From assembly GCF_044324875.1 (NCBI RefSeq), contig NZ_CP172185.1: DNA of 64,000 bases; one strand, 5' to 3'. The notes beneath the pieces are model-generated. The model was not told where the DNA came from. It did no database searches and worked only from the letters and a program-made list of their open reading frames with translations. Numbering within the stretch: position 1 is the first letter of the stretch; every line of letters begins with the position of its first letter. The translations under genes and the position numbers were made by a program. The stretch comes from Escherichia coli. GTDB taxonomy: Bacteria > Pseudomonadota > Gammaproteobacteria > Enterobacterales > Enterobacteriaceae. This document shows positions 1 through 64,000 of the stretch, in pieces.

Positions 1-149
1 GGGTTATTGTGGAAATTCTGAAGAACGTATCTTTCGAATTCCTGCGCCTTTGATTTCAGGGTGAAAATCTTACGAATCCGCCTTCCTCCCGCCCCCTGAG
101 GCCTTACATCAACCTGATAACGTCCGTCTTTGAGTTGCTTAATCGACAT
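1..149 (-). CDS. int: Tyrosine integrase, N-terminal 49 codons only (gene continues past left edge)
   Basis: Reverse translation from ATG at 149: MSIKQLKDGRYQVDVRPQGAGGRRIRKIFTLKSKAQEFERYVLQNFHNN. Resembles the P2/186 integrase N-terminus as I recall it. GGAGGTG RBS upstream. Confidence 0.7.
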   Translation of the reverse strand, partial: MSIKQLKDGRYQVDVRPQGAGGRRIRKIFTLKSKAQEFERYVLQNFHNN

Positions 150-218
150 GATCAGCACCTCCGACGGATAAACCTGTTAACCCCTGCTTACTGAACGCCG
201 CCCGTTCAATATACAGCG

Positions 219-560
219 TCAGCCAGCATTGCGGCCTGATTGGGGTGATTTTTGGGTATTGCGGGTTGAAACCTGATCGTCCTCCGACTGCGTGGAGCCA
301 TCAAGAGAGAGAGCCGGGGCGATCTGACCGGCAACAGGTAGCGTCTTATCTTTGATTAGCCAGAACATATATTTTTCAAACCGATCCACTTGAAGGACGG
401 CCTCAACAATCTTTGCTCTGGCGATCTTTTGCCCTGACTCATAATTCCTGACAGTTGCCAGAGATAACCCTGTAATATCAGCAAATTGCTTTTGAGTTAG
501 CCCTTCCGTCTTGCGTATCAAACGCAACTTTTTCGCATAGTCTATTGACAAGATACTCAT
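219..560 (-). CDS. Immunity repressor, XRE-type HTH (P2 C / CI analogue)
   Basis: 113 aa with HTH LTQKQFADITGLSLATVRNYESG. Sits next to int and divergent from the early operon. Confidence 0.75.
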   Translation of the reverse strand: MSILSIDYAKKLRLIRKTEGLTQKQFADITGLSLATVRNYESGQKIARAKIVEAVLQVDRFEKYMFWLIKDKTLPVAGQIAPALSLDGSTQSEDDQVSTRNTQKSPQSGRNAG

Positions 561-580
561 TTGGGGATTAATCTCCTACA

Positions 581-628
581 AAAGATAACCGTACGATTAT
601 CTTTACAAGTCATCAAAAATCATCAAAA
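581..628. promoter_or_regulatory. Candidate operator region of the lysis/lysogeny switch
   Basis: Imperfect palindrome AAAGATAAcCGTACGaTTATCTTT (581-604), then TCATCAAAA twice at 10-bp spacing (610-618, 620-628), in the divergent intergenic region. Confidence 0.4.
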
Positions 629-663
629 GGCGCAACAAGCGCACCAATGCAAGAGGATAACAA

Positions 664-1185
664 ATGCGGGAGATTATTGCCGACAAAGAGTTATCTGGCG
701 CTCAACCGGTTCAGGATGATGGCGCGGACAATGAATTCATTGAAGCTGCCAACGACAACGAACACCTGGAAACCAAAACCAGACCGTCCTACAAAAAGGG
801 CGCAACCCTACGACTGGACGGCCCAGTCGCAGGACTTGTGTCACTGGAAAAAGGGGCTGCCTATCTGGGGGTAACAAAATCTGCGCTACGCGCCGCCATT
901 CAGCGCGGGCAGATGCCGGGTCACAAAACGCGCTCAAATCCCGAAGATGAAAAGTCAGACGGTACATGGTGGTTTAACGCCAAAGCCTGGGACGAACTAG
1001 CCGACGAACTACTGGAGTGCGAACCGCCAGAGTGGCACAACTGGAAAAGCTACTGGACGTACGACCGCAAGAAAAGAAAGTTTTCACCGGCAAACAAGGA
1101 GGACTGCCAGACCGTTAAAGGTAAGCAGGTTTACTCCCCCAGAGTTTCAAAACTGGAGCAACTCAAAAACAACCAGCCCGGCTAA
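664..1185 (+). CDS. Cox/Apl-like excisionase-type HTH protein, first gene of the early operon
   Basis: 173 aa. HTH-like segment LEKGAAYLGVTKSALRAAIQRGQMPG. Position equivalent to P2 cox but much longer. Confidence 0.45.
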   Translation: MREIIADKELSGAQPVQDDGADNEFIEAANDNEHLETKTRPSYKKGATLRLDGPVAGLVSLEKGAAYLGVTKSALRAAIQRGQMPGHKTRSNPEDEKSDGTWWFNAKAWDELADELLECEPPEWHNWKSYWTYDRKKRKFSPANKEDCQTVKGKQVYSPRVSKLEQLKNNQPG

Positions 1186-1193
1186 ACACGAAA

Positions 1194-1400
1194 ATGACCA
1201 GCAATATCATCAATGCCGTTTTGAACATTATATTCCTGGAATTAGGCGTAGTAGTGATTTATCTGCTTGGCAAGCTAACAGGACAAAAAGAACGTTTTAT
1301 TGTCCTCAACGTTCATTACGTCGCAGCTTATTCTAAAGGGCTTTTTCCAATAGTTGTTGGCGCGGGACTTACAGCGTTTGTCATCTGGCTCATCAGGTAG
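1194..1400 (+). CDS. Small hydrophobic membrane protein
   Basis: 68 aa with two hydrophobic stretches (INAVLNIIFLELGVVVIYLLG, FPIVVGAGLTAFVIWLI). Confidence 0.45.
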   Translation: MTSNIINAVLNIIFLELGVVVIYLLGKLTGQKERFIVLNVHYVAAYSKGLFPIVVGAGLTAFVIWLIR

Positions 1401-1467
1401 AGGCACACAACGTAATCATTCGTAGCTATATTTCCGCAATAGTATTCAAGTAAAGGAAGACAACAAC

Positions 1468-1683
1468 ATGAAACCAAGACAAAGATTAACCTCCAGAAGT
1501 AGTGACGCATTGCACTTTAAAGCAAAAGACATAATAGCCACAACAAAGGTAGGAGCATAAGTCTATATACACTTTCAGAATTTCTATCTGGAGAGAACAT
1601 TAAAAACGGAAGAGGAAGCCAATGAGTATTTGTTATTCATGAAAGATTGCATAGAAGGAAAAATAAGCGCAGGAGATAAATAA
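1468..1683 (+). pseudogene. 71-codon frame interrupted by one in-frame TAA (1558-1560)
   Basis: AAGGAAG RBS before ATG 1468. The frame stays open after the TAA to a TAA at 1681-1683 that overlaps the next ATG (TAATG). Confidence 0.35.
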
Positions 1684-1991
1684 TGCGAAAACATTATTCA
1701 CAGCCACATTTCCGCAACAGTGCACCACGCAGCAATAACCGCTGGAGCCTGCGCGAAACACACGCAACGCCGGGCGGTCATGCTGTAAAACAGACTGGTC
1801 AACACACCTGGCTGATTGAGCAGGCCGGACTCGTGATCCACAGATGCCACCGCAATCCGTTTACCGGAAACCGCATTTTTGCACTGAGCAGCGGCGACAA
1901 TCAGTTCGGACAGGATTTCACACTGCACGAAGCCTTGCGAACTGCCGACCGCTTAATCGAGGGGCGCAGCTTTCAGCATACCGACTACTAA
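1683..1991 (+). CDS. Hypothetical early-region protein
   Basis: 102-aa ORF with start coupled (TAATG) to the upstream frame; no recognisable motif. Confidence 0.45.
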   Translation: MRKHYSQPHFRNSAPRSNNRWSLRETHATPGGHAVKQTGQHTWLIEQAGLVIHRCHRNPFTGNRIFALSSGDNQFGQDFTLHEALRTADRLIEGRSFQHTDY

Positions 1992-2029
1992 GGCAAAAGG
2001 AGTCTTAATAAGACAGAAGAGGCAGCAAG

Positions 2030-2272
2030 ATGAAAAGAGCCTATAAAGAACTCATTAACGACGCGCTTCAGAATTACCATTACGGACTTACAAGCCGTGG
2101 CACTAACGGTGACGCTGTTTCACTTGCAGCACTGACTACAGCAATCAAGGGCCTGACCTGTTGCGCCTTTGGTTCCGGAGATAATGAAGCTCTGACGGAA
2201 TTACAGGCCATTAATAAAGACCTGTCTGAAGGAAACGTAATAACCCCCTTTGTAATTCAGGAGGAAGCATGA
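2030..2272 (+). CDS. Hypothetical early-region protein
   Basis: 80-aa ORF in the operon direction. Confidence 0.45.
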   Translation: MKRAYKELINDALQNYHYGLTSRGTNGDAVSLAALTTAIKGLTCCAFGSGDNEALTELQAINKDLSEGNVITPFVIQEEA

Positions 2273-2394
2273 GCGTATTTATGTCATGGTTAATTCTTAT
2301 CCTTGCCATTATTTGCGCTGTGGGGATTATGCGGGTAATTAACAGCATTAACACCATTGAATCGTTATTTACTGGCGATAAGCGCCGTAAATAA
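2269..2394 (+). CDS. Small single-pass membrane peptide (41 aa), not in ORF track
   Basis: ATGA overlap with the upstream stop and GAGGAAG RBS. Translation MSVFMSWLILILAIICAVGIMRVINSINTIESLFTGDKRRK. Confidence 0.4.
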   Translation: MSVFMSWLILILAIICAVGIMRVINSINTIESLFTGDKRRK

Positions 2395-2474
2395 ACAGGC
2401 GTTTAACACCAGAAACAACCAGAAACATCCGCTCACGCGGAGGGGTTGACCCGCTCAAAAAGGAGAAATCAGGA

Positions 2475-2768
2475 ATGCTTAATAATAAAAAAAACCGAAT
2501 CATTGATAACAGTGAACAGGTCAACAAAATAATCGAAGGCACAAACAAATTAATTAAGAAAAAAAACAAACTAAGCCGTGAATTAATGGAACATCCGGAA
2601 GAAATATTATTAGCCATGATGCACCAGACAGAAGCGATAGCCATCGCCCTTGCCGTGCAGGCGCTTTCTGAGTTCCGGGAAGAAAACATCAGGCTGGCTC
2701 AGGAGCTGAAAAACCTCAGACGTCAGCTTCAGAGCACTGAGGCTGGCACGTCATCACGAATACACTGA
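2475..2768 (+). CDS. Hypothetical Lys-rich coiled-coil protein
   Basis: 97-aa ORF with AGGAGAAATCAGGAATG RBS, in a visibly AT-rich stretch. Confidence 0.45.
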   Translation: MLNNKKNRIIDNSEQVNKIIEGTNKLIKKKNKLSRELMEHPEEILLAMMHQTEAIAIALAVQALSEFREENIRLAQELKNLRRQLQSTEAGTSSRIH

Positions 2769-2778
2769 GGGCCACACC

Positions 2779-2988
2779 ATGACTGCAATTCTGAGAAGAC
2801 GCAATAAAACGCTTTTTACCGATACATCCGGGATGGAATACGAAGTGGAAAGCAGTGTCATCGCCACCACCACCCGATGCCCGGCAGGTGACGAACTGAT
2901 TTACGTCCACCTGACGGACGGGTCACAGATAACCGTCCTGACAGAGTCATGGCGCGAACTCGAGATAATAAGCGAGGTAAGAACATGA
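2779..2988 (+). CDS. Hypothetical early-region protein
   Basis: 69-aa ORF. Confidence 0.45.
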   Translation: MTAILRRRNKTLFTDTSGMEYEVESSVIATTTRCPAGDELIYVHLTDGSQITVLTESWRELEIISEVRT

Positions 2989-3197
2989 GCAGCAAACACG
3001 ATACCAACGCACGCAGACCAGGCAAAGAGGCGCGTCACCATATCGCCGTAATGCGCAACCTGCTTATGAGTGAAATCGACGATTTTGTGGCAGGCCTGGG
3101 GCAACCGGGCGAACCAGCAACACCAGGCCAGATACACAGGGAATTACGCCGCCGCGTGGAAAACGTCGTGGATTACGTCATAAACCCGAACGACTGA
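2985..3197 (+). CDS. Hypothetical early-region protein
   Basis: 70 aa from the internal ATG 2985, which overlaps the upstream stop (ATGA). Confidence 0.45.
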   Translation: MSSKHDTNARRPGKEARHHIAVMRNLLMSEIDDFVAGLGQPGEPATPGQIHRELRRRVENVVDYVINPND

Positions 3198-3236
3198 CGG
3201 GAACATGGCGAGCGTCAGATGACACACGCAGGGCAC

Positions 3237-3719
3237 TTATCGGGAAAAACCGATCGTAATGGCAGCCATCATCTTTTCAGCGAAAGAGAGAGATTCACGA
3301 TGACTGATATTCAGAGACATACAGGCTTTGTTGTACGCCACATTTTCCATGCATTCCAGGACAGGAGAGTCATGCATCTCAAGCTCTGGAAGGCGTGCCA
3401 GCAGAGCTTCCGTACTGAGGAGGGCGCTTTTGGTAATCAACTCATTGTAGCGATGGGCATGCTCACTCGCCGCCTGCGCACGTTGCCCGAAACGACATAT
3501 GAAATTACAGGCTCCGAGAACCACCACCACTGCCCCAAGCACCCAGCCGAAATGCCAGCCGGCTACGATGAACGCACCCGCCGCAAGGATCAAAATGTTG
3601 ATGATCGCATCAAGGCGACGATTGAATACCGCCGCGATGCGCTCCAGCCAGTAGCTGTACCAGAGACGGAACATGACCTCATCCCGTTCTCTCGATTTTT
3701 TACGTTGGTTGTTTTGCAT
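3237..3719 (-). CDS. Two-TM membrane protein encoded antisense to the early operon (possible exclusion/abortive-infection effector; SLATT-like topology)
   Basis: 160 aa. Basic N-terminus, hydrophobic hairpin LDAIINILILAAGAFIVAGW / FGWVLGAVVVVLGACNFICRF, helical C-terminal half. GAGGG RBS. The overlapping + ORF 3219-3854 lacks an RBS. Confidence 0.5.
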   Translation of the reverse strand: MQNNQRKKSRERDEVMFRLWYSYWLERIAAVFNRRLDAIINILILAAGAFIVAGWHFGWVLGAVVVVLGACNFICRFGQRAQAASEHAHRYNELITKSALLSTEALLARLPELEMHDSPVLECMENVAYNKACMSLNISHRESLSFAEKMMAAITIGFSR

Positions 3720-3953
3720 GGTGTTTTATCCCTCATCGTCATCGCTCTGCCCCTAATCAGCGCAGAGTGCAGGGTAACCTGGCTCGTGGAATTTTTGCAG
3801 CCAGACATCTTTACCCCCGGGCGTGTTGAACAAAGTGTCCGCCAGATCCACTGAACGGCGGATTCATCAATGCTAACACGCCCTTCTTTTCCGGTTGAAG
3901 GCGAAAAAACCGGACCATTACCCCGACACAAAACAGAACAACGGAGAACAACT

Positions 3954-4508
3954 ATGCCCGCACTTAAACCTATGGGTGTATCAGGTGTACCACCGAAGCA
4001 TGTCAGAGCCTGGACACAACAGGAAGATGCTCTACTGGTCGGTTTATACCCCTCCCACACCGTACCAGAACTGACAAAACACTTTCAGAGAACCGGGCCA
4101 GCAATACGAAGCCGCATCCGTCTTTTGCTCTCTCAGGGGGTTATCCACACCAAACAACCCCCCCTGAATACAAAAGAACTCAACACGCTCATCAGGAATC
4201 GCCACACAAAAACCATCCGGGAACTCGCGAATGAACTGGGGCGCTCGACATCCACGGTGGGACTGAACCTGAGAAAAAGAGGGTACCGGTTCAGGAAATA
4301 CGGGGAACTCCACCACAGAGCCAGATACAGCGATCACCTGGTGGAGTTGGTAACTGAACTGCGCGATGAACAGGGGATGACATTCAGCGAAATCAGAAAG
4401 TACATCCGGGACATGGCCGGGATATCCCTTAAAAGATGGGTCCTCGCCCGGCTTTACGCACGATATACCGCCGCTGACACCGTGCTTTGCGAACTGCTAC
4501 CGGACTGA
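3954..4508 (+). CDS. DNA-binding protein with three tandem HTH-like modules (first is Myb/SANT-like)
   Basis: 184 aa from ATG 3954 (GGAGA RBS). Modules WTQQEDALLVGLY..., TIRELANELGRSTSTVGLNLRKRG and MTFSEIRKYIRDMAGISLKRW. Confidence 0.5.
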   Translation: MPALKPMGVSGVPPKHVRAWTQQEDALLVGLYPSHTVPELTKHFQRTGPAIRSRIRLLLSQGVIHTKQPPLNTKELNTLIRNRHTKTIRELANELGRSTSTVGLNLRKRGYRFRKYGELHHRARYSDHLVELVTELRDEQGMTFSEIRKYIRDMAGISLKRWVLARLYARYTAADTVLCELLPD

Positions 4509-4599
4509 GTAACCACTATGCACACACAAAAAAACCGCTTGCCATGCCGCAATCAGTCAGGTTACATTTCCGCTGCACCTCATAAAACGGGTGCCGGGA

Positions 4600-4813
4600 T
4601 TGCAACCCCCGCTGACAACTACAGCGCACAACCGCGCCAGCGGTTTTTTTGTGCGTACCGTATCGCCACGTCTTTTTCGCGCCAGAATTATGGCGGGGCG
4701 TATGGGGCCGACTTCGGTCGGGCCGGTTTCTGTAGTTGCCGGTGGTTGCAACCCTGTACGTCTCGCCACCCAGAATTGCAACCTCTGGATGGTGAGTTTT
4801 CAAAACTTGCAAC
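4600..4813. promoter_or_regulatory. Four TTGCAAC sites (one a perfect 10-bp palindrome GGTTGCAACC) upstream of ORF 4829
   Basis: TTGCAAC at 4600, 4746, 4776 and 4807; the last three are about 30 bp apart. Confidence 0.35.
4609..4650 (+). terminator. Intrinsic terminator-like hairpin plus T7 inside the early operon
   Basis: CCGCTG (4609-4614) pairs with CAGCGG (4638-4643), followed by TTTTTTT (4644-4650). Confidence 0.45.
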
Positions 4814-4828
4814 TACAGAGGCCACACC

Positions 4829-5053
4829 ATGGCAAACCGCAAACAACAGCGCGCATACGCTGCGCGTCGTCACATCCAGACTGAAATCAACCGCAGACTT
4901 TTCCGCGCATTCCGCGTCGCGCATATCATGCACATCAATATGCTGCATGAGCGCAGCCACGCACTGTCAAACATGTATTCCGCCGCTGTATTCAGCTACC
5001 TGGCGGATGACCTGCGCGAGCTGCAGGACCTCATTAACCAGCACCACCACTAA
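4829..5053 (+). CDS. Hypothetical early-region protein
   Basis: 74-aa ORF. Confidence 0.45.
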   Translation: MANRKQQRAYAARRHIQTEINRRLFRAFRVAHIMHINMLHERSHALSNMYSAAVFSYLADDLRELQDLINQHHH

Positions 5054-5121
5054 TCAACATCCCGGAGCCATCCCGCCCCCGTACGCGGGAGGCTTCCGCA
5101 CGTCCGTTTCCGGAGGTTCTC

Positions 5122-5535
5122 ATGAAGAGCGTTAAGGGACTTTCAGATATTCAGGATTTTTTTAACTGGATGTGGGCGGTGGATCCACGCCTCGCTTCCC
5201 GTCTCAATGACCTGCACGACTATTACCGCCGCGCCTGTAAACAGGCAGCCCGCAGCGCTGCCACATACGGGGATTTTTCCTTCACCGTTGACGACCGTTA
5301 CCGCGTGGATGTCAGAGACCAGAACCACAGCCTGGAGCTGGGCCTGTTCCACATCAACGGGTGCGACAGCAGCGTTATCAGCTGGTCATCGTCAGAAATG
5401 GTGCTCGTTCTGGAAATGACCACCCACAGCGTGGTCGTGAAAGGGATTAAAACAGCAGAAGACTTTATCGCTGAATACCAGCGCCTTCTTGTGCTGTACC
5501 GGGCTGCATTTCAGAAGGCAACAGCAGGGGAGTAA
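5122..5535 (+). CDS. Hypothetical protein immediately upstream of A (P2 B position)
   Basis: 137-aa ORF, GGAGG RBS, no motif recognised. Confidence 0.5.
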   Translation: MKSVKGLSDIQDFFNWMWAVDPRLASRLNDLHDYYRRACKQAARSAATYGDFSFTVDDRYRVDVRDQNHSLELGLFHINGCDSSVISWSSSEMVLVLEMTTHSVVVKGIKTAEDFIAEYQRLLVLYRAAFQKATAGE

Positions 5536-5540
5536 GCGGA

Positions 5541-8051
5541 ATGAGCCATCACCACACGCACCTGGCGTACCCGTGGAACGCCCCGCTGCCGGTTATTGAT
5601 CCTGAGACATTCGGCAGAGCATTACCGCAGAAGCCAACCGCATTACAACGGGCAATCCGTGACTACCTCACCGAAGACATTCGCACTGAGGCCCGGCTGG
5701 ATGAAGAAACCGTGGCCTTCCTGACAACCACGGACAAAGGTAAGCAAATTAATTCACACCTTCACCGGGACGAAGAGCGGCAGATAAGGCTGGATAAGCT
5801 GGCACGACACAGACGCGAAAATCCGCCAACGGCGGTATCGGAGGCGATAGCCGAACTTCGCACCCTGCCCTCGTTTCTTGCCAGTGTGTTGATCCGTGAT
5901 CTGGCACGACTGAACCGGAAACAGCAAAGTGCCCGCAGTGAAGGTGTAAAAAACAACAGCGCATACGTGGCCGATAATTTCGTTCGCCGTGGACTGCGTG
6001 CGCGCCTGAAACGTATTGAAAGGGTTAACGACCGCTTTGCAACGCCGGCATTCAAAACCACCGTCGTGCGCCATCGCCTTGAAGAACTGCTCACACTGCC
6101 GCAACTCACCCGTGACGAAATCCAGCGCATCGCCACACTGACAGCCCAGGCATTCGCCGCAGAATTTGAACGCATATGTGATGAAGTTCTTGAACGGACA
6201 GGCAAGGATAATGACAGCCCGGTTATCTGGCTGCTGGCCTACCAGAAGGTGGCACGCACAGCCTTAATTCTGGGCATGGTCCCGCCATACTGGCCGGAAC
6301 TCGAAATCAGGCACAACCGACGCACACCGCCGGACCCTGAACGGGTTCCGGGTGCGGTACTGCGCATCACCTGCGCGACCTGGTGGAACAACCAGTTACG
6401 CCACGTCGCCGATCTCTGGCGGGAGGAGTTACTGCGCGCCGCCGGCAGAGTGTCACGTAAACAATCCCCCTATATCAGCCATGAGTCACTACTGGAGTTC
6501 CGCGAGAAGCGCCAGCGCACCTGTGACTTTCTCAAAAGCTGGGATATTGAAAACGAAGACGGCGAGCGCCTGAGTCTGGAGGACGTGTACTGGGCTGGCC
6601 TGGGTAATCCACGCAACCGCCGCAATGAAATGATGGTCTGCGTCAGAGGGATGGAGATGGTGGCCGAATTACGGGCTGACGTCGCATTCTTCATCACAGT
6701 AACCACCCCTTCCCGCTTTCACAGCGTGAACGAGAACGGCAGCCTGAACCCGAAATACAACGGTGCCACAGTACGAGATGCCAGTGATTATCTGGTTTAC
6801 GACTTCTTCGCAGCCGTAAGAAAAAAAATAAAAAAAGAGGGGCTGGGCTGGTACGGCGTGCGAACCGCTGAGCCACACCATGACGGCACGCCACACTGGC
6901 ATATGCTGGTATTCACTTCCCCGGAGAACGCAGAGCGCATCATCGAAATTATGCGCGAAGCAGCAATTAAATCAGATCGCCACGAACTGGGGGACGATAT
7001 TTCACCGCGCTTTAAATGCGAGAAGATAGACCCGGAAAAAGGCACACCGGCAAGCTATATCGCAACCTATATCGGTAAGAACCTGGACGCCAGCGCTTTC
7101 CACAACAATGATCCGAAAACCGGAAAACCTTACGTTGATGAGGAATCCGGGAAAACCATGGCGGAAACCGTGGAGAACGCCATTGCCTGGGCAAGCCTTC
7201 ACCGCATCCGTCAGTTCCAGTTTTTCGGCATTCCGCCCCGCCAGGTATGGCGTGAACTCCGCCGCCTTGCAAGCCAGATGGAGCGCAACCCGGCATCACC
7301 GAAGCACCTCGATCATGACGATATTGACGCCATTATGGCTGCCGCAGATGTGGGATGTTTTGCCACCTACATCATGAAACAGGGTGGTGTGCTCATTCCG
7401 CGCAACCAGTATCTGGTCCGCACCGCATACGAAACCGCAGACGAAGCCAACGACTACGGTGAATTCCCTCAACGTATCTACGGAATCTGCGCCCCGTCGC
7501 TCGGAGAGCGGTACACCATATGCACCCATCCGGACGAGTGGAAACTGGTTAAAAAAGAAACAATACCAGACAACCGCACGGGCGAGGGTTTTGACCTTCA
7601 GGGCGACCCCGTCGCCCCTTGGACTCGTGGCAATAACTGTCCCCGGGATGAAAAAACAGACAATCACGGACCAGAAAACAGGCAGGACCCCGGACGACTG
7701 ACGCTTCCCGAAGAGAACCTGGAAAGCTGGCTGAATACGTTAAGCAGGGGCGATCGGAGAAAACTGCGTAATCAGATTAAAAATCAGCCGTCGGGCGCAA
7801 AAACCGGACAAAACGACACCACACCGGCATCTGACACCCCTGTAAGGGTGGGGATTGTCGTGCCTGCGGATACCGCGACGGACACGCAAATCGCCCGCGA
7901 ACTTGATGCGCTGGGTGTGCAGTTGCCTGACGCGGCCATCATCTCCGTGCGTAACGGTGCCCGTGTGCGTCTGGATAACGGGGGAACAGCGTACTGGGAT
8001 GAGTCAGCCCGTCACATCATCACAGAGCAGCCAGTGGAGGCGGGAGCATGA
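5541..8051 (+). CDS. A: Replication initiation endonuclease gpA (rolling-circle nickase)
   Basis: 836 aa. HUH-type motif EPHHDGTPHWHMLVF and catalytic Tyr motif SYIATYIGKNL; size and position as P2 A. Confidence 0.9.
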   Translation: MSHHHTHLAYPWNAPLPVIDPETFGRALPQKPTALQRAIRDYLTEDIRTEARLDEETVAFLTTTDKGKQINSHLHRDEERQIRLDKLARHRRENPPTAVSEAIAELRTLPSFLASVLIRDLARLNRKQQSARSEGVKNNSAYVADNFVRRGLRARLKRIERVNDRFATPAFKTTVVRHRLEELLTLPQLTRDEIQRIATLTAQAFAAEFERICDEVLERTGKDNDSPVIWLLAYQKVARTALILGMVPPYWPELEIRHNRRTPPDPERVPGAVLRITCATWWNNQLRHVADLWREELLRAAGRVSRKQSPYISHESLLEFREKRQRTCDFLKSWDIENEDGERLSLEDVYWAGLGNPRNRRNEMMVCVRGMEMVAELRADVAFFITVTTPSRFHSVNENGSLNPKYNGATVRDASDYLVYDFFAAVRKKIKKEGLGWYGVRTAEPHHDGTPHWHMLVFTSPENAERIIEIMREAAIKSDRHELGDDISPRFKCEKIDPEKGTPASYIATYIGKNLDASAFHNNDPKTGKPYVDEESGKTMAETVENAIAWASLHRIRQFQFFGIPPRQVWRELRRLASQMERNPASPKHLDHDDIDAIMAAADVGCFATYIMKQGGVLIPRNQYLVRTAYETADEANDYGEFPQRIYGICAPSLGERYTICTHPDEWKLVKKETIPDNRTGEGFDLQGDPVAPWTRGNNCPRDEKTDNHGPENRQDPGRLTLPEENLESWLNTLSRGDRRKLRNQIKNQPSGAKTGQNDTTPASDTPVRVGIVVPADTATDTQIARELDALGVQLPDAAIISVRNGARVRLDNGGTAYWDESARHIITEQPVEAGA

Positions 8052-8479
8052 CGCGATTTTGCTGCACCATGCAGCGCCCACAGTTTGAGGCCATCATGCG
8101 CCAGCGTATGCCGGTGCTGACACTGTTCAGGCCTGCCACAAGGCCACAACCGGGCGACGAGCTGGAAATCACGATAGTCAGCCCCGATCGCACCACGGAG
8201 ACCACCATCGCCGACATACTCAACAGGCGGCCGGGCAGCGAGAGCCATAGCTGGACTGTCGTCATTCGTCCGCGCCGTTCGCCGGAGGAACCGGAGCCGT
8301 GCACGCCTGCCGGGAAAATCATGCAGAGATATCACGAAGAGCGGACACGCAGGCACAACGGCGGACTGGCCAGAACACTGAACACAGTCAATCACAAGGC
8401 CGCGCTGGCGCGAATGGTCTTTTCACCACAACGCAATTCATTCGCCAGACCAGCACAGAACGGGAGGAAACAACAGTGA
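8048..8479 (+). CDS. Hypothetical accessory-region protein
   Basis: 143-aa ORF with start overlapping the A stop (ATGA). Confidence 0.45.
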   Translation: MTRFCCTMQRPQFEAIMRQRMPVLTLFRPATRPQPGDELEITIVSPDRTTETTIADILNRRPGSESHSWTVVIRPRRSPEEPEPCTPAGKIMQRYHEERTRRHNGGLARTLNTVNHKAALARMVFSPQRNSFARPAQNGRKQQ

Positions 8480-8670
8480 GCAGAATATTACTTTTTCTGC
8501 TGTTTTTCGCGCCATTCGCACAATCAGCCACGCCGAACTGCGTAGCGAAAAAGAGCAACACCGTTGTCATTGTCCAGTGTGATGACGGCACGGTAACAAT
8601 CACCGACTCGAGCAAAGGAAGCGTCATTGTCTGCCGTAAAGAGAAACCCTGTCAGCGAACCGAACTTTGA
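8476..8670 (+). CDS. Small secreted Cys-containing protein
   Basis: GTG start overlapping the upstream stop, GGGAGGA RBS, signal-peptide-like SRILLFLLFFAPFAQSA, 64 aa. Confidence 0.45.
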   Translation: MSRILLFLLFFAPFAQSATPNCVAKKSNTVVIVQCDDGTVTITDSSKGSVIVCRKEKPCQRTEL

Positions 8671-8681
8671 AGGAAAAATAT

Positions 8682-8761
8682 ATGAACAGGAAACAGAAGC
8701 AGGAACTGAAAGGCTTCTTACGTAAAGAAATTGCCAGGCTGGAAGATGTGGAATCTCAGTC
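8682..8761 (+). pseudogene. 5' part of a ~103-codon phage ORF split by the IS
   Basis: Frame MNRKQKQELKGFLRKEIARLEDVESQS runs into the IS end at 8762 and continues in frame at 11407. Confidence 0.7.
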
Positions 8762-8860
8762 TGCGTATTCCGCTCTATTCGATCACGGATTGGCATCGAA
8801 GTCCGATCAGCGATTCGCATCCATTCGATCAACCGGGAACTTAACTTTTTCTACCGCTTT

Positions 8861-9616
8861 TTAACGCGTTTTTTCGCTGCTTTCCACTACCGGGGGATTT
8901 TTCCTCAGTGACTCTCCCTGAAGGACCACTCGGTGTGAGTTATGTACCAGTCTGTCCAGGATGGCATCTGCTGTTGTTGGGTTCTCCATCAGACCATGCC
9001 ATTTATCTACCGGGAACTGGCTTACCACTATCGTGCTGCTTTGTCCGTAACGATCCTCTATGAGCTCCAGAAGGTCATTACACTGGGCGTTACTTAACTG
9101 TTCCAGCCCCAGATCGTCCAGGATTAGAACCTGTATTTTTTGCAACTGTTTCAGATATTTCAGCCAGCTGCCATCAACACGTCCCTGAGCCAGTTGTTCC
9201 AGTAATCGCCCGGTTCTACAGTACCGGACGCTGTGTTTCTGTCGACATGCCTGTTCGCCCAGCGCATTGGCTATCCAGCTCTTGCCACATCCTGTCGGAC
9301 CGGTTATCAGCAGGTTTTTCCTGTGGGTTATGTAGTGGCCGTTCAGCAGTTCTCTCATCTGTTCAGCCCGCAGACCTCTTGAGGCCGGATAGCGCAGCCC
9401 TTCCGGTGTTGCCTGGTATTTCAGGCCGGCATTTTTTCTCAACCGTGCCACACGGCTGTTTTCCCTGCTCAGAAGCTCGTCATCAACCAGCAGCGTCAGC
9501 CTTTCCTCGAACGACAGTTCGTCGTAGGTCTGAGGCGTTTCCCGCTGCCGTATCAGGCTCCCGGCCATCGCCGGGAGTTTCAGTTGGGTCAGTTTGTTTA
9601 ACAGGTTATCACTCAT
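8861..9616 (-). CDS. istB: IS21-family helper ATPase IstB
   Basis: 251 aa from ATG 9616 (AAGGAA RBS); Walker A GPTGCGKSW; DnaA/IstB-like. Confidence 0.85.
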   Translation of the reverse strand: MSDNLLNKLTQLKLPAMAGSLIRQRETPQTYDELSFEERLTLLVDDELLSRENSRVARLRKNAGLKYQATPEGLRYPASRGLRAEQMRELLNGHYITHRKNLLITGPTGCGKSWIANALGEQACRQKHSVRYCRTGRLLEQLAQGRVDGSWLKYLKQLQKIQVLILDDLGLEQLSNAQCNDLLELIEDRYGQSSTIVVSQFPVDKWHGLMENPTTADAILDRLVHNSHRVVLQGESLRKNPPVVESSEKTR

Positions 9617-9632
9617 ACTGTTGTTCCTTCTG

Positions 9633-11168
9633 TCAGTGGTAGTAGCCCGGACCACGCAGGTTTTCATGCTCTGAAGCATATGCCGGATGTTGTTCGCCCT
9701 GGCGGGATAATGGAAGCTCCAGGTTCTCCCGATGGTGACGCAGCAGATTGTCGATAAAGCGTCTGTCAGGGGCGTTATAGTGCAGGGCAACGTAACAGGC
9801 CTTTTCCAGCCGTTCCGGGCCGTATTTTTTCTGAAGTGCCAGCAGCCCCAGAACTGCACGATAAGCCAGTTCCGGATGGGGTTTTGCCTTCAGCATGGAT
9901 TCAACCACCCGGCCTGTGGACGGGCCCGTACGTTTTCCCTGCTCGATCAGGCGTTCCGGTGTCCATGTCCCGTGCTGCCGGTGGCGCTCTGGCATGTGAA
10001 GCGGATTGGTTGTGTGTTTATATTCATGTGTGCTGCGCGGATGTTGCGCCACACACTGCCCCTTGTGCCAGAGCTGTACCACCGACTGCCCCGCCTTCAG
10101 TGACAGACGCTGACCGACCAGTTCGTGTGGAACGGAGTACCAGTGACGGGCATATTCAACGTGGTAGTCAGGGCCAACCTTCACAGCTTTGTATTCCGTG
10201 TATTCATAAGGTGCCAGAGGCAGCGGAGAGAGTGCTGGCGCATCCAGTATGCGGAAGCGTTCTGCACGGGTTTGATTGCCGTACCCCTTCATTGGCCGGT
10301 TATTCATGTCTGTCAGTAACTCCCTAAGGCGCGCATTCAGCGCCCTGAGCGTGTGGAAGGTTTCATTACGGATGCGGGCAAGAAGCCATCGTTCAACGAT
10401 GAGGACGCCGTTTTCTGCTTTTGGTTTATCTTTAGGTTTGCGTGGTCGGGCCGGGATGATAACCGTGCCATAGTGCTCAGCCAGTGCCTGATAACTGTCG
10501 TTGATGACAGGCTCATATCGATCGGCCTTTTTCACTGCGCTTCTGAGGTTATCGGGGATGAGCAGCTTCGGTACGCCGCCCAGGAAGGTCAGGCAACGGC
10601 TGTGGGCATTTAACCATGACATCATGTCCTGACCTTCGCACGCTTCAACGTAGGTATAGTTGGACGCCCCCATTACGGCCACGAAGATTGCCACGCGGCG
10701 TATCTCACCGGTGTCCGGATTAATAACAGGAACCGTAGGACCACAGAAGTCGATAAAAAGCTTTTCGCCGGCACGATGCTCCTGGCGCATGGAGAGACGT
10801 CGCGTTTTTTTCCACTCCCGGTAGCAACGGCAGAAGTGCGAGTATCCCATCGCTTTGTTACCCGCCTGTGCCTTGTATTCCATCCACAACAGTTGCCGCG
10901 TCACACCTGGTTTTCTCATTTCCGTATCGAAGTACAACATGTCAGGCATTACAAGCTCTGATGCAAAGGTGTCTTTGGGCGGAAAAATGAGTTTCTCCAG
11001 CGTGTCATGGGATATATCAGCAGGTAATGGCCATGACAGAGAAGAGGCTTTGAAGCGGGCAAGAACCTCAAAAACGGTTGAGGCGCTGATGTGTAACGTC
11101 AGTCCGATACAACGGTTAGTCAGCTTCTTGTCGAACTTGAGCTGAAGGATCTTAAAACAGGTTTCCAT
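9633..11168 (-). CDS. istA: IS21-family transposase IstA
   Basis: 511 aa from ATG 11168 (AGGAG RBS). N-terminal HTH and DDE core (FIDF ... IPDN ... KAENGV). Confidence 0.85.
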   Translation of the reverse strand: METCFKILQLKFDKKLTNRCIGLTLHISASTVFEVLARFKASSLSWPLPADISHDTLEKLIFPPKDTFASELVMPDMLYFDTEMRKPGVTRQLLWMEYKAQAGNKAMGYSHFCRCYREWKKTRRLSMRQEHRAGEKLFIDFCGPTVPVINPDTGEIRRVAIFVAVMGASNYTYVEACEGQDMMSWLNAHSRCLTFLGGVPKLLIPDNLRSAVKKADRYEPVINDSYQALAEHYGTVIIPARPRKPKDKPKAENGVLIVERWLLARIRNETFHTLRALNARLRELLTDMNNRPMKGYGNQTRAERFRILDAPALSPLPLAPYEYTEYKAVKVGPDYHVEYARHWYSVPHELVGQRLSLKAGQSVVQLWHKGQCVAQHPRSTHEYKHTTNPLHMPERHRQHGTWTPERLIEQGKRTGPSTGRVVESMLKAKPHPELAYRAVLGLLALQKKYGPERLEKACYVALHYNAPDRRFIDNLLRHHRENLELPLSRQGEQHPAYASEHENLRGPGYYH

Positions 11169-11406
11169 AGTGCTCCTGGATTTTCTCTTTCTGGACATTG
11201 ACGTCTCCACTGGTTTAAACACGGCAATGGAGACTGTGGTGAAAAGAGTTAATTCCCGGAGTGACTGGCAGGATGCCAATCAATGATCGGAAGCATGCCA
11301 AATCGTGATCGATTGTGATGCCAAACTGTGATCGGAGATGGATGCCAAATCATGATCGATTCGAATGCCAAACTGCGATCGATTCAGATGCCATTTTGCA
11401 TCAGTC

Positions 11407-11641
11407 ATCAGATATTCCATTCGGAATGGATATCAACGACGCCTGTATGCTCCAGGTATACCGCATAGCTCAGGCTGCACTACAGGCAAAACCGTCAGAT
11501 GGACTGGTTAGAGCAGTACGTTTCTATGAACTGGTAAAGCGTGAGAATCCGCCAGTCGAAACCGGAGCATGGCAAGACGCTGTTGACTGGGTGCTCAAAG
11601 AGGCTTGTCAGGTTGTAAACACTGGCATCAAAGGAGACTGA
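11407..11641 (+). pseudogene. 3' part of the IS-split phage ORF
   Basis: Removing the IS and one TCAGTC copy joins ...VESQS to SDIPFGMDINDACMLQVYRIA... in frame. Confidence 0.7.
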
Positions 11642-11642
11642 T

Positions 11643-11852
11643 ATGGCTATTGCCGCAAGTTACACCATGCATCTCTATTGTGATTGTCGCCAGTGTACAA
11701 ATGGTAAATATCAAACGCCAGACTTCGGTGAATATATCGGTACGTCATGGACTGGCTGTGCAAAAGAGGCGCGTAAGGATGGCTGGCGAATAAGCAAAGA
11801 CAAAACTCGTGCTTTTGCGCCCGGGCATAAAGTTTTGAGGATTAACAAATGA
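11643..11852 (+). CDS. Hypothetical Cys-rich small protein
   Basis: 69 aa, GGAGA RBS, motif CDCRQC. Confidence 0.45.
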   Translation: MAIAASYTMHLYCDCRQCTNGKYQTPDFGEYIGTSWTGCAKEARKDGWRISKDKTRAFAPGHKVLRINK

Positions 11853-12250
11853 CCACTATAACCAAAGAGCGACTACTGACAATCAGGCAGTGGCGCGAAA
11901 CATACGGACCTGGTAGCAACGTTGTACTGCCAGCCGAAGAAGCGGAAAAACTGGCACGGATTGCTTTGGCATCGCTGGAAGCAAAACCAATAGGTGCTTT
12001 CCACATTGCAGAACAGCAGGTCGATGGCACAAGTGACTACATCAAGGATGGGGAGTACCGCTTGCTGACATCTGAAGAACAAAAGATAGCCCAACTTTTA
12101 GGCGATGCATGGAACCTGTATTTTACATTGCCAGTTGAGCATCCAATGGGTAGAGATGAATTTTGCCGGGCAATTCATCATTGCCAAAATATGGTGTTGG
12201 CACGCCCTGCCATCAGGGCGCTGGCCAGTAAGGGGCAAGGCTATAAATAG
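11849..12250 (+). CDS. Hypothetical accessory protein
   Basis: 133 aa, ATGA overlap with the upstream gene. Confidence 0.45.
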   Translation: MTTITKERLLTIRQWRETYGPGSNVVLPAEEAEKLARIALASLEAKPIGAFHIAEQQVDGTSDYIKDGEYRLLTSEEQKIAQLLGDAWNLYFTLPVEHPMGRDEFCRAIHHCQNMVLARPAIRALASKGQGYK

Positions 12251-12258
12251 ATGAGCAA

Positions 12259-12285
12259 AACGCCCTCCTCCAGGGCGTTTATTTC
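12259..12285 (+). terminator. Intrinsic terminator after the accessory operon
   Basis: AACGCCCT-cctcc-AGGGCGTT followed by a T-rich tail. Confidence 0.55.
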
Positions 12286-12287
12286 AA

Positions 12288-12314
12288 TGCACAATAGTGC
12301 ACAAATTTGCACAA
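12288..12314. repeat. Three TGCACAA direct repeats at exact 10-bp phasing
   Basis: TGCACAA at 12288, 12298 and 12308. Confidence 0.6.
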
Positions 12315-12409
12315 TTTTTTTGAACGACTTTTTGCCCTTCCGGCCCGTGTGGCGTCTGGATCCGTCGGGGATCCGTGCGTGCACGAAAAAAGGCCTTTTT
12401 CTGCGCGCA

Positions 12410-12428
12410 GGTGACGGGGGAACAGCCC
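12410..12428. other. Candidate cos (cohesive-end) site, tentative
   Basis: GGTGACGGGGGAACAGCCC resembles the P2/186 19-nt ends GGCGAGGCGGGGAAAGCAC / GGCGTGGCGGGGAAAGCAT as I remember them. It lies in a 290-bp non-coding stretch on the portal-proximal side. Confidence 0.3.
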
Positions 12429-12741
12429 GCGTTTCAGGGGGTAAATAGCATTCCCTGAACGATGTTGCAGTGACACAACAGAATGGCTGTATTTCTCACG
12501 CTGAGCGTGAAAAAGACGTAAGGGCTTTTGATTTGATGGGGTGAAAGATAAGGCCGTCAAAATCGCACTGAGGCAGCGAGAATATGTCGTCAGAGTTGCG
12601 GGGTTGCGTAAGCATCCGCCCGGCGATGATGGCTACAGGGCTGGAGATGTTGTGAAATTATCTGAAGGAATAACCAGCTTGCAGGAGAACCCGGGCAAAG
12701 TCAGAATAGCGGCAGGCATCAACTCAAAAGAGGATAATGTC

Positions 12742-13245
12742 ATGAGCCACTTTAATGATTTATGCCAGATCAATCGTGAAGCTGAAGAAAAACGCGCTGA
12801 GGCAGCTCAAATTTTGCGGGATGAAGCGGCAAGGCTGATTGATTTCTATGAAGAATGGCTGGGGCTTCCATCCATGTACTGGGAAGACGATGATGGCGAC
12901 CTGCACCGCTACGTGGAGACAGGCTTGCCATGTAAGACAGCGGCGGATTTTAGTCCTCTTTCAGTCCACAATATCGCATCTGCACCAGACAATATTTTCC
13001 GCATGGCCGTGCGAACCTGGGTTAAGTCATCTGACAGCAGCTACCCGGTAAGCGTGGTTATTGCACTTGAATTATATTCAGTAGATGCGGAACGGGTGTC
13101 TCTGAGAGTCCGGGTGGAAGACGATATTTCTGTTCGCGTATTTATCAATAAACCCAGCGAAGAAGCCTGGGGCGATGTTGTTATGCACATGAAAAAGCAC
13201 ATCGCTAATCACCTGAAAAAGCGAGCGCCATCAGCACTTCGTTAA
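12742..13245 (+). CDS. Hypothetical 167-aa protein between the candidate cos site and portal gene Q (frame open from GTG 12541)
   Basis: ATG 12742 preceded by AAGAGGA. No recognisable domain. Convergent with Q. Confidence 0.5.
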   Translation: MSHFNDLCQINREAEEKRAEAAQILRDEAARLIDFYEEWLGLPSMYWEDDDGDLHRYVETGLPCKTAADFSPLSVHNIASAPDNIFRMAVRTWVKSSDSSYPVSVVIALELYSVDAERVSLRVRVEDDISVRVFINKPSEEAWGDVVMHMKKHIANHLKKRAPSALR

Positions 13246-13260
13246 GCAGAGCTGGAGAGT

Positions 13261-13285
13261 CGGGGCATAAATTTTTTATGCCCCG
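13261..13285. terminator. Bidirectional hairpin between convergent genes
   Basis: CGGGGCATAAATTTTTTATGCCCCG. Confidence 0.5.
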
Positions 13286-13311
13286 GCGAAGCAGCAGACA
13301 AGCGAAGCGCG

Positions 13312-14367
13312 TCAGGATATGGGCTGGGTGTCTAACAGTGCGTAAGGGTTAAAACGGATCACCTCTTCGCCCAGCCAGTCGTTGACGTGTTTCATTGCTT
13401 CCATGACGGGCATCAGTTCGTTAATGGCAAACACACGGGCTGCCTTCTCCACATCCCCGAATGACCCCTTCTCACCCGGCATGGCCCCCATCAGCTGCGG
13501 CGGTACACGGTGCACGGACAGCACATCATCACGCGATGCAGCCTTGACGTTCATGAACTCATCCTTTGCGGTGATTTGCTGAAACGGCAAAATCTGTACG
13601 CCATCCTTACCACCTCCCGCCGCGTGGATGAGCAGATTTTTAAACGCCCCGCCACCACGCGCGCTTTGCAGTGTTTCCCGCAGTTTTTCCATGCTTTCAC
13701 GGTCAACCTGCGCCGCACCGATGTAGACAATACAGCCCGCGTGTGAGCCGTTATCGTAGTAGAGCTTGCGGAAGATATCGGCGGAATGTGACAGGCTGGC
13801 AGACAGCAGGCCGCCCAGGTAATCCGGCATCCCGTAAATCTCCTGGTTGATATCAGGATTCATCAGGTGGCATATCGTCCCCTCACGAAAGCGGTACTCT
13901 TCCTGTCCTTCCTGTATATACCACCATGATTTCATATCGCTGCCACGTCGCATGTATTTCGCCAGCGCCCGGCGCAGGGCCAGCGGTTCGCCAAGCATGT
14001 TGCGCCGCAGCTCAAGACAGGCATTACCGAACACAAACCAGTCCATCGCCACCCCGGCGAACTCCTGGCGGGACAGCAGAGGATGTGGAATATAGCAGCC
14101 CAGCAGCACATTACGTTTGAAGCTGAGCGCCGACTGGTGCCAGGACGTCTGGCGGGCAGCCCGTGCCAGTCCGTACCAGTCAACGGGCGTTTCAAACCAC
14201 CGCCCGTTGTCGGCGCAGTACATGCTGTCCAGCAGGTCGGCCCCTGACAGCCGGTAAGGTCCTTCAAACGTGAAGGCACTCAGTGTCGGGTCGCTTCGCA
14301 GGGAATCCGCAAGGCTGCCCTGCGCTGCGCGGGCGTTCGTACGTCGTTGTTTATTTTTTCTGCTCAT
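13312..14367 (-). CDS. Q: Portal protein gpQ
   Basis: 351 aa; size, position and orientation as P2 Q, adjacent to terminase P. Confidence 0.85.
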   Translation of the reverse strand: MSRKNKQRRTNARAAQGSLADSLRSDPTLSAFTFEGPYRLSGADLLDSMYCADNGRWFETPVDWYGLARAARQTSWHQSALSFKRNVLLGCYIPHPLLSRQEFAGVAMDWFVFGNACLELRRNMLGEPLALRRALAKYMRRGSDMKSWWYIQEGQEEYRFREGTICHLMNPDINQEIYGMPDYLGGLLSASLSHSADIFRKLYYDNGSHAGCIVYIGAAQVDRESMEKLRETLQSARGGGAFKNLLIHAAGGGKDGVQILPFQQITAKDEFMNVKAASRDDVLSVHRVPPQLMGAMPGEKGSFGDVEKAARVFAINELMPVMEAMKHVNDWLGEEVIRFNPYALLDTQPIS

Positions 14368-16118
14368 CAGAACTCCGTAACACTGAAGGGGGCGGCATCA
14401 TGTTCACCGCCGACAGGTTCGTTGATAACGGCCAGCATGGTGGCCCATGCAAGATCGCCATGGCTTACGCCTCTTGCGCGATCTGTTTCGTAGGTGATAA
14501 ATCCGGCCTGCGTTTTTGTTTTGCGTACCGCGTTAAAGGCGCTCACCAGTTCGCGCTCGCTGCGGTCGTACTCCCACCGCCCGGCGCGCATGAGCTGCAG
14601 CATCTTCAGAACCAGCGTGCGCTTTGATGACAGGGTGAAGGTGTAGGGAATGGCTGCCGGAAAAAAGCGCTTCACAATCTGATACACCGCATCCCCGTGA
14701 CCGCCGGTTACGTCAATACCGATATGCTCAACGTTATAGCGAAAGGTGAACTCTTCAATCACCTTCGCCTGCGCCTCAAACTCCAGCCCCTGCACCCGCC
14801 GCGTCTCCACGGTGCGAAAACGCCCGCCCGGTACGGCTGGCGGCACCACCACGACAACCGCCCCGCTGTCACCGTTCCCGCTACTGCCGTTGGCGTCGTA
14901 CCCAATCCACACAGGGCGGTTCCCCATCGGACGCGGTGCAAACGGCTTCCAGTCCGGCCACTCGTCGTATCCGTCAACACCGCAGCCAATCAGGATATTC
15001 AGGTTAAATGCCGATTCCCCTTCGCGAGCAAATTCACACATGTAGAGATTGCGGAACTCGTCTTCAGTGTTATTGCGCCGGATTTTGTCAATGTTGGTTA
15101 ACGTCCATCCCTGACTGACCACATCTTCCAGCGTCACAATTTGCCGCCAGATATAGTCAGGACAGATAAGGCCGTTATGAAGCGCATTCCAGCTCACATC
15201 AAAATGCTGACGTTTATGAGTACGAAGCCCTTCATTCCAGTGATCGCCGTTCCAGTATGCATACGCCTCATGTGTTTCACTTGATGGCGTGGAAAAATAG
15301 GTACACCGCAAACCATCCAGCGTTGCCATAGCAGCAGCCACCTTGCGCAGCTCTGCGAAACGCCCCGTCCAGAAAAACTCATCAAAATACAGATTCCCTG
15401 TGTACGCTTGCGCGGTGGCCGCAGAAGTGCCGAGAAAATGCAGCTCTGCACCGTTGGAGAGGATGACTTTATCGCCCCCTTTCAGTTCCACATCAACTTC
15501 AGATGCAGCCTTCTGAATAATGCTTTTAAACTGGAGCGCCTGACGACGAGACGCAGACAAAAAAATCTGGTTACGCTGGTAAGGTTGTGCCACATCGTCA
15601 CGCAGCGCCATCAGCAGCGCTTCCTGCGCAAAATACCAGGTCGCCCCAATCTGGCGGGATTTCAGGATCATCCTGTCAGTAATTCCGGCACGCTCACAGG
15701 CACCGATAGCATCAAGCCATTTGCGCTGGTGTCCGGCCAGCCTGTCGGTAATTTTTTCCCGCAGCGCCGCGATCTGTTCCGGCGTGAAATGATTTTTGCG
15801 TTTTTTCGCCCGGCCTTTCTTTCCTGTTGCCGTCTCATCCGGCAGACCGTCATGCAGCTTTTTAAGCTGACGGGTCAGCAAATCAATTTCCTTAAAGTCC
15901 CCGCCTGTTTTATTCTGTTTTTCCGTGAGCTGAATGAGTCGCGCATCCATGGACTGCGTGACACGCTGAACCGGGGGCGTCTCATCCCACTGGTCGCGTT
16001 TTTTCCACGAATGGATCGTGTTCTGGTTGATACCCATAAGGCGGGAAATTTCCGCAACAGGGTAACCCTGCCAGTACAGCTGGCGTGCCCGCTGGCGAAC
16101 AAATGTATCCTGAATCAT
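14367..16118 (-). CDS. P: Terminase large (ATPase) subunit gpP
   Basis: 583 aa with N-terminal HTH-like region; matches P2 P in size and position. Confidence 0.85.
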   Translation of the reverse strand: MIQDTFVRQRARQLYWQGYPVAEISRLMGINQNTIHSWKKRDQWDETPPVQRVTQSMDARLIQLTEKQNKTGGDFKEIDLLTRQLKKLHDGLPDETATGKKGRAKKRKNHFTPEQIAALREKITDRLAGHQRKWLDAIGACERAGITDRMILKSRQIGATWYFAQEALLMALRDDVAQPYQRNQIFLSASRRQALQFKSIIQKAASEVDVELKGGDKVILSNGAELHFLGTSAATAQAYTGNLYFDEFFWTGRFAELRKVAAAMATLDGLRCTYFSTPSSETHEAYAYWNGDHWNEGLRTHKRQHFDVSWNALHNGLICPDYIWRQIVTLEDVVSQGWTLTNIDKIRRNNTEDEFRNLYMCEFAREGESAFNLNILIGCGVDGYDEWPDWKPFAPRPMGNRPVWIGYDANGSSGNGDSGAVVVVVPPAVPGGRFRTVETRRVQGLEFEAQAKVIEEFTFRYNVEHIGIDVTGGHGDAVYQIVKRFFPAAIPYTFTLSSKRTLVLKMLQLMRAGRWEYDRSERELVSAFNAVRKTKTQAGFITYETDRARGVSHGDLAWATMLAVINEPVGGEHDAAPFSVTEF

Positions 16119-16180
16119 TTCTCCCCCTCATGTGATTCAGGCAGTTTACTCACCCCTTACAGGCCTCCTGCCATGCCCGG

Positions 16181-16204
16181 TGTTGTCGGCATTCGCTTAC
16201 AACA
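16181..16204. promoter_or_regulatory. Ogr-type late-promoter dyad TGTTGT-N12-ACAACA between divergent P and O
   Basis: tgttgtcggcattcgcttacaaca. The TGT-N12-ACA element is the known P2 late activator site. Confidence 0.6.
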
Positions 16205-16272
16205 AACGCACTTTGTCTGTCCCTGCCCCGTTTTGCCATCATGAGACAAACGATCATCACGAGGGCCCGACA

Positions 16273-17109
16273 ATGCCTGAACAGAAAAAAACATCCCGTA
16301 AAACATTCCGCGTGGCCGTTTCCGGTCCCACCGCAGACGGTCGCGAAATCAGCGCCGCAGATTTGCGCGCGGCGGCCAGTAACTTCAACCCTGAGATTTA
16401 CGGCGCACGCGTGAACGTGGAGCACTGGCTTTCACCGGTTCCGTCCAGTGAATTTTCCGCCATGGGTGATGTGACGGCACTGAGCACAGAAGAAATCACC
16501 GAAGGTCCGCTGGTCGGTCGTACTGCGCTGTATGCGGAAATCGAACCCACCGACCGCATGAAAAATCTGGTCTCCCGGGGTAAGAAAATTTACTCCAGTA
16601 TTGAGCTGGCACGAAATTTCACCCCTACGGGCACCCCGTATCTTATTGGCCTTGCCATGACAGACACCCCGGCAAGCATCGGCACGGAGCGTCTTCAGTT
16701 CGCCCTGCAGCAGCGCCGTTCGGTCATGACCTTCAATAATCAGCAGACGGAAGCACCGATGTTCTCTGACGCCATTGAGGCTGAAGTGATCGAACTGACG
16801 GAGCGCCGCAGCGAGGAAGGTGCGCAGTGGTTTAACCGCGTGATGAACATGATTGGGCGAGGACGCAGGGCTGACGACACCCGGTTCTCCCGCATTCATG
16901 ACGCCGTTGAGGGGATAGCCTCATCGCATGCCGACCTTCTCGACCGCTTCAGTGCACTGGAATCGCGCCATCAGGCAGACAGACAGAAAGTCGCCACCCT
17001 GTCCACTGAGCTGGCAGAGCTGAAAAACAGACTGCGCGGACTGGACGCTGATCAGCAAAGTCGTTTTACGGCAACCGGCGGGCAGTCCAGACAACTGGCT
17101 GACTACTGA
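16273..17109 (+). CDS. O: Capsid scaffolding protein gpO
   Basis: 278 aa from ATG 16273. MPEQKKTSRKTFRVAVSGPTADGREISAADL parallels the P2 O N-terminus. Confidence 0.85.
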   Translation: MPEQKKTSRKTFRVAVSGPTADGREISAADLRAAASNFNPEIYGARVNVEHWLSPVPSSEFSAMGDVTALSTEEITEGPLVGRTALYAEIEPTDRMKNLVSRGKKIYSSIELARNFTPTGTPYLIGLAMTDTPASIGTERLQFALQQRRSVMTFNNQQTEAPMFSDAIEAEVIELTERRSEEGAQWFNRVMNMIGRGRRADDTRFSRIHDAVEGIASSHADLLDRFSALESRHQADRQKVATLSTELAELKNRLRGLDADQQSRFTATGGQSRQLADY

Positions 17110-17137
17110 CAGAAATAACCACAAGAGGTGATAACCG

Positions 17138-18277
17138 ATGAATCGGATCATGAGCGATGCCGCGCGGGCCGAGCTTTTTGCTTACCAGGCACAACAGGCG
17201 GAGATGAATAACATCACGATATCTGCGCTCTCCTCCCGCTTTTCGGTACAGCCGGCAGTGCAGCAGAGATTTGAAAACGCATCAAAGGAAAGCCATGATT
17301 TTCTTCAGAAAGCCAACAGCATTGGTGTGACAGAGCAGAAAGGTGAAAAGGTACTCCTGGACACCACCGGGCCGGTTGCGCGCACGAACAGCAGTTATGA
17401 CGGTACAAATCGTCGTAACCCGCTGAATGTGGTGGACATGAAAGCGCGACGCTATGAGTGCGAGCAGGTGAACTACGACACCTTCATCTCCTACCCTCAG
17501 CTTGACATGTGGGCCGGACACCCTGACTTCCAGCTGCGTGTGAGTCGCCAGATTGCCAGACAGGTGGCACTTGATCGCATCATGACAGGTTTTAACGGTA
17601 CGCACCATGCGGAAGTCTCGGATATAAAAAAACACCCGCGACTTGAGGACGTCAATAAGGGGTGGCTGCAGGATATCAGGGACCAGGCCCCGCAACGCGT
17701 CATGAAAGACGTGATGCTGACTGCGCGCAATATGGACAATTCGGTGGCATACACAGGCAGATACGCCAATCCCGATGCACTGGTCCAGGATGCACGCTCA
17801 TCCCTGCTTGACGAATGGCACAAGGACGCAGACGACCTCGTTGTCATCATGGGGCGAAACCTCTTTAACTCCCTGCGCCTGCCGGTCCTGAACAGTATCA
17901 GCATGCAGAATGCGAATGCCGAACTGCTTGCCGGACAGCTCATTGTGTCAACGCGGACCATTGGCGGCCTTGATGTGTACCTTGCGCCATTTTTCCCGGC
18001 TCAGTCAATGCTCATCACCTCATTCAGCAACCTGTCGGTTTACTGGCAGAAGGGGTCCATGCGTCGTCTCATGAAGGATGAGCCCGAATACAACCGTATC
18101 GCCATCTATCAGTCCGTTAACGACTGCTATGTGGTTGAGGACCATGGTAAGTGCGCACTGATTGAGAATATCAGCTTTGCCGAATATGACCATGACGCGC
18201 CGGACTGGTACCGGGACGCCACAAAAGCACTGTCAGCGCAGGCTGAAGACAGGGATGCAGGGGAAGAGGAGGATTAA
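17138..18277 (+). CDS. N: Major capsid protein gpN
   Basis: 379 aa, follows O as in P2. Confidence 0.85.
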   Translation: MNRIMSDAARAELFAYQAQQAEMNNITISALSSRFSVQPAVQQRFENASKESHDFLQKANSIGVTEQKGEKVLLDTTGPVARTNSSYDGTNRRNPLNVVDMKARRYECEQVNYDTFISYPQLDMWAGHPDFQLRVSRQIARQVALDRIMTGFNGTHHAEVSDIKKHPRLEDVNKGWLQDIRDQAPQRVMKDVMLTARNMDNSVAYTGRYANPDALVQDARSSLLDEWHKDADDLVVIMGRNLFNSLRLPVLNSISMQNANAELLAGQLIVSTRTIGGLDVYLAPFFPAQSMLITSFSNLSVYWQKGSMRRLMKDEPEYNRIAIYQSVNDCYVVEDHGKCALIENISFAEYDHDAPDWYRDATKALSAQAEDRDAGEEED

Positions 18278-18279
18278 CC

Positions 18280-19062
18280 ATGCTGACACCGGCACAGGCT
18301 CATTTCCAGCGCGTGATGGCTTTACGGGCAGGAACGGCAGCAGAAAACGAGGATATCGTGGCCCGCACGGCTCATGAGCAGGTCCTTCACCGTCTGCGCC
18401 TGGCACAGCAACGCATAAAGGGCGTCCAGGCAAAAGCGGCAAAGGCCGCGCTCAAGCGTGAAATGCTGCCGGGTTTTGCAGGCTGGATAGACGGCACGCT
18501 GGAAGCCGACGGCGGACAGCAGGATGAGGTGATAGCCACACTCATGGTGTGGGCCGTGGACTGTGGCGACCTGGCGCTTGCACTGCGCATCGGGGATTAT
18601 GTGGTTCGCCACAACCTCACGATGCCTGACAACTTCGGGCGTACGGCAGCCACGGTACTGACCGAGGAAATCTGCAACCCTGTTCTGACACAGGCCGGAA
18701 CGGATGCACACGCCGATTTGTCCGGCTACATCGAACCGCTGGACACCCTCTGGCAAATTGTCGCGAACCGGGACATGCCCGATGAGGTCCGCGCCAAGCT
18801 GTGCAAGGCATGCGCCTTTGCCCGTCGTGGCCTGACCGATGCCGACAGCATGGCGGTGAGTCTGAAGCTGTTCCGTGAGGCAATGCACCTTAACCCGAAT
18901 GCGGGGGTAAAACGTGAGATTGCCACGCTTTCACGGGCCCTGAAAAAGGCCGGACAGGATGAAGCCGCTGCCGCACAGGAGCCTGCGGCACAGAAAGATA
19001 CAACCAGAGAACAGACCACGACGCCGAAGGCGAAAGCGAAAGCGAAGGCGAAACGTGGTTAA
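18280..19062 (+). CDS. M: Terminase small/endonuclease subunit gpM
   Basis: 260 aa, position after N. Confidence 0.8.
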   Translation: MLTPAQAHFQRVMALRAGTAAENEDIVARTAHEQVLHRLRLAQQRIKGVQAKAAKAALKREMLPGFAGWIDGTLEADGGQQDEVIATLMVWAVDCGDLALALRIGDYVVRHNLTMPDNFGRTAATVLTEEICNPVLTQAGTDAHADLSGYIEPLDTLWQIVANRDMPDEVRAKLCKACAFARRGLTDADSMAVSLKLFREAMHLNPNAGVKREIATLSRALKKAGQDEAAAAQEPAAQKDTTREQTTTPKAKAKAKAKRG

Positions 19063-19164
19063 CGGCTGACCCCGTCAGAAGGCGGCGTGCCGGGCGTTCC
19101 GGTTACGGTTTTCCGTTCCCCTTACACCCGGCACCCACCGCTTTTTTTTCTGAAGGAGCGATTT

Positions 19165-19659
19165 ATGAGCATGGTCGCAAGACCGGAAGCCGCCCCTGCG
19201 CGGGACGACATCACCGACACCGACGACGGCGACGCCACCATCACCGCCGGGGCATTCTGGCCGGAGATTGTGCTGCGGGAGCTGCGCCTTGCAGTACGCC
19301 TGCCGGGCCGCATCACCTCCACACGTCTGGCGCACGTTGCCACGGGAGCCGTGGCTCACGTCACGCGGGAGCTGGAAGAGTGGCAGAAGGCGCAGTCTGC
19401 CGCAGGGTTCAGCATCCTCGCAGAAGTGCCTGCCGCCACCATCAACGGTGAGAGCGTCAACGTATGGCATTACCGCAACGCCGTCTACAGCGCCACCCGC
19501 GCCCTGATTCTGGAACGCTGGCGGGATGTGGACACCACTGATAAAGGGGACCGCCGGGCTGACGCACTGGATGAGCAGATGGAAGACTTATGGCGCGATG
19601 TGCGCTGGTCCGTGGCAGATATTCTGGGTCGCCCCCGTCTTTTTGCGGAGCTGGTGTGA
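19165..19659 (+). CDS. L: Head completion protein gpL
   Basis: 164 aa from ATG 19165. C-terminal DLWRDVRWSVADILGRPR matches P2 L ELWRDMRWAVARIQGKPR. Confidence 0.8.
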   Translation: MSMVARPEAAPARDDITDTDDGDATITAGAFWPEIVLRELRLAVRLPGRITSTRLAHVATGAVAHVTRELEEWQKAQSAAGFSILAEVPAATINGESVNVWHYRNAVYSATRALILERWRDVDTTDKGDRRADALDEQMEDLWRDVRWSVADILGRPRLFAELV

Positions 19660-19856
19660 TGAAAGTGAGGGCACTCCAGGGGGATACCGTCGATTTACTC
19701 TGTTTCCGGCACTACGGCACCACGCAGGGGGTGACCGCACAGGTACTTGATGCCAATCCAGGGCTCTGCCGCCAGGTAATTCTGGAAGCGGGACAGGAGG
19801 TGGAGATGCCGGAGCCGGAAAGGAAACAGCAACGCGAAAAGGTAAAGCTATGGTGA
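19659..19856 (+). CDS. X: Tail protein gpX (LysM-like)
   Basis: 65 aa. MKVRALQGDTVDLLCFRHYG...VLDANPGL parallels P2 X. TGATG overlap with L. Confidence 0.8.
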   Translation: MKVRALQGDTVDLLCFRHYGTTQGVTAQVLDANPGLCRQVILEAGQEVEMPEPERKQQREKVKLW

Positions 19857-20140
19857 CGGGATTTTTTCAGCGCGTCAGTGACTGGATCACCTTCTGGGCG
19901 TCAGTGACGGCAACAACCATTGGTGTTATGACCATCAGCGAAAAAATTGCGCTGGCCGGGCTGCTTCTGGGGTCACTTTCCGCCATCCATGCCTGGTGCC
20001 ACCGCAGGCGTACGGAGCAGGCAATGAAGCGCCGCAATGACCTTATCGCCCGCATCCTGGCACGTTCAGAAAACCGCGAGCTTCACGACGGTGAGAGACG
20101 GGCACTGGACAGCGTGAGACAGGACGGAGAAGAGCGGTGA
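19850..20140 (+). CDS. Holin (gpY position)
   Basis: 96 aa with hydrophobic helices and a charged C-terminus, upstream of the lysozyme gene. Confidence 0.65.
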   Translation: MVTGFFQRVSDWITFWASVTATTIGVMTISEKIALAGLLLGSLSAIHAWCHRRRTEQAMKRRNDLIARILARSENRELHDGERRALDSVRQDGEER

Positions 20141-20682
20141 AACTGCCGGTAAAACGTTATGCGGTGGCGGCCATTGTGGCGCTGGGCGTCTCCATGGCAC
20201 CCGGTGAACTGAGAACCTCACGGGAAGCACAGATAAAAATCGCCACCCGGGAAGAGTGCCGGGCGACACCGTACCGTGATATTGCAGGAGTAATGACCGT
20301 GGGATGTGGTTCAACAGGGGGCGTGGAGAACCGGGTTTACGGAGAAAAGGAGGTGGCCCGCCGCTGGGTGAATGACCTGCGGCACGCGGAAAACTGTATC
20401 AACCAGAACTTCAGCGGTGCCGCCATGCCCCAGTCCGCCTTTGAGGCGATGACCGACGCGGCGTTCAACGTCGGCTGTACCGGCCTGATGTGGTACCGGG
20501 ACAGGAGCGGCAACCGGCAGCGCACCACCATCTGGAAGCACGCACAGGCGCACCGCTGGGTGGCGATGTGCGGGAGACTGACCGATTTTGTCAACAGTGG
20601 CGGACGCCGCTCACAGGGGCTGGTTAACCGCCGGGAGGAGTTCAGACAGTGGTGTCTTCGCGACACGGGAGGCAGCACATGA
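20137..20682 (+). CDS. K: Endolysin, GH24 lysozyme with SAR-like N-terminal anchor (gpK)
   Basis: 181 aa, GTG start. E-x8-D-x5-T catalytic spacing in REECRATPYRDIAGVMT. N-terminal AVAAIVALGVSMA. Confidence 0.8.
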   Translation: MKLPVKRYAVAAIVALGVSMAPGELRTSREAQIKIATREECRATPYRDIAGVMTVGCGSTGGVENRVYGEKEVARRWVNDLRHAENCINQNFSGAAMPQSAFEAMTDAAFNVGCTGLMWYRDRSGNRQRTTIWKHAQAHRWVAMCGRLTDFVNSGGRRSQGLVNRREEFRQWCLRDTGGST

Positions 20683-21086
20683 GACCGGTTTACGCCGTGA
20701 TTGTTGCCCTCATGGTGACCACCCTGACGGCGGCGGCCATGTGGCAGTCATACCGGCTGGGGCGTGCCGGTGAGGCACGTGACGCCGCAGAGCAGCAGCT
20801 GGGCGAATACAGCCGGGCGCTGCGTGAGTCCTCCGCCGTTATCAGCGATGCCTCCGCCGTACTGCATGAGGTGATGACGCAGCGACAGAAAAGGGCACAG
20901 GAAGGAGAAGTCAGACGTGAACAGCTTCGCGAAATTGCTGCGACGGATGAGTGCGCCGGCACTCTTCCTGACCACCGTTTTACTGACCGGCTGCGCGAAC
21001 ACACGGAACGCGCCACTGCCCGCGCCCTCCTTCCGGTTCATTCCGGCGGGACTGACGACGGGAACACGGCCCCCGCCCTTCCCTGA
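20679..21086 (+). CDS. i-spanin (LysB/Rz-like)
   Basis: 135 aa from ATG 20679 (GGAGG RBS), N-terminal TM VYAVIVALMVTTLTAAAMW, coiled-coil periplasmic part. Confidence 0.7.
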   Translation: MRPVYAVIVALMVTTLTAAAMWQSYRLGRAGEARDAAEQQLGEYSRALRESSAVISDASAVLHEVMTQRQKRAQEGEVRREQLREIAATDECAGTLPDHRFTDRLREHTERATARALLPVHSGGTDDGNTAPALP

Positions 21087-21231
21087 ACACCCCACATGGG
21101 GAAATATCGGGATATGGAGCGACAGCCTCCTGGATGCACTGGAAACCTGCAACGCAGACAAACAGGCCATTGAGGCGCTGGAGCGCCGGAGACTCAACCG
21201 ACAGAACGGAGGGGGACATGCTGAAAAGTAA
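20917..21231 (+). CDS. o-spanin (LysC/Rz1-like lipoprotein), overlapping the i-spanin in another frame
   Basis: Lipobox LLTGC, Pro-rich mature part; start GTG 20917 or ATG 20947. Confidence 0.65.
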   Translation: MNSFAKLLRRMSAPALFLTTVLLTGCANTRNAPLPAPSFRFIPAGLTTGTRPPPFPEHPTWGNIGIWSDSLLDALETCNADKQAIEALERRRLNRQNGGGHAEK

Positions 21232-21682
21232 ATCCCTGAGCACACACATGAGTACAGCGTGCCGGTGGTGCAGGGCCAACCCGGAAAAGTTCACCGTGTT
21301 CATTGAACGTGGCGGGATAGAGACCACCGGCGAGACGCCGACGTTCGTGTACAACTACCGGCTGGTGATGTTCGTGATGGACTACACGGGCGATCTGGAC
21401 AACCTGACGCTTCCACTGATTGTCTGGCTGGCAGAGAACCAGCCGCAGTTGCTGCTTAATCCTGAGCGCAACAACGATATTCAGTTCACGGCGGCCATTA
21501 ACGACGACGACAGCGCGGACGTGCTGTTTGAGCTGCCGTTACGTGAACGCGTGCGCGTCACCCGCAGGGATGACGGCACCCTCATGACAGAACATCTACC
21601 GGAGCCGAAATCACGCATCCCGCAGGACGGCGACTGGTCACACATTCTGGAGGATGTGACGTGGAACATTGTCACCGGATAA
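21218..21682 (+). CDS. R: Tail completion protein gpR
   Basis: 154 aa from ATG 21218 (GGAGGGGG RBS); P2 R size and position. Confidence 0.7.
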   Translation: MLKSKSLSTHMSTACRWCRANPEKFTVFIERGGIETTGETPTFVYNYRLVMFVMDYTGDLDNLTLPLIVWLAENQPQLLLNPERNNDIQFTAAINDDDSADVLFELPLRERVRVTRRDDGTLMTEHLPEPKSRIPQDGDWSHILEDVTWNIVTG

Positions 21683-21697
21683 CACGCGGAGAATGTT

Positions 21698-22354
21698 ATG
21701 GGGAAACTGAGATACCGTAACCTCGTTCCCGCTGAAGGAATGAGTAACATGTTTGTCAATATCCGGCTGGCAACCAGCCCGCAGGCAGTGAAGCGCATTG
21801 CCGCGCATGTGGGTAAGGAGCTGCGGCGCGTGAACCAGAGCCGGATGCGCGCCCAGAAAGCGCCGGACGGTTCGGTGTGGACACGCCGTAAACGCCGTAT
21901 ATCACGCCTTCAGGAGCGCATCAGCTTTATCTGGCAAAACCAGAACCGCACCCTGAAAAACTGGCATCACGGTTCAGGAAAATACGGCCAGACCATCACC
22001 GGCTGGGATGAAGACCGGAGCGGCATACGTACCTTTTACCGGAGTGATATCCTCCGTTTCCTTGAAATCAGGACACGCCGCATCAACCGTGACACCACAA
22101 AAACGGTGCCGATGTTTGCGAAGCTGCGCACGGCCCGTTATCTGAAAGTGAAGGCGGACGCATCAGGCGTGACGGTGGGCTACAGCGGCGTGGCGGCACG
22201 CATTGCCCGCGTTCACCAGTTCGGGGAGCGCGACCGGGTGGCCGCAGGGATGTATACGGATTATCCGGCCCGTGAACTTCTTGGAATAACACCGGCAGAT
22301 GAACGACTTATTCAGCGTATCATTATGGACAATATCGCGAGGGCTGTGGCATGA
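21698..22354 (+). CDS. S: Tail completion / virion morphogenesis protein gpS (longer than P2 S)
   Basis: 218 aa, position between R and V. Confidence 0.65.
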   Translation: MGKLRYRNLVPAEGMSNMFVNIRLATSPQAVKRIAAHVGKELRRVNQSRMRAQKAPDGSVWTRRKRRISRLQERISFIWQNQNRTLKNWHHGSGKYGQTITGWDEDRSGIRTFYRSDILRFLEIRTRRINRDTTKTVPMFAKLRTARYLKVKADASGVTVGYSGVAARIARVHQFGERDRVAAGMYTDYPARELLGITPADERLIQRIIMDNIARAVA

Positions 22355-22932
22355 ACGCGGAATTAATGCGCCTTATCAGCAACATCATCAGAACCGGCGT
22401 GATTTTCGACGTGAACCCGCAGACCTGGGAGGTCCGGGTGCGCAGTGGCGGACTGGAGACAGGCTGGCTTCGCTGGAGCACCGCGCGGGCGGGCGCGTTC
22501 AGTGTCTGGGTGCCGCCAGCCACCGGTGAACAGGTGGCGTTCGTCTGTATCGGTGGTAATCCCGAAACCGCGATAATCATCGGCAGCCTCTGGAGCGATG
22601 ATATCCCGGCACCGGGCAGCACACTGAAGGAAATCATCATGACAGCACCGGACGGTGCGGTATTCCGCTACGATGCAGACGCCGGTGCACTGGAGGTTAA
22701 GGGGATTAAAACAGCCAGCATTCAGGCCGACACGCGCATCACCCTGGACACGCCGGAGGTGGTGTGTACCCGCAAACTTATCACCGCCACCCTGGAGGTG
22801 CAGAACGGCGGCGAGATGCGCGGCAGCATATCCCACAGCGGCGGCAGCCTGACATCCAACGGTATCACCGTTCATACGCACACCCACGGTGGCGTCAGGA
22901 CGGGCCCGGGCACCACGGGAGGCCCGCAATGA
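22351..22932 (+). CDS. V: Baseplate spike/assembly protein gpV
   Basis: 193 aa, ATGA coupling, position as P2 V. Confidence 0.8.
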   Translation: MNAELMRLISNIIRTGVIFDVNPQTWEVRVRSGGLETGWLRWSTARAGAFSVWVPPATGEQVAFVCIGGNPETAIIIGSLWSDDIPAPGSTLKEIIMTAPDGAVFRYDADAGALEVKGIKTASIQADTRITLDTPEVVCTRKLITATLEVQNGGEMRGSISHSGGSLTSNGITVHTHTHGGVRTGPGTTGGPQ

Positions 22933-23279
22933 CCGCTGTTTACAGGGGGATGAACCCGCAGGGAACCGGCACGCTGAGCGACAGCGAACACCTGAAAAAC
23001 AGCGTGCGGGATATCCTGACCACACCGCCAGGCAGCCGGGTGATGCGCCGCGAATACGGCAGCCTGTTACCGGACCTCATCGACGAGCCCATGAACGACA
23101 CCACGCGTTTACAGTGCATGAGCGCCACGGTGACTGCGCTGGCGCGCCATGAACCCCGTATAGCACTGCAGAACGTCGATGTGAACTGGCGGGCTGGCGG
23201 ACGCGCCGTGGTGACGTTATCCGGCATCATCACCGAAACCATGCAGAACATCACATTCAGTATCACCCTGAGGGAGTAA
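22929..23279 (+). CDS. W: Baseplate wedge protein gpW (gp25-like)
   Basis: 116 aa from ATG 22929 overlapping the V stop. Confidence 0.8.
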   Translation: MTAVYRGMNPQGTGTLSDSEHLKNSVRDILTTPPGSRVMRREYGSLLPDLIDEPMNDTTRLQCMSATVTALARHEPRIALQNVDVNWRAGGRAVVTLSGIITETMQNITFSITLRE

Positions 23280-23282
23280 ATC

Positions 23283-24179
23283 ATGCCTTCCGTTGACCTG
23301 TCACAGTTACCGGAACCGGCCATCATCGCGCAGCCGGATTTTGAGTCCATCCTGGCAGACATTAAAACCATGATGGTGAGCTCCTTCCCGGAAGAATACC
23401 GCGCCGCCGTCACCCGTGCCCTTACTCTGGAATCCGAGCCATTGAACATCATTTCCCAGGCCATGGCCTTTCGTGAAATGCTGCTTCGCCAGCGCATCAA
23501 TGAAGCCGCCCGCGCCTGCATGCTCAGCCACAGCCGGGGCAGTGACCTGGACAATCTGGCCGCCAACAACAACACCCGCCGCCTGGTCATTCATCCGGCC
23601 ACTGATACCACGGAAGCAGTGATGGAAAGCGACACATCGCTGCGTCTGCGTGCCCAGTCAGCCTGGGACGGCCTGAGTGTGGCCGGACCGTCCGGCGCGT
23701 ATGAGTATTTTGCCCGGAGCGCAAGCGGTCTTGTCCGTGATGCGCGCGCCATCAGCCCGTCACCGGCCACAGTCACCGTCTCCATCCTGTCAGCAGACGG
23801 TGACGGCACCGCCGGTGAGGCGTTACTGAACACGGTGCGCACCGCCCTGAATGCCGAGAACGTGCGCCCGGTTGCCGACCGCCTGACTGTGCAGAGTGCT
23901 ACCATCGTGAACTGGGTAATGGAAGCGAAGCTGTATTTTTATCCAGGGCCGGAGTCTGAACCCATGCTTGCGGCCGCTGACGCCGCTTTCCGTGCATGGC
24001 TGGCAGACCAGGGCCGTATCGGTCAGGACGTGGCCCTGTCAGCCATCACTGCAGCGCTGCATGTTCACGGTGTCCAGCGCGTTGAGGTCATAAAACCCAC
24101 GCAGAACATCACCATCAGTGACACTCAGGCAGCCAGATGTACCACATTCAGCATCAGCGAAGGAGGACGCAATGAGTGA
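23283..24179 (+). CDS. J: Baseplate wedge protein gpJ
   Basis: 298 aa. Confidence 0.8.
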   Translation: MPSVDLSQLPEPAIIAQPDFESILADIKTMMVSSFPEEYRAAVTRALTLESEPLNIISQAMAFREMLLRQRINEAARACMLSHSRGSDLDNLAANNNTRRLVIHPATDTTEAVMESDTSLRLRAQSAWDGLSVAGPSGAYEYFARSASGLVRDARAISPSPATVTVSILSADGDGTAGEALLNTVRTALNAENVRPVADRLTVQSATIVNWVMEAKLYFYPGPESEPMLAAADAAFRAWLADQGRIGQDVALSAITAALHVHGVQRVEVIKPTQNITISDTQAARCTTFSISEGGRNE

Positions 24180-24735
24180 CAGGAAAAAAACAGACAGCGC
24201 ACAGCACAGTACATCACTGCTTCCACCGTCCGCAGGGCCATTCATGCGCGCCACAGAGGCGACAGGAGTACGCATCAGTGCCATACCGGTGGACGCCGAC
24301 ACCCTGTGGTCGCCGGACCGCTGCCCTGCTCACCTCCTGCCCTACCTTGCATGGGCATGTTCCGTTGACAGCTGGGACCGCAACTGGCCGGAAGAGACCA
24401 GGCGACAGGTGATTCGGGACGCATGGATGATACATCGCCACAAAGGGACCATCAGTGCACTCCGCCGCATCGTTGAACCACTGGGCTACCTCATCCGTGT
24501 ATCAGAATGGTGGGAGTTTGACGGCTCGCCCGGGACCTTCACCATTGAGATTGGCACACTTGAAACCGGAGTAAGTGAAGAGCTGCATGAAGAAATGGAG
24601 CGTCTGATTGCCGATGCGCGCCCCGTCAGCCGCCACCTCGTGGGGCTTAGTATCATCCAGGAAATACACGGTGCCATTTACGCCGCTGCCGCAGGTTACG
24701 ACGGCGACATCATCACCATTTACCCGGAAGACTGA
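24172..24735 (+). CDS. I: Baseplate/tail-fibre attachment protein gpI
   Basis: 187 aa from ATG 24172 (GGAGGA RBS). Confidence 0.8.
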   Translation: MSDRKKTDSAQHSTSLLPPSAGPFMRATEATGVRISAIPVDADTLWSPDRCPAHLLPYLAWACSVDSWDRNWPEETRRQVIRDAWMIHRHKGTISALRRIVEPLGYLIRVSEWWEFDGSPGTFTIEIGTLETGVSEELHEEMERLIADARPVSRHLVGLSIIQEIHGAIYAAAAGYDGDIITIYPED

Positions 24736-24738
24736 ACC

Positions 24739-26973
24739 ATGAGCACGAGAAAATTCAGAACCCTTATCACCGACATCGGGCTGGCAAAGCTGGCCGCAAC
24801 AACGGCGCCTGGCGGTAGACCTGTACGCCTTACGCACATGGCTGTAGGGGACGGCAATGGAGAGCTTCGTCAGCCGCAGAAAAACCAGACATCGCTTTAC
24901 AATGAGGTTTGGCGCCAGTCTGTCAACCGCGTCTTCACCGACCCGGAGAACCCGAACCGCCTCATCGCCGAACTGGTCATTCCTCCTGAAACCGGCGGAT
25001 TCTGGGTGCGTGAAATTGGTGTGTTTGATGATACAGGTACAATGATTGCAGTAGGAAATACCGCTGAAAGTTACAAGCCCACCAGAGAGGAAGGTTCAGG
25101 GCGGGCGCAGATATTCCGTGCAGTAATCACCGTCACCTCCGACGCCGTGGTGGAACTGGTCATGGACACAACAACAATTCTGCCGACCACGGACTACATT
25201 GATGAGAAAATGGCGGAACACGCACGTTCCCGTAACCACCCTGACGCGACACTGACAGAAAAAGGATTCACCCAACTGAGCAGCGCCACAAACAGCACCT
25301 CTGAAACACTGGCCGCCACACCGAAGGCCGTCAAGGCTGCATATGACCTTGCAGCCGGTAAAGCACCCGCCAGCCACACCCACCCGTGGAATCAGATAAC
25401 TGGTGTGCCATCAGCCTCGCTGACGGCAAAAGGCACCGTACAGCTGAGCAGTGCCACAAACAGTGAGTCAGAGACTGAGGCGGCCACCCCCAAAGCGGTT
25501 AAAGCCTTACACGATATGGTGACGAGCAAGTATACAGGACAGGATGCAACCACCGGACGCAAAGGCATCGTACAGCTGAGCAGCGCCACAAACAGCAATT
25601 CCGAAACACTGGCGGCCACACCGAAGGCAGTAAGTGATGCACTGAGCATGGCGTTCGTGAAGCCAACAACATCCCTGGGGGAAACAGACCTGAACACTCT
25701 GGGGCGTAAGGAAGACGCGGGAGATTATTACCAGCAGAGTGACTCAGGTGCGAGAACAGACAGAAACTATCCTGTAGAGAAGGCAGGAGAGTTACGCATC
25801 CGTGTTGGTGCATGGGGATTCTGCCAGCATGAATACACGAGCTGGGATCCGCCACGAAAATTTATCAGGACAGTTACCGGAAACTTTAACGGTAACGGCC
25901 CATGGTCAGAGTGGGTGGAGGTGACAAACACAGATGCAACAACTGGACGCAAAGGCATCGTACAGCTGAGCAGCGATACAAACAGCAATTCCGAAACGCT
26001 GGCGGCCACACCAAGAGCCGTCAAGGCTGCATATGACCTTGCAGCCGGTAAAGCACCCGCCAGCCACACCCACCCGTGGAATCAGATAACAGGTGTGCCA
26101 TCAGCCTCGCTGACGGCAAAAGGCACCGTACAGCTGAGCAGTGCCACAAACAGTGAGTCAGAGACTGAGGCCGCCACCCCCAAAGCGGTTAAAGCCTTAC
26201 ACGATATGCTGACGAGCAAGTATACAGGACAGGATGCAACCACCGGACGCAAAGGCATCGTACAGCTAAGCAGCGCCACAAACAGCAATTCCGAAACGCT
26301 GGCGGCCACACCAAAAGCTGTTAAAGCTGCGTATGACCTTGCCAACAGCAAAGCCTCGGCAGCCCACACTCATCGCTGGGCTCAGATCACAGACGCCCCT
26401 GTTTTTTCGTCTGTTGCCCGCGTCATCATGGGTAAACAAAGCATAAAAGATATTCTTGATTACTTTGGTTTAGGAGAAGGCTCGACGCTGCCAGTTGGCG
26501 TACCCGTTCCGTGGCCTTCGTCAAGACCACCTGAGGGGTGGTTACAGTGCAACGGTGCCGCATTCACGCGTACAAAATACCCAAAACTGGCGGTGGCCTA
26601 CCCTGACCTCAGGCTACCAGATTTGCGCGGGGAATTTATTCGTGGATGGGATGACCTGCGAATGATTGACAGGGGACGCTTATTGTTATCCACACAGGAA
26701 GCAACATATATTTGTACCGCCATACAGGCGTACCACGGCGTAGCGGGAGGTGCAGATATTCAGGCAGGGATTTCATTTGCATCACATGATAACGACATCA
26801 TAAACATAACCCCTGATCAACCCAGAACCGGTAACGGCATCCTGTACGGCACAAAACCAGTTGACAGATGGGCAATAGCCAGAGCCGGTAAGCTGGTGAG
26901 TAATGAAAAAGACAGATGGATAGCGATCAGACCGCGCAATATCGCTTTTAATTATATTGTGAGGGCAGTTTAA
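24739..26973 (+). CDS. H: Tail fibre protein gpH with seven tail-fibre repeat motifs
   Basis: 744 aa. N-terminus MSTRKFRTLITDIGLAKLAATTAPGG parallels P2 H. Motif SSATNSxSETxAATPKAVKA occurs 7 times. Confidence 0.85.
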   Translation: MSTRKFRTLITDIGLAKLAATTAPGGRPVRLTHMAVGDGNGELRQPQKNQTSLYNEVWRQSVNRVFTDPENPNRLIAELVIPPETGGFWVREIGVFDDTGTMIAVGNTAESYKPTREEGSGRAQIFRAVITVTSDAVVELVMDTTTILPTTDYIDEKMAEHARSRNHPDATLTEKGFTQLSSATNSTSETLAATPKAVKAAYDLAAGKAPASHTHPWNQITGVPSASLTAKGTVQLSSATNSESETEAATPKAVKALHDMVTSKYTGQDATTGRKGIVQLSSATNSNSETLAATPKAVSDALSMAFVKPTTSLGETDLNTLGRKEDAGDYYQQSDSGARTDRNYPVEKAGELRIRVGAWGFCQHEYTSWDPPRKFIRTVTGNFNGNGPWSEWVEVTNTDATTGRKGIVQLSSDTNSNSETLAATPRAVKAAYDLAAGKAPASHTHPWNQITGVPSASLTAKGTVQLSSATNSESETEAATPKAVKALHDMLTSKYTGQDATTGRKGIVQLSSATNSNSETLAATPKAVKAAYDLANSKASAAHTHRWAQITDAPVFSSVARVIMGKQSIKDILDYFGLGEGSTLPVGVPVPWPSSRPPEGWLQCNGAAFTRTKYPKLAVAYPDLRLPDLRGEFIRGWDDLRMIDRGRLLLSTQEATYICTAIQAYHGVAGGADIQAGISFASHDNDIINITPDQPRTGNGILYGTKPVDRWAIARAGKLVSNEKDRWIAIRPRNIAFNYIVRAV
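25328..25622 (+). repeat. Intragenic direct repeat copy 1 (295 bp, about 98 percent identical to copy 2)
   Basis: Same sequence recurs 690 bp downstream with about 5 substitutions. Confidence 0.85.
26018..26312 (+). repeat. Intragenic direct repeat copy 2
   Basis: See copy 1. Confidence 0.85.
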
Positions 26974-27584
26974 TGAGTAACACTGCAGTTCTGGATGAAA
27001 ACGGTATCGCCACTTTCGCAGGCGATATCACTGTATATCACTATGATGAGGAAACCCGGGAATACACCTCATCCTCTGTGGAGTATCTCGCCCTGGGGGT
27101 GGGTACCCCGGCACATTCATGCGCCGATGCCCCGCCAGAGGCAATGCCGGGTTACGTGATTTGCCGGACGTCCACGCTGGACGGGTGGGAGTATGTCCCC
27201 GATCATCGTGGAGAGACGGTATACAGCACAGAGAACGGTAATCCGGTCCAGATTACCCAACCAGGTGACTACCCGGAAGGGACAACGACAAAACAGCCTG
27301 CCACACCATGGGATACCTGGAACGGTGAGGCGTGGGTAACCGATACAGAACGGCAGCAAGCCGAAGAGCTGGAGGTTGCCAGACAGCAACGCAAGGAACG
27401 GGTGGATCAGGCGATGAAGTCCATCGACCTCATCAACCTTAAGTTGCGGGCAGGTCGCAGTCTGACACCAGAAGAAACGGCAAAACTGAATGCCGTGCTG
27501 GATTATATCGACGAGCTGAACGCACTGGATATCAGCACGGAGCCTGAAATAAGCTGGCCGGAAACACCACCAGAAATGGAATGA
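26973..27584 (+). CDS. G: Tail fibre assembly chaperone gpG
   Basis: 203 aa; the C-terminal ...EISWPETPPEME resembles the P2 G end. Confidence 0.75.
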   Translation: MSNTAVLDENGIATFAGDITVYHYDEETREYTSSSVEYLALGVGTPAHSCADAPPEAMPGYVICRTSTLDGWEYVPDHRGETVYSTENGNPVQITQPGDYPEGTTTKQPATPWDTWNGEAWVTDTERQQAEELEVARQQRKERVDQAMKSIDLINLKLRAGRSLTPEETAKLNAVLDYIDELNALDISTEPEISWPETPPEME

Positions 27585-27654
27585 GCGGGGAAAAGGAACG
27601 GGCATTCATAAATAATTCATCATGCAGGTGCCGCAAGAATGCGGCACATTACCT

Positions 27655-28143
27655 TCACATCAGATCATTTACGCCGCTTACTGTGGTATTCCAGACCGAA
27701 CTTAACTTCCCTTTCATTCCCGAAAGCATATCAGACACCGGCGACGAGGCCATACTCTCCCGCAAATCCTCATCACAGCGTTCCAGACTGACAGTGAACT
27801 CAATTTTTTTGGCCTTACCGTGGCGGTCAAGTTCGCTTCGCGTTGTGCGGACAGCCGTTATCACATACATGCCGTATATCTGCCCCACACCGTCAATCAG
27901 CGGCCATGGGCGACCAGTGTAAGCCTGCGTCGTTAAAAGGCTGAGGGAAACCTCACCGCCGGTAATTTCGGGATAAAGCACACCGGACAACGTGATCTGG
28001 TCGTCACCCGCCCCGATATACTGCCAGCTGGCCGAACGATTGATGCGTTCATTTTTAACGTGGCGCCAGGTTTTATTATGTTGCAGTTGTTGATGAGGCA
28101 GCGTACGCAACTCAAAAACAAACATGCCGTAAATCATCATCAT
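27655..28143 (-). CDS. U: Tail protein gpU
   Basis: 162 aa. MMMIYGMFVFELRTLPHQQLQHNKTWRH... and TLSGVLYPEITGG parallel P2 U. Confidence 0.8.
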   Translation of the reverse strand: MMMIYGMFVFELRTLPHQQLQHNKTWRHVKNERINRSASWQYIGAGDDQITLSGVLYPEITGGEVSLSLLTTQAYTGRPWPLIDGVGQIYGMYVITAVRTTRSELDRHGKAKKIEFTVSLERCDEDLRESMASSPVSDMLSGMKGKLSSVWNTTVSGVNDLM

Positions 28144-28154
28144 GCGAGGTACTC

Positions 28155-31100
28155 CTAATCTCTGTCACGGAAACTACCGACTGTCTGGCGGATACGGCGT
28201 TCCATTTCCGCACGGACGGCATCACCCACCATTTTTGCCAGTTCGCGCGGGTTTTGCGTGTGAACATCATGCAGGTGAATATGCAGTTCGCCAGTTAATC
28301 CCCATGGTGCCGGCTCACTCTGGCGCGGTCGGGGCGATGCGGGGGATATGGGCTGGCGCACAGCCTCAACCACCGGACGGGATGTTGCCGCCATCACTGG
28401 TGTCATTAGCGGGGAGAACGTCGGCATGACATCGTGAGTCATAACCGGTTTGATCACCGGCGGAACCACTGGCGTAATATTACCGGACAGTACCGGACGG
28501 ACGACCGGAGGAATAACCGGCACATTATTCACGGACACCACCGGCTTCACGACCGGCGACACGTTCGCCGTGGTGGATATCAGCGGCGAAACACTGACAG
28601 GCGGTGGCGCTGGCAGCGGTGGCAACGAAGGCACACTGACCGACGGCACCTGCGGCAGTCTGACAGGTGGCTCACTGACACTACCCGGTAACAGGGAAGC
28701 TGCTCGGTTAAAGCGTTCCTCCTTCCACTCACCACGAACGGCCAGCGCTTCCGGCAGGTTTTTAAAGATAATATCGCCGGGACCAGCGCGTTTTTTCGCC
28801 TGTTTCGCCTCATCCAGCAGACCACCGGTGTTATCGACGATTTTGTTCAGGCGGCGCATAGTGCCGGTATTCTCCCCCGTCAGGGGTGGTTGCCCCCCTT
28901 TGGGTTTTTCGCCGTCTTTTTTATCCTCGTCCTTTTTCGGCGGATTAATGACGTTAACATCCGCCAGAAGCATGGCAGCTTTCTCGTTCAGCAACTCCTT
29001 CTGTTTTAGTTCTTCCGCCTTTTTCCGGGCGCGCTCAACCGCCGACGGAATCAGCCCGAGTTTTTCCAGCACCCGGGTTAATGAGTCAATCAGCAGCGTA
29101 ACCGGACCGGTCACCAGATTGCTGATAAACTCCCCTACCTTCTGCCCGAACGTACGCCCGGCTTCCGTGCACTTGTCCAGCTCATCCTTTGTTGTGCTTA
29201 CCGGCGCGAACAAATCCACGAACCACTGCCACACACGCCCGATTGTCTGCCCGACATACTCAAACAGCGGTCCCAGTGGTGCCACAGCCTCGCGCAGTGG
29301 CGTAAGCCCCTGCCACAGGCCGGACAAGAACCCGCCCACGACAGCCTTCAGCTGGTCCCAGTGCCGCCAGATAAGCACTGCCGCACCGACCAGTGTCGCC
29401 ACCACAAGGCCCACCGGACTTAACAGAAAACCCAGCGCCCCGCCAAGTGCGCCCACCGCACCACTCACCATCCCCCACAGTGCGGGCAGACCTGACAGTC
29501 TGAGCGCCAGTATTCCGATACCGCGCCCCAGTGAAATCAGTGCGCCGCCAGGTGAAGTGAACGCAGCCAGCAGACCACCACGCAGCGCGCCAAGTCCCGC
29601 CTGCACACCACGAAGCCGCCCCGCAACTACGCCCAGCAGTGCAGCAAACCGTCCGGCACCGGAGGTGATACCGACAAACAGCACGCGCCAGCCACCGATA
29701 CCGCCCAGCGGACCACCGAGTACGCCGCGCAGCTGCGTCAGTAACGGCAGCGCACGACCGAGGCCGGATGTGCCGGTCAGCAGGGCAAACCCAAGACGCA
29801 GTTTTGCCAGCGGCCCCATCAACACACCAGTGGCAAGTGACAGCGCCCCCATGGCCGCAACCGCAGCCAGCAGTACACCACCGGCAATCAGCAGTTGTTT
29901 TGTCAGTTCAGGGTGCGCCTGAGCCAGCGCGGTGACTTTCGCAATAACCCGGGTGAACGACTGCGTGACAGAACGCAGCGGCCCGTCAACGAGGTCAGCG
30001 ACACGGATACGCAGTCCTTCCCATGCGCTGTTCAGTGATTTCAGGTCACCGTCCAGGTTATCAGCCATAACACGGGCAGTGTGATTAAGTTCCCCGGTGG
30101 CCAGTTCAATCTCCTGCGTAAGACGGGGAAGATTATTTTCCCCCGCCGCAGTGACAAGATTCATCAGGGAAACATAGGACTCCTGCCCGGCAATAGCCCT
30201 GAAAAAGGAGACCTGCGCGGCATTACCGTATTTTCGGGTGGCCTGGTACAGCTCATTCAGGATATTTTCCATCCGGCGCATGTTCCCGTAAGCATCCTGC
30301 GTCTCCACGCCAAGCTCTTTCAGTGCCATTGCAGCGGCCTTCGGCGGATCAACCAGACGTGACAGACTGGCACGCAGCGCCGTACCTGCATCACTTCCAC
30401 GGATCCCCACACTGCCAAGGACACCCGTCATGGCTGCCGCCTGTTCAAGGGACAGGCCAAGTGAAGCTGCAACCGGACCCGTGTACTTCATGGTTTCACC
30501 CAGTGAACGGAGATCCGTATTGGTTCGTGTGAAGGTGGCGGCCAGCGTGTCACCCACGCGATCCATCTGGTCAGCGGACAGACCAAACTGTGTGAGGATA
30601 TTCGAACTGATATCGGCAGTCTGTCCCAGGTCCATCCCTGCAGCCATTGCCAGATCAAGCACGCCGGGTAGCGCCGCCTGTATGGCCTGTGGTGTGAAGC
30701 CGGCCATGGCAAGGAACGCCTGACCGCTGGCAGCATCACCGGCGGTAAACTGCGTTTCAGAGCCCAGCTTAATGGCCTGTTCGCGCAGCGCCTTAAACTG
30801 CGGACTGTTTTTGTCAATACGGGTCAGCGCCTGGACGCGTGACATCTCCTTACCAAAACTGACCGCCGGTTGCAGGAAACGTCCGGCCGCATAGCCGCCT
30901 GCCGCCGCCGTACCAACCGCCGTAAGTCCGACCGTTTTAAGTTTTCCCGCCGTCTCCTGAGCACGGGAATATTGCTGGCGTGCCTGCGTGACACGTGCCA
31001 GCGCCTGCCGTTCGCGTTCCAGCTGGTCGTTGTATTGCTGTGTTCGCCGTATGGCCTGTTGAATGGTGTTGTCACTGCCGGAAAGCGCAATACCGTGGCG

Positions 31101-31466
31101 CCGCAGCTCACCACCCAGTTCGCGCATTCGCTGAACTTCACGCGCACGGACCTCATTGAGACGCTCAAGTTTGAGGCTCAAATCGTTCATCAGCTTTTTC
31201 TGTTTGTCAGACAGCACGGTTCCGGCGCGCTGAATTTGCTGAAGTGCGCTTAACTGGCGTTGTGCCCGGGCAATGCCGTTTCCGGCCTTGTTTGCAGCCT
31301 CGCGGGCGCGATCAAATGAACGGGCGTGGCGTTCCAGGTTTTTGATCGCACCCTGCGTTCTCTGTATGGAGTCGCCAAGCTGGCCCATCATGCGACGGGC
31401 GTTTTCGGTGGGACGGGTCAGCCTGTCAACAGCGCTGAAGGCGACCCGTATATCAAGCGTTTTCAT
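28155..31466 (-). CDS. T: Tail tape measure protein gpT
   Basis: 1103 aa from ATG 31466. Long helical and Gly/Ala-rich TM-like regions and a Pro/Val-rich C-terminal repeat. Confidence 0.85.
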   Translation of the reverse strand: MKTLDIRVAFSAVDRLTRPTENARRMMGQLGDSIQRTQGAIKNLERHARSFDRAREAANKAGNGIARAQRQLSALQQIQRAGTVLSDKQKKLMNDLSLKLERLNEVRAREVQRMRELGGELRRHGIALSGSDNTIQQAIRRTQQYNDQLERERQALARVTQARQQYSRAQETAGKLKTVGLTAVGTAAAGGYAAGRFLQPAVSFGKEMSRVQALTRIDKNSPQFKALREQAIKLGSETQFTAGDAASGQAFLAMAGFTPQAIQAALPGVLDLAMAAGMDLGQTADISSNILTQFGLSADQMDRVGDTLAATFTRTNTDLRSLGETMKYTGPVAASLGLSLEQAAAMTGVLGSVGIRGSDAGTALRASLSRLVDPPKAAAMALKELGVETQDAYGNMRRMENILNELYQATRKYGNAAQVSFFRAIAGQESYVSLMNLVTAAGENNLPRLTQEIELATGELNHTARVMADNLDGDLKSLNSAWEGLRIRVADLVDGPLRSVTQSFTRVIAKVTALAQAHPELTKQLLIAGGVLLAAVAAMGALSLATGVLMGPLAKLRLGFALLTGTSGLGRALPLLTQLRGVLGGPLGGIGGWRVLFVGITSGAGRFAALLGVVAGRLRGVQAGLGALRGGLLAAFTSPGGALISLGRGIGILALRLSGLPALWGMVSGAVGALGGALGFLLSPVGLVVATLVGAAVLIWRHWDQLKAVVGGFLSGLWQGLTPLREAVAPLGPLFEYVGQTIGRVWQWFVDLFAPVSTTKDELDKCTEAGRTFGQKVGEFISNLVTGPVTLLIDSLTRVLEKLGLIPSAVERARKKAEELKQKELLNEKAAMLLADVNVINPPKKDEDKKDGEKPKGGQPPLTGENTGTMRRLNKIVDNTGGLLDEAKQAKKRAGPGDIIFKNLPEALAVRGEWKEERFNRAASLLPGSVSEPPVRLPQVPSVSVPSLPPLPAPPPVSVSPLISTTANVSPVVKPVVSVNNVPVIPPVVRPVLSGNITPVVPPVIKPVMTHDVMPTFSPLMTPVMAATSRPVVEAVRQPISPASPRPRQSEPAPWGLTGELHIHLHDVHTQNPRELAKMVGDAVRAEMERRIRQTVGSFRDRD

Positions 31467-31979
31467 GCTCTGCGTTCCCGCTGCGAAGGGCCGCCCGCTC
31501 ACGCCAGGCGACCACCTCGCCGGGATCCATCAGGAAGATTTCAGCGGGAGACCAGTTGAAAATAACGGCGATATCCGCCACAAAGTCTTCAATATGCTCA
31601 AAGGGCACGACGGTTATCAGCCTGCCGTCGCCGCCACGCTCTTCCCGCCAGAGTCCTGACCGGCCAAAAAATTAACCGCCACCCCGCACAGCTGAATAAA
31701 ATCAGCGGACCCCATGCGCTTAAGCAGAACCTCGTCCAGTCGCGGCGAAGTGACGCGCGGGAGTAACTCAAACATCGCGTCCGTTTTCATGTTCAGCACG
31801 TCAAGCAGTGACAGCCCGCGCAGTGAACCGGCCTGCTGTACAGCAGGCGTGATTTCCACATACGTGATTTTTTTGTTACCGAGCACAAGGGGCGTTTTCA
31901 GCGTCACGCCGCGCTCACTGGTCACGTCCGCCGCATCAGCACCGTCAGTAACAGGGGCAACAACCGGATTTTCTTTCAT
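31453..31979 (-). CDS. Tail assembly chaperone E+E' (programmed -1 frameshift product)
   Basis: After slipping on TTTTTTG, the -1 frame stays open to TGA at 31453-31455, overlapping the T start as in P2. Confidence 0.7.
31617..31979 (-). CDS. E: Tail assembly chaperone gpE
   Basis: 120 aa between FII and T. Confidence 0.8.
   Translation of the reverse strand: MKENPVVAPVTDGADAADVTSERGVTLKTPLVLGNKKITYVEITPAVQQAGSLRGLSLLDVLNMKTDAMFELLPRVTSPRLDEVLLKRMGSADFIQLCGVAVNFLAGQDSGGKSVAATAG
31665..31671 (-). promoter_or_regulatory. -1 frameshift slippery heptamer T TTT TTG
   Basis: Plus strand caaaaaa = minus strand TTTTTTG, within GTT AAT TTT TTG GCC of gpE. Confidence 0.7.
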
Positions 31980-32029
31980 GCATAAAACCTCAAATCAGGG
32001 GGCGACGCCGCGCGCCGCCGTGGGAAACA

Positions 32030-32548
32030 TTAACCACCAAGACCAATCGCCGAGCGCACGCGGTCCGGGAAGACGTTTTTGCCGTCCTTGCGTTCGATGT
32101 GGTTCAGTAAATCAATCTCCAGCACCGGACGGTCGTTAATGCTGAGTTTGTAGTAGGTACTCCTGACCGCATAGGTGTGAGACGTGACCTCACCCTGTTT
32201 TGCCTCCCCCGTATCAATTTCCGTCACGCGGCCGCGAAGCTCAATTTCATACAGGTCGCTCTGCTCTTCATCGTTGTAGTACTCACCGACAAAGCGCAGC
32301 AGCGTACCGTCGATCGTGCCGCCGTACTTAAGGAACAGTTCGCGGGTCGGCCCGCCCATGGTGAAACTCGCATCCAGCGCGCCGTCATCCAGACCAAGGT
32401 CGATATTCACCGCGCCGGCCATACCACCACCGCGATAGGCTTCCGTTTTACGGGTCAGTTTGGGGGGCGTGAAGCCGGTCACCCTGCCAATCTGGTTCAC
32501 CCCGTCAGTAAACAGCGTGAACACCCTGAGATTTTTTGGTACGGCCAT
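32030..32548 (-). CDS. FII: Tail tube protein gpFII
   Basis: 172 aa, same length as P2 FII. Confidence 0.85.
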   Translation of the reverse strand: MAVPKNLRVFTLFTDGVNQIGRVTGFTPPKLTRKTEAYRGGGMAGAVNIDLGLDDGALDASFTMGGPTRELFLKYGGTIDGTLLRFVGEYYNDEEQSDLYEIELRGRVTEIDTGEAKQGEVTSHTYAVRSTYYKLSINDRPVLEIDLLNHIERKDGKNVFPDRVRSAIGLGG

Positions 32549-33831
32549 TAAGCACCTCCAAGCGTCGCAAATGCAGGACCAAAGAATTCATCAGTAAACG
32601 TCTGGTAAAGTTCCATATCCTCAAGCGGCGGAACGGGCGTGTACTTGTAGCGGATACGCACGCGTCCCTGACGAAGTTCCGTGGTGCTGTTATCCACCAC
32701 GTCATACCAGCACTCCGCACCAACGAGACGTCCTGACGTAACCAGCGCATCCAGTTTTGCGCGAATTGCGCTTAACACGTCTTTCACATTAGCAGGGGTC
32801 AGCGGGGCATCAATCGTTTCAAACTGCGCTTCCGCAATGGAATCAGCCAGCACCTGAGCGGTTCGCGTGTACACCTCAAAGATATACGCCTTCGTTTCCG
32901 GCGTACGGTTGCCCCAGAAGCGGAAACCGTTACGGCAAATGATGGTAGTGATTTCCTTGTTGTTGAGATTGTTGGCATCGCTGTCTTCGGACTGAAGGGA
33001 CCAGAACACCGGGCTGGAAATACCCAGCACATTTCTTACCGGCACGTTGGACAGCGATTTATGCCAGCCCTGTTCGTGGTCAATACGTGCACGTAAACCG
33101 CAGGCGTACGCCGCAGCCGGGAAGACCTCATTAGCGCCGGATTTCGGGTTATGGGCGATGAAGTCCGGCCAGACCAGCATAAGTTCGCGCTCGTTAAATC
33201 TGGCGCGGTAGCTGATTGCATCGGCGGGCTTCTTGCAGTTGTGACAGCCCGCGTAGACAAATGCGCGAAGTTTTTCTGCAATTACACACAGGGATTTTGT
33301 GACAGCTTCAGTATCCAGTCCGGGCGCTGCGATGATGCGCGGACGGTAACCGATGGCATCATCCTGTTCAGCTATCAGAAGTGCATACATACCGGTATAA
33401 TTACCGTCGCCATCCGTGCCACCAATGACATACTGGTCCTGCGTTTTGTGTGGGTATACAGGATGTGCATCTTCAGACTCATCAATACCAAAAAATGCCC
33501 TGTCTTCAGGATCCAGATGACCGAATGATGTAACTCCTGTATCCGGGGCGCCCTGAGAACTGGCATCAGGAACGCGCACCACAATCACCTTCGTGCTCAC
33601 CTGGTCGGCGACAGCCTTAAGCGATTTGTAAAGCGTCCCCTTTGTGCCGGCCTTACCCAGCACATCACTGACGCGGGTCAGCAGTGTGGGTTTGTTCAGC
33701 GGGAACAGAGTTTCATCCGCGTCATCTGCCGTAGCCACAATACCAATAACACTGGAATCCACATCATTAATGGCGGTGGCAAGGCCGGTACTTTCCCTTA
33801 CGCGCGCACCATGAAAGCGTGTTTCACTCAT
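32548..33831 (-). CDS. FI: Contractile tail sheath protein gpFI
   Basis: 427 aa from ATG 33831. MSETRFHGARV...TADDADETLFPLNKPTLLT parallels P2 FI. Confidence 0.85.
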   Translation of the reverse strand: MSETRFHGARVRESTGLATAINDVDSSVIGIVATADDADETLFPLNKPTLLTRVSDVLGKAGTKGTLYKSLKAVADQVSTKVIVVRVPDASSQGAPDTGVTSFGHLDPEDRAFFGIDESEDAHPVYPHKTQDQYVIGGTDGDGNYTGMYALLIAEQDDAIGYRPRIIAAPGLDTEAVTKSLCVIAEKLRAFVYAGCHNCKKPADAISYRARFNERELMLVWPDFIAHNPKSGANEVFPAAAYACGLRARIDHEQGWHKSLSNVPVRNVLGISSPVFWSLQSEDSDANNLNNKEITTIICRNGFRFWGNRTPETKAYIFEVYTRTAQVLADSIAEAQFETIDAPLTPANVKDVLSAIRAKLDALVTSGRLVGAECWYDVVDNSTTELRQGRVRIRYKYTPVPPLEDMELYQTFTDEFFGPAFATLGGA

Positions 33832-33904
33832 ATGTTTCACCCTTGTCTGGCTGGTTGATTTTGCGTAATCATTACCCACACACGCGGTAATCTCACCCCT
33901 TTGA

Positions 33905-33928
33905 TGTTGTCTCCTGACAGCGACAACA
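33905..33928. promoter_or_regulatory. Ogr-type late-promoter dyad TGTTGT-N12-ACAACA between divergent FI and D
   Basis: tgttgtctcctgacagcgacaaca, with the same half-sites as the 16181 dyad. Confidence 0.6.
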
Positions 33929-33992
33929 AAACAGCCATTCAACGCCGCTGCGGTGCATGAAACCATTACAGAACGCACCAGGAGAGAACACC

Positions 33993-35084
33993 ATGAAAGA
34001 GCTGTCAGTTACCGTTCCGTCACCGGATATCGACATCACCATCAACAACAACACACTGGCAAACCTCACAGAGCGACTCATGACGCTGACCCTGACGGAT
34101 AACCGGGCCTTTGAGGCAGACCGCGTCACCCTCACCCTTGACGATACGGACGGGCAGTTACAGTTGCCACCACGTGGCGCACGCCTGAGAGTGATGATTG
34201 GCTGGCGAGGAGAATCACTGGTTAACAAGGGCACCTACGTCGTTGATGAGGTTGCGTGGGAAGGACCTCCAGATAAACTGATCATCACCGCCAGCAGCGC
34301 AGATTTTCGGGAAGAGTTCAACGTGAGGCGGGAGGTATCCTGGCACGACGTGACCGTAAAACAGGTTGTGTCAGCCATCGCTCACCGCTACGGCCTGAAG
34401 ACACAGATAAGCGAAATCCTCATGGATATCGAAATTGACCACGCTGACCAGACCGAAGAGAGCGATATATCCTTCCTGACCCGCATGGCTGAAATGCTGG
34501 GTGCGATTGCCACCGTAAAAAACGGCAGCCTGTTATTCATTCTGCCGGGTGGCGGAACCGGGCCGGACGGAAAAGCCCTGCCTTCGTTCGCCATTACCCG
34601 CAGCAGCGGCGACAGTCACCGCTTTCGCATTGCTGACCGTGATGCGTATACGGGGGTCCGGGCGCACTGGCTCGATCTGAAGTTCGGGCACAAGAAAAAA
34701 GTGAACGTGAAGCGACGCAGGGAAGCCGGGAAACAGAAACAGGAGAAGAGCAGCAGCCGGGAGGGTGATTACATGGAAGGCGCGGAAGGGAACGTCTACG
34801 TTCTGCGCAGGACTTACCAGAATGAAGAAACCGCACGACGTGCAGCTGCGGCAAAGTGGCAGGAGTTACAGCGGGGAGCAGCGGCATTCTCCATCACTCT
34901 GGCACGGGGTCGTGCCGACCTGTATCCCGAAATGCACGGCAGGGTAACAGGTTTTAAAAGCGAGGTGGACAATCAGGACTGGATTATTGCCAGGGTGGAG
35001 CACATCATAGATGAAAGCGGCTTCACCACACAACTGGAGCTGGAAGCGAAAATCCCCGAATGGATAGCAGATTCAGGCGGATAA
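33993..35084 (+). CDS. D: Tail/late control protein gpD
   Basis: 363 aa from ATG 33993 (GGAGAG RBS). LTLTDNRAFEADRVTLTLDDTDGQLQLPPRGA matches the P2 D family pattern. Confidence 0.8.
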   Translation: MKELSVTVPSPDIDITINNNTLANLTERLMTLTLTDNRAFEADRVTLTLDDTDGQLQLPPRGARLRVMIGWRGESLVNKGTYVVDEVAWEGPPDKLIITASSADFREEFNVRREVSWHDVTVKQVVSAIAHRYGLKTQISEILMDIEIDHADQTEESDISFLTRMAEMLGAIATVKNGSLLFILPGGGTGPDGKALPSFAITRSSGDSHRFRIADRDAYTGVRAHWLDLKFGHKKKVNVKRRREAGKQKQEKSSSREGDYMEGAEGNVYVLRRTYQNEETARRAAAAKWQELQRGAAAFSITLARGRADLYPEMHGRVTGFKSEVDNQDWIIARVEHIIDESGFTTQLELEAKIPEWIADSGG

Positions 35085-35127
35085 AATTAAAATGAGCCAT
35101 CTCCACTCAGCCAGATAAGGAGAAGCC

Positions 35128-35379
35128 ATGTTCCGTTGTCCCCTATGCGGTGCATCCGCACGTATCCGCACCAGTCGCAATGAAAATGATTCAGGCACAG
35201 TTCGCCTGAAGTACTACCAGTGCAATAACCTCGAATGCGGGATCGGCTTTACCACACTGGAGGGTTTTAACAAATTCACATCAAAACGCGCCCCGTCGCC
35301 GCAGGGTACAGAGCGGATACCGTGGGAAGATTTTCCGGGATCTCACAGGGGGAATGCTCAGATGAATCTTGATATTTAA
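35128..35379 (+). CDS. ogr: Late transcription activator Ogr (zinc finger)
   Basis: 83 aa. MFRCPLCGASARIRTSR...YYQCNNLECGIGFTTLE has the C-x2-C ... C-x4-C pattern, as in P2 Ogr. Confidence 0.85.
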   Translation: MFRCPLCGASARIRTSRNENDSGTVRLKYYQCNNLECGIGFTTLEGFNKFTSKRAPSPQGTERIPWEDFPGSHRGNAQMNLDI

Positions 35380-35428
35380 GAACAATAATCAGGTTGAGAG
35401 GACATCATAAGGCAAGTAGATTAACGGC

Positions 35429-35523
35429 AGATACTTTCCCGCAACCACGGGCAAGTATTTAATTATCCATGATGAAATATGACCTAAATTGTTTTTTGCC
35501 CGCCGGAAAGCGGGCATTTTTTT
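35429..35523 (+). ncRNA. sRNA-like unit a (phage-proximal): promoter TTGAGA-N17-TAGATT (35394-35422) to terminator T1
   Basis: Conserved hexamers at exact 17-nt spacing; GCCCGC-cggaaa-GCGGGC plus T7 at 35498-35523; no conserved ORF. Confidence 0.35.
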
Positions 35524-35737
35524 ATTCTTTTGTGGTTATGGGGTCATCAGGAACCACGTGCAGATTATATTTTTGTTTTTTTGGCGTTCCTCCGGCAGCA
35601 ACGAGTTCATCAATAAGACACTGACACGCCTGAACATCCCGGGCATGTCTTAGTTTCACCTTTATTGATTTAACCTTATCCTCACCGGAGGAGAAATGCA
35701 GTTCAATCTCAATATCGTTTCTTCGGAACAATCTCAT
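35522..35737 (-). CDS. Hypothetical 71-aa protein (module X, the only intact copy)
   Basis: ORF MRLFRRNDIEIELHFSSGEDKVKS.... Two decayed paralogous copies lie downstream. A palindromic operator lies upstream. Confidence 0.5.
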   Translation of the reverse strand: MRLFRRNDIEIELHFSSGEDKVKSIKVKLRHARDVQACQCLIDELVAAGGTPKKQKYNLHVVPDDPITTKE

Positions 35738-35832
35738 ACGCCCCCCTGAATATATCAGAAATGCTAGTATCGAAAAATGAGAAAACAGTTAGACAGGAGA
35801 AACATATTAACACAAATCATTTATACCTATAG

Positions 35833-35850
35833 ATGAAATTATAATTTCAT
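35833..35850. promoter_or_regulatory. Perfect 18-bp palindrome ATGAAATTATAATTTCAT upstream of the 71-aa gene
   Basis: Self-complementary. Related palindromes occur in copies 2 (TAGATGAAATTGCAGTTTCATCTA near 37000) and 3. Confidence 0.5.
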
Positions 35851-36093
35851 TCATGAATATGATAGATAACTATATTGTGAACAAAATGAAAAATGGCTAA
35901 ATTAAAAATGGGCATGGAGGAATGCCCGGTTATCAATATAATGTGACGTAGATCATTGTTTTGCCCGCCGGAGAGCGGGCATTTTTTTTGCGCCTGCCAT
36001 CGAGGCGCCTTCCCTGGCGCACACAAAGCAGCCCTGATTTTCCATGAAAACTTCAGGGTTGAGCTGCGGGCACAAAGTGAGTAGATTAGCTAC

Positions 36094-36189
36094 GGGTACC
36101 TCCCCCTGACAACAGGAAGGGTGTCCATTATCCATGATATACAAACGAAAAGTCTTGTTTTTTGCCCGCCGAAGCGCGGGCATTTTTTT
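36094..36189 (+). ncRNA. sRNA-like unit b: promoter TTGAGC-N17-TAGATT (36059-36087) to terminator T3
   Basis: Body contains CATTATCCATGATATACAAACGAAAAGTC; terminator at 36164-36189. Confidence 0.35.
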
Positions 36190-36234
36190 ATGCATCAGAC
36201 AAGATACAGCCCACCCCAACTGACACCTGAAATA

Positions 36235-36263
36235 TTGCCGCAACAAAAAGAAACAGTTAAATT
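36235..36263 (+). promoter_or_regulatory. hok mRNA promoter TTGCCG-N17-TAAATT
   Basis: Places +1 near 36270, the start of the GGGTGCCTT element that pairs with AAGGCACCC at 36613-36621 (fold-back). Confidence 0.5.
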
Positions 36264-36315
36264 ACGCGCGGGTGCCTTTCGGCTGATGGCCGGAGGGAAA
36301 ACCTGAAGGCCGGAT

Positions 36316-36549
36316 GTGGAAAGGCCCCGGAAAACATTTCTGTTTAACCGAGGCCCTAACCGCATTACCTTGACAAGTGAAAGGTTAGCGCCTCTCCGGA
36401 AAAGGAGCAAGTGCTATGTCGCAAAAATCGCTTACGGCCATCACGTTCTGCGTGACGGCAATCCTCATCATCTGGATATTGCACGGTTCGCTGTGCGAAA
36501 TACGGATGAGCTTCTGGGGAGCGGAGTTTGCGGCGTTCTTACAATGTAA
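36316..36549 (+). CDS. mok: mok-like overlapping leader frame
   Basis: 77-codon frame (GTG start) overlapping the hok frame, as in hok/mok/sok loci. Confidence 0.4.
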   Translation: MERPRKTFLFNRGPNRITLTSERLAPLRKRSKCYVAKIAYGHHVLRDGNPHHLDIARFAVRNTDELLGSGVCGVLTM

Positions 36550-36556
36550 GAAGTAA
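36416..36556 (+). CDS. hok: Hok/Gef-family type I toxin (46 aa), not in ORF track
   Basis: MSQKSLTAITFCVTAILIIWILHGSLCEIRMSFWGAEFAAFLQCKK. TM helix plus SLCEIR and AAFLxC motifs as in Hok/HokA. AAGGAG RBS. Confidence 0.8.
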   Translation: MSQKSLTAITFCVTAILIIWILHGSLCEIRMSFWGAEFAAFLQCKK

Positions 36557-36644
36557 GGAAACCGCGACGGGGGAGCAATCCCCCGTCAATCGGTTGCCAG
36601 GGTAAGGTCGATAAGGCACCCTATCTCACAGACATGAACAACAA

Positions 36645-36677
36645 ACCCGCAGCATAAAAACTGCGGGTTTTCTTTTT
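36645..36677 (+). terminator. Intrinsic terminator downstream of hok
   Basis: ACCCGCAG-cataaaaa-CTGCGGGT followed by TTTCTTTTT. Confidence 0.65.
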
Positions 36678-36808
36678 GGTGTCCTCACCGACTTGAAACA
36701 GTGATCAGACTATAAGACAAAGCCCGCAATGTTGCGGGCTTACTCTACCTCTCGAAAATGTGGTCACTGCGTGGACATACGCTGATACAAATCCTTTATA
36801 TCAATAAA

Positions 36809-36907
36809 TTAAATCTTTGTTTTTTTCATCAACAATGATTTAACCTTATCCTCACCGGAGGAGAAATGCAGTTCAATCTCAATATCGTTTCTGTGGAACA
36901 GCCTCAT
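36809..36907 (-). pseudogene. Truncated copy 2 of the 71-aa gene
   Basis: MRLFHRNDIEIELHFSSGEDKVKS, then divergence and a stop after 32 codons. Confidence 0.6.
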
Positions 36908-37265
36908 AAGACAACCTCCTGAATTCATCAGAAACACAGTCAACTGAAAACCAGAAAGCAGACAAACAGTGGACACACATTAATACAAATCATTTATACC
37001 TATAGATGAAATTGCAGTTTCATCTATAACATGACAGGTAACAATATTGTGAAAAAACTCAAAACTCGTTAGATTAAAGACGGACAGAGCAATGCTACTT
37101 TATCAATAACATGTAACCTGTACTTCCTTATTTTGCCCGCCGAAGCACGGGCATTTTTTTTGCGCCTGCCATCGAGGCGCCTTCCCTGGCGCACACAAAG
37201 CAGCCCTGATTTTCCATGAAAACTTCAGGGTTGAGCCAAAAGCACAAAGACAGTAGATTAACCAC

Positions 37266-37359
37266 GGGTGCCTTCCACCTGACAACAGGAAGGGTGTCCA
37301 GTATCAATGACAGACAACTCACATTGCTGTTTTGCCCGCCGGAAAGCGGGCATTTTTTT
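37266..37359 (+). ncRNA. sRNA-like unit c: promoter TTGAGC-N17-TAGATT (37231-37259) to terminator T5
   Basis: Hairpin CCTTCC-N11-GGAAGG; body CAGTATCAATGACAGACAACTCACATTGC; terminator at 37334-37359. Confidence 0.35.
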
Positions 37360-37563
37360 ATTCTTTTGTGGTTATTGGGTCATCAGGAACAACATGCAGA
37401 TTATGCTTTGATTTTTTTGGTGTTATTACAGCAGCAACGAGTTTATTAATAAGACACTGACATGCCTGAACATCCCTGACATATCATAATTTCACTTTAT
37501 TTTTTTAGCTTGTCCTTTCTGGAGCAGAAATATCTCAACATCGTTTCTGTGGAACAACCTCAT
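37358..37563 (-). pseudogene. Decayed copy 3 of the 71-aa gene
   Basis: Homologous over its length to 35522-35737 but with an internal deletion and stops (MRLFHRNDVEIFLLQKGQAKKIK*). Confidence 0.6.
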
Positions 37564-37914
37564 TTGCCCCTGAATGTATCATAAATATCAGCATCGGAAA
37601 ACCAACAGCAATACAGAAGAAACATGTTAATGCAAATCACTTATACCTATAGATGAAATTACAGTTTTGTTCATAAATATGATAAGTAACTATATTGTGA
37701 ATAAAATGAAAACTAGCTAAATTAAACGTGGGCATGGTGGAATGCCTCGTAATCAATAATACATGATCCGTACTTCCTTGTTTTGCCCGCCGGAAAGCGG
37801 GCATTTTTTTGGCGGTTACCATCGCCTCACCTTCCTGGTTCACATGAAGCAACCCTGATTTTCCATGAAAACTTCAGGGTTGAGACAAAAGCACAAAGAC
37901 AGTAGATTAACCAC

Positions 37915-38007
37915 GGGTACCTTCCACCTGACAACAGGAAGGCTGTCCAGTATCAATGACAGACAACTCACATTGCTGTTTTGCCCGCCGGAAAGCGGGC
38001 TTTTTTT
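37915..38007 (+). ncRNA. sRNA-like unit d: promoter TTGAGA-N17-TAGATT (37880-37908) to terminator T7
   Basis: Near-identical to unit c. Confidence 0.35.
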
Positions 38008-38111
38008 GGCAGTTATCATAGCCGCACCTTCCTGGCACATATGAAGCAACCCTGATTTTCCATGAAAACTTCAGGGTTGAGACAAAAGCACAAAAACAGT
38101 AGATTAACCAC

Positions 38112-38209
38112 GGGTGCCTGCCACCTGACAACAGGAAGGGGTGTCCATTATCCATGATATACAAACGAAAAGTCTTGTCTTTTGCCCGCCAAAGCGCGGG
38201 CATTTTTTT
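38112..38209 (+). ncRNA. sRNA-like unit e: promoter TTGAGA-N17-TAGATT (38077-38105) to terminator T8
   Basis: Near-identical to unit b. Confidence 0.35.
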
Positions 38210-38420
38210 ATGCATCAGACAAGATACAGCCCACCCCAACTGACACCTGAAATATTGCCGCAACAAAAAGAAACGGGTGCCTTTCGGCTGATGGCCGGAG
38301 GGAAAACCTGAAGGCCGGATGTGGAAAGGCCCCGGAAAACATCTGTGTTTAACCGAGGCCTGACCCTTCCTACCGTGACAAGTGGAAGGTTAGCGCCTCT
38401 TTGTAAAAGGAGCAAGCGCT

Positions 38421-38561
38421 ATACCGCAAAAAACGATTATTGTTGGCATTTTATGCCTGACAATAACCCTGGTCATCTGGATGGTCCACGATTCGTTATG
38501 TGAATTCAGCTTTGATATCTGGGGAGCGCGTTTTGCGGCGTTCTTGCAGTGTAAACCGTAA
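38421..38561 (+). pseudogene. Second hok-family frame with ATG replaced by ATA and the promoter -10 deleted
   Basis: IPQKTIIVGILCLTITLVIWMVHDSLCEFSFDIWGARFAAFLQCKP. A 15-nt deletion relative to copy 1 removes TAAATT. Confidence 0.6.
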
Positions 38562-38711
38562 GAAACCGCAGCGGGGGAGAAATTCCCCGCTATCCGGTTG
38601 TTGGGGTGGGCCGATATGGCGCCCTTTCCCTGTAGAGACAAAACAAAAAACCAGATTTGCCCGCCATTGAGAGGGCTTTTTTGTCACCCTCACCAGTGAG
38701 GGCATCATCAT

Positions 38712-38939
38712 TCAGAGGCGCGTAAGCCACCCGGCGTTAACATCCTGCCTGTCAACCCTGGCCGCAGAGTCTGAACGGCAGGTACCGGAAGGAGTACCAA
38801 AAACATCCCTGACAAGTTCCGCCACCTTCCCGATATCATCAGGTGTCACATTCCTCACCTCGGCCGTGATCCGTGGCGTACCATCATCGTTAACAAGAGT
38901 GGCTTTAAAGCTGGTGCGAAGGGAAAACAACATCAACAT
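38712..38939 (-). CDS. Hypothetical 75-aa protein
   Basis: ORF with GGGAGGGG RBS; no motif recognised. Confidence 0.4.
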   Translation of the reverse strand: MLMLFSLRTSFKATLVNDDGTPRITAEVRNVTPDDIGKVAELVRDVFGTPSGTCRSDSAARVDRQDVNAGWLTRL

Positions 38940-39137
38940 CCCCTCCCTTTGGTTCGTTGCACTGACGGCACGACACCATCAGGAAAAAGAAAAGCCCACA
39001 ACGTCAGTATTGTGGACTTTTTTCTTCAAAGATGGACATTATCTGGACACATGAAAATAAAATCCATTTATTTTCATATAGTTAAGTACCATGCAAAAGC
39101 GCCCGCAGGCGCTTTTTAGATTCAGAAAAATTGGGTA

Positions 39138-40451
<1,314 letters not shown>

Positions 40452-40520
40452 TTAAATGGGAGATGTGGCCACAGCCTGCGACCACAGGGATACAGTAACA
40501 ACATTACCGCAACGATAACA

Positions 40521-41864
40521 TTAACGGTAGCGTTTTATGGGGCTATTTTGATCCTGTTCAGCCAGCCAGGCGAGCTTTTCGCCAATCTTGCCTTCAAGGC
40601 CCCTGTTTGTCGGGAAATAATAGCGTGTTTGTGCTATTTCCGGCGGGAAGTAAACCTCACCGGCAGCATAAGCGTTTGCTTCATCATGAGCGTAACGATA
40701 TTCCTGCCCGTAGCCCATTTCCTTCATTAATTTCGTCGGCGCATTACGCAAATGAACCGGCACGTCATAATCCGGACGTTCGCGAGCATCGGCCAGCGCG
40801 GCTTTAAACGCGGTGTAGACAGCGTTGCTTTTTGGCGCGCAGGCGAGGTAAACAATCGCCTGAGCAATGGCGCGTTCTCCTTCCGCCGGGCCAACTCGGG
40901 TAAAGCAATCCCAGGCCGCAATTGCCACCTGCATCGCTCGTGGATCAGCATTACCCACATCTTCCGACGCTATCGCCAGACAGCGACGCGCGACATATAA
41001 CGGATCGCCACCGGCAGTAATAATTCGCGCATACCAGTACAGCGCCGCATCGGGTGCGCTACCACGTACCGACTTATGCAGTGCGGAAATGAGATCGTAA
41101 AAGCGATCGCCTTTGTTATCAAAGCGGGCGCTACGTTCACCGGCGATTTCGGTCAGTAATTCAGGCTTCAGGACCCGCTTACCGCTATCATCGACTTCGG
41201 CCATATCCGCCATCATTTCCAGCGTATTTAACGCCCGGCGCGCGTCGCCATTCACCACTTCAGCAATGGCGCGTCGCGTTTCATCTGGCAGAACTATATC
41301 CTGACCACCATAGCCACGGGTTTTGTCTTCCATCGCCTGAGTAAGCACCTGCTCAATATCCTCTGTACTCAGGGATTTCAGCAGATAGACACGGGCACGG
41401 GAAAGCAGTGCCGAGTTAAGTTCAAACGACGGGTTTTCAGTGGTTGCGCCAATAAAAGTGATGGTGCCGTCTTCAATATGTGGCAGAAATGCATCCTGCT
41501 GGCTTTTGTTGAATCGGTGAACTTCGTCAACAAAAAGAATAGTGCGGCGACCAGCATTGCGGTTTTGCCGAGCGCGCTCGATCGCCTCGCGAATCTCTTT
41601 CACGCCAGAAGTAACGGCAGAAATACGTTCCACATCAGCGTTCGCATAGCGGGCAATCACTTCAGCGAGGGTTGTTTTGCCGGTACCCGGCGGCCCCCAG
41701 AGGATCATAGAATGCAAATGCCCGGCTTCGATAGCGCGCGGCAACGGCTTCCCCGCAGCCAGCAAATGTTGCTGGCCGATATACTGTGCTAAATTTTCTG
41801 GCCGCATACGCGCGGCCAGAGGTTGAAAAGTATTATCCGAAAAATCGAGCGACAGATTGCTCAC
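40521..41864 (-). CDS. rarA: Replication-associated recombination protein A (AAA+ ATPase)
   Basis: 447 aa, Walker [11 protein letters not shown]. coli RarA/YcaJ. Confidence 0.95.
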
Positions 41865-41874
41865 TCAGGTGCCT

Positions 41875-42489
41875 CTACTTACGTTGATCATCTACCGTGA
41901 CGCCTTGCGGCGGGGTGAAGGTAAATTTCGCTGCTTCCACAGCCCCATTTTGCTGGGATTTCAGTTGATAACTGCTGCGCTGATCGTCCTGCTCCACCGC
42001 GCTAAACTGATGGATCGTGCCATCACGTCCCACGTTAATGGTGAACTGCTTCAGATTGCCATTGCTGGCTTTCGGCGTCAGGACAAAGTCATCGCCATTC
42101 TGTTTGATATTGTACTGCTGCCAGTCGCTGGACTGGTTGCGGGCAATCAGCATAAACGGCGTATTACCGGTGGCATCTTTCAGCCAGGTTGCCGTAGCTT
42201 GCTCAACGAACGGGTTATAGAACCACAGTGTTTTACCGTCAGAAACCAGAATGCTTTCATCAGGTTGAGTCATATGCCAGTTGAATAAGTTTGGACGTTT
42301 CACCCACAGATCGCCCTGACCTTCCTGCACCGCCGCGCCGCTACCGTCAGTCACTTTTTGTGTGAAGCTGGCGTGGAAGCTGCTGACTTTATCCAGGCGG
42401 CTTTTCAGATCGCTTGCGGCATCAGCCCAAACGCTGCTTGCTACTAAGCTTGAGAGTAATGCACAGGTGATGGCAATTTTTTTCATCAT
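41875..42489 (-). CDS. lolA: Outer-membrane lipoprotein carrier LolA
   Basis: [22 protein letters not shown] signal peptide; E. coli LolA (start may be the second Met). Confidence 0.95.
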
Positions 42490-42598
42490 TATTCCTCAAA
42501 TTACGTCACTCCCGACCGGGAGTTCCCTCTACTCTCTATTCCAGGCTAATAATCAGCTTGAGGAAAGAAGAAAATACTGAATTTTCAGTTGATAGAGT

Positions 42599-42634
42599 GC
42601 CGGATGCAACGCTACCGCGCCTTATCCGGCCTAC
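42599..42634. repeat. REP element
   Basis: GCCGGATGCAACGCTACCGCGCCTTATCCGGCCTAC, typical REP consensus. Confidence 0.8.
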
Positions 42635-42644
42635 GATGCATTAA

Positions 42645-45600
42645 TTAGTCAAACGGCGGTGGGGCCAGCACTTCACGATTACCGTTGTGCCCCTGTTCGC
42701 TGACAATCCCCTGCGCTTCCATCTGTTCGATAATACGCGCTGCACGGTTATAACCAATGCGGAACTGACGCTGTACGCCAGAAATTGATGCTTTGCGTTT
42801 TTCAGTGACAAACTGCACCGCCTGATCGAACAACGGATCCAGTTCTTCAGCGCCATCGAAACCGCCCGCGCCACCTTCGCTTTCACTGTCGGAGGTGATG
42901 CCATCAACATACTGTGGGCGACCACGCGCTTTCCAGTCCTGCACCACGGCATGAACTTCCTGATCGCGAACAAAAGCACCATGAACACGTACCGGCAACG
43001 TGGAGTTCGGCCCAGAGTAAAGCATATCCCCCATACCCAGCAGTGATTCCGCGCCAGCCTGATCAAGAATGGTACGTGAGTCAATCTTACTGGATACGGT
43101 AAAGGCGATACGGGTCGGAATATTCGCTTTAATCAGACCAGTAATAACATCAACCGATGGACGCTGCGTTGCCAGTACGAGGTGGATACCCGCGGCACGG
43201 GCTTTTTGCGCAAGACGTGCTATAAGCTCTTCCACTTTTTTACCTACCGTCATCATCAGGTCGGCAAATTCGTCCACCAACACCACAATGTACGGTTCTT
43301 TTTTCAGCACCGGATGCTGGGCATCCATACTGTCACCCGGCTTCCAGTACGGGTCTGGAATCGGACGCATCATGCGATCGGCTTCAGCAATTTTTTCGTT
43401 ATAACCCGCCAGATTACGCACACCTAGGGCGGACATCAGCTTATAACGACGTTCCATTTCATTTACGCACCAGCGCAAAGCGTTGGCAGCATCTTTCATG
43501 TCGGTAACGACTTCCGTTAACAGATGCGGAATGCCTTCATAAACCGAAAGCTCCAGCATTTTCGGGTCGATCATGATGAAACGCACATCTTCTGGCTGTG
43601 CTTTATAAAGCATGCTCAGGATCATCGCGTTCACCCCGACAGACTTACCGGAACCGGTAGTCCCCGCAACCAACAAGTGCGGCATTTTCGCCAGATCGGC
43701 AACCACCGGCTCACCGGCGATATCTTTACCCAGCACCACGGTTAATGGCGACGGATTATCGCGGAATTTGGCGTTATCCAATACTTCGCGCAGATAAACG
43801 GTTTGTCGTTTTTTATTCGGTAACTCCAGACCTACATAGGGTTTGCCAGGAATAACTTCAACGACACGCACCGCCACCGTCGAAAGTGAACGGGCAAGGT
43901 CCCGTGACAAGTTAGAAATGCGCGCCGCTTTTACGCCCGGTGCCAGGTTAAGTTCAAAGCGAGTGATAACCGGCCCCGGAGAGTAATTGACGACATCGGC
44001 TTTAATACGGAAATCAGCCAGACGCGCTTCCACCAGACGCGCCATTTGTTCAAGCGCAAAGGTATCTACCGGCTCCACTTCGCTCGGCGGAGGTGTCAAC
44101 AAATCCAAAGAAGGCAGCGGCGTCGTCGGTTTATGCAACGGACGGCTGTCGCCATTACGCATCAACAGCGGATGAAGCAGGGTATCCTGCGGCTGTGGCG
44201 CAACTGGCTGTTGTGGCTGCTGATACTGCTGCTGCGGTGCAACCGGTTGTTGCGGCTGCTGTACAGGTTCAACAATTGGCGTAAACAACGGTTCGTGTGG
44301 ACCATCATCCAGCAACGCTTTCATTGGCGAAAATTCAAAATCATCCAGCGAGAACGGATTCGCCCCAGCCGGTTGTTCGCCGGAATAACGTTGTTGTTGA
44401 GTTTGCGCAAACTGACGAGCCAGTTCAGCCTCTGCCGCAGCATCTGCATCTTCTGCGTTTACGGGCACATCATGTTGATACTGTTCGCCATAGCGTTGCT
44501 GCTGTGTCTGGGCGAACTGACGTGCCAGTTCATCCTGCTGCATCGCATCGATTTCATCATCGTTGTACTGATCGCCAGAATCGTACTGATTGCGCTGGGC
44601 TTCACGGGCTTTTTCTTCTGCCGCACGCTGTGAGGGCAGCTTAATACCGTAAGACGCCAATTCACGACGAGTTGGCACGCGGATACGTTTCGGTCGTGGC
44701 AACTGCGGGCCAATCCCCTCTTTGACCTGCGGACGCGGTCCACCGCTATTTGCCAGACTGAAGACTGGCGCGGCAACGGTTGCGGCAGCCCCCGTCGCCA
44801 GTGTCGCTTTTTTCACGCCAGATGCCAGCGGAGAAACAGCGGCAGCGGCTTCTACTGGAGGTACTGCTGCAACAGAAGGTGCTTTCAGCGAAGATTTGAT
44901 CGGTTCTGGTTCTTTAACCGGTTCAGGAATCGGTTGATACCAGGCCGCAAGTTGTTCACGTTCACGGGCACGCTTCTCTTCCACTTCTTCAAAATAGTAA
45001 AGCGGCGGACGCGCGGGTTTTGTCTCTTCTACAACGGGCTCAGGCTCCACAACAGGGTGCTGTTCAACGGGTTGCGGCTGTTGGTACAACGGCTCCTGAG
45101 CGGCTGGCTGCTGATAAGTTTGCTCAGTCTGGTATGTAGACTGTGGAGCAAAAGTGGATTGCTGCTCTTCGGCTTGCCAGGCGTTACCTGCCGCCGTTTG
45201 TTCTGGCGCAGGGGCGTAATACGGCTGTTGCGCAGACTGTTCCGCCGCAGTTGCATAATACGGCTGCTGAACAGGTTGTTCCGCCGCAGGAGCGTAGTAA
45301 GGTTGTTGCACAGGTTGTTCCGCTGCTGGCGCATAATACGGCTGCTGTGGCTGTACAGGTTGTTGCAGCGGCTCATTATATTGCACTGCAGGCTGCGCAT
45401 ATTGTGGCTGCTGTGGGTAACCTTCCTGTGCAGGAGCAATAACCGGCTCTCCCGTTTGTGGCCCCGGTACAGGCTGCCAGGCTACTGTAGGTTGTGCAGG
45501 TGGAACATCAACAGAGGCAACAGGCGGCGTCTGAGTCACAGGTTCAACCGGCGCAGCCCAGCTTTGTGTCGCCGTGGTAGCAGCAGCTGCTACAGCAACA

Positions 45601-46556
45601 GGTTCGGTAATTGGCGCACCGTTTAATAATGGATCGTATTCGTCATATTCTGGCTGCGTTGCACGATTGCCCGAAAAGAGGACGTCGTCCGGGTCGGCAG
45701 CCACACCGCGTGCAGTGTAGGTAATCTCTTCTTCATCATCCATCCGCTTACCGGAGAACAACGCAGCATCTGTTTGCCGCCCCATCGGATTAATGAATTT
45801 TTCCGCCAACCGTTTACGACGCGCTAACGCGCCGCGAAGAATACGGGCACGGCGTGATTCATGCTGTTTGCCGTGATTTTCATCTTCATACTCTTCGTCA
45901 TCTTCATACTCATCTTCATCGACCCAGGTATCATCGCGACGTGTACGATTACTGGCGAAGGTGAGAATGTTTAAAATCCAGCCGCCGAGTTTTTCAGCAA
46001 TGGTCACCCATGACCAACCGGTGAACAGCGTCAGACCCGCAGCCCAAACGCAGAGCAGCGCAATAGTTCCCCCGCTACTGTGTAGCAGTGGTTGTAGCGT
46101 AGTGCTTAGTAAGCTGCCAATGACGCCACCGGAGGCAAAATACCAGATATCGTCAGCGTTGATTGCCGCCAGACCACAGGAGGTAAGGATGAGCGCCAAA
46201 ACGCCAATGATGCGTAGCGAAACGGCAAAATAATCAATGTATTCGTCGCTGGACTGATGACGCCAGGCAAACCAACAACCGCCGACAATAATGACGGGAA
46301 TGGTGTAAGCCATCACGCCAAAAATAAAGAACAGCGTATCTGCCAGCCACGCACCGGGCATCCCACCTAAATTATGGATAGGTTCATGCCAGGCCGTTTG
46401 CGACCAGCTGGGGTCCGAAGGGTTAAAGCTTAGTAAGGCAGCCATCAACCAGACGGCAAACAGGACAATAAGGATCAGCAACGCCTCCAGAAGGCGGCGG
46501 CCGCTACTTAACTTTGTCAATGTGACTTCTTTGTCTTCAGTGTATTCCTGGCTCAA
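42645..46556 (-). CDS. ftsK: DNA translocase FtsK
   Basis: 1303 aa with N-terminal TM domain, Pro/Gln-rich linker and C-terminal motor with Walker [10 protein letters not shown]. Confidence 0.97.
45210..45345 (-). repeat. About 39-nt tandem repeats in the ftsK linker ([13 protein letters not shown] units)
   Basis: Four consecutive similar units visible in both DNA and protein. Confidence 0.6.
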
Positions 46557-46690
46557 GAAAGGCTCTCCAGGTTACAGGCTTTTCCTGCCCGATGCTAAAA
46601 CGGACAACAGTACCAGGTTACCCCAGTACTGTTGCTGTATGGATTAACAGGAGTGTAATCAAAATACGCCGATTTTGCACCTGTTCCGTG

Positions 46691-47185
46691 TTAGCGCGTC
46701 TTAATAACCAGACGATTACTCTGCTTGACTTCTTCCATAACAACGTATGTCCGTGTGTCATTGACGCCAGGCAGACGCAGCAGGGTTTCCCCCAGCAACT
46801 TACGGTAAGCTGACATATCCGGCACGCGTGTTTTCAACAGGTAGTCGAAATCACCGGATACTAAATGACACTCCTGAATTTCTTCAAGTTTTTGTACAGC
46901 GGTATTGAATTGTTCAAACACATCCGGTGCGCCACGATTCAGAGTAATCTCAACGAATACCAGAAGTGATGCATCCAGATAATGGGGGTTCAGCAGCGCC
47001 GTATAGCCCTGAATAAACCCTTGTCTTTCCAGCCGACGCACACGCTCAAGGCACGGCGTTGGGGAAAGTCCCACACGTTTAGAAAGCTCGACGTTAGAAA
47101 TACGCCCATCCTTTTGCAACTCATTAAGAATGTTACGATCGATACGGTCGAGATCTTTGCCAGGGCGCTTCTTGCTATCTACCAT
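46691..47185 (-). CDS. lrp: Leucine-responsive regulatory protein
   Basis: 164 aa from MVDSKKRPGKDLDRIDRNILNELQ. Confidence 0.97.
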   Translation of the reverse strand: MVDSKKRPGKDLDRIDRNILNELQKDGRISNVELSKRVGLSPTPCLERVRRLERQGFIQGYTALLNPHYLDASLLVFVEITLNRGAPDVFEQFNTAVQKLEEIQECHLVSGDFDYLLKTRVPDMSAYRKLLGETLLRLPGVNDTRTYVVMEEVKQSNRLVIKTR

Positions 47186-47612
47186 TATTATTGTCTCTCT
47201 GTATTCCTTCCCTACTCCTGTCTGACCCTGAAACATCACTGTTCAGAGTCGCTACCCGTCACGATAGACCGAAATCATGAAGATTCACGGCGCGCAATGC
47301 CTGGGTCTACGGTGAGAAGACCGTTGCCTTGTGGCAGCTATCGACATCACGAATGGCGTCTGTCCACGCCATACGTAGATTTCACTAGCACGGTAAACAT
47401 GGTATTTACATGCATGGTTATGCGCATATAAGAATACTGTTTTTTTTCTTCCTCGAATGTTTTCGCAAAACACCAGGGGATTGTCAAAGCAAAACATCGA
47501 TTTTTAGTACAACATGCCAGATATTCATTAACAGGGGCGTTTATTCATCATTTAATCGGCTTATAAAGCGGGAAATTTAAGTAGCAGAGGTGATAATGAC
47601 GGGAGAATTTGA

Positions 47613-48695
<1,083 letters not shown>

Positions 48696-48817
48696 TTTTA
48701 CAAATCAGTAACAAAAGTAAAGAAGGCGACACCATGCGACTATGGGTCGCCTTTATTTTTTCCTCGTTGTAACATTGCTCTGCAAATAATTCTGATAACT
48801 CACCTGCTAAGCGTGCA

Positions 48818-50584
48818 ATGAATAAATCCCGTCAAAAAGAGTTAACCCGCTGGTTAAAACAGCAAAGCGTCATCTCCCAACGTTGGCTGAATATTTCTCG
48901 TCTGCTGGGCTTTGTGAGCGGCATATTGATCATTGCCCAGGCCTGGTTCATGGCGCGAATTCTGCAACATATGATTATGGAGAATATTCCCCGTGAAGCC
49001 CTGCTGCTTCCCTTTACGTTACTGGTTCTGACCTTTGTACTGCGCGCATGGGTGGTCTGGTTACGCGAACGGGTGGGTTATCACGCCGGGCAGCATATCC
49101 GCTTTGCCATCCGCCGTCAGGTTCTCGACCGTCTGCAACAAGCAGGGCCAGCGTGGATTCAGGGTAAACCGGCGGGGAGCTGGGCGACGCTGGTACTCGA
49201 GCAAATTGACGATATGCATGATTACTATGCACGCTACCTGCCGCAAATGGCGCTGGCAGTGTCGGTGCCGTTGCTGATTGTGGTGGCTATCTTCCCCTCT
49301 AACTGGGCTGCGGCGCTCATTCTGCTGGGCACTGCTCCGTTAATTCCGTTATTTATGGCGCTGGTTGGAATGGGGGCTGCCGATGCTAACCGACGTAACT
49401 TTCTCGCTCTTGCTCGCTTAAGTGGGCATTTTCTCGATCGCCTGCGCGGCATGGAAACATTGCGTATTTTTGGTCGTGGTGAAGCTGAAATTGAAAGTAT
49501 TCGTTCTGCTTCGGAAGATTTCCGCCAACGGACAATGGAAGTGCTACGGCTGGCGTTTTTATCCTCCGGCATTCTCGAATTTTTTACCTCGCTGTCAATT
49601 GCTCTGGTGGCGGTCTACTTTGGTTTTTCCTATCTCGGCGAGCTGGATTTTGGTCACTACGATACTGGCGTGACGCTGGCTGCGGGTTTTCTGGCCCTGA
49701 TCCTTGCGCCGGAGTTTTTCCAGCCATTACGCGATCTCGGTACGTTTTATCATGCTAAAGCCCAGGCTGTTGGCGCAGCTGACAGTCTGAAAACGTTTAT
49801 GGAAACCCCGCTCGCCCATCCGCAACGTGGTGAGGCGGAATTAGCATCACCCGATCCGGTGACCATTGAAGCCGAGGATCTGTTTATTACATCACCAGAA
49901 GGTAAAACGCTGGCTGGACCGCTGAACTTTACTTTGCCAGCAGGCCAACGTGCCGTGTTGGTTGGTCGCAGCGGTTCAGGTAAAAGCTCACTGCTGAACG
50001 CGCTTTCTGGTTTTCTCTCATATCAGGGATCGCTACGAATCAACGGGATAGAATTACGCGATTTATCACCGGAATCATGGCGTAAACATCTCTCCTGGGT
50101 TGGGCAAAACCCACAATTACCGGCAGCAACACTACGGGATAACGTACTACTGGCACGACCTGATGCCAGCGAACACGAGTTACAAACAGCGCTGGATAAC
50201 GCCTGGGTCAGTGAGTTTCTACCGCTCCTGCCACAAGGCGTTGATACGCCTGTTGGCGACCAGGCTGCCCGCCTTTCCGTGGGGCAGGCACAGCGCGTGG
50301 CGGTGGCCCGAGCATTACTAAATCCCTGTTCGCTATTACTGTTGGATGAACCCGCTGCCAGCCTTGATGCTCACAGTGAACAGCGCGTAATGGAGGCGCT
50401 TAATGCCGCCTCTCTGCGCCAGACAACGTTAATGGTCACCCACCAGTTAGAAGATCTTGCTGACTGGGATGTCATTTGGGTAATGCAGGATGGTCAGATT
50501 ATTGAGCAAGGACGTTACGCGGAATTAAGCGTGGCTGGTGGTCCTTTCTCCACATTGCTGGCCCATCGTCAGGAGGAGATTTAA
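48818..50584 (+). CDS. cydD: Cysteine/glutathione ABC exporter subunit CydD
   Basis: 588 aa, TM domain plus ABC ATPase (GRSGSGKSS). Confidence 0.95.
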   Translation: MNKSRQKELTRWLKQQSVISQRWLNISRLLGFVSGILIIAQAWFMARILQHMIMENIPREALLLPFTLLVLTFVLRAWVVWLRERVGYHAGQHIRFAIRRQVLDRLQQAGPAWIQGKPAGSWATLVLEQIDDMHDYYARYLPQMALAVSVPLLIVVAIFPSNWAAALILLGTAPLIPLFMALVGMGAADANRRNFLALARLSGHFLDRLRGMETLRIFGRGEAEIESIRSASEDFRQRTMEVLRLAFLSSGILEFFTSLSIALVAVYFGFSYLGELDFGHYDTGVTLAAGFLALILAPEFFQPLRDLGTFYHAKAQAVGAADSLKTFMETPLAHPQRGEAELASPDPVTIEAEDLFITSPEGKTLAGPLNFTLPAGQRAVLVGRSGSGKSSLLNALSGFLSYQGSLRINGIELRDLSPESWRKHLSWVGQNPQLPAATLRDNVLLARPDASEHELQTALDNAWVSEFLPLLPQGVDTPVGDQAARLSVGQAQRVAVARALLNPCSLLLLDEPAASLDAHSEQRVMEALNAASLRQTTLMVTHQLEDLADWDVIWVMQDGQIIEQGRYAELSVAGGPFSTLLAHRQEEI

Positions 50585-52306
50585 ATGCGCGCTTTGCTAC
50601 CCTATCTGGCACTGTATAAACGTCATAAATGGATGTTAAGTCTTGGTATTGTGCTGGCAATTGTCACACTGCTCGCTAGTATCGGTCTGTTGACACTTTC
50701 CGGCTGGTTCCTCTCCGCCTCAGCGGTAGCGGGGGTTGCCGGACTGTATAGCTTCAACTATATGCTACCCGCTGCGGGCGTGCGTGGCGCAGCAATCACC
50801 CGTACTGCCGGGCGCTATTTTGAACGTCTGGTAAGTCACGACGCGACTTTCCGCGTGTTGCAGCATCTGCGCATTTACACCTTCAGCAAATTGCTGCCCC
50901 TATCCCCTGCCGGACTGGCGCGCTATCGTCAGGGCGAATTGCTCAACCGCGTGGTGGCGGATGTTGATACGCTCGATCATCTTTACCTGCGCGTTATCTC
51001 GCCGCTGGTGGGCGCTTTTGTGGTGATTATGGTGGTGACAATCGGGTTAAGTTTCCTTGATTTCACCCTCGCCTTTACGCTGGGCGGCATTATGTTACTG
51101 ACGCTTTTCCTGATGCCACCACTGTTTTATCGTGCGGGAAAAAGCACCGGGCAAAATCTGACTCATCTACGCGGGCAGTATCGCCAACAACTGACGGCCT
51201 GGCTGCAAGGGCAAGCTGAGCTGACCATTTTTGGTGCCAGCGATCGTTATCGGACGCAATTAGAGAATACAGAAATTCAGTGGCTGGAAGCGCAACGTCG
51301 TCAATCTGAACTCACCGCATTGTCGCAAGCGATAATACTGCTCATTGGCGCGTTAGCGGTGATCCTGATGCTGTGGATGGCGTCTGGCGGCGTTGGCGGC
51401 AATGCTCAACCCGGCGCGTTAATTGCCCTGTTTGTCTTCTGCGCGTTAGCCGCGTTTGAAGCACTGGCACCAGTAACGGGTGCATTTCAGCATCTGGGGC
51501 AAGTCATTGCCTCTGCCGTACGGATCACTGACTTAACGGATCAAAAACCGGAGGTCACCTTCCCTGATACCCAAACTCGTGTTGTCGATCGCGTTTCGCT
51601 GACGTTACGGGATGTTCAGTTCACTTATCCGGAGCAATCCCAACAGGCACTTAAAGGGATTTCTCTTCAGGTAAACGCCGGAGAACATATAGCGATTCTC
51701 GGGCGAACCGGATGCGGCAAATCAACGCTGTTACAACTGCTGACCCGCGCATGGGACCCGCAACAGGGCGAGATTTTGCTTAACGATAGCCCCATAGCCA
51801 GCCTGAATGAAGCGGCTCTAAGACAGACCATCAGCGTTGTTCCTCAGCGAGTGCATCTGTTTAGCGCCACGCTGCGTGATAATCTGTTACTCGCCTCGCC
51901 TGGCAGTAGTGATGAGGCTCTGGCGGAGATCTTACGTCGCGTTGGTCTGGAGAAGCTGCTCGAGGATGCAGGTCTCAACAGTTGGTTAGGTGAAGGCGGA
52001 CGCCAGCTCTCCGGTGGTGAACTACGCCGTCTGGCTATCGCCCGTGCGCTGTTACATAATGCGCCGCTGGTATTGCTGGATGAACCTACAGAAGGCTTAG
52101 ATGCCACAACCGAAAGTCAGATCCTTGAATTGCTTGCAGAAATGATGCATGAGAAAACGGTGTTAATGGTCACCCATCGACTTCGCGGACTCTCTCGTTT
52201 CCAACAGATAATAGTGATGGACAACGGGCAAATTATTGAGCAAGGTACTCACGCAGAACTGCTTGCCAGACAGGGGCGTTATTACCAGTTTAAGCAGGGT
52301 TTGTAA
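50585..52306 (+). CDS. cydC: Cysteine/glutathione ABC exporter subunit CydC
   Basis: 573 aa, GRTGCGKST Walker A. Confidence 0.95.
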   Translation: MRALLPYLALYKRHKWMLSLGIVLAIVTLLASIGLLTLSGWFLSASAVAGVAGLYSFNYMLPAAGVRGAAITRTAGRYFERLVSHDATFRVLQHLRIYTFSKLLPLSPAGLARYRQGELLNRVVADVDTLDHLYLRVISPLVGAFVVIMVVTIGLSFLDFTLAFTLGGIMLLTLFLMPPLFYRAGKSTGQNLTHLRGQYRQQLTAWLQGQAELTIFGASDRYRTQLENTEIQWLEAQRRQSELTALSQAIILLIGALAVILMLWMASGGVGGNAQPGALIALFVFCALAAFEALAPVTGAFQHLGQVIASAVRITDLTDQKPEVTFPDTQTRVVDRVSLTLRDVQFTYPEQSQQALKGISLQVNAGEHIAILGRTGCGKSTLLQLLTRAWDPQQGEILLNDSPIASLNEAALRQTISVVPQRVHLFSATLRDNLLLASPGSSDEALAEILRRVGLEKLLEDAGLNSWLGEGGRQLSGGELRRLAIARALLHNAPLVLLDEPTEGLDATTESQILELLAEMMHEKTVLMVTHRLRGLSRFQQIIVMDNGQIIEQGTHAELLARQGRYYQFKQGL

Positions 52307-52347
52307 GCTATTATTGAACGATCCGACTTGCGTGGAGTTTTGCGGTC

Positions 52348-53052
52348 ATGCGCCTGGTTCAGCTTTCTCGCCATTCAATAGCCTTCCCTTCCCCGGAAGG
52401 CGCATTACGTGAGCCTAACGGCCTGCTGGCACTTGGGGGCGATCTTAGCCCTGCGCGCCTGTTAATGGCTTACCAGCGTGGTATTTTTCCGTGGTTTTCT
52501 CCAGGCGACCCCATCCTCTGGTGGTCGCCCGATCCTCGCGCGGTGCTTTGGCCTGAATCACTGCATATCAGCCGTAGTATGAAGCGATTTCATAAACGCT
52601 CGCCCTATCGTGTCACGATGAATTACGCTTTTGGTCAGGTCATTGAAGGCTGTGCCAGCGATCGCGAAGAAGGAACCTGGATCACGCGTGGCGTGGTCGA
52701 AGCCTACCATCGCCTTCACGAACTCGGTCATGCCCACTCCATTGAAGTCTGGCGTGAAGATGAGCTTGTCGGCGGTATGTACGGCGTGGCCCAGGGAACG
52801 CTATTTTGTGGTGAGTCCATGTTCAGCCGGATGGAAAATGCGTCTAAAACGGCGCTTCTGGTATTCTGTGAGGAATTTATTGGTCATGGCGGTAAGCTTA
52901 TCGACTGCCAGGTCCTTAACGATCACACAGCGTCGCTTGGTGCCTGCGAAATTCCCCGCCGGGATTACCTTAATTATCTCAATCAAATGCGCCTCGGACG
53001 ATTGCCGAATAATTTCTGGGTACCACGGTGCTTGTTTTCACCACAAGAATGA
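52348..53052 (+). CDS. aat: Leucyl/phenylalanyl-tRNA-protein transferase
   Basis: 234 aa, [34 protein letters not shown]. Confidence 0.95.
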
Positions 53053-53333
53053 ATGTTTTCGGCACATTTCTCCCCAGAGTGTTATAATTGCGGTCGCAGA
53101 GTTGGTTACGCTCATTACCCCGCTGCCGATAAGGAATTTTTCGCGTCAGGTAACGCCCATCGTTTATCTCACCGCTCCCTTATACGTTGCGCTTTTGGTG
53201 CGGCTTAGCCGTGTGTTTTCGGAGTAATGTGCCGAACCTGTTTGTTGCGATTTAGCGCGCAAATCTTTACTTATTTACAGAACTTCGGCATTATCTTGCC
53301 GGTTCAAATTACGGTAGTGATACCCCAGAGGAT

Positions 53334-53555
<222 letters not shown>

Positions 53556-53736
53556 TTGTTTTACCGCCTGATGGGCGAAGAGAAAGAACGAGTAAAAGGT
53601 CGGTTTAACCGGCCTTTTTATTTTGTGATATGTATGAAGTACTTTGGAAGTATAAGTCCATAACTTGTCTCGATGTAGATATACTGCACAACTTGTTTAC
53701 AGTATGAGCAAACAATAATTATCATTAAAATTCTTC

Positions 53737-53765
53737 TTGACCGTTTTACTCCAACTCCCTATAGT
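53737..53765 (+). promoter_or_regulatory. serW promoter TTGACC-N17-TATAGT with GC-rich discriminator
   Basis: Hexamers at 53737-53742 and 53760-53765, followed by AGCGCCCCG. Confidence 0.6.
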
Positions 53766-53808
53766 AGCGCCCCGTTGCCACCCATGAGGTTTGGTAGCAA
53801 AACAATTT

Positions 53809-53896
53809 GGTGAGGTGTCCGAGTGGCTGAAGGAGCACGCCTGGAAAGTGTGTATACGGCAACGTATCGGGGGTTCGAATCCCCCCCTCACCGCCA
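53809..53896 (+). tRNA. serW: tRNA-Ser (GGA anticodon)
   Basis: 88 nt, GGTGAGGTGTCCGAGTGG...long variable arm...GGTTCGAATCCCCCCCTCACCGCCA; anticodon loop cuGGAaa. Confidence 0.95.
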
Positions 53897-53902
53897 TATT
53901 CA

Positions 53903-53938
53903 AAGAAGAGCTCGTACGAAAGTGCGAGCTTTTTTTTC
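53903..53938 (+). terminator. serW terminator
   Basis: GAGCTCGTACgaaaGTGCGAGCTTTTTTTT. Confidence 0.75.
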
Positions 53939-54056
53939 GCATATTGCACTCCAGGGGGGATGAGAAGCCCCGACCGGGGTTCGACAACTGGCGCAGCCAG
54001 TTGGACAGACCACGAACACAGTGAGTGGGCTGCCCGCAGGGCGAGCGAAGCGAGTC

Positions 54057-54118
54057 AATCCCCCCTCACCGCCATATTTAAAGAAAAGCTCGTACGAAAG
54101 TACGAGTTTTTTTCGCAT
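54057..54118 (+). repeat. Degenerate second copy of the serW 3' end plus terminator
   Basis: AATCCCCCCTCACCGCCATATTTAAAGAAAAGCTCGTACGAAAGTACGAGTTTTTTTCGCAT versus 53878-53943, about 90 percent identical. Confidence 0.8.
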
Positions 54119-54203
54119 TTTATCTGCCTGTACGGCAGTGAACGGTATAAAAATCGAGTTTTTCTTTCGGTTGGCTTTCTAAGCTGCCTGTACGGCAGTG
54201 AAC
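54116..54203 (-). CRISPR. Orphan type I-F mini-array: 2 repeats, 1 spacer, no cas genes in window
   Basis: Minus strand GTTCACTGCCGTACAGGCAGCTTAGAAA (54203-54176), 32-nt spacer (54175-54144), degenerate terminal repeat GTTCACTGCCGTACAGGCAGATAAAATG (54143-54116). AT-rich leader-like sequence at 54204-54400. Confidence 0.8.
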
Positions 54204-54416
54204 TCAAATACTACACGTTTAGTCCGTTATTAATAAAGCAAAACCATCTCATTTTCCTGCTACCACCCTTTTTTATCCTTACCTTCCCGCAGCACTAATT
54301 ATCAACAACTTACCATCATCATCAAAAAAAGGGGCTGAACCTCCTCCACCCCATAAACAAAAAGTCCGTAACCTCTTTCGAGATTACGGACTTCACCAAC
54401 CTACCTAACAATTAGA

Positions 54417-56693
54417 TTAATGCGCTGCTTCCGCCTTGTGCTTTTGTGCACTCTGGAATCCATAAGTCAGCTCATTTTTCTCTTTATCCAGCGCAACCGT
54501 CACCTGACCGCCGTCCACCAGCGAACCAAACAACAATTCGTTGGCGAGCGGTTTTTTCAGGTTGTCCTGGATGACACGCGCCATCGGACGTGCGCCCATT
54601 GCCCGGTCGTAACCTTTCTCGGCCAGCCAGTTACGCGCTTCCTGGCTCACTTCCAGAGAAACACCTTTCTGATCCAGCTGAACCTGCAACTCGACGATGA
54701 ATTTATCCACTACCTGATGGATCACGTCGGTGGAGAGATGATCGAACCAGATAATGTTGTCGAGACGGTTACGAAACTCCGGCGTAAAGATCTTCTTGAT
54801 CTCTTCCATCGCATCGGTGCTGTTGTCCTGGTGGATAAGTCCAATCGATTTACGCTCAGTTTCTCGTACCCCAGCGTTGGTGGTCATCACCAATACCACG
54901 TTACGGAAGTCCGCTTTGCGTCCGTTGTTATCGGTCAGCGTACCGTTGTCCATCACCTGCAACAGAATATTGAACACGTCCGGGTGCGCTTTCTCGATTT
55001 CGTCCAGCAGCAGCACCGCATGTGGATGCTTGATGACCGCATCAGTCAGCAAACCGCCCTGATCAAAACCAACGTATCCCGGAGGCGCACCAATAAGACG
55101 GCTGACGGTATGGCGTTCCATATACTCGGACATATCAAAGCGCAGAAGCTCAATGCCCAAAGCTTTCGAAAGCTGTACCGTCACCTCTGTTTTCCCGACC
55201 CCGGTAGGGCCGGCAAACAGGAACGAACCAACCGGTTTATGTTCGTGACCTAAACCTGCACGCGCCATCTTAATGGCTTCAGTCAGCGCCTCAATGGCTT
55301 TATCCTGACCGAAGACCAGCATTTTCAGGCGATCGCCGAGGTTTTTCAGGGTATCGCGGTCACTCTGCGAAACACTCTTCTCTGGAATGCGCGCAATACG
55401 GGCCACCACGGACTCAATATCCGCCACATTAACGGTTTTCTTGCGTTTGCTTACCGGCATCAGGCGTGCGCGAGCGCCCGCTTCGTCGATAACGTCAATG
55501 GCTTTATCCGGCAGATGACGATCGTTAATGTATTTCACCGCCAGCTCTACCGCTGCACGCACCGCTTTTGCGGTATAACGCACGTCGTGGTGCGCTTCAT
55601 ACTTCGGTTTCAGGCCATTGATGATTTGAACAGTTTCTTCGATCGACGGTTCAGTAATATCAATTTTCTGGAAGCGACGCGCCAGAGCACGGTCTTTCTC
55701 GAAAATGTTGCTGAACTCCTGATAGGTTGTCGAACCAATTACGCGAATTTTACCGCTGGAGAGCAGCGGTTTGATCAGGTTAGCCGCATCGACCTGGCCA
55801 CCAGAGGCTGCACCCGCACCGATAATGGTGTGGATCTCATCAATAAACAGGATGCTGTTAGTATCCTGCTCCAGCTGCTTGAGCAACGCTTTAAAACGTT
55901 TTTCAAAGTCGCCGCGATATTTTGTGCCCGCTAACAGAGAACCGATATCGAGAGAGTAAATCGTACAGTCAGCCATCACTTCCGGCACATCGCCCTGAAC
56001 AATTCGCCAGGCAAGACCTTCTGCAATCGCGGTTTTACCGACACCAGATTCCCCCACCAGCAGCGGGTTGTTTTTACGGCGACGGCAGAGAACCTGAATA
56101 GCACGCTCCAGCTCCTTCTCACGACCAATCAGTGGGTCGATTCCGCCCACGCGTGCAAGCTGATTCAGGTTCGTCGTGAAATTCTCCATACGTTCCTCCC
56201 CACCAGCTTGTTCTTCGCTGTTTGGCTGGCTGCCAGGATCAGAAGACTGTGTCGGCTCGTCTTTACGCGTGCCATGAGAGATAAAGTTCACCACATCGAG
56301 ACGGCTGACTTCATGTTTACGCAACAGATATGCCGCCTGCGACTCCTGTTCGCTAAAAATAGCGACCAGAACGTTTGCACCGGTAACCTCATTGCGACCG
56401 GAGGACTGGACATGGAAGACCGCACGTTGCAGTACACGCTGAAAACTCAGCGTCGGCTGTGTGTCGCGCTCCTCTTCACTGGCAGGCAGAACGGGTGTGG
56501 TTTGTTCAATAAAGGCTTCCAGTTCCTGACGGAGCGCAACCAAATCCACAGAACACGCTTCCAGCGCCTCCCGGGCAGATGGGTTACTGAGCAGCGCCAG
56601 TAACAAGTGCTCGACGGTCATAAACTCATGACGGTGCTCGCGCGCTCTGGCGAAAGCCATATTTAAACTGAGTTCCAGTTCTTGATTGAGCAT
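54417..56693 (-). CDS. clpA: ATP-dependent Clp protease ATP-binding subunit ClpA
   Basis: 758 aa from [24 protein letters not shown]; two AAA modules. Confidence 0.97.
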
Positions 56694-56723
56694 AGGCACC
56701 TCCCCCAATTTTTATGCCTGCAT

Positions 56724-57044
56724 TCAGGCTTTTTCTAGCGTACACAGCAATGGATGCTCATTCTCCCTCGCGTACTTGTTCACCATCGCCACTTTGGTTT
56801 CTGCAACCTCGGCGGTAAAGACTCCGCAAATGGCCTTCCCCTGGTAGTGAACAGCGAGCATCAATTGCGTTGCACGTTCTACATCATAAGAAAAGAATTT
56901 TTGTAACACGTCAATAACAAACTCCATCGGAGTGTAATCATCATTGACTAATATCACTTTATACATAGATGGCGGTTTTAGCGCGTCGCGAACTTTTTCT
57001 TCCGCCAGTTGATCAAAGTCCAGCCAGTCGTTCGTTTTACCCAT
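56724..57044 (-). CDS. clpS: ClpA adaptor ClpS
   Basis: 106 aa, [43 protein letters not shown]. Confidence 0.97.
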
Positions 57045-58067
57045 TGTCAGTTATCATCTTCGGTTACGGTTATCGGCAGAACGCCCTGCCGCTGACAAGA
57101 GCTTATTTGCCTGACCAATCTACTCCACATGATAGATAACTATCATTTATATCATTTAGTTAATTAGTCTTTATTTTTCATTATGTTGCAAATAACAAGC
57201 CCGTCAAAAACAGTGATATTAACTACACCATTAACTACACCGCTTCACGAACAATATCGAACAACCGCGAACAAAGATCAACACGCTTTAATCATTATCA
57301 TTTTCCGGCTATCCGTCATGAAGCTGGTGGATGATCTGCGTGGTGATTTCCACCATTCAGAGCAGGGGCGGTCATCATGACCATGCCATAACAAAAACCC
57401 CATATTCGTGGTTTTTCTGTGTCGGGGCTATTCTGCTGTTGCCGTGCTGGTGGATATTCTCCGGTATGCGGCTCCCCATATCGGCATCAGGCCCACCAGC
57501 GTGAAGCGTTTTTCATTTTTCGCGGGTATAAAAAATCGATGGGGCGGGCAGTCCTGAAGACGTCAGGGTACAGAGATTTGACCCGCCCCTCCCTGTGAAT
57601 GAGCACAATAAGTAACCGAAGGCGGAATTCCGCCCTCGGTACTTACATATGAGAAACGATATTTCTTCCACCGATACCCTTTATTTGGGTATCGCGAGTA
57701 AGCCCCAAAATCTGGGTGTTACTCTTACTACCCAAACTACGGGTAGTTTCCGTAGTTTCATGGTCGAGTTGCAAATCTGCAACTCACCCACCAGCCAGCG
57801 CAATGTCGCATTATCAGTCCTCAGATGTGAGGGATGTAGCCAGCTTTTCCCCCAGTGGGGATTATCCAGTTACCGACGGTTTAACCGCCTGTGCCAGCAC
57901 AACGAAAGAATTTGCGGGTAGCTTTAAACTACTCACAACATCCCATCTTACAGGCCGTGCCTTTCTAACTTTTTACAATGCAATAAGTCAGGTAACGCTA
58001 TGCGTTCCACCGTGTACACCGCGCCAGTAAAACCCCCGGATTCGTGGTTTTCCTGAATATCAGGAAT

Positions 58068-58367
58068 CTACCGCCGCAACCGTTCCGGCTTCTTCCACTG
58101 ATAAGTGTTTTTCGCGCTCTCCCTCCGTTGTTGAGAACGGCGACGGTATGCCAGCAACTCAAGGACTCTGGTTCGTATGTTGCGCATATCCACGCCGTTA
58201 AGCTCAATACCATCACGGCGCATCACCTCAGCAACAACACACGCGTAATTTTCGGCTATCACGCTGTCCGGCTGCGTGGCCTCCTGTTCGCCAGCCTGCT
58301 GGCTGATTCCGGTAATACTGCGGATTATCCCGATCGCTTCGGTCTCGGTCATGGTCATGTCCTCCAT
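58068..58367 (-). CDS. Hypothetical small protein at the island terminus (start uncertain: 58367, 58358 or 58352; ORF open to 58442)
   Basis: Frame ...MEDMTMTETEAIGIIRSITG... with basic C-terminus; AAGGAGG and GGAGGA upstream of the internal Met codons; own AT-rich promoter region. Confidence 0.4.
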   Translation of the reverse strand: MEDMTMTETEAIGIIRSITGISQQAGEQEATQPDSVIAENYACVVAEVMRRDGIELNGVDMRNIRTRVLELLAYRRRSQQRRESAKNTYQWKKPERLRR

Positions 58368-58603
58368 AGTGATGGCGGGTCCTCCTTGTGGGGTGCCCTG
58401 CCACGGGGCGGGAGCATCGCGGAAAAAGGCTAGTTTTTGCATTTTTATTCGTTATCACCACCAATGCAATATATTGATATGACTTGATGTTTTATTTTTC
58501 GGTGTCGATTTCGATTGTTTTTTGTTCATCACTGACGCATAACGCCCACCAGCGCAACGCTGAAAGCCAGTCAGTAAACTGGCTTCGGTCATTGTGCACT
58601 ACG

Positions 58604-59188
58604 TTACTTGTCTTTATCCGGCTGAAACTTATCAGGCACATTTCCGGTAGTTTCCATCAGATAATCGGACAGCATTCGCGGGATGTTTTCATCAAGTTTT
58701 GTGCATGCGTTACAGGCTCTGACAACTTCTTTTTTCAGGCCATCCAGCATGGCGGGGGTCATCTGTGGGAAGCTCCTTTGCATAGTAAGCGGGAGGCTGT
58801 CCATGATTGATGAAATCTGTCTCGCCAGTTTTGAAAGCGCGTACATGCAAAACTCTGTATCAATCACGTCACCGCGATCGCGCTCGTTTTTAAGTTCCTG
58901 CGCATCTGCCTGTGCTTTTGTGAGACGGTAGCGTTCGTAATCAATCGTACCGGGCTGCAGATCCGACTCAGCAGCCACGCGCATATCGTCGACTTCCTTA
59001 CGAAGTTTTTCATTTTCAATGTCGGCCTCACGCTGAGCGAACCACTCAATCGCTTTTCCCGTATCAAAAATCGCTTCATTCCCTTTCCCGCCGCCTGATA
59101 TCAGCGGCAGCCCCTGATTTTGCCAGGTGGATATAGTCCGCACATCAACATCAAAAATCTCAGCCAGCTTTTTCTTGTTAACCCTCAC
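58604..59188 (-). CDS. Lambda Nu1-like terminase small subunit
   Basis: 194 aa, GTG start. MRVNKKKLAEIFDVDVRTISTWQNQGLPLISGGGKGNEAIFD...EIENEKLRKEV...DLQPGTIDYERYRLTKAQADAQELKN aligns along its length with lambda Nu1 as I recall it. Confidence 0.85.
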   Translation of the reverse strand: MRVNKKKLAEIFDVDVRTISTWQNQGLPLISGGGKGNEAIFDTGKAIEWFAQREADIENEKLRKEVDDMRVAAESDLQPGTIDYERYRLTKAQADAQELKNERDRGDVIDTEFCMYALSKLARQISSIMDSLPLTMQRSFPQMTPAMLDGLKKEVVRACNACTKLDENIPRMLSDYLMETTGNVPDKFQPDKDK

Positions 59189-59380
59189 ACCAGCATCCCC
59201 TCCAGCAAGAAAATGACCCGTTTTTTTAAGAAAGGATCTTAAAACTGCCTTTTCAGGCGAAACGAAGCCTTATCAGATCCTTTCTCAGAACAAATAAAAT
59301 TCAATATACACAATGACTTACAAAAAAGAAGAACGGATCTGAATTTCCCGTAAAAATTTCATAAGGAGTTGTTTTGCGCG

Positions 59381-59392
59381 AGGTCGCCGCCC
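59381..59392 (-). other. cosN-like site identical to the lambda 12-nt cohesive end
   Basis: Minus strand GGGGCGGCGACCTCGCG contains lambda GGGCGGCGACCTCGCG (16/16). It lies about 190 nt upstream of the Nu1-like start, as in lambda. Confidence 0.75.
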
Positions 59393-59432
59393 CGTAACGG
59401 GTCCACATGCCGGAAAGGACCCATAAAAAATA

Positions 59433-59458
59433 AAGCCGGACTACTCCGGCTTCGTCTC
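59433..59458 (-). terminator. Intrinsic terminator after the ProQ/FinO-like gene
   Basis: Minus strand AGCCGGAgtagTCCGGCT followed by TTATTTTTT. Confidence 0.65.
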
Positions 59459-59475
59459 TTCATGTGGTCAGGGTT

Positions 59476-60060
59476 TTATGCTTTCCGTACGCCCGAGGAA
59501 CTGGCATTTTTCAGAATAATATTATGCCCTGCTGGTGGCTTACCGTTATGCTTATTTTCTGCCTTCATGTTTCTGCGCTCCTGCTGTTTTTTCTTCATCT
59601 CATCCAGTCGCTTCCCCGCGTTCAACTGGTGCTCCTGTGTCACCTCCCCGCACGGATGGCCTTTCAGGTCGTAACGCACGCCACCAGCCATCAGGGAACG
59701 GTAATATCGCACTGAACTGACATAATACGCCAGCGTTGCGCGAAGCGCTCCCTGACCTAATGAAATACCTCTCGCAGTAATATCCTCCATCAGGTCATCA
59801 AATATGCCAACCTTAAGCGGTCTGGGCGATTCCTGGCTGAAAAGTTCAGGCCAGAGCGCGGCAAGGCGTTCAACGCGTCTGATATTTTTTTTCCGGCTCT
59901 TTTCTGATTTGCGTTTTGCTGCCGTCTTCTGTTGTGTTTTCTGCTCGCGGCTCTGCTTTTGCGCTGGTGTGGTTTTATCCGGCTGTTCAGCCTCCTGCGT
60001 CTTTTTCTGCGGTGTGCCGTATATGCCTTTTGGTTTTCGGTTAATGGTCAGCTTTGTCAT
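59476..60060 (-). CDS. ProQ/FinO-domain RNA-binding protein
   Basis: 194 aa from ATG 60060 (GGGGGAGAA RBS). LAALWPELF...PLKVGIFDDL...ALRATLAYYVSSVRYYRSLMAGGVRYDLKG is the FinO/ProQ signature as I know it. Lys-rich tails. Confidence 0.7.
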   Translation of the reverse strand: MTKLTINRKPKGIYGTPQKKTQEAEQPDKTTPAQKQSREQKTQQKTAAKRKSEKSRKKNIRRVERLAALWPELFSQESPRPLKVGIFDDLMEDITARGISLGQGALRATLAYYVSSVRYYRSLMAGGVRYDLKGHPCGEVTQEHQLNAGKRLDEMKKKQQERRNMKAENKHNGKPPAGHNIILKNASSSGVRKA

Positions 60061-60139
60061 GTTCTCCCCCTTTGTGCTGTTCCACCAGCGGCATCTGCTA
60101 CCCCGTGTCGCTCCCGCTGGTGTCGTGTTTCCCCGCCTG

Positions 60140-60460
60140 TTAATAACCGTCATCATTTACGTTATCAGGGTAATCACGCCATATTTCATCAGTAAGCGAC
60201 GGTAGCCCCATCTGTTGTATTGTCCTGTCTGCGGCCCTTCTGACTGCGTGAACATCATAACGGTTTTCAGGTATCGGGCGCTTTGCCTTCCTGATACATT
60301 CCCTTGCTCTCATTGCCGCAAGTTCTCTGTGCCTGTCTTCCTGAAGAGTAATCATCACATCCTGCCACCTTCTGGCAGCCCGTCGCCACAGTCCCCTGCT
60401 CTCGAGTTCTTCTGCTGTCGCGTCGCTTATTGTCCGGTTCTTCGGTGTGCTGTTGTTCAT
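60140..60460 (-). CDS. PerC/Pch-like small transcriptional activator (tentative)
   Basis: 106 aa; AEELESRGLWRRAARRWQDVM resembles the PerC-family core. Confidence 0.4.
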   Translation of the reverse strand: MNNSTPKNRTISDATAEELESRGLWRRAARRWQDVMITLQEDRHRELAAMRARECIRKAKRPIPENRYDVHAVRRAADRTIQQMGLPSLTDEIWRDYPDNVNDDGY

Positions 60461-60477
60461 GTTGCTCCCCGCCTGAT

Positions 60478-60888
60478 TCAGAAGGGTATATCATCTCCGT
60501 AGGGGCCATCGCCTCCCGCTGGTGGCTTATTCCCCTGTGCGCCTGTGGTTTTGCGTGTTTTTCCGCCCGGTCGCACTGTCCGCGCACTGATTACGCTGTC
60601 TGCGATAACCTGCCAGCCCTGCCGCGTTTCCCCGTTCTGTCCGGTCCACTGGCTGACCTGCATGTTACCCGCCACGCTCAGGAGTTCACCCTTGCGGTGC
60701 TTTGCCAGTGCTTCGGCCTGTCTGCCAAACGCCAGCACAGATAACCACATCGTCGCCGTTCCGTCATCTGCCTGGCTGCACGGAAGGGGGACCGCCATAC
60801 TCGCCATCGCCATTTGTGTCCCCTTGCTGGTGGTCTTTAACTGCGGGTCAGCCACCAGCCGCCCGTAAGCCGCTATCTGTGCTGTCAT
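60478..60888 (-). CDS. ssb: Single-stranded DNA-binding protein
   Basis: 136 aa, OB-fold N-terminus, Gly/Pro-rich linker, acidic tip DDIPF. Confidence 0.85.
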   Translation of the reverse strand: MTAQIAAYGRLVADPQLKTTSKGTQMAMASMAVPLPCSQADDGTATMWLSVLAFGRQAEALAKHRKGELLSVAGNMQVSQWTGQNGETRQGWQVIADSVISARTVRPGGKTRKTTGAQGNKPPAGGDGPYGDDIPF

Positions 60889-61142
60889 GATTCCACCTCA
60901 CTGGTTTTAACGTTGATGGTTGTTACCTGTTCCGCTTCGGCAATCTCCCGTTGTGTCAGCGTGGCAAAGTTTGCCGCCGCTGTGGTCATGAATGCGCTAA
61001 TCAGTTCGGGATGCGCTTTCGCGTATCCTTCTCCCGCGTTGCGGTCGATGATTTTTATCGCCACCCTCAGCCAGTGCTCTGTAAGGTCAATGGCGCGGTT
61101 ATGTGATTTCTTCTGATTGTTAAATTTTTCTGATGTGTGCAT
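60885..61142 (-). CDS. Hypothetical protein
   Basis: 85-aa ORF coupled to ssb. Confidence 0.4.
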   Translation of the reverse strand: MHTSEKFNNQKKSHNRAIDLTEHWLRVAIKIIDRNAGEGYAKAHPELISAFMTTAAANFATLTQREIAEAEQVTTINVKTSEVES

Positions 61143-61190
61143 TTTTATTTTTACCCTCGTGTTTAAAAAGTTTTGTGTTGTGGTGCACCT

Positions 61191-61416
61191 CCTCTACCTC
61201 TCTACACAATCATCTTTCAGGTCAGTAATGGCGCGGCTTTCAGCGGGGTAGAGGGCTTTTTTGGCCCTCTACCTGCCATCTACCACCCCCTCACAAATGC
61301 CCTGAATTATGGTAGAGGGTGTAGAGGGCTTTTAAGTACCTTCTACCTGCCATCTACCCAATCTATCAACATGAAATATATGTAATTATTTTCTTAAGGT
61401 AGAAGGGGTAGAGGGC
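61191..61416. repeat. Iteron cluster, probable satellite replication origin
   Basis: At least 11 copies of GGTAGAGGG(C) or close variants in both orientations (forward 61247, 61311, 61320, 61398, 61407; reverse 61191, 61199, 61264, 61277, 61339, 61350), plus an AT-rich stretch at 61367-61397. Confidence 0.7.
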
Positions 61417-61428
61417 TTTTGTCTAAAA

Positions 61429-63177
61429 CTATAAAAACGCGTCGCAGTCGTCTGTTGTTGTCACGTTGGTTTGCGTAACCCCTTTAATCCTGCGCGTTAT
61501 ATATTCATGTCCGTAAACTTTCGCCGCTGGCTTCATGGCCTTGCTGAACTCAGCCACGTTCAGCGGTTTGCTCCTGCCTGCGTATGCCATAAACGCCAGA
61601 TAGACGCGGTACAGGCTGTTTCTGGTCGTGTACTTCACGGAATCGCCACCGCCACCCATCATCAGGCCACGTGCTTCCTCCAGAAAATTCAGGAACTGGC
61701 AAAACTCAATAACCGGATCCGTTTGCTGCTTTATCGCCAGTGCTTCATCACCGTCACGCTGTTCCAGTAGTAAAGCCCGCGCCTTTTCAGGGTCTGCAAA
61801 GTTCGCCAGTAATCGGCGGATAATGACGGGGATTTCAGCCGCAATCCTTTCCGGTAGCTCCCTGTCTTTTTCAGCCTCACTGACGATATTGTCGAAACGA
61901 AAAATCACGCGACGACGTGCCACACCTCCGGCCCGTTCGGTGAATATCATCGGGTTATTGTTGGTCGCCAGCACCACCGCCCTGATTACAGCCGTGAAAC
62001 GCTTTTCGTATTTCGGGTTAATTTCCACGGGGTCACCGCCCGTGATTTTCTTGATGCCCGTTCCTTCGCCTGTATATTTCGGCTGGTCTGCCAGGACGAT
62101 AAGACGACTCCCGACAACCTGCGCACGCCCACCAGCATCATCAAGCGATGTCATCTCAGCACTTACCGTGTTCTGTTTCCCTGCCAGAAGGCTGGCTATG
62201 TGTGTGAATGTACTTTTACCGCTCCCGCCGTCTCCGGTGGCCTCAATAAACATCTGCCAGTCGTACCGGTTCGCCATAATCATGTACAGCGCGGCACATA
62301 TACGCATCATCTTGCGCGGGTCTTTTCCGGCTGCGTGCTCAAGCCATTTATGAAAGTTTGGCGCGTTATCGCGGATGTTCTCCCCAGGTGCTGGTGGCGT
62401 GTACTCAATGCCGTTGTGCGTGGTGATCCAGTTCTCCGGCGTGTGCGGGGAAAATTCCCCCGTTTTCAGGTCAAGCGCACCATTGGCGAACGGCAGCAAA
62501 TCGCCGGACGGCTCGCCCATTGGTTCGGCAATAACTTTTAACGCTTCCACGGCGTTACTGATTACGCGCTTGCTGAAAGTGGCCCTGTGCTCTGAATAGA
62601 TCGCCACCATTTCGCGGCTCAGTTCCATTGTGCTGACCGGACACCATACCCCGCCGCGCCATACGTGAACGATTTCACTTTCCGGATGCACACAAACGCC
62701 ATCAAATCGACCAGCAAGCATCTGTGCGCGCTCACTGTCTGCCATTTGTGCCAGTTGCGTATTTTTCTGCTCCGGCATGGTAAGCCCTGCAGCAATATTT
62801 TCACGCTCAGCATTCAGATAACGCCGCCAGTTTTCACACTTCTGACCGTGCATTCCTTCGGGGTAAAAATTTGCGTCCTGTACGCCAGCCGCCGCCAGCT
62901 TCTGACCAATCGCCTTTATCATTACTGGCGCAAGATATCCGGCCCTGAATATACGCACGGATTTTCTGCCTTCCGGCACAATTTGCAGCTTATCCAGTTC
63001 GGATAACTGCTGCTCCCCAAGCCACACAGGAGGCTCATTATCTCCGGCCATACGCGCGTCATGTTCCTGCCATTGTTTCGCGTGTGCCCAGGCATCACTA
63101 CCCGCAAAAATAATGACTTCAGTTCCTTTGTGTTTTATGCCGCGTGACTGCAGTTTTACGTTCGGTGCCAGTTTCAT
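61429..63177 (-). CDS. Primase-helicase (P4 alpha / D5-type, SF3 helicase C-terminal domain)
   Basis: 582 aa, Walker A GDGGSGKST, Walker B-like LIVLADQP, N-terminal primase-like region. Confidence 0.8.
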   Translation of the reverse strand: MKLAPNVKLQSRGIKHKGTEVIIFAGSDAWAHAKQWQEHDARMAGDNEPPVWLGEQQLSELDKLQIVPEGRKSVRIFRAGYLAPVMIKAIGQKLAAAGVQDANFYPEGMHGQKCENWRRYLNAERENIAAGLTMPEQKNTQLAQMADSERAQMLAGRFDGVCVHPESEIVHVWRGGVWCPVSTMELSREMVAIYSEHRATFSKRVISNAVEALKVIAEPMGEPSGDLLPFANGALDLKTGEFSPHTPENWITTHNGIEYTPPAPGENIRDNAPNFHKWLEHAAGKDPRKMMRICAALYMIMANRYDWQMFIEATGDGGSGKSTFTHIASLLAGKQNTVSAEMTSLDDAGGRAQVVGSRLIVLADQPKYTGEGTGIKKITGGDPVEINPKYEKRFTAVIRAVVLATNNNPMIFTERAGGVARRRVIFRFDNIVSEAEKDRELPERIAAEIPVIIRRLLANFADPEKARALLLEQRDGDEALAIKQQTDPVIEFCQFLNFLEEARGLMMGGGGDSVKYTTRNSLYRVYLAFMAYAGRSKPLNVAEFSKAMKPAAKVYGHEYITRRIKGVTQTNVTTTDDCDAFL

Positions 63178-63473
63178 TTTTTACCCCTGAATCCGTTAAT
63201 CATGGTTTTCATCTTCTGAATATTGGCGCGTGCTTTCTCCCTGCTGGTGGGCACGTTACGCGGTACGGCCTGCACAAGAGAAAAATCACGCACAAACTGA
63301 TAAACAGGCATCACGCAATCATATTCGTAACCTTCATGGCGGTAGGTGATGCGCCGTTCTGCCACGCCTTTAATCGTTACCGTACCGCCGTAGTTATCAC
63401 GGAAAATATAGCCGGGACGGATTTCAGGCCGAGCGAGGCCGCTGGCAGTAAAGCCAGAATTTTTCTTTTTCAT
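63174..63473 (-). CDS. Hypothetical protein
   Basis: 99-aa ORF overlapping the primase start. Confidence 0.4.
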   Translation of the reverse strand: MKKKNSGFTASGLARPEIRPGYIFRDNYGGTVTIKGVAERRITYRHEGYEYDCVMPVYQFVRDFSLVQAVPRNVPTSREKARANIQKMKTMINGFRGKK

Positions 63474-63503
63474 GGTTTTATTTTCCTGTCAGTGATTCCG
63501 GCT

Positions 63504-63677
63504 TTATTCCGGCGCGAATACAGGCTTCAGAAAAAAAGCCAGAGAACCAATAACCTCATTATTTCTAAGGCGGCATTGCGATTTCACTTTCCCTTTATCC
63601 AGAAATATCAAAACGCGCCCCGTATAATCAGATGGCACATTAAGCACTACAGGTAAGTGCGCTTCATGATTATTCAT
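63504..63677 (-). CDS. Hypothetical small protein
   Basis: 57 aa from ATG 63677 (GAGGTGG RBS), overlapping the upstream stop. Confidence 0.35.
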   Translation of the reverse strand: MNNHEAHLPVVLNVPSDYTGRVLIFLDKGKVKSQCRLRNNEVIGSLAFFLKPVFAPE

Positions 63678-63987
63678 GGCTAACCACCTCCTGGAATTTT
63701 CTTCTGTAACGCGCCTCTGCCACATATTCAGCATAGTCCGACGCAATATTGAGAATATCGCTACCCGTTCCTGAATGTTCGGCGGTTTCCAGTAAAAAAC
63801 ATGCAGCTTTTACCATGTCAGCAACACATAACAGCGCAATATCTGTATCTTCCGGTGTGCCATCAAATTCCTGTTTCAGGGCATTAAAACGATCATCACG
63901 CATAACCCCATATTCACAATCAGCAATCAGGATGGCTTTGGCCTCATTCAGTGCCATATTAGCGGTAAGCTGTGCGTAGGCCAGCAA
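63670..63987 (-). CDS. Hypothetical protein
   Basis: 105-aa ORF in the operon direction. Confidence 0.4.
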   Translation of the reverse strand: MLAYAQLTANMALNEAKAILIADCEYGVMRDDRFNALKQEFDGTPEDTDIALLCVADMVKAACFLLETAEHSGTGSDILNIASDYAEYVAEARYRRKFQEVVSHE

Positions 63988-64000
63988 ATGCGGGATTATT

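Follow-up and report, generated by a model that had tools for sequence, protein, structure and literature searches.

The locus at 3237–4508 raises the question of what a minus-strand gene for a small membrane protein is doing within an otherwise plus-strand phage early operon, and whether the divergently oriented gene beside it is its regulator. It was analysed as part of a window, i.e. the whole stretch of 64 000 nt from Escherichia coli contig NZ_CP172185.1 (assembly GCF_044324875.1), in which the following features are concerned:

3237..3719, minus strand: gene for a predicted 2-TM membrane protein of 160 aa, remote SLATT-like member of phrog_6315
3219..3854, plus strand: "mirror" ORF, in codon register with the membrane gene and spanning the entire antisense cassette
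3954..4508, plus strand: gene for a multi-HTH DNA-binding protein of 184 aa (phrog_323, weak Pfam HTH matches, PGAP)

The minus-strand gene is genuine, and belongs to the accessory genes of an E. coli prophage of the P2-like P88/Xuanwuvirus type. It was found as an ATG-initiated ORF of 160 aa in the ORF listing of the window, and its product matched phrog_6315 over the whole length with an E-value of 5.2e-65. In the 100% identical E. coli prophage in NZ_CP158426, where all genes from cox through the replication endonuclease are on the plus strand save this one, PGAP calls exactly the membrane gene (WP_029399959.1) and the HTH gene at these places. Among five homologues, substitutions were the most frequent at codon position 3, followed by positions 1 and 2, of the minus frame in 10 out of 10 pairs, and amino-acid identity was higher in the minus frame (0.39–0.76) than in the plus frame (0.21–0.51).

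The N-terminus of the protein is basic (nine K/R in residues 1–37) and is followed by a hydrophobic stretch (residues 38–76), which according to hydropathy is divided by WHFG into two TM helices at approximately 38–56 and 58–76, and by a helical C-terminal half. Both termini are predicted to be cytoplasmic. The AF2 model, with helices at residues 2–52, 58–75, 77–99, 103–114, 123–135 and 146–155, places a tight 2-TM hairpin between N- and C-terminal helices, and reached a pLDDT of 95.6 and a pTM of 0.88 with an alignment of 110 sequences, which remedied the pLDDT of 44.7 obtained with only four sequences.

The family of the membrane protein comprises about 160 clusters (162 representatives) of conserved length and is without any model in Pfam. 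Direct scans of the window protein against Pfam, PADLOC and NCBIfam returned no significant family: Pfam SLATT models gave nothing at E ≤1, the sole NCBIfam match was SLATT_1 (E-value 0.006, 16.5 bits versus a cut-off of 41), and the best of the PADLOC matches, none of them significant for a defence system, was LeoBC (E-value 0.018, partial coverage). The SLATT signal became visible only when 110 relatives were scanned against the profiles. NCBIfam SLATT_4 was matched by 26 of these (best E-value 8.6e-7) and SLATT_1 by seven, together 33/110, when any other NCBIfam family was matched by at most one relative. In PADLOC, 13 relatives gave matches (10 to "2TM effector" models, three to reverse transcriptase (RT)-associated SLATT models); in Pfam, SLATT was matched by none of the 110 at E ≤0.01. 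The sub-threshold matches of the relatives were consistently to SLATT, in the manner of remote homology. Foldseek queries of the model against BFVD placed SLATT-annotated structures at ranks 1, 3, 4, 6, 9, 15, 17 and 19 (E-values from 9e-3 to 0.3), and the PDB query gave no specific match.

Profile matches and modelled fold together point to the family as a distant offshoot of the SLATT superfamily of 2-TM effectors, and the 160-aa product is accordingly described here as a predicted 2-TM inner-membrane protein of phrog_6315, distantly related to SLATT effector domains. In the preliminary description, made from the sequence alone, the minus-strand gene amid plus-strand genes, the basic N-terminus, the hydrophobic hairpin and the helical C-terminal half had been noted. 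All of these were confirmed, the gene by the ORF listing, PGAP and phrog_6315, and the protein features, including the 2-TM topology, by hydropathy and the AF2 model. Its guess of a SLATT-type protein gained remote support from both sequence (below threshold, in NCBIfam and in the PADLOC matches of relatives) and fold (Foldseek BFVD), but Pfam SLATT was negative, no cut-off of a curated SLATT profile (Pfam SLATT_1-6/fungal, NCBIfam SLATT_x) was reached, and no SMODS, SLOG, reverse transcriptase or other signal-generating partner adjoined the gene in at least 13 contexts.

The known group compared, SLATT proteins, consists of SMODS- and SLOG-associating 2-TM effectors (NCBIfam SLATT_1 and SLATT_4, the "2TM" proteins of CBASS, and the RT-associated SLATT of DRT), one of which serves as effector in DRT10 (bioRxiv 10.64898/2026.04.29.721553). 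In common with them, the present family has an N-terminal helix leading to a tight 2-TM hairpin and a helical cytoplasmic C-terminal part, and is present in mobile elements and beside defence genes. Unlike in SLATT systems, the conserved partner of the membrane gene is a peptide of 26–50 aa, and the gene is a stand-alone antisense prophage moron. Literature searches on the Fels-2 locus, on SLATT in P2-like prophages, and on antisense ORFs and Rho polarity returned neither an account of the phrog_6315 family nor a description of a mirror-ORF mechanism.

Upstream of the membrane gene, the gap 3720–3953 had been given in the preliminary description as a 234-bp intergenic region. The length is correct, but the region contains a frameshifted small-ORF remnant and a likely promoter of the cassette:

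3753..3808, minus strand: decayed remnant of the small upstream ORF (alignment with L008, L007 and L009)
3838..3862, minus strand: conserved hairpin, TCCGCC...GGCGGA, where the cassette transcript is predicted to begin (read from the sequence)
3870..3899, minus strand: likely cassette promoter (alignment of upstream regions)

The usual order in the family is an ORF for a proline-rich acidic peptide (26–50 aa) followed by the 2-TM gene. Intact peptide ORFs were found in at least 10 relatives, Fels-2 among them; they stop 5–9 nt before the membrane gene, and their peptides have in common an acidic tail preceded by the motif F/Y-H-x-x-H/R-K/Q-P-x-P-x-P-E. In the window, the ORF is frameshifted by a 1-nt deletion after the ATG at 3808; the ancestral frame still reads ...KFHEPGYPALCAD up to a stop located 33 nt upstream of the membrane gene, and the out-of-frame ORF from ATG 3808 runs across the start of the membrane gene. 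With the peptide ORF broken and the start so overlapped, the window copy of the membrane gene may be poorly expressed or decaying. The frameshifted window type is present in 26 E. coli genomes, and the 2-TM gene occurs without the peptide ORF in L012 and L017 (P0029-type). This small ORF, the true conserved partner of the membrane gene, had been overlooked at first reading.

The putative promoter consists of a −35 element TTCAAC (3899–3894), an 18-nt spacer and an extended −10 element TGTTAGCAT (3878–3870), and is located inside a ca. 40-nt block, near-invariant among lineages with proteins only ca. 55–60% identical. The motif TGnTAnnnT is kept at the equivalent position in Yersinia-type lineages, and the conserved upstream element of the cassette was also found in lineages without the HTH gene. 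A generic promoter scan of 3720–3953 called no minus-strand promoter. On the alignment, 3870–3899 is the likely promoter of the cassette. A stem of differing sequence occurs at the place equivalent to the hairpin in L008, L007 and L009. The family moves as a self-contained cassette of its own probable promoter, a small peptide ORF and the 2-TM gene.

The members were located antisense at several different slots of P2-like early operons, between the lambdoid antiterminator Q and holin genes, in the lambdoid left arm, and in a Mu-like phage; one member had the same direction as its neighbours, the genes of a Type ISP R-M enzyme and of an AAA_23 protein. In prophages, the orientation of the cassette opposes the surrounding lytic operon. 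A scan of genome contigs and the P0010 scan of viral contigs returned no matches, and alignment-based locus searches recovered no locus because no block was sufficiently conserved. P2-like phages carry an accessory-gene hotspot beside cos, at old/tin (Rousset et al. 2022, PMC9122126), with which the present locus has in common variable prophage cargo, that of the hotspots being often anti-phage. Unlike the cos-adjacent hotspot, the membrane cassette is inside the early operon, antisense and upstream of the replication genes. The analysis defines an uncharacterised but widespread prophage cassette (phrog_6315, about 160 clusters) of a Pro-rich acidic peptide and a SLATT-like 2-TM protein, also carried by model prophages, among them Salmonella Fels-2, where the annotation is currently on the wrong strand. 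Being without an enzymatic sensor, it is a compact candidate for an anti-phage or exclusion module.

On the opposite strand, the mirror ORF carries SD and ATG signals, with a conserved alternative SD and ATG at 3300, opposite the conserved His-140 codon. The conserved openness of this frame had been missed in the preliminary description. The membrane gene of the window has no TTA, CTA or TCA codons, versus 3.1–4.2 expected. The mirror frame was nearly stop-free in eight out of eight diverged P2-like lineages (mutual identity 23–75%), with four stops per 250 Leu+Ser codons, versus 56 stops per 180 Leu+Ser codons (9–15 per gene) in five other, non-P2 contexts, which tend to higher A+T (13 contexts in total; Fisher p = 2e-19). 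The depletion had per-lineage P values of 0.0006–0.044 under the third-position composition of the gene itself, and under the codon usage of the neighbours two mirror stops were observed against about 26 expected. All four residual stops of the P2-like lineages were at codons 117–154, towards the C-terminus of the membrane protein, the side on which the sense frame enters the gene. The same property was found in 0 of 50 other long ORFs in the window, and in family members within lambdoid Q- or N-controlled operons the mirror frame was closed.

The sequence of this frame, in turn, is unconstrained. Between lineages, 63–66% of the fourfold sites of the membrane gene differed, a divergence not below that of flanking genes, and synonymous sites were near saturation. 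Purifying selection on the plus-frame amino-acid sequence was not found, position 3 and fourfold sites of the minus gene being unconstrained, and the plus-frame product of 3219–3854 had no match in Pfam, PHROG or PADLOC. The length of the mirror ORF varied with its ends from 183 to 456 codons among lineages; it overlaps the next early gene by 4 nt in L017, and in the Yersinia phage it stops 30 nt short of the gpB gene. Within the window, plus-strand ORFs tile 2949–8051 with gaps of at most 22 nt. As judged from these codon comparisons, the operon-sense frame of P2-like phages is under selection for openness, and not for sequence.

The alternative that ORF 3219–3854 is itself a real or additional coding gene, with the minus ORF as its shadow or the two as a true antisense pair, had been named in the preliminary description as a reason to doubt the membrane gene. 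In its favour, the frame is open across the membrane gene in all P2-like lineages, has start signals and operon-like packing, and was the one annotated, instead of the minus gene, by the depositors of Yersinia phage vB_YenM_42.18 and Fels-2. However, substitutions follow the pattern expected of the minus frame, which is also better conserved between lineages; the product is without a match in any library searched; length and ends vary; and at the fourfold sites of the membrane gene, which coincide with first codon positions in the plus frame, divergence is at least that of flanking genes. Moreover, the plus frame holds 9–15 stops in family members outside P2-like phages, which makes the membrane protein ancestral, with the open frame as a later development. 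This alternative is very unlikely, and the plus ORF was rejected as a real gene on the substitution pattern and the unconstrained fourfold sites. Less improbable, but still quite unlikely, is that the open mirror frame is a functionless artefact of composition or sampling, and the membrane gene merely an antisense moron: A3 is lower in P2-like members (0.14–0.24) than in the five controls (0.24–0.31), the lineages are of common ancestry, and only 13 contexts were examined. Against it, the depletion was significant under both composition models, low-GC3 lineages were depleted as well (Yersinia 0.36, L028 0.40, Fels-2 0.43), synonymous sites were close to saturated between lineages, all other long ORFs in the window lacked the property, and the residual stops were all where the sense frame enters.

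Two further readings concern the partner of the membrane gene. According to the one proposed previously, the membrane and HTH proteins form a divergently transcribed pair of effector and regulator. The 184-aa protein matched phrog_323 "transcriptional regulator" (2.4e-27) and is labelled "DNA-binding protein" by PGAP; its ORF (3870/3954–4508, plus strand) has a possible N-terminally extended start at 3870, and the three HTH-like modules described earlier correspond to three regions (ca. 35–65, 76–103 and 124–160) with weak HTH-type Pfam matches, all below the gathering thresholds. The pair is adjacent and divergent in two diverged lineages, the window type and the L008 type (membrane proteins 58–60% identical, HTH proteins 49%), and in 30 of the 31 E. 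coli genomes with the membrane gene. But these are two of at least 13 lineages examined, and most lineages carry one gene without the other: L009, L007, the Yersinia phage, Fels-2, P0029-type prophages and every non-P2 context have the membrane gene and no HTH gene, and the upstream element of the cassette persists in lineages lacking the HTH gene. HTH homologues (51–88% identity), in turn, are co-directional and tightly packed in early operons devoid of the membrane gene, overlapping the upstream early gene by 4 nt and always directly upstream of the Ash-like/derepression module. The HTH gene is an ordinary early-operon gene, unrelated to the membrane gene, and was rejected as a dedicated regulator; a functional pair is highly improbable, and the conserved pairing in other genomes did not extend beyond the two lineages. 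The appearance of effector and regulator is a coincidence of neighbourhood, and warns against guilt-by-adjacency inside phage operons. The other reading, a toxin–antitoxin-like module for addiction or prophage maintenance with the acidic peptide as antitoxin and the 2-TM protein as toxin, is unlikely. The layout is typical, with the small ORF first and stopping 5–9 nt upstream, of the two partners the larger one is itself a small membrane protein, and the cassette is mobile among unrelated phages. An essential antitoxin is nevertheless hard to reconcile with a peptide missing or frameshifted in several lineages (L017, L012 and the window type), and no toxin–antitoxin family was matched in Pfam, NCBIfam or PADLOC.

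The reading preferred here, with a probability of roughly 0.55, combines a lysogen-expressed effector, antisense regulation and an anti-polarity mirror ORF, on a real SLATT-like cassette to which the HTH gene is unrelated. In the lysogen, the C repressor would silence the early promoter and the cassette would be transcribed alone. The membrane protein would then be an exclusion or abortive-infection effector, perturbing the membrane upon sensing a superinfecting phage, and the small peptide may modulate it. Antisense moron placement in several temperate phage types and the Type ISP R-M neighbour fit such a role, for which the protein is a candidate. Of the lysogen-expressed effector with its own regulator suggested previously, the first part agrees with the antisense placement and the promoter-like element, and the regulator falls away. 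Firing of the prophage's early promoter would send convergent transcription over the cassette and so lower its expression.

P2-like early transcription is not known to have an antitermination device, so that about 640 nt of untranslated early RNA would leave it open to termination by Rho ahead of the replication genes. The phage would escape this polarity because a mirror ORF spanning the insert stays translatable, and ribosomes on it would shield the early transcript from Rho, or from sense–antisense pairing, up to the replication genes. That P2-like phages, and Mu-like phages, which probably lack antitermination as well, tolerate the antisense cassette only by means of a mirror ORF selected purely for being translated is put forward tentatively, at somewhat less than even odds. 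Over the membrane gene, the sense RNA had a C/G ratio of 1.14, mildly above 1 and not a strong support for Rho loading, and untranslated gaps of 100–126 nt persist in some lineages. If true, the proposal would establish a class of ORFs selected for openness without selection on the product, and would explain the "wrong"-strand calls by the annotators of Fels-2 and the Yersinia phage. The stop-free opposite frame, open where antitermination is absent and closed in N/Q-controlled lambdoid operons, is a clean natural experiment, through which it becomes testable whether an ORF can be selected simply for being translated.

In P22, sieB is known to be controlled in antisense, with the RNA sas, by early transcription of the phage itself (PMC12197685). 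The sieB genes of P22 and lambda likewise code for a small prophage membrane protein inside the early operon region, with the orientation logic proposed here. Unlike sieB, the membrane gene is of unrelated sequence, it is not known to have an internal Esc-like start, and phrog_6315 members in lambdoid contexts do not hold the opposite frame open. SieB membership was rejected, as Pfam SieB (PF14163) gave no match to the window protein at E ≤1.

The findings also bear on the long dispute whether long antisense ORFs in bacteria are genes. Antisense overlapping genes have been reported in E. coli O157:H7 (PMC9927249), and the mirror ORF resembles them as a long ORF antisense to an annotated gene, with SD and start signals. 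It differs in that the frame is conserved in openness only and tracks the phage type, which points to translation as such, and not to a second protein.

The start of the window falls within a P2-like prophage of E. coli (Peduoviridae, P88/Xuanwuvirus-type), and window 3100-4600 is 100% identical at the DNA level to a prophage adjoining dmsA in E. coli NRZ14408, in which the PGAP annotation gives the following order (window coordinates where applicable):

C-type repressor, minus strand, first in order
cox, DUF4761, DUF4754 and several small hypothetical genes, plus strand, after the repressor
3237-3719, minus strand, single hypothetical gene (the membrane gene, 160 aa)
3954-4508, plus strand, 'DNA-binding protein' (the HTH gene, 184 aa)
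two further hypothetical genes, plus strand, after the 'DNA-binding protein'
5541-8051, plus strand, replication endonuclease

The lone minus-strand gene among plus-strand genes, as drawn in the preliminary description, was thus confirmed by both the ORF listing and this annotation. Just past the early region, the prophage of the window carries an IS21-family element at 8861-11279 (minus strand; istB 8861-9859, istA 9633-11279), and the otherwise identical NRZ14408 prophage has an ISEc12 istA at another place and in the other orientation.

Both strands are open at the membrane-gene locus in exact codon register, with ORFs of 160 aa (minus strand) and 211 aa (plus strand, 3219-3854; hereafter the mirror ORF, in the sense of the early operon). 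Homologues from two E. coli prophages (L008, L009), a viral contig (L007) and Yersinia phage vB_YenM_42.18 (L002), with proteins of 38-58% identity to that of the window, were compared. Differences per codon position of the minus frame followed the order 3 > 1 > 2 in all ten pairwise comparisons of the five sequences (48, 30 and 88 differences at positions 1, 2 and 3 for window versus L008), and protein conservation was in every pair higher for the minus than for the plus frame. Because of these patterns, and because the minus-strand protein matched phrog_6315 end to end (E-value 5e-65) when the plus-strand product had no match in Pfam, PHROGs or PADLOC, we regard 3237-3719 as the real gene; the substitution pattern and the phrog_6315 match speak against the possibility, raised in the preliminary description, that the plus-strand ORF is the gene instead. 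Public records of Fels-2 (L039, NC_010463 30256-30982) and vB_YenM_42.18 (2950-3615) annotate the operon-sense mirror ORF, as STM2733.1.Fels2 and vBYenM4218_008, respectively, and leave the membrane gene and a small upstream ORF unannotated. About 53 nt of the Fels-2 membrane gene are shared with the 3′-end of fil.

The most interesting and least expected result was the openness of the mirror frame, in which a stop is possible only at a TTA, CTA or TCA codon of the membrane gene. Such codons were absent from the window gene (0/160), and the first five homologues studied held two against about 26 expected from the codon usage of neighbouring genes; with each gene's own third-position composition, the depletion gave P values of 0.0006-0.044 per lineage. 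Among Leu and Ser codons, the three codons made up 4/250 in eight P2-like lineages with mutual identities of 23-75% (window, L008, L009, L007, L002, L028, L017, Fels-2) versus 56/180 in five lineages from other contexts (L012, L015, L021, L040, L041; Fisher p = 2e-19), which corresponds to at most one stop in 8/8 and at least nine stops in 5/5 lineages. All four codons of the P2-like set lie at codons 117-154, where the sense frame enters the gene. P2-like lineages of low GC3 (0.36-0.43) behaved as the others did, so that the difference is not due to GC content. Of 50 long ORFs in the window, none had an open mirror frame (median 1.8 stops per 100 codons). The mirror ORF has a start that is conserved, its ATG being complementary to the codon for the conserved His-140 of the membrane protein and following a Shine-Dalgarno-like purine-rich run which is the complement of CTY/TCY Leu/Ser codons; the ORF ends close to, or overlaps, the next early gene. 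Plus-strand ORFs tile the whole of 2949-8051 with gaps of at most 22 nt:

2949-3197, plus strand, tiling ORF
3219-3854, plus strand, mirror ORF
3870-4508, plus strand, tiling ORF
4518-5135, plus strand, tiling ORF
5122-5535, plus strand, tiling ORF
5541-8051, plus strand, tiling ORF

The Mu-like member has a single mirror-frame stop, at codon 6. In the Mu-like contig L020 (operon-oriented 3046-4128), sense ORFs abut across the cassette (3046-3579, 3582-3734, 3736-4128), the same 'keep translating' layout outside P2-like phages.

As an observation the mirror-ORF signal is well supported, and several explanations were weighed for it. That the ORF encodes a true second protein is disfavoured: the fourfold sites of the membrane gene, equivalent to first codon positions in the mirror frame, differed by 63-66% between lineages, at least as much as in flanking genes, and the plus product is the one that matched nothing in the three databases. 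ORF length and ends also varied, from 183 to 456 codons, and by these comparisons the mirror frame is not conserved as protein. A compositional artefact is likewise disfavoured, since the depletion persists with each gene's own third-position composition and in the low-GC3 lineages. Since this widespread family has closed mirror frames in other settings, the membrane gene is ancestral, and the open frame is derived and belongs to its location in P2-like early operons. Antitermination of the N or Q type is not known from P2-like early transcription. We favour, as a moderately speculative mechanism, that translation of the mirror ORF would keep the early transcript covered by ribosomes over some 640 nt of RNA which is antisense-derived and otherwise non-coding; the antiterminated polymerase of lambdoid operons would need no open frame, and there the frame is closed. 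Direct evidence for the mechanism is weak, the sense RNA over the membrane gene having a C/G ratio of only 1.14. Alternatively, the open frame might protect from sense-antisense RNA pairing. Literature searches found no paper on an ORF selected for openness opposite an antisense prophage gene, nor on the membrane-protein family or its small-ORF partner.

This partner was found by aligning upstream regions and searching for ORFs ending shortly upstream of the membrane gene. It is a conserved ORF of 26-50 aa which stops 5-9 nt upstream of the membrane gene, with the motif F/Y-H-x-x-H/R-K/Q-P-x-P-x-P-E and a mostly acidic tail. It was present in L008, L007, L009, L002, L028, L016, L024 and Salmonella phage Fels-2, as well as in the Mu-like phage (L020) and lambdoid prophages (L021, L015, L040, L041); the search just before the membrane gene did not find it in P0029-type P2-like prophages (L017) or in L012. 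In the window, a 1-nt deletion after the ATG at 3808 shifts the frame, and the old frame still reads KFHEPGYPALCAD up to a stop 33 nt before the membrane gene. Further upstream, a block of about 40 nt is almost invariant across lineages with proteins just 55-60% identical, and includes the first of these elements:

3899-3870, minus strand, promoter-like element, -35-like TTCAAC and extended -10 TGTTAGCAT
3838-3862, minus strand, hairpin directly after the promoter-like element

Yersinia-type lineages have TGnTAnnnT at the place equivalent to the extended -10. The element is likely the autonomous promoter of the cassette (promoter-like element, small ORF and membrane gene), and was not called by a generic promoter scan. 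Two overlapping terminator-like sites (hairpin and T-run) lie just upstream on the minus strand (3909-3944), and could insulate the cassette from antisense transcription through the HTH gene. The proposed -10 is complementary to the ATG at 3870, from which an N-terminally extended HTH protein would start.

In every prophage examined, the cassette and the lytic operon around it lay on opposite strands, and P2-like early operons host it at several different slots:

P2-like early operon, before HTH or Ash-like genes (window, L008, L009, L007)
P2-like early operon, between a MarR-like gene and the isrK/C4 region (loci L017-L019)
P2-like early operon, before the gpB gene (Yersinia phage)
P2-like early operon, between fil and STM2733 (Fels-2)
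lambdoid phages, gap separating the antiterminator Q gene from the holin gene
lambdoid phages, left arm
Mu-like phage, antisense

Antisense placement corresponds to a 'moron' whose expression does not depend on lytic transcription, and is compatible with an exclusion or abortive-infection role, as for the P22 exclusion gene sieB, which is under control of the antisense RNA sas (PMC12197685). The P2 defence hotspot of Rousset et al. adjoins cos (PMC9122126), whereas the cassette is situated within the early operon. One member, the distant P0152 of L012 (1014-11911), runs in the same direction as the gene of a 1669-aa Type ISP restriction-modification enzyme and overlaps its 3′-end; genes for 606 aa and for a 1035-aa AAA_23/SMC-like protein come next, in a defence-island-like context.

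An exhaustive HMMER search produced 162 cluster representatives of the membrane-protein family, almost all 150-165 aa long and aligned over full length. Hydropathy of the window protein showed a single hydrophobic block (38-76), split by WHFG and with basic residues on both flanks, and the AlphaFold2 model with a 110-sequence alignment (pLDDT 95.6, pTM 0.88) has a long N-terminal helix into TM1 (2-52), TM2 (58-75) and four cytoplasmic helices, which bears out the hydrophobic hairpin and helical C-terminal half predicted earlier. Among 110 members, no Pfam family matched consistently. The sole NCBIfam match of the window protein was SLATT_1 (E-value 0.006, 16.5 bits against a cut-off of 41); of the 110 relatives, 26 matched SLATT_4 (best 8.6e-7) and seven SLATT_1, and no other family matched more than once. 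PADLOC models of the '2TM effector' (CBASS) and RT-associated SLATT matched 13/110, and the best Foldseek matches among viral models were annotated SLATT proteins (TM-score 0.5-0.7, E-value 0.009-0.3), when PDB searches returned generic helical hairpins only. These three independent but weak lines indicate the SLATT superfamily, and we therefore treat the family as a remote SLATT-like branch outside every curated SLATT family. The SLATT-type assignment suggested earlier stands in fold and remote sub-threshold matches, but not at the SLATT_1 cut-off, and the best description of the protein is as a new and remote variant of SLATT-type 2-TM effectors. In RT-based defence, SLATT proteins are required effectors (bioRxiv 10.64898/2026.04.29.721553).

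The 184-aa HTH protein matched phrog_323 ('transcriptional regulator'), with weak HTH matches in three regions, in agreement with the three modules described before; its homologues are named 'DNA-binding protein' by the sources. Its proposed role as the membrane gene's own regulator was refuted, since each gene is widely found without the other. The membrane gene was present in 31 E. coli complete genomes (BLASTN 'distant' mode) and the HTH gene in 62 (DNA identity ≥80%), of which no more than 26 were of the window type. HTH homologues of 51-88% identity are co-directional within early operons lacking the membrane gene, where they overlap the upstream gene by 4 nt and always have an Ash-like ORF or derepression gene next, and most lineages carry the membrane cassette without the HTH gene. 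The two genes are neighbours by coincidence, in a variable slot, and do not form an effector-regulator unit.

Directly after the HTH gene, Rfam matches above the gathering score were obtained for isrK (4575-4650, plus strand, 60 bits), with a sigma-70-like site upstream (4539-4568), and for C4 antisense RNA (4686-4773, plus strand, 80 bits), the latter before the 'derepression protein' gene (4829-5053). Together these look like a P1/P4/Gifsy-type RNA-controlled antirepressor module within a P2-like early operon. The putative 205-aa ORF 4518-5135 (plus strand) spans both RNA genes and, in a different frame, part of the derepression gene; its homologues are Phage_ASH (weak) according to gene callers, and PGAP calls it a truncated 'ash family' pseudogene. 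In L009, the mirror ORF is fused to the counterpart of this ORF, giving 456 codons.

Follow-up and report, generated by a model that had tools for sequence, protein, structure and literature searches.

The window, i.e. the whole stretch of 64,000 nucleotides of Escherichia coli DNA analysed in this study, contains a P88-type (Xuanwuvirus, P2-like) E. coli prophage. The region described here begins where a rightward accessory operon (ORFs 11315-12250) ends, and its right edge is formed by the portal gene Q (13312-14367, minus strand), a 351-aa ORF annotated as phage portal protein in near-identical genomes. Between them lie, from left to right, a set of short repeats and palindromes (12258-12428), a conserved spacer on its Q side (12429-12665, plus strand) that is common to the window and P88, and an inserted module of 583 bp containing one gene (12666-13248).

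Anatomy of the candidate cos region

The accessory operon is closed by an intrinsic terminator on the plus strand (12258-12284), composed of a perfect 9-bp stem (AAACGCCCT/AGGGCGTTT, at 12258-12266 and 12272-12280) followed by ATTT, with a fold energy of -15.2 kcal/mol (z -3.7). An earlier interpretation of this DNA, made from the letters alone (the sequence-only reading), had recognized this terminator at 12259-12285, and only its limits had to be corrected. It is followed on the same strand by three copies of TGCACAA (12288-12314), found exactly where that reading had put them, at 12288, 12298 and 12308, i.e. with a strict spacing of 10 bp. Such a phased triple occurs once in the window, compared with none in 100 shuffled sequences, and we infer that the repeats are binding sites for the small terminase subunit.

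Further to the right, the plus strand carries two direct repeats, GGATCCGT (12358-12365 and 12369-12376), placed 11 bp apart; the pair had been reported at 12349-12377, a range now narrowed to 12358-12376. These repeats are kept in the E. coli relatives (L018) and absent from the Salmonella, Edwardsiella and L015 relatives, which have a GGCGCGGTCTGAG-like sequence instead, present also in P4. They are probably a lineage-specific feature and not a core element of cos.

The adjacent segment (12380-12410, plus strand) combines a proximal TGCACGA motif, whose TGCAC lies 30 nt before the 19-mer described below, an A-run and two palindromes. The first palindrome, the GC-rich AAAAAGGCCTTTTT, is located at 12387-12400 (formerly given as 12386-12400), and it is adjoined by the second, CTGCGCGCAG (12401-12410); the block TGCTGCGCGCAGGTGACGGGGGA is conserved in the Salmonella and Edwardsiella relatives. 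The palindromes lead into the G-rich sequence GGTGACGGGGGAACAGCCC (12410-12428, plus strand), which is a candidate 19-nt cohesive end. Its cut positions are predicted to within about 2 nt (left) and about 3 nt (right).

This arrangement suggests a mechanism of packaging in which gpM (the small terminase subunit, 18280-19062) would bind the TGCACAA repeats, three of them phased one helical turn apart and a fourth 30 nt away from the cutting site. Staggered nicks would then be introduced by gpP, the large subunit (14367-16118), at 12410-12428 or within about 2 nt of these positions, and such nicking would leave GGTGACGGGGGAACAGCCC as a 19-nt 5' cohesive end.

Comparison with the mapped cos sites of P2, 186 and P4

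The cohesive ends of P2, 186 and P4 are 19-nt 5' extensions (Ziermann and Calendar 1990, as cited in PMC9122126 and PMC5694545). The earlier placement of cos at about 12.4 kb is supported by the collinearity of this region with the mapped cos sites of P2, 186 and P4, which have the same orientation towards Q. They share an order of elements comprising a terminator (in 186 and P4 likewise found at the equivalent place before cos), three phased TGCA-type repeats, a proximal repeat, a GC palindrome and a G-rich 19-mer. In P2, 186 and P4 the proximal TGCAT is situated 29 nt before the end (30 nt in the window) and precedes an A-rich stretch and a GC hairpin. Counted from position 12410, the TGCACAA-type motifs of the window have offsets of -122, -112, -102 and -30, and the TGCAT motifs lie at -123/-124, -111, -101 and -29 from the mapped ends of P2, 186 and P4, so that the two sets agree within 1-2 bp. 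The corresponding offsets in the relatives of the window are -123, -113, -103 and -31; in Edwardsiella the motif reads TGAACAA at -113, -103 and -31, i.e. it has changed in concert at three sites.

Global alignments of the cos regions (-135 to +30), scored as z against shuffled sequence, were significant in the case of P4 and 186. Against P4, the window reached a z of 4.5 and the Salmonella relative one of 7.6, and against 186 the respective values were 3.3 and 4.2; the alignment of the window with P2 itself was weak (z 2.0). In the global alignments the candidate 19-mer lines up with the mapped ends of P4 and 186. The E. coli, Salmonella and Edwardsiella loci have the core cos block in common and diverge in its flanks. 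Moreover, a 20-mer probe including the candidate end identified 120 IMG/VR loci, with a single orientation wherever Q was visible. The G-rich strand of the candidate cos is opposite to the coding strand of Q, and the site lies between the right-arm accessory region and this gene. A scan of genome contigs for the cos type of the window yielded 4 loci, all adjoining the portal gene, and none of the fetched loci was a P4-like satellite with this type of cos.

Several features differ from the known sites. The repeat is TGCAT in P2, 186 and P4, whereas it is TGCACAA in the window. A GCGCGC palindrome precedes the 19-mer in the window but comes after it in P2. The gap between cos and Q amounts to about 310 bp in empty P88-type phages, compared with 168 bp in P2 (from the 19-nt end to the Q stop); the sequence-only reading had given about 100 bp for P2, which is incorrect. 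The candidate 19-mer, for which a resemblance to P2-family ends had been claimed, is indeed identical to the P2 end GGCGAGGCGGGGAAAGCAC at 13 of the 19 positions in an ungapped comparison, and differs from it at the other six.

This partial identity is one of the arguments for a different view, according to which the cohesive ends lie elsewhere (e.g. at 13246-13311, by Q) and 12288-12428 comprises regulatory sites, e.g. operators or a promoter region for the neighbouring accessory genes. The positions of P88-type ends are deduced by comparison, and the TGCAT repeats of P2 are found near an old promoter region (transcript starts annotated at 33424-33426), which makes a regulatory role conceivable. 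We nevertheless consider this view highly improbable. The geometry of the repeats is common to P2, 186 and P4 despite their different neighbour genes, and no other piece is as well conserved between genera as the core block. In turn, 13246-13311, which had been named as an alternative site of the ends, proved to be the 3'-end hairpin of Q; this strong hairpin matches P2 tQ in position and contains no G-rich 19-mer.

The literature searched contained no published end mapping of P88-type virion DNA, and none of the phage records in the collection searched starts at the candidate end. The starts of two phage sequences, P884B11 (window position 12333) and 500465-2 (about 12157), were considered as true ends and rejected, as they look like arbitrary or prophage-derived break points.

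The inserted module and its gene

The sequence 12236-12665 of the window is 88% identical to that of P88. This homology stops at 12665 and returns at 13249, and the intervening 583-bp module (a moron; 12666-13248, plus strand), absent from P88, substitutes for 9 bp of that phage. Its junctions carry imperfect short direct repeats (AGCTTGCAGGAG, 12676-12687, and AGCTGGAGAG, 13250-13259), as read from the sequence and the alignment. The sequence-only reading regarded the gene as cargo, and this was borne out, as the segment is missing in P88 and in about 80% of the relatives; the gene is therefore not a conserved packaging gene. P88 is an induced lytic phage (PMC6456863), and since it and other isolated relatives do without the 167-aa gene, the latter is, by this indirect argument, dispensable for lytic growth.

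The gene occupies positions 12742-13245 on the plus strand, starting at ATG 12742 and ending with the stop codon 13243-13245, and is preceded by the ribosome binding site GAGGA (12730-12734). We confirmed that it is convergent with Q and that its frame is open from 12541 (GTG, 234 aa). This open frame raises the question of a longer gene, of 213 aa from TTG 12604 or 234 aa from GTG 12541, whose extension would lie in P88-derived sequence. Longer forms have been annotated (213, 236 and 197 aa by PGAP in different strains, 234 aa by JGI for P0001), and the homologue P0003 has a 21-aa extension resembling the upstream translation of the window. We regard a longer gene as very improbable, because the PHROG profile and all 30 aligned relatives start at the methionine of ATG 12742, which is placed 7 nt behind GAGGA. 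In addition, a TAA stands in frame four codons before this methionine in the Edwardsiella allele, and the E. coli allele L136, annotated as 167 aa, is devoid of 107 bp of the supposed extension. The alignments thus indicate that ATG 12742, and not the start of any longer annotated form, is the true start. The open frame upstream of it (from 12541) lies in the conserved spacer 12429-12665 and is wrongly added by gene callers. With dN/dS values of 0.07-0.20 between alleles, the 167-aa gene is, as judged from its coding sequence, real and under purifying selection.

A sigma-70 scan of the plus strand revealed no promoter, and an Ogr-type late-promoter dyad (TGT-N12-ACA) was not found when the sequence upstream of the gene was read. 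There is a weak candidate sigma-70 promoter below the threshold of the scan, TTGCAG-N17-CAGAAT (12679-12707, plus strand). Similar arrangements are present upstream of the Salmonella (TTGCAG-N17-CAAAAT) and Edwardsiella (TTGCTG-N17-CACAAT) alleles, and the candidate promoter is deleted in the E. coli allele L136. Between the 167-aa gene and Q there is a strong hairpin (13259-13287), which is part of the P88-homologous sequence resuming at 13249 and is the positional counterpart of P2 tQ, annotated at the same relative place. Its fold energy is -31.5 kcal/mol for the plus strand, with a z of -5.4, and -24 kcal/mol for the minus strand, with a z of -3.8. The hairpin is shared by the two convergent genes and has no U-tract. 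A match of this hairpin to an Rfam gyrA entry was sub-threshold and was taken as chance.

Among 109 related loci, 89 were empty, 17 contained a distant sister allele and three the window-type gene. Of 5,426 complete E. coli genomes, 1150 have the cos region, 31 the window gene and 397 the sister allele, situated at the same cos-Q site; about 8% of complete E. coli genomes have one of the two alleles there. In the sample probed, the cos-Q gap houses a single protein family, represented by two deeply diverged alleles at two insertion points. One strain contains four copies of the window gene, presumably one per P88-like prophage. When the 167-aa protein was compared by tblastn with 50,697 phage records, no match was obtained. 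The sister allele (174 aa) occurs in four isolated phages only, under the annotation "hypothetical".

Relatives of the gene also occur at other moron sites, i.e. between the lambdoid antiterminator Q and holin genes, and upstream of terS. The tie of the family to the cos-Q gap is not absolute, as one relative (38% identity) is apparently located on the far side of a cos-like region.

The encoded protein matches PHROG 5091 over its full length (E 3.1e-52, residues 1-166 on profile positions 2-163 of 164), as do all 31 aligned relatives. It had been described as unrecognised; in view of this full-length membership it is not wholly so, and the description holds in that PHROG 5091 has no assigned function. 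Searches of Pfam, NCBIfam and PDB sequences with the protein and its distant relatives gave no match, and the same was true of a literature search on the accession and the PHROG identifier. The PADLOC models (PADLOC-DB v2) of known and candidate defence systems did not match the protein at E values up to 1, and no similarity to known packaging proteins was found.

Possible function of the 167-aa protein

Taking both parts together, we consider it likely that 12288-12430 (approximately) is a cos site and that 12666-13248 is a cargo moron with one putative conflict gene.

The AF2 model of the 167-aa protein (pLDDT 90.5, pTM 0.85) has a helix-sheet-helix fold. A similar two-layer alpha/beta sandwich is seen in actin-capping protein beta, the FP domain of PI31/Fbxo7 and type III secretion chaperones; the features shared with such helix-sheet-helix modules are an antiparallel sheet and, packed against it, a long N-terminal helix and a C-terminal one. 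The residues W47, D49, G52, Y57 and G61 make up an invariant patch. The protein has no membrane segment or catalytic motif, and the median pI of its family is 5.4. As modelled, it is a soluble, mildly acidic and non-enzymatic protein.

The gap between cos and Q is known to pick up foreign genes (PMC5694545, with reference to Dodd and Egan 1996 and to Nakayama 1999), and PMC9122126 and PMC9519451 describe the wider gpA-gpQ region as a hotspot of defence. The claim that the gene occupies a position empty in P2 is upheld in so far as the gene is an optional insert, but the site is not of a new kind, as the hotspot has been published. Foreign genes between cos and gpQ are exemplified by ctx of phiCTX, the retrons Ec67 and Ec86 of 186-like prophages, and ORF1-4 of phiRSY1. 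The gpA-gpQ hotspot (Rousset et al. 2022, Vassallo et al. 2022) likewise shows optional genes, conserved flanks and presence/absence polymorphism; it holds diverse cargo, whereas only one family was found in the gap studied here, in the sample probed. In the accessible part of the published hotspot table, WP_000236495 (the sister allele) is entered as "hypothetical", in the last place before gpQ. It is not known to have defence activity and is absent from the accessible part of the table of tested hotspot systems; that of Rousset Table S5 does not list the accessions of the exact allele.

Given the lack of a catalytic motif or membrane segment and the location in the gpA-gpQ hotspot, our best guess is that the 167-aa protein most likely works through binding to another protein, in a conflict between phages or between phage and host. 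For such a mode of action, i.e. binding of a target protein, there is a precedent in Tin of P2, a non-enzymatic exclusion protein. Like Tin, the protein described here is a single accessory protein without an enzymatic domain, encoded in a cos-proximal hotspot; tin, however, is found on the far side of cos, has the opposite orientation and differs in size. Comparisons with hhalign revealed no relationship to P2 Tin (probability 0.2%) or to 186 Orf97. A Tin-like role in the exclusion of other phages, or in defence against them, may be tentatively suggested, and the presence of four copies in one strain speaks against exclusion of the phage's own kind. Some other modulation of the host or of phages is a rather doubtful, though conceivable, function.

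The coexistence of four copies in one polylysogen is also an argument that the protein is not a defence or exclusion factor but serves in counter-defence, as an inhibitor binding an immune protein of the host or of a prophage. This role would suit a small, soluble, mildly acidic, non-enzymatic protein that matches no defence model and has relatives in late-transcribed positions of lambdoid prophages; we nonetheless rate it as unlikely. The exclusive presence of one family in the cos-Q gap (in the sample probed), with its two alleles and two insertion points, together with the relatives that adjoin terS, might suggest instead an accessory of packaging or head assembly tied to cos or the portal. 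Such a role seems improbable, as about 80% of the close relatives, among them the viable phage P88, do without the gene, and relatives of it are located also between the lambdoid antiterminator Q and holin and, apparently, on the far side of a cos-like region; the lack of similarity to known packaging proteins also argues against it.

The preferred function remains binding of another protein in conflict. The genes of PHROG 5091 are found beside cos in P2-like phages and at moron sites in other temperate phages, and the family may, as a cautious proposal, comprise single-protein conflict factors (for exclusion or counter-defence) having a fold without a solved relative. It is more speculative that the preference for the cos- and portal-proximal gap reflects a role against packaging hijackers, e.g. 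P4-like satellites.

Since this spot is already known to gather foreign genes, the finding is correct but fairly ordinary: both the cos site and this type of insert are known, and the current understanding stands. What is gained is a predicted cos, with a precision of about 2 nt, for P88-type (Xuanwuvirus) phages, whose cos region is present in about one-fifth of complete E. coli genomes (1150/5426). Moreover, the repeats shift in concert between lineages (TGCAT, TGCACAA, TGAACAA), which points to a recognition code of the small terminase, and such a code would also matter for the range of satellites packaged by a helper. The 167-aa protein is a member of a widespread family that is under purifying selection, its fold is confidently predicted and unmatched, and published tables of the defence hotspot catalogue it only as "hypothetical"; it is therefore a reasonable candidate for defence or anti-defence screens.

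The prophage and its gene order

The window contains a P88-type, P2-like prophage (genus Xuanwuvirus, Peduoviridae). ORF calls place the portal gene Q at 13312-14367 (-) and the terminase gene P at 14367-16118 (-), with the scaffold, capsid and small terminase genes beyond P on the plus strand; identical annotations of these genes are present in near-identical E. coli genomes. On the left flank are the gene for replication, A (5541-8051), an inserted IS21-family element and a few small accessory ORFs. This order therefore matches the circular junction of P2, where right-arm accessory genes are followed by cos and Q.

The IS21-family element (8762-11400; istA, 9633-11279, -; istB, 8861-9859, -) has inserted among the accessory genes that separate gene A from cos. 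It is missing from the near-identical prophage of E. coli TUM9803 (NZ_CP135671), and this comparison shows a 6-bp overlap of its two flanks, consistent with a target-site duplication. The TUM9803 copy also lacks 330 bp kept in the window (11906-12235), and therefore the 133-aa ORF 11849-12250 (PHROG 13916/60) is intact here; strains NRZ14408 and ECCNB12-2 have a truncated pseudogene annotated in its place. The tail-fibre gene (24739-26973) carries several internal DNA repeats (25250-26400), which surfaced as multiple off-diagonal BLAST matches to its TUM9803 counterpart.

The predicted packaging site

A sequence-only reading had placed cos at about 12.4 kb, and every feature it named is present, with trivial differences in coordinates. 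A terminator (stem 12258-12266 / 12272-12280, then ATTT) is followed by three copies of TGCACAA (12288, 12298 and 12308), a phased triple that is unique within the window and had no match in 100 shuffles. Next come two direct repeats of GGATCCGT (12358-12365 and 12369-12376), which are lineage-specific and probably do not belong to the core of cos, then AAAAAGGCCTTTTT (12387-12400) and the candidate 19-mer GGTGACGGGGGAACAGCCC (12410-12428).

For comparison, the mapped ends of P2, 186 and P4 were retrieved and their circular junctions rebuilt. They share an architecture on the flank distal to Q, with three TGCAT motifs about 100-125 nt from the cut and one more at 29 nt, the latter followed by an A-rich stretch, a GC hairpin and the 19-nt end. 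Counted from the first base of the end, these motifs are found at -123/-124, -111, -101 and -29. When the window is anchored at 12410, TGCACAA occurs at -122, -112, -102 and -30, i.e. in nearly the same geometry, and eight relatives from several genera carry it at -123, -113, -103 and -31 (some without one or two distal copies). In an Edwardsiella prophage (L011 and L124) three of the four motif sites (-113, -103 and -31) have TGAACAA in place of TGCACAA. Such a concerted change is expected if one protein reads all sites, and the pattern suggests co-evolution with a motif-reading protein.

Global alignment of the region from -135 to +30, scored against dinucleotide shuffles, gave z values of 4.5 (window) and 7.6 (a Salmonella relative) against P4, and of 3.3 and 4.2, respectively, against 186; the alignment with P2 was weaker (z 2.0). 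In the alignment, the mapped ends of P4 and 186 fall on the candidate 19-mer. Moreover, the block TGCTGCGCGCAGGTGACGGGGGA(A/C)CA is kept across E. coli, Salmonella and Edwardsiella loci despite diverged flanks; a 20-mer probe derived from it matched 120 IMG/VR loci and had the same orientation towards Q in all those with Q visible.

The collinear motif offsets and the alignments with P4 and 186 support the proposed location. The alternative position named in the sequence-only reading, 13246-13311, is very unlikely: it is a strong hairpin at the 3' end of Q (-31.5 kcal/mol, z -5.4), in the same place as the P2 terminator tQ. From these sequence comparisons we conclude that cos probably spans about 12288-12430, with a predicted left nick within about 2 nt of 12410. 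It represents a lineage-specific form of an already known type of packaging site. By analogy, the small terminase subunit gpM would recognise the phased TGCACAA repeats and the large subunit gpP would nick the G-rich 19-mer in a staggered fashion, after which packaging would run as in P2. A literature search turned up no paper that maps the DNA ends of a P88-type phage, and no phage records starting at the candidate end were found.

Two IMG/VR contigs of 27-29 kb (L050 and L088) share this cos core and carry just two TGCACAA motifs, side by side at -40 and -30; the core adjoins an Ogr/Delta-like zinc-finger ORF and a portal only 29.6% identical to Q. They may represent another phage lineage, or something satellite-like, with the same cos type. 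In another IMG/VR locus (L115) no portal gene comes after the core, and a tail-chaperone-like ORF is found nearby, as is a weak match of Delta/Ogr type; this locus is probably a prophage that has been rearranged or has decayed. Among the loci examined, none was a P4-like satellite carrying this type of cos.

An optional gene between cos and Q

Homology to P88 covers 12236-12665 and restarts at 13249; thus, 583 bp (12666-13248) stand in for 9 bp of P88. The two junctions bear short imperfect repeats, AGCTTGCAGGAG and AGCTGGAGAG. The insert carries the 167-aa gene (ATG 12742, stop 13243-13245; frame open from 12541). The cos-Q gap of P2, given in the sequence-only reading as about 100 bp, is actually 168 bp.

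Gap occupancy was counted in 109 IMG/VR loci showing both cos and the Q C-terminus. The gap is empty (250-312 bp) in 89 of them, contains a 174-aa gene in 17 (WP_000236495, distantly homologous, with a BLASTP E of 2e-8 across the conserved core) and the 167-aa gene type in 3. Of 5,426 complete E. coli genomes, 1,150 have the cos region, 31 the 167-aa gene and 397 the sister allele. P88 is an induced, lytic phage (PMC6456863), and its genome lacks the 167-aa gene, which is therefore optional; this rules out a conserved packaging-associated gene and, together with the many empty gaps, bears out its description as cargo. The original observation and both inferences, on cos and on the cargo gene, stand.

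Relative to the hairpin, the sister module is found towards Q and the 167-aa module towards cos, so members of one family have entered this gap twice, independently. The 174-aa gene has its own U-tract terminator. It is present in L018, L048 and 15 other IMG/VR loci, in E. coli M1/5 (L151:4001-4525) and in four isolated phages (vB_EcoM-705R2, vB_EcoM-569R5, PhiR44_2 and one P88-like record). In E. coli NRZ14408 (L007) and in NZ_LT599825, ISEc12 (IS21-like) splits the 167-aa gene after about codon 32, so the gene can go while the prophage stays.

Pairwise dN/dS between the E. coli and Salmonella alleles is 0.07-0.20; in comparisons with the Edwardsiella allele synonymous sites are saturated. 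All relatives start at the Met of ATG 12742, the PHROG profile match begins at residue 1, and a GAGGA ribosome-binding site lies 7 nt before the ATG. The automatically annotated forms of 213-236 aa are contradicted by this common start, by an in-frame stop four codons before it in the Edwardsiella allele and by another E. coli allele (L136) lacking 107 bp of the supposed N-terminal extension; they therefore over-extend into P88-derived spacer. A weak candidate promoter, TTGCAG-N17-CAGAAT (12679-12707), falls below the promoter-scan threshold; similar elements occur in the alleles of Salmonella and Edwardsiella, and it is deleted in L136.

The protein family and its possible role

The 167-aa protein is a full-length member of PHROG 5091 (E 3e-52), a family without assigned function that is matched by all 31 aligned relatives. 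Searches of Pfam, NCBIfam, PADLOC and PDB sequences gave no match, and a profile search run exhaustively over 1.84 billion representatives retrieved no more than 31 proteins with an E of 0.001 or lower, mostly 143-210 aa long. They share the motif Y..SL.LP...W.D..G....YV..G, with L40, W47, Y57 and G61 invariant, and are soluble and mildly acidic (median pI 5.4, no membrane segment). An AlphaFold2 model built with 30 sequences (pLDDT 90.5, pTM 0.85) opens with an N-terminal helix of 38 residues, continues with an antiparallel sheet and ends in a C-terminal helix. The protein is unrelated to P2 Tin and 186 Orf97, and a literature search found no name for its family.

The cos-Q position has been described as a site at which P2-like phages acquire foreign genes (PMC5694545, with reference to Dodd and Egan 1996 for retrons and Nakayama 1999 for phiCTX), and the whole gpA-gpQ region is the P2 defence hotspot (PMC9122126, PMC9519451, PMC13586616). 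In the supplement of Rousset et al., WP_000236495 has 167 entries in the accessible part of Table S5, as the last "hypothetical" gene before gpQ, and was not found in the other files. Alleles of 68-75% identity (Edwardsiella, Salmonella) occupy the same gap of P2-like prophages. A 38%-identical relative (L139) lies in the gpA-gpQ region but seems to be separated from Q by a cos-like sequence: its gene is followed (L139:6495-7070) by TGCAC/TGCAT repeats and a G-rich block GGGGAGGTGTGTGGGGGATCGC, with a 125-aa gene between this cos-like region and Q. The family is thus not limited to the Q side of cos. A 24% relative sits between antiterminator Q and holin in a lambdoid prophage, and another precedes a terS gene, all of them locations typical of morons. 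Across the loci compared, no neighbouring gene regularly accompanies the family, which therefore seems to act alone.

Taking into account that the gene is optional and under purifying selection, that its product has a non-enzymatic fold, and that it occupies a hotspot with no constant partner gene, we commit to a binding protein used in conflict. Exclusion or defence is tentatively our first choice of function; exclusion of its own kind of phage is made less likely by TUM9803, which carries four copies on one chromosome, presumably one per P88-like prophage (judging from the one place inspected). Some other modulation is possible but doubtful, counter-defence somewhat unlikely, and a packaging-linked role improbable.

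The 167-aa gene is an uncharacterised moron in a known hotspot. The analysis yields a prediction of cos to ±2 nt with a lineage-specific repeat code, and a widespread family of unmatched fold that is worth including in defence and anti-defence screens.

Follow-up and report, generated by a model that had tools for sequence, protein, structure and literature searches.

The window, i.e., the whole 64-kb stretch of Escherichia coli DNA analyzed here, carries a prophage of the P2-like (Xuanwuvirus-like) kind that is integrated at the serS terminator; the P2-like prophage setting had been proposed from the letters of the DNA and is supported. Its cargo, between ogr and attR, is a cluster of short promoter-to-terminator units (a to h) of two classes, together with hok/sok loci and copies of a small open reading frame (ORF71). 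The features of this cluster are as follows:

35128..35379, +, ogr/delta-type zinc-finger late activator, the last conserved phage gene ahead of the cluster
35394..35523, +, unit a (class 1): -35 TTGAGA at 35394, -10 TAGATT at 35417-35422, predicted +1 at ~35429; terminator stem 35497-35516, then T7
35522..35737, -, ORF71 (71 aa; WP_001236182.1; phrog_14142, C-terminal half), convergent with unit a
35833..35850, 18-bp perfect palindrome, ATGAAATTATAATTTCAT, lying between the promoter region of ORF71 and the class-2 promoter; an operator-like element, whose arms are retained at ORF71 copy 2 (37006-37023)
35875..35989, +, unit f (class 2): TTGTGA-N17-TAAATT, -10 at 35898-35903; hairpin GGGCAUGGAGGAAUGCCC; terminator stem 35962-35981, then T8
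36059..36189, +, unit b (class 1): -10 at 36082-36087; terminator stem 36163-36182, then T7; directly 5' of hok1
36235..36680, +, hok1/sok locus: promoter TTGCCG-N17-TAAATT, mRNA +1 at 36270 (GGGUGCCUUU), hok ORF 36416-36556 (PF01848), fbi-like AAGGCACCC at 36613-36621, own terminator 36643-36670
36809..36917, -, decayed ORF71 copy 2 (repeat D9, 86% identity), with a truncated ORF
37047..37161, +, unit g (class 2): TTGTGA-N17-TAGATT, -10 at 37070-37075; terminator stem 37134-37153
37204..37230, inverted repeat CCCTGATTTTC-CAT-GAAAACTTCAGGG (repeat D1) abutting the -35 of unit c; the element also lies ahead of units b, d and e, and TTCATGGAAAAT is matched four times
37231..37359, +, unit c (class 1): -10 at 37254-37259, +1 at ~37266 (GGGUGCCUU); terminator stem 37333-37352, then T7
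37360..37565, -, decayed ORF71 copy 3 (repeat D3, 88% identity), without an open frame
37695..37810, +, unit h (class 2): TTGTGA-N17-TAAATT, -10 at 37718-37723; terminator stem 37784-37803, then T7
37880..38007, +, unit d (class 1): -10 at 37903-37908; terminator stem 37983-38000, then T7
38077..38209, +, unit e (class 1): -10 at 38100-38105; terminator stem 38183-38202, then T7; directly 5' of the dead hok2
38230..38687, +, dead hok2/sok copy (repeats D2 and D10): a 13-nt deletion takes out the -10 and the start codon is changed from ATG to ATA; the copy ends in a unit-type terminator (38659-38682)
39095..39109, att core AAAAGCGCCCGCAGG inside the serS terminator, the right end of the prophage; the 15-mer is repeated at the int end (L005 position 22096)
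39138..40430, serS, convergent to the units; its terminator doubles as the att core

Composition and arrangement of the cluster

The class-1 promoter, TTGAGM-N17-TAGATT, occurs five times in the 64 kb, always on the + strand (35394, 36059, 37231, 37880 and 38077), against a chance expectation of 0.01, and five matches were reached in 0 of 100 shuffles. A sequence-only reading of the window had reported these five promoters, a common GC hairpin with T7-8 and three classes of unit body; the promoter coordinates and the quoted body sequences are exact, and the hairpin lies 75-79 nt past each -10. Its description of five tandem units is right about the existence of the class-1 units and needs amendment in two respects. 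The unit-type terminator is present eight times on the + strand, and there are eight units in total, five of class 1 and three of class 2; that reading overlooked the three additional units at 35875-35989, 37047-37161 and 37695-37810, which have the promoter TTGTGA-N17-TA[AG]ATT and combine a 5' hairpin shorter than that of class 1 with the same UAUCAAU motif and terminator. The arrangement is also a mosaic rather than a tandem array: the class-1 start-to-start distances are 665, 1172, 649 and 197 nt, d and e are the only adjacent pair, and between the units lie elements that the sequence-only reading did not notice, one intact and one dead hok/sok locus and three copies of ORF71, two of them decayed. 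Each unit is 113-134 nt long and has its own promoter and terminator; the eight look like an apparently uncatalogued family of regulatory RNA genes.

The arrangement raises an explanation that we consider improbable, namely that the units act in cis as antisense RNAs controlling the convergent ORF71, the class-1 RNA forming a ~95-bp duplex with the 3' end of the mRNA, as do 3'-overlapping type I antitoxins, with b, d and e orphaned. A module of a rightward class-1 unit, a leftward ORF71 and a rightward class-2 unit does recur three times, as a-ORF71-f, as a pseudo-copy followed by g (here with no class-1 unit) and as c-pseudo-copy-h. ORF71 ends with its stop codon right against the terminator of unit a, and the stretch from 35522 to 35300 contains no predicted minus-strand terminator; since ORF71 has no terminator of its own, its mRNA would read into the unit. 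Furthermore, an RNA that is kept while its protein partner decays is what toxin loss with an orphan antitoxin would be expected to look like. Against this, only two of the five class-1 units have an ORF71 copy beside them, the class-2 units are divergent from ORF71 and hence not antisense to it, and ORF71 is hydrophilic, matches no toxin or defense family and gives uninformative fold matches. No PADLOC model matched ORF71 or ORF75.

Promoters, predicted folds and distribution

The hexamers are spaced by 17 nt in 13 of 13 distinct unit variants drawn from the window and nine related loci, with 85% identity over the -35 and 94% over the -10 as against 56% over the spacer and 65% over the discriminator. 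The promoters and terminators of the units are kept while neighboring protein genes decay (ORF71 copies 2 and 3; hok2), and the most diverged pairs (a versus b-e; class 1 versus class 2) retain the hexamers, the 17-nt spacing, a paired 5' helix and an unbroken U7-8. Comparison of the variants therefore supports the earlier proposal of selection on the promoter, and the view that the unit promoters are independent. The distinct unit sequences are few (12-13) and many parts have been homogenized by recent duplication and recombination, so that conservation in part reflects youth and not selection; unit a is identical in sequence across 11 loci, and the number of units varies among related loci (4, 6 or 8) through recombination.

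The predicted class-1 RNAs are 92-97 nt long, with a stem-loop at the 5' end, a terminator at the 3' end and an unpaired stretch between the two, the layout that the sequence-only reading had described. Units a to f all fold in this way (z-scores of -2.1 to -3.6 for a-d), and the hairpin of unit a, almost wholly unlike those of b-e in sequence, has an equal fold and architecture. Unit g (z-score -0.6; 28.8 bits with the class-1 covariance model) has lost the 5' hairpin and is therefore probably a decaying copy. A covariance model built from class 1 only recovers class 2 at full length, with E-values from 2e-8 (unit f) to 3e-5. When 12 distinct units are aligned, 96.5% of cells pair, a level matched by 0 of 500 shuffles, and slid controls pair at only 28-54%; 7 of the 19 pairs have changed on both sides, as counted on an alignment fitted to the model. 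Covariation across homologous loci, which had been suggested as a check, thus finds the pairing of the 5' hairpin kept.

All eight units have UUUU directly 5' of the GCCCGCC-N6-GCGGGC hairpin and an unbroken U7-8 after it, unlike the hok1 terminator, whose tail is U4CU5. A U-rich stretch followed by a hairpin and a long U tail reportedly marks Hfq-binding sRNAs. From this layout only, we infer a 3' module of the Hfq-binding type, and with it Hfq dependence and action in trans. ORFs across the units vary in frame and length between copies and read through the terminator, while minus-strand frames over the units shift or stop between copies and RBS-preceded AUGs yield only 3-5 codons. These observations support the conclusion that the units are non-coding, as the differing frames had already led the sequence-only reading to expect.

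The unit family occurs in ~30 of 5,426 complete E. coli genomes and is absent from sequenced phages, and a search of the literature found no comparable sRNA cluster on P2-like phages. The cluster moves with the phage to differing chromosomal sites (serS, ihfA, zapB and copA). These distributional data bear on the idea that the units are insulators only, their + strand terminators shielding the essential serS gene and the att/int junction from phage late read-through, with incidental promoters. Eight strong terminators do face the convergent serS, whose own terminator is the att core. However, a single terminator would suffice, the cluster recurs at insertion sites whose neighbors differ, and the conserved promoters, 17-nt spacing and covarying 5' hairpins are left unexplained; we assign this idea hardly any probability.

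Similarity to hok and possible functions

In units c, d and e, the promoter and the initial ~25 nt can be aligned in register to hok1 and to the hok gene of phage P88 (-10 on -10, +1 on +1, shared GGGUGCCUU). The alignments score 32-37.5, where shuffles average 18 (sd 3; p <= 0.003 with 300 shuffles), and BLAST gives E-values of 0.007-0.06 in a 67-kb database (best 0.007) over ~40 nt at 70-72% identity. In unit a and the class-2 units the resemblance to hok is confined to the promoter part or absent, and the similarity of unit bodies to hok 3' UTRs is not significant. The Rfam sok model matches 36270-36429 (46 bits, E = 2e-8, below gathering) and 38275-38432 (48 bits) and none of the eight units, and the only PF01848 match in the region is that at 36416-36556. 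In phage P88, hok/sok fills the equivalent slot directly after ogr; a unit-type terminator on a hok copy, as in hok2, is seen in this cluster alone. The alignments, of modest statistical strength, suggest that the class-1 units descended from a hok toxin cassette. The statement that the units belong to no known sRNA family thus stands for Rfam 15, which gives no gathering-level match over 35300-39200, and is qualified by the hok-like promoter and first ~25 nt.

Descent from hok also feeds a serious rival, which we judge to be probably wrong: the units may be non-functional stubs of hok/sok-type morons (promoter, leader and terminator) whose toxin core has been deleted and which were multiplied by unequal recombination in decaying cargo. 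The hok-like promoter and 5' leader fit this account, as do the decayed surroundings (hok2 and two ORF71 copies are dead), the degenerate unit g, the copy numbers of 4, 6 and 8 produced by recombination, the largely recent duplication behind the identity between copies (repeats D1, D3 and D7) and the searches that found no target. The hok loci of E. coli chromosomes are, reportedly, commonly toxin-less, which we also count in its favor. It fits poorly with the most diverged units, which still keep the hexamers, the 17-nt spacing, a helix with two-sided changes and U7-8, whereas hok2, of similar age, lost its -10 and start codon; moreover, the unit -35 hexamers (TTGAGA, TTGTGA) are nearer consensus than the TTGCCG of hok. 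If the units are relics, the cluster gives a clear view of hok cassette decay and recombination in prophage cargo.

The shared 5' end could alternatively be functional in itself. Units c and e begin with the exact 'tac' of hok1 and P88 (GGGUGCCUU), the complementary AAGGCACCC lies near the hok1 3' end, and b and e are directly upstream of hok copies; class-1 RNAs might thereby disturb the long-range tac-fbi pairing by which hok mRNA is kept inert or activated, and tune or neutralize hok1 or the hok of competitors. We regard such modulation as very improbable: the tac-like arm is held in the small RNA's own predicted hairpin, the 5' sequences of a, f, g and h differ, the unit bodies show no complementarity to hok1 mRNA or the Sok region, and we know of no precedent for modulation of hok by a tac-bearing small RNA.

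Searches of the prophage, the flanking host DNA, a phage collection and sodB returned no significant target. The best pairing within the prophage, between unit f and gpA mRNA (6627-6666, ~-35 kcal/mol), is barely above 40 shuffles and is not common to the unit f variant of related phages; the predicted pairing of unit c with sodB is no improvement over shuffles, and no long complementarity of the units to sequenced phages was found. The start-codon target that had been suggested, AUCAUGGAUAAU, matches none of the gene starts in the window.

We favor, with moderate confidence, the reading that the cluster comprises eight paralogous, independently transcribed sRNA genes carried as prophage cargo, likely lysogen-expressed and acting by base pairing. 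Each unit would run from a sigma-70 promoter, probably constitutive in the lysogen, through a 5'-terminal stem-loop and a 30-40 nt unpaired stretch to the U-rich run, GC hairpin and U7-8. The unpaired stretch opens with a common UAUC(A/C)AU motif and then diverges between units; coupled to an Hfq-type 3' module, this variable part would serve as the seed for base-pairing regulation. For class 1, the promoter, +1 and 5' hairpin would have been kept from hok and the mok/hok/sok core swapped for a short new body. A bolder version, which we think rather unlikely, holds that the phage made the hok promoter and leader an sRNA scaffold, multiplied it to eight and diversified the seeds (one with a RyhB core), thereby reprogramming host pathways or disarming rival hok killing. 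If this scaffold version is true, it would document a route for sRNA gene birth and radiation from a toxin mRNA.

Should the RNAs be made and active, they would constitute a new, uncatalogued family of prophage regulators of unusual density (eight genes in 2.8 kb). A hok-derived promoter and leader would give a testable example of sRNA gene origin on mobile elements, and the natural 4-, 6- and 8-unit variants would permit experiments on gene dosage and seed diversification.

Comparison with known systems

Among toxin-antitoxin systems, hok/sok (hokW-like; Xuanwuvirus P88 and Stx phages) is closest, sharing TTGNNN-N17-TA[AG]ATTA, 6 nt and then GGGUGCCUU, as well as a similar 5'-terminal hairpin. 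The units differ in being without the hok and mok ORFs, the Sok gene and the Sok target region, in a predicted transcript of ~95 nt as opposed to ~400 nt, and in another terminator type with a longer U tail. A type III system was rejected, as ToxI-like RNAs form head-to-tail repeats of ~34-36 nt under one promoter with an endoribonuclease gene, whereas the units are 113-134 nt long and spaced 197-1172 nt apart. A type I system of the Sib/Ibs kind was also rejected, there being no conserved opposite-strand hydrophobic ORF with a ribosome-binding site.

The sub-threshold Rfam scores on the units are 24.4 bits for RyhB (threshold 55), 23.2 for AgvB (56) and 26.1 for rseX (50). RyhB (RF00057) is the best weak Rfam match, and units c and d share with nt 45-55 of RyhB, its pairing region, the exact 11-nt sense sequence CUCACAUUGCU; this stretch may instead derive from the hok leader AACAUUUCUGU, and a difference from RyhB is that no Fur box was identified at the unit promoter. 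Clusters of chromosomal, core-genome sRNA duplicates with known regulons include OmrA/OmrB (E. coli), PrrF1/PrrF2 (Pseudomonas) and LhrC1-5 (Listeria). They resemble the units in being neighboring paralogues that each carry a promoter and a terminator and that are conserved at the ends but divergent in between, whereas the units are mobile cargo, fall into two subfamilies and are interleaved with toxin and ORF modules.

AgvB and AsxR are Hfq-binding anti-sRNAs of EHEC located in lambdoid prophages (Tree et al., 2014; PMC4104026). Like the units they are short prophage RNAs that contain a CA-rich element, their GCCCG...CGGGCAUUUUUU terminator is very close to that of the units, and AgvB is the second-best weak Rfam match; at 23 bits against a gathering threshold of 56, however, the units are not AgvB members, and their host prophage is P2-like rather than lambdoid. 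Complementarity of the units to GcvB or FnrS was not demonstrated, the antisense matches to GcvB spanning 8 nt only. The PasA-D RNAs of EPEC are Hfq-associated prophage sRNAs present as multi-copy variants, restricted to Escherichia and found in 1,362 genomes; their genes lie in lambdoid late regions, in copies at least 22 kb apart that arose by repeated acquisition and not by local duplication (Zhu, Shabalina and Storz, 2026; doi 10.64898/2026.05.13.724894). The Pas RNAs and the units have in common that they are accessory, prophage-borne and multi-copy with variants, and that they end in a terminator with a poly-U tail; context and distribution set the units apart, clustered as they are within 2.8 kb of a P2-like prophage and confined to ~30 of the 5,426 E. 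coli genomes.

A cluster of eight units behind ogr

In this E. coli window, a P2-like prophage spans positions 1 to about 39,100. A 15-bp direct repeat, AAAAGCGCCCGCAGG, is found at the int end in a sister strain and at window position 39095, within the serS terminator; since it stands at both prophage ends, the whole of 35380-39095 is phage DNA between ogr and attR. The features of the prophage and its right end are as follows.

Window start (cut there): int
Prophage part of the window: C-like repressor, cox, gpA-like replication gene and structural genes
33957-35084: D
35128-35379: ogr
35394 (-35), plus strand: unit a, class 1
35522-35737, minus strand: ORF71, encoding a 71-aa protein; two further copies are decayed
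35875-35989, plus strand: unit f, class 2
36059 (-35), plus strand: unit b, class 1
36416-36556: hok of the intact hok/sok locus (hok1)
37047-37161, plus strand: unit g, class 2
37231 (-35), plus strand: unit c, class 1
37695-37810, plus strand: unit h, class 2
37880 (-35), plus strand: unit d, class 1
38077 (-35), plus strand: unit e, class 1
38230-38687: hok2/sok pseudogene, in which a 13-nt deletion takes out the -10 and the start codon ATG has become ATA
Beyond the prophage end: host genes serS, rarA, lolA and ftsK

The promoter TTGAGM-N17-TAGATT, which a sequence-only reading had placed at five positions, occurs in the window at exactly those five, all on the plus strand (chance expectation 0.01), and 75-79 nt past each lies the common hairpin GCCCGCC-N6-GCGGGC followed by seven or eight T; the body sequences quoted in that reading are likewise exact. 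The five units are real but do not run head to tail as it had supposed: their start-to-start distances are 665, 1172, 649 and 197 nt, and what had been taken for a plain array is interspersed with copies of ORF71 and with a live and a dead hok. Five is the correct count for class 1 only. The plus strand of the window holds eight terminators of this type, and the three additional ones close units that had been overlooked (class 2), with the promoter TTGTGA-N17-TA[AG]ATT and a 5' hairpin, GGGCAU-GGAGGA-AUGCCC, shorter than that of class 1. UAUCAAU just 3' of the hairpin and a U-rich run before the terminator are common to both classes, and because a covariance model built from class 1 only recovers the class-2 units at full length (E = 2e-8 to 3e-5), the two classes are one family. 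Two modules are repeated in the cluster: a class-1 unit, ORF71 in the opposite orientation and a class-2 unit; and a class-1 unit followed by hok in the same orientation.

Serial integration, with the units as att scars, was rejected; the att core differs in sequence and lies 900 bp away. Strain LH10-b-1 (NZ_CP100530), the sister strain, carries the same prophage with 4143-21713 and 29658-30825 deleted relative to the window, so that replication and head genes are missing and the tape-measure gene is broken; 17.5 kb of prophage is lost and the RNA/hok cluster is complete. Strains F11 and NRZ14408 are further lysogens with the array.

Several other elements were seen in the window. In the prophage early region, matches to isrK (60 bits; 4575-4650, plus strand) and, beside it, to C4 antisense RNA (80 bits; 4686-4773, plus strand) both exceed the Rfam gathering threshold, and together amount to an RNA immunity element of the P1/P7 type within a P2-like genome. 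An ORF of 332 aa (8861-9859, minus strand), with GPTGCGKS as its Walker A motif, looks like an IS21-family IstB helper; given its position just after the gpA-like gene (5541-8051), the prophage may carry an IS insertion. Between the dead hok2 and the att core, a 75-aa ORF (38712-38939, minus strand) matches no family, and two related prophages (L004 and L007) have its DNA at their right end, about 89-91% identical. A lone type I-F CRISPR repeat (CRISPR-DR4, 50 bits; 54176-54203, minus strand) adjoins a tRNA (53809-53893) and an RtT element (53940-54074).

Promoter conservation, fold and coding

Promoters were compared across 13 distinct promoter-plus-unit variants, drawn from the window itself, from four E. 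coli genomes and from metagenome or viral contigs. The 17-nt spacing is present in all 13, and mean pairwise identity is 85% in the -35 and 94% in the -10, against 56% in the spacer and 65% in the discriminator, which bears out the earlier suggestion of a promoter under selection. Adjoining the -35 of units b, c, d and e, and absent before unit a, is a 27-nt inverted repeat, CCCTGATTTTC-CAT-GAAAACTTCAGGG (36032-36058, 37204-37230, 37853-37879 and 38050-38076). In the lineage of a related prophage, L002, each inner arm has an extra base (TTTTTC/GAAAAA), so the symmetry of the repeat is kept.

In the predicted fold of each of units a to f, a stem-loop at the 5' end and the terminator flank an unpaired stretch; the 5' hairpin is missing from the predicted fold of unit g, which is probably dying. 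When the 12 distinct units are aligned with regard to structure, 96.5% of cells pair, and changes on both sides are seen in 7 of 19 pairs, six of the seven in the outer 5' stem; this covariation was counted on an alignment that had been fitted to the model. Not one of 500 shuffles does as well, and as a control, shifting the partner 1-3 columns lowers pairing to 28-54%. The hairpins of unit a (AGAUACUU-U-CCCG-CAACCA-CGGG-C-AAGUAUUU) and unit c (GGGUGCCUU-CCA-CCUG-ACAA-CAGG-A-AGGGUGUCC) have almost no sequence in common and are alike in outer stem, inner 4-bp stem and CA-rich loop; going by the modeled folds, unit a is the clearest single case of a structure kept despite sequence change.

ORFs crossing the units vary in frame and length between copies on both strands and read through the terminator. 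Protein coding on either strand was accordingly rejected on its inconsistent frames, as the sequence-only reading had expected, and so were leaderless mini-ORFs and opposite-strand toxins. Promoter, fold, covariation, lack of coding and the contrast with adjoining protein genes, which have decayed while the signals in the units are kept, are several independent lines indicating that the units are RNA genes. In the main rival reading, decayed hok cassettes left the units behind as neutral stubs, as the decay of their surroundings, the low diversity among units and the empty target searches would suggest; what speaks against this is that even the most diverged copies selectively conserve hexamers, spacing, pairing and U tails.

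A second rival would make the units cis-antisense controls of the convergent ORF71, which lacks a terminator of its own; however, three class-1 units have no ORF71 partner, and ORF71 has no recognizable function. It has no match in Pfam, PADLOC returned nothing, its sole PHROG match is a family of unknown function, and only 8 relatives were found among 1.8 billion representatives. Its AlphaFold2 model (pLDDT 76) matches no PDB structure at E < 0.3 in Foldseek, and the surroundings of a 128-aa homologue, P0009, contain no similar RNA units. A perfect 18-bp palindrome, ATGAAATTATAATTTCAT (35833-35850), stands between the class-2 promoter and, divergent from it, the promoter region of ORF71. Its arms ATGAAA/TTTCAT are kept in copy 2 (37006-37023), and in copy 3 they have decayed; the palindrome resembles an operator for some regulator. 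That the units interfere with hok folding, or that they are pure insulators, is less likely.

We favor the reading of the RNA genes as Hfq-type base-pairing regulators, judging from their 3' layout together with an unpaired stretch of 30-40 nt that varies from unit to unit. Every unit ends in UUUU, a 7-bp GC-rich hairpin and an unbroken U7-8, whereas the hok1 mRNA terminator has U4CU5; in E. coli sRNAs, a U-rich run, hairpin and U tail reportedly make up an Hfq-binding module (Otaka et al. 2011; Ishikawa et al. 2012).

Distribution and candidate targets

No Rfam family reaches threshold for the units in searches at the gathering threshold and at permissive E-values, in keeping with the earlier failure to place them; the weak matches to RyhB, AgvB and rseX are mostly terminator-driven. 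In BLAST against 50,697 phage records (INPHARED) hok alone was matched and the units were not, and none of 72,556 plasmids (PLSDB) matched a unit. A pattern scan of one genome per species across 185,579 species gave no true match and one chance match, in a Firmicute MAG. Among 5,426 complete E. coli genomes, 30 contain unit b with its upstream element, each at 2-8 places, and five metagenome contigs have it too; arrays of 8, 6 and 4 units are linked by recombination between the repeated modules. A literature search for an sRNA array in P2-like phages found nothing. The units are most likely small-RNA genes of a new family, borne on prophages and narrow in distribution, with a predicted Hfq-type layout; interest in the family would grow if transcripts, Hfq binding and a regulon were shown, or a hok origin confirmed.

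Searches of the window, sequenced phages and sodB yielded no credible target. The shared motif had been proposed to be antisense to a start-codon context, but its complement lies at no gene start in the window, and none of the sequenced phages has a long stretch complementary to the units. Scanning every unpaired stretch for duplexes with either window strand gave one outlier, unit f against gpA mRNA (6627-6666, plus strand), with contiguous runs of 19 and 9 pairs that include many G-U, at about -35 kcal/mol; this lies beyond 40 of 40 shuffles by a narrow margin, and in related phages the variant of unit f differs in its body. Units c and d contain CUCACAUUGCU (37318-37328 and 37967-37977), an exact 11-nt sense match to nt 45-55 of RyhB, in its pairing region, and units b and e contain AACGAAAAGU (36144-36153 and 38164-38173), a 10-nt match to nt 15-24 in the 5' part of GcvB. 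Each match is unlikely singly, but both were picked out after the fact, and we treat them as leads, not findings. In a test of RyhB mimicry, the predicted pairing of unit c with sodB falls on the RyhB site and is not better than shuffles; the RyhB-like stretch of c and d is also alignable to the hok leader. Overall, the observation behind the sequence-only reading is confirmed, with eight units in place of five, and its interpretation is partly supported.

Probable relationship to hok and comparison with P88

The hok1 promoter, TTGCCG-N17-TAAATTA, and that of the hok locus in phage P88, TTGCCG-N17-TAGATTA, are both followed six bases on by an mRNA starting with GGGUGCCUUU; in units c and e, TTGAGM-N17-TAGATTA is followed six bases on by GGGUGCCUU. 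For c, d and e, the 5' half aligns locally and in register to the promoter/start region of hok1 and P88 hok; the scores are 32-37.5, where shuffles average 18 (sd 3; p <= 0.003). In a 67-kb database, BLAST gives E = 0.007 when c or e is compared with P88 and E = 0.06 when c is compared with hok1. Class-2 promoters are alignable to the hok1 promoter as well (p <= 0.01). The -35 elements of the units (TTGAGA, TTGTGA) are closer to consensus than the TTGCCG of hok. A 'mini-hok' origin, with the unit body as a hok 3' UTR and the interior deleted, was rejected, the similarity of body to hok 3' UTRs not being significant. On balance, we lean toward descent of the class-1 units from a hok cassette, in which promoter, +1 and 5' hairpin would have been kept, with a new and short body in place of the toxin core of ~350 nt; for the unit family, an origin from hok leaders is possible.

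All units and the dead hok2 have the terminator in common. Among the hok loci of 5,426 E. coli genomes, hok2 alone has this distal 3' end and terminator, so the units may be the source of the terminator and hok2 the recipient, not the reverse. In the prophage L002, inserted at ihfA, a hicAB type II toxin-antitoxin pair (7193-7793) replaces hok after the last unit, so the slot after the RNA units exchanges toxin modules.

Close relatives of the prophage are inserted at ihfA, zapB and copA, each with the same kind of cargo after ogr. Xuanwuvirus P88 (Peduoviridae), the nearest sequenced phage type, has a single hok/sok locus directly after ogr.

Follow-up and report, generated by a model that had tools for sequence, protein, structure and literature searches.

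We analysed a window of 64,000 nucleotides (nt) from Escherichia coli (contig NZ_CP172185.1 of assembly GCF_044324875.1) and found that the stretch from 36235 to 36677 is very probably a type I toxin-antitoxin module of the hok/sok type, which forms part of the cargo of a P2-like (P88/Xuanwuvirus-type) prophage and lies between its ogr gene and attR. We put the probability of this reading at about 0.88. An earlier note on this DNA had described an intact hok-type locus here, and the locus (hok1 below) does appear to be intact: it has its own promoter, an mRNA that folds back on itself, a terminator, a putative Sok gene and a Hok peptide under strong purifying selection (pN/pS = 0.11 across about 46 distinct relatives). 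The coordinates of all features are collected in Table 1.

Table 1. Features of the hok1 locus and its surroundings (positions in the 64,000-nt window).
Feature	Coordinates	Strand	Basis
hok promoter: −35 TTGCCG (36235–36240), 17-nt spacer, −10 TAAATT (36258–36263)	36235–36263	+	read; conserved in relatives
Predicted full-length hok mRNA, 408 nt	36270–36677	+	RF01794 position 1 at 36270; terminator end at 36677
tac element (mRNA nt 1–15); predicted to pair with fbi in full-length RNA and with ucb once 3'-trimmed	36270–36284	+	fold; invariant in 52 relatives
ucb-like element GAAAGGCCCC (nt 50–59), alternative partner of the 5' end	36319–36328	+	fold of trimmed RNA; Rfam consensus
fbi-like fold-back element (nt 337–352), core AAGGCACCC at 36613–36621	36606–36621	+	fold, conservation
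hok Shine-Dalgarno GGAG, 8 nt 5' of ATG	36404–36407	+	predicted pairing with CUCC (nt 124–127)
hok CDS, 46 aa	36416–36556	+	Pfam PF01848, phrog_251, pN/pS, RefSeq WP_000078913.1
Intrinsic terminator: 10-bp stem AAACCCGCAG/CTGCGGGTTT, then TCTTTTT	36643–36677	+	terminator scan
77-codon "mok-like" frame, GTG start	36316–36549	+	overlaps hok; not conserved, no coding constraint
Sok promoter: −35 TTGCTC (36410 to 36405), 17-nt spacer, −10 TAACCT (36387 to 36382)	36382–36410	−	read; sokC-like position
Predicted Sok RNA, about 61 nt	36314–36374	−	homology to curated K-12 sokC via Rfam positions
Second, degenerate hok locus (hok2)	38275–38690	+	Rfam and alignment
Type A units, five copies	35394–35523, 36059–36189, 37231–37359, 37880–38007, 38077–38209	+	
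Type B terminators, three units	35962, 37134, 37784	+	
ORF fragment, three copies, start MRLF(R/H)RNDIEIELHFSSGEDKVKS	35522–35737, 36809–36976, 37492–37563	−	
attR core of the P2-like prophage (= serS terminator)	39095–39109	.	repeat of att core

Judged by its sequence, the 46-aa peptide belongs to the Hok/Gef family. It reads MSQKSLTAITFCVTAILIIWILHGSLCEIRMSFWGAEFAAFLQCKK, with the N-terminus MSQKSL, and the features first noticed in it, namely the frame, a hydrophobic stretch taken as a transmembrane helix and the SLCEIR and AAFLxC motifs, were all found again: residues 6–23 (LTAITFCVTAILIIWILH) are hydrophobic, as expected of the one N-terminal helix of the family, and SLCEIR and AAFLQC are both present. 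Alignment to the Hok/Gef profile, which the earlier note had proposed as a check, gave a match to PF01848 (HOK_GEF) of 29 bits against a cut-off of 22 (E = 8.3 × 10−7), with peptide residues 7–44 on positions 5–42 of the 42 in the profile. The PHROGs search returned phrog_251, "MokW-like host killing", at 77.9 bits. The closest NCBIfam model was HokA (NF007290), whose 30.7 bits fall below the equivalog cut-off of 89. The peptide is 39% identical to K-12 HokA and 28% identical to HokC. The gene had been called missed by the ORF track, which holds for the first-stage track only; in RefSeq/PGAP the ORF carries the name Hok/Gef family protein (WP_000078913.1), and it adjoins an ogr/Delta-like zinc-finger gene.

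Escalera-Maurer et al. have surveyed 32,532 Hok loci in RefSeq, and found that more than 80% of 1,264 Hok peptides share the residues M1, C16, T18, L30, C31, E32 and E41 (10.1101/2025.08.07.668861). All seven conserved residues occur in the window peptide (M1, C12, T14, L26, C27, E28 and E37, with a constant offset of 4), and its C44 agrees with the rule of C or Y at logo position 48.

The hok promoter had been proposed as TTGCCG-N17-TAAATT with +1 at 36270, and it reads exactly so, with 6 nt between TAAATT and the GGGTGCC that begins at 36270. The architecture TTGCCG-N17-TAGATT/TAAATT-N6-GGGTGCC is kept in about 50 related loci, and position 1 of RF01794, the Rfam model of the sense-strand hok leader, falls exactly on 36270. 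This model aligns end to end (positions 1–157) on 36270–36429 with 46.2 bits (E = 2 × 10−8), below the gathering score of 59; K-12 hokC scores 118 bits. Only 8 of its 12 hexamer positions agree with the sigma-70 consensus, and the promoter is absent from the scan listing for this reason. We counted the RF01794 score below gathering, and the weakness of both the hok and the Sok promoters by consensus, against the main reading.

The minimum free energy (MFE) of 36270–36677 is −181.2 kcal/mol (z = −9.5 against shuffles), and in this fold nt 1–15 pair with nt 337–352. The pairing of tac with fbi is thus predicted to close the full-length mRNA, which agrees with the 5'–3' fold-back through 36613–36621 that had been suggested for this locus. 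The core AAGGCACCC has a single + strand copy in the 64 kb. Both strands together hold four matches against 0.59 expected, and the remaining three correspond, in reverse complement, to the 5' ends of hok1, of the second locus hok2 and of one repeat unit. When the RNA was trimmed in silico to 36612 or shorter, nt 1–11 re-paired with nt 50–59 and the downstream leader was remodelled. This second helix corresponds to the tac stem in the Rfam consensus structure, and all its pairs are invariant in the relatives.

The conservation of the fold was estimated from viral contigs. A leader pattern of 20 nt was scanned, more than 120 IMG/VR contigs were found, and 53 distinct loci of 500 nt, mostly 74–99% identical to the window, were aligned. 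These relatives have the promoter, leader and fold-back in common with the window locus. Of the 15 fold-back pairs, 14 persist in at least 50 of the 52 relatives compared, and substitutions on the 3' side are almost all transitions which keep G-U/U-G pairing, within a 3' UTR that is otherwise variable. No two-sided covariation was found in the fold-back among the 52 relatives, because its 5' half is invariant in the collected set; this was likewise counted against the main reading.

A Sok gene appears to be present on the other strand. The minus-strand search that the earlier note had recommended located a TTGCTC-N17-TAACCT promoter and, downstream of it, a predicted RNA running from 36374 to 36314 with a hairpin and a U-rich end. 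Curated K-12 sokC is a 59-nt RNA antisense to the hokC leader, and its 5' and 3' ends, at RF01794 positions 106 and 44, correspond to 36374 and about 36314 in the window. The predicted Sok would begin with the G at 36374, 7 nt past the −10 box, and its architecture is that of SokC: a 5' tail some 20 nt long, a hairpin GGGCCUCGG...CCGGGGCCU and a UUUCC 3' end. The Sok promoter has the same position relative to the hok Shine-Dalgarno (SD) sequence as that of K-12 sokC, and in both loci its −35 box overlaps the complement of the hok SD region. The two hexamers are retained in the inspected alignment rows and in every leader variant listed. The leader of K-12 hokC/mokC/sokC, like that of the window, aligns end to end on RF01794.

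The hok/sok system of plasmid R1 is the textbook type I toxin-antitoxin system (PMC9841398). The window locus resembles R1 hok/mok/sok (parB) in its small membrane toxin with the conserved residues, in tac/fbi and tac/ucb pairing (predicted for the window) within an mRNA some 400 nt long, and in an antisense Sok (about 60 nt) with a promoter that reaches into the hok ribosome-binding region. With its hok AUG at +147 and not at +174, the window leader is shorter than that of R1 by 27 nt, and it has no conserved Mok ORF. The two also differ in that R1 Hok has 52 aa and is plasmid-borne, whereas the window Hok has 46 aa and is prophage-borne.

From the R1, hokC and hokW paradigms we infer the RNA half-lives, the RNase III cleavage and the toxicity of the exact window peptide, and by the same analogy the module would work as follows. 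A modest constitutive promoter would give a stable mRNA of about 408 nt starting at 36270. Its 5' end (tac) would be clamped on fbi (36606–36621), so that the RNA would be closed and untranslated. Slow trimming of the 3' end past fbi would let the 5' end refold onto nt 50–59 (ucb), remodel the leader and expose the target loop. Sok, of about 61 nt, would then pair with the leader, and the hok mRNA would be destroyed. If the supply of Sok ended, by loss of the element or by shut-off of transcription, the longer-lived hok mRNA would be translated, and the 46-aa Hok would enter the inner membrane and kill or arrest the cell.

In R1, hok translation requires that mok be translated as far as the hok SD (PMC9841398). 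A 77-codon mok-like frame had been pointed out in the window, and such a frame does exist and does overlap hok; however, we found no support for it as a functional feature. Its pN/pS is 1.03 across the set of about 46 distinct relatives. By the Rfam alignment, the window has AUU/UUA where mokC has its AUG, and the GTG at 36316 falls within the very stable tac stem-loop (−35.7 kcal/mol, nt 1–60). Among 46 relatives with an intact hok, 25 have no ATG, GTG or TTG leader ORF in any frame that runs through the hok SD; a stretch where an ATG had been suspected in these relatives reads GTGATAGG, with stop codons. Hok pN/pS is 0.06 in these 25 compared with 0.16 in the 21 that have a leader ORF, and the AAAGGAG SD is kept in all 46, with or without one. 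This comparison of relatives suggests that a canonical mok is evolutionarily dispensable for this Hok cluster.

The MFE folds had raised the idea that 3' trimming directly frees the hok SD. It was rejected with the partition function, by which the unpaired probability of the SD is ≤0.03 in both forms. The SD is therefore predicted to be base-paired in the closed as well as in the 3'-trimmed mRNA. Together with the strongest selection being on Hok in the mok-less loci, this means that a different, so far undescribed translation switch would be needed if the cluster did without a canonical Mok. The candidates would be a non-canonical AUU start at the homologue of the mok AUG, a short uORF ending just before the anti-SD, or a trans factor. 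That the abundant 46-aa Hok cluster works without a canonical Mok leader ORF is a tentative idea, and we lean somewhat against it; if true, it would depart from the R1 paradigm of obligatory mok translation. The apparent dispensability of mok is a concrete, testable question for type I toxin-antitoxin regulation. We also counted it against the main reading that canonical mok is not conserved, yet the hok SD stays paired in the predicted structures of full-length and trimmed RNA.

A second hok locus, hok2, lies 2 kb away. Its leader is nearly identical to that of hok1, and 15 nt with the −10 box are deleted. Its start codon is ATA (38421–38423, with the frame running to 38561), the conserved E37 is replaced by R, and its terminator is weak, with a short stem. 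The coding part resembles that of another lineage (L032), which has ATG. The Sok promoter hexamers and hairpin are retained, and the 5' tail of this Sok differs from that of the hok1 Sok. From these features, we read hok2 as most likely a dead hok gene with a Sok that may still be live; this Sok could be an orphan antitoxin that cross-reacts in part with hok1 mRNA. Escalera-Maurer et al. reported that hok "islets" of 2–6 copies within 2 kb hold 13.5% of the chromosomal hok genes of Escherichia (10.1101/2025.08.07.668861).

The decay of hok2 raises the question of whether hok1 is itself a silent relic, that is, a recognisable hok/sok that no longer makes Hok and has no present function, as reported for K-12 chromosomal loci. 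K-12 hokA is disrupted by IS150, and mokA and sokA are annotated as pseudogenes. The absence of the canonical mok start, the hok SD predicted to be paired in every form and the promoter with 8 of 12 consensus positions would all fit a relic. The survey also recounts past tests in which chromosomal hokA, hokB and hokC were unable to mediate post-segregational killing (10.1101/2025.08.07.668861), and we counted these earlier tests against the main reading too. However, every element of hok1 is intact, and Hok is under purifying selection in the relatives, those without a leader ORF included. The 3' partner of the fold-back is preserved where the rest of the 3' UTR varies, and the locus is kept in viable isolated phages. 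We thus consider it improbable that hok1 is a relic, and retain the reading of hok1 as an apparently intact type I module.

The first letters of the window fall within the integrase gene of a complete P2-like prophage, which is inserted between dmsA and serS, where K-12 has only an intergenic region of 238 bp. Because the att core recurs at attR, the ogr-attR stretch 35380–39095, with the hok locus, is phage DNA. The possibility that the locus lies outside the prophage was rejected on the same ground, since the att core at 39095–39109 lies beyond both hok loci. This ogr-attR region is expanded to 3.7 kb and rich in repeats, and hok1 sits in it along with the dead hok2. We found the 3.5 kb around the locus at ≥99% identity in 25 of 5,426 complete E. 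coli genomes, and partial matches in 1,677.

Isolated phages have related loci. In phage P88 a homologous hok follows directly after the stretch that matches ogr, and its product, gp52, is 93% identical to the window Hok. In the P88 record (NC_026014) this ogr-matching stretch, at about 1501–1750, is without an annotated CDS, and ogr appears to be unannotated there. The ogr-plus-hok query also matched the isolated P2-like phages 500465-2, Xuanwuvirus P884B11, PhiR44_2 and Chuche and a Citrobacter phage, at about 82–84% identity, and records of P2-like phages besides P88 have an ogr-type regulator and Hok features under one match. In the Stx phages 933W, VT2-Sakai and 75/02 Stx the hok part is about 79% identical, and it lies beside lom in 75/02 Stx. 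The 46-aa product of the Stx-phage ORF beside lom, labelled "MokW-like host killing", is 70% identical to the window Hok.

This setting is compatible with a role in the lytic cycle instead of in the retention of the prophage: Sok would be lost on induction, and early membrane damage by Hok would give faster lysis and more progeny. The experimental precedent is hokW-sokW of the Stx prophage Sp5, a proven type I toxin-antitoxin system which speeds lysis and doubles phage release (PMC8621323). Phage genomes keep the locus at one fixed cargo site behind ogr, and hok genes are about four-fold enriched in prophages (10.1101/2025.08.07.668861). However, the precedent is another Hok subtype (51 aa) in a RecA-inducible lambdoid phage. 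The window prophage has the integrase, repressor and Cox layout of the P2 type, and P2-type repressors are not known to be cleaved by RecA. No feature in the sequence ties Sok levels to induction. On balance, we regard a lytic aid as unlikely for this locus.

The window locus resembles hokW-sokW in being prophage-borne and in its mRNA start, GGGTGC. The toxins differ in subtype: HokW has 51 aa, starts with MKQQKAM and is HokC/D-like, whereas the window Hok has 46 aa and starts with MSQKSL. We rejected the identity of the two, because primer YO-357 encodes MKQQKAM and HokW has 51 aa (PMC8621323). The term "MokW-like" on 46-aa ORFs is an annotation label, and does not indicate identity with the HokW system.

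Defence against other phages was considered as another role. In this abortive infection or exclusion, an invader that shuts off host transcription would deplete Sok and so release Hok. Pecota and Wood (1996), as cited in the survey, found that R1 hok/sok on a high-copy plasmid excluded T4 (10.1101/2025.08.07.668861); the earlier note's remark on interference with T4 is accurate for that system and, going by the same citation, at that copy number. Cargo positions of prophages often carry defence genes. However, the published T4 effect required high copy number, and hok genes are not enriched near defence systems (12%, compared with 9.4% expected at random; 10.1101/2025.08.07.668861). The flanks of hok1 consist of repeats and small ORF fragments, with no defence genes. 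We therefore judge exclusion of other phages to be quite unlikely, and the reading that we prefer is still that of a hok/sok-type module carried as prophage cargo.

The locus is already known, through RefSeq and phage annotation, as a member of a Pfam/PHROGs family and as part of a catalogued peptide cluster. Escalera-Maurer et al. placed the window-type peptide in cluster 72 and HokA in cluster 93 (10.1101/2025.08.07.668861). Their construct table lists two cluster-72 peptides, 72_1621 and 72_1589; the first equals the window peptide except at 2 of 46 residues (M21I and Q46K, both conservative), and the second is identical to the Stx-phage 46-aa version. They reported that 42 of 45 tested Hok homologues were toxic, and the three non-toxic ones that they name include neither 72_1621 nor 72_1589 (10.1101/2025.08.07.668861). 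Both peptides are thus probably toxic, because they are in the construct table and are not among the three named in the text as non-toxic.

The discovery value of the locus is accordingly small: the gene is annotated, the family is catalogued, and a near-identical peptide is among the toxic ones by the text of the survey. The enrichment in prophages and the two-copy hok "islets" had both been documented before. What is added here is the full anatomy of one prophage-borne locus, as predicted: the mRNA ends, tac, ucb and fbi, and the promoter and RNA of Sok. For most homologues, the survey left Mok, Sok and the mRNA ends unanalysed (10.1101/2025.08.07.668861).

Between ogr and hok2 (35390–38210, + strand) we observed about eight sRNA-like units that are without annotation. 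In type A units, TTGAGx-N17-TAGATT-N6 precedes a putative RNA of about 93–98 nt that starts with GGGUGCC like the hok mRNA; one copy is degenerate. The type A RNA would begin with a stem-loop and end in a strong terminator, with a single-stranded middle part that comes in two subtypes. Type B units differ from type A in the body but share the terminator type. The unit region has 16 terminator-like sites, compared with 3.9 ± 2.3 expected. The units occur in 30 of 5,426 complete E. coli genomes, at 2–7 places in each and never annotated, and in 2 IMG/VR contigs. Isolated phage genomes did not contain them, the matches in species-representative genomes were no more than chance hits, and no Rfam family matches them. 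We rejected the view that they are a general part of the hok module, since they are present at 1 of about 120 viral hok loci. Prophage "Pas" sRNAs, which are described in lambdoid prophages, were considered, and no link to the units was established.

A minus-strand ORF fragment occurs three times in the same region. Its 71-aa copy, a hypothetical protein in RefSeq (WP_001236182.1), has a match to phrog_14142 that is confined to the C-terminal part (positions 72–127 of 128). Together with the A and B units and with hok, the fragments are arranged as three modules in tandem, a pattern suggestive of repeated duplication or recombination in this right-hand part of the prophage. Between hok2 and attR there is a 75-aa ORF (38712–38939, − strand), without annotation in the RefSeq record inspected.

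Other RNA-related elements were observed elsewhere in the window. A lone CRISPR-DR4 repeat match without an array (50 bits) lies at 54176–54203 on the − strand, and a tRNA at 53809–53893 is followed by an RtT element at 53940–54074. In the early region of the P2-like prophage, isrK (60.1 bits) adjoins a C4 antisense RNA (80.1 bits) at 4575–4773 on the + strand, both above their Rfam gathering scores.
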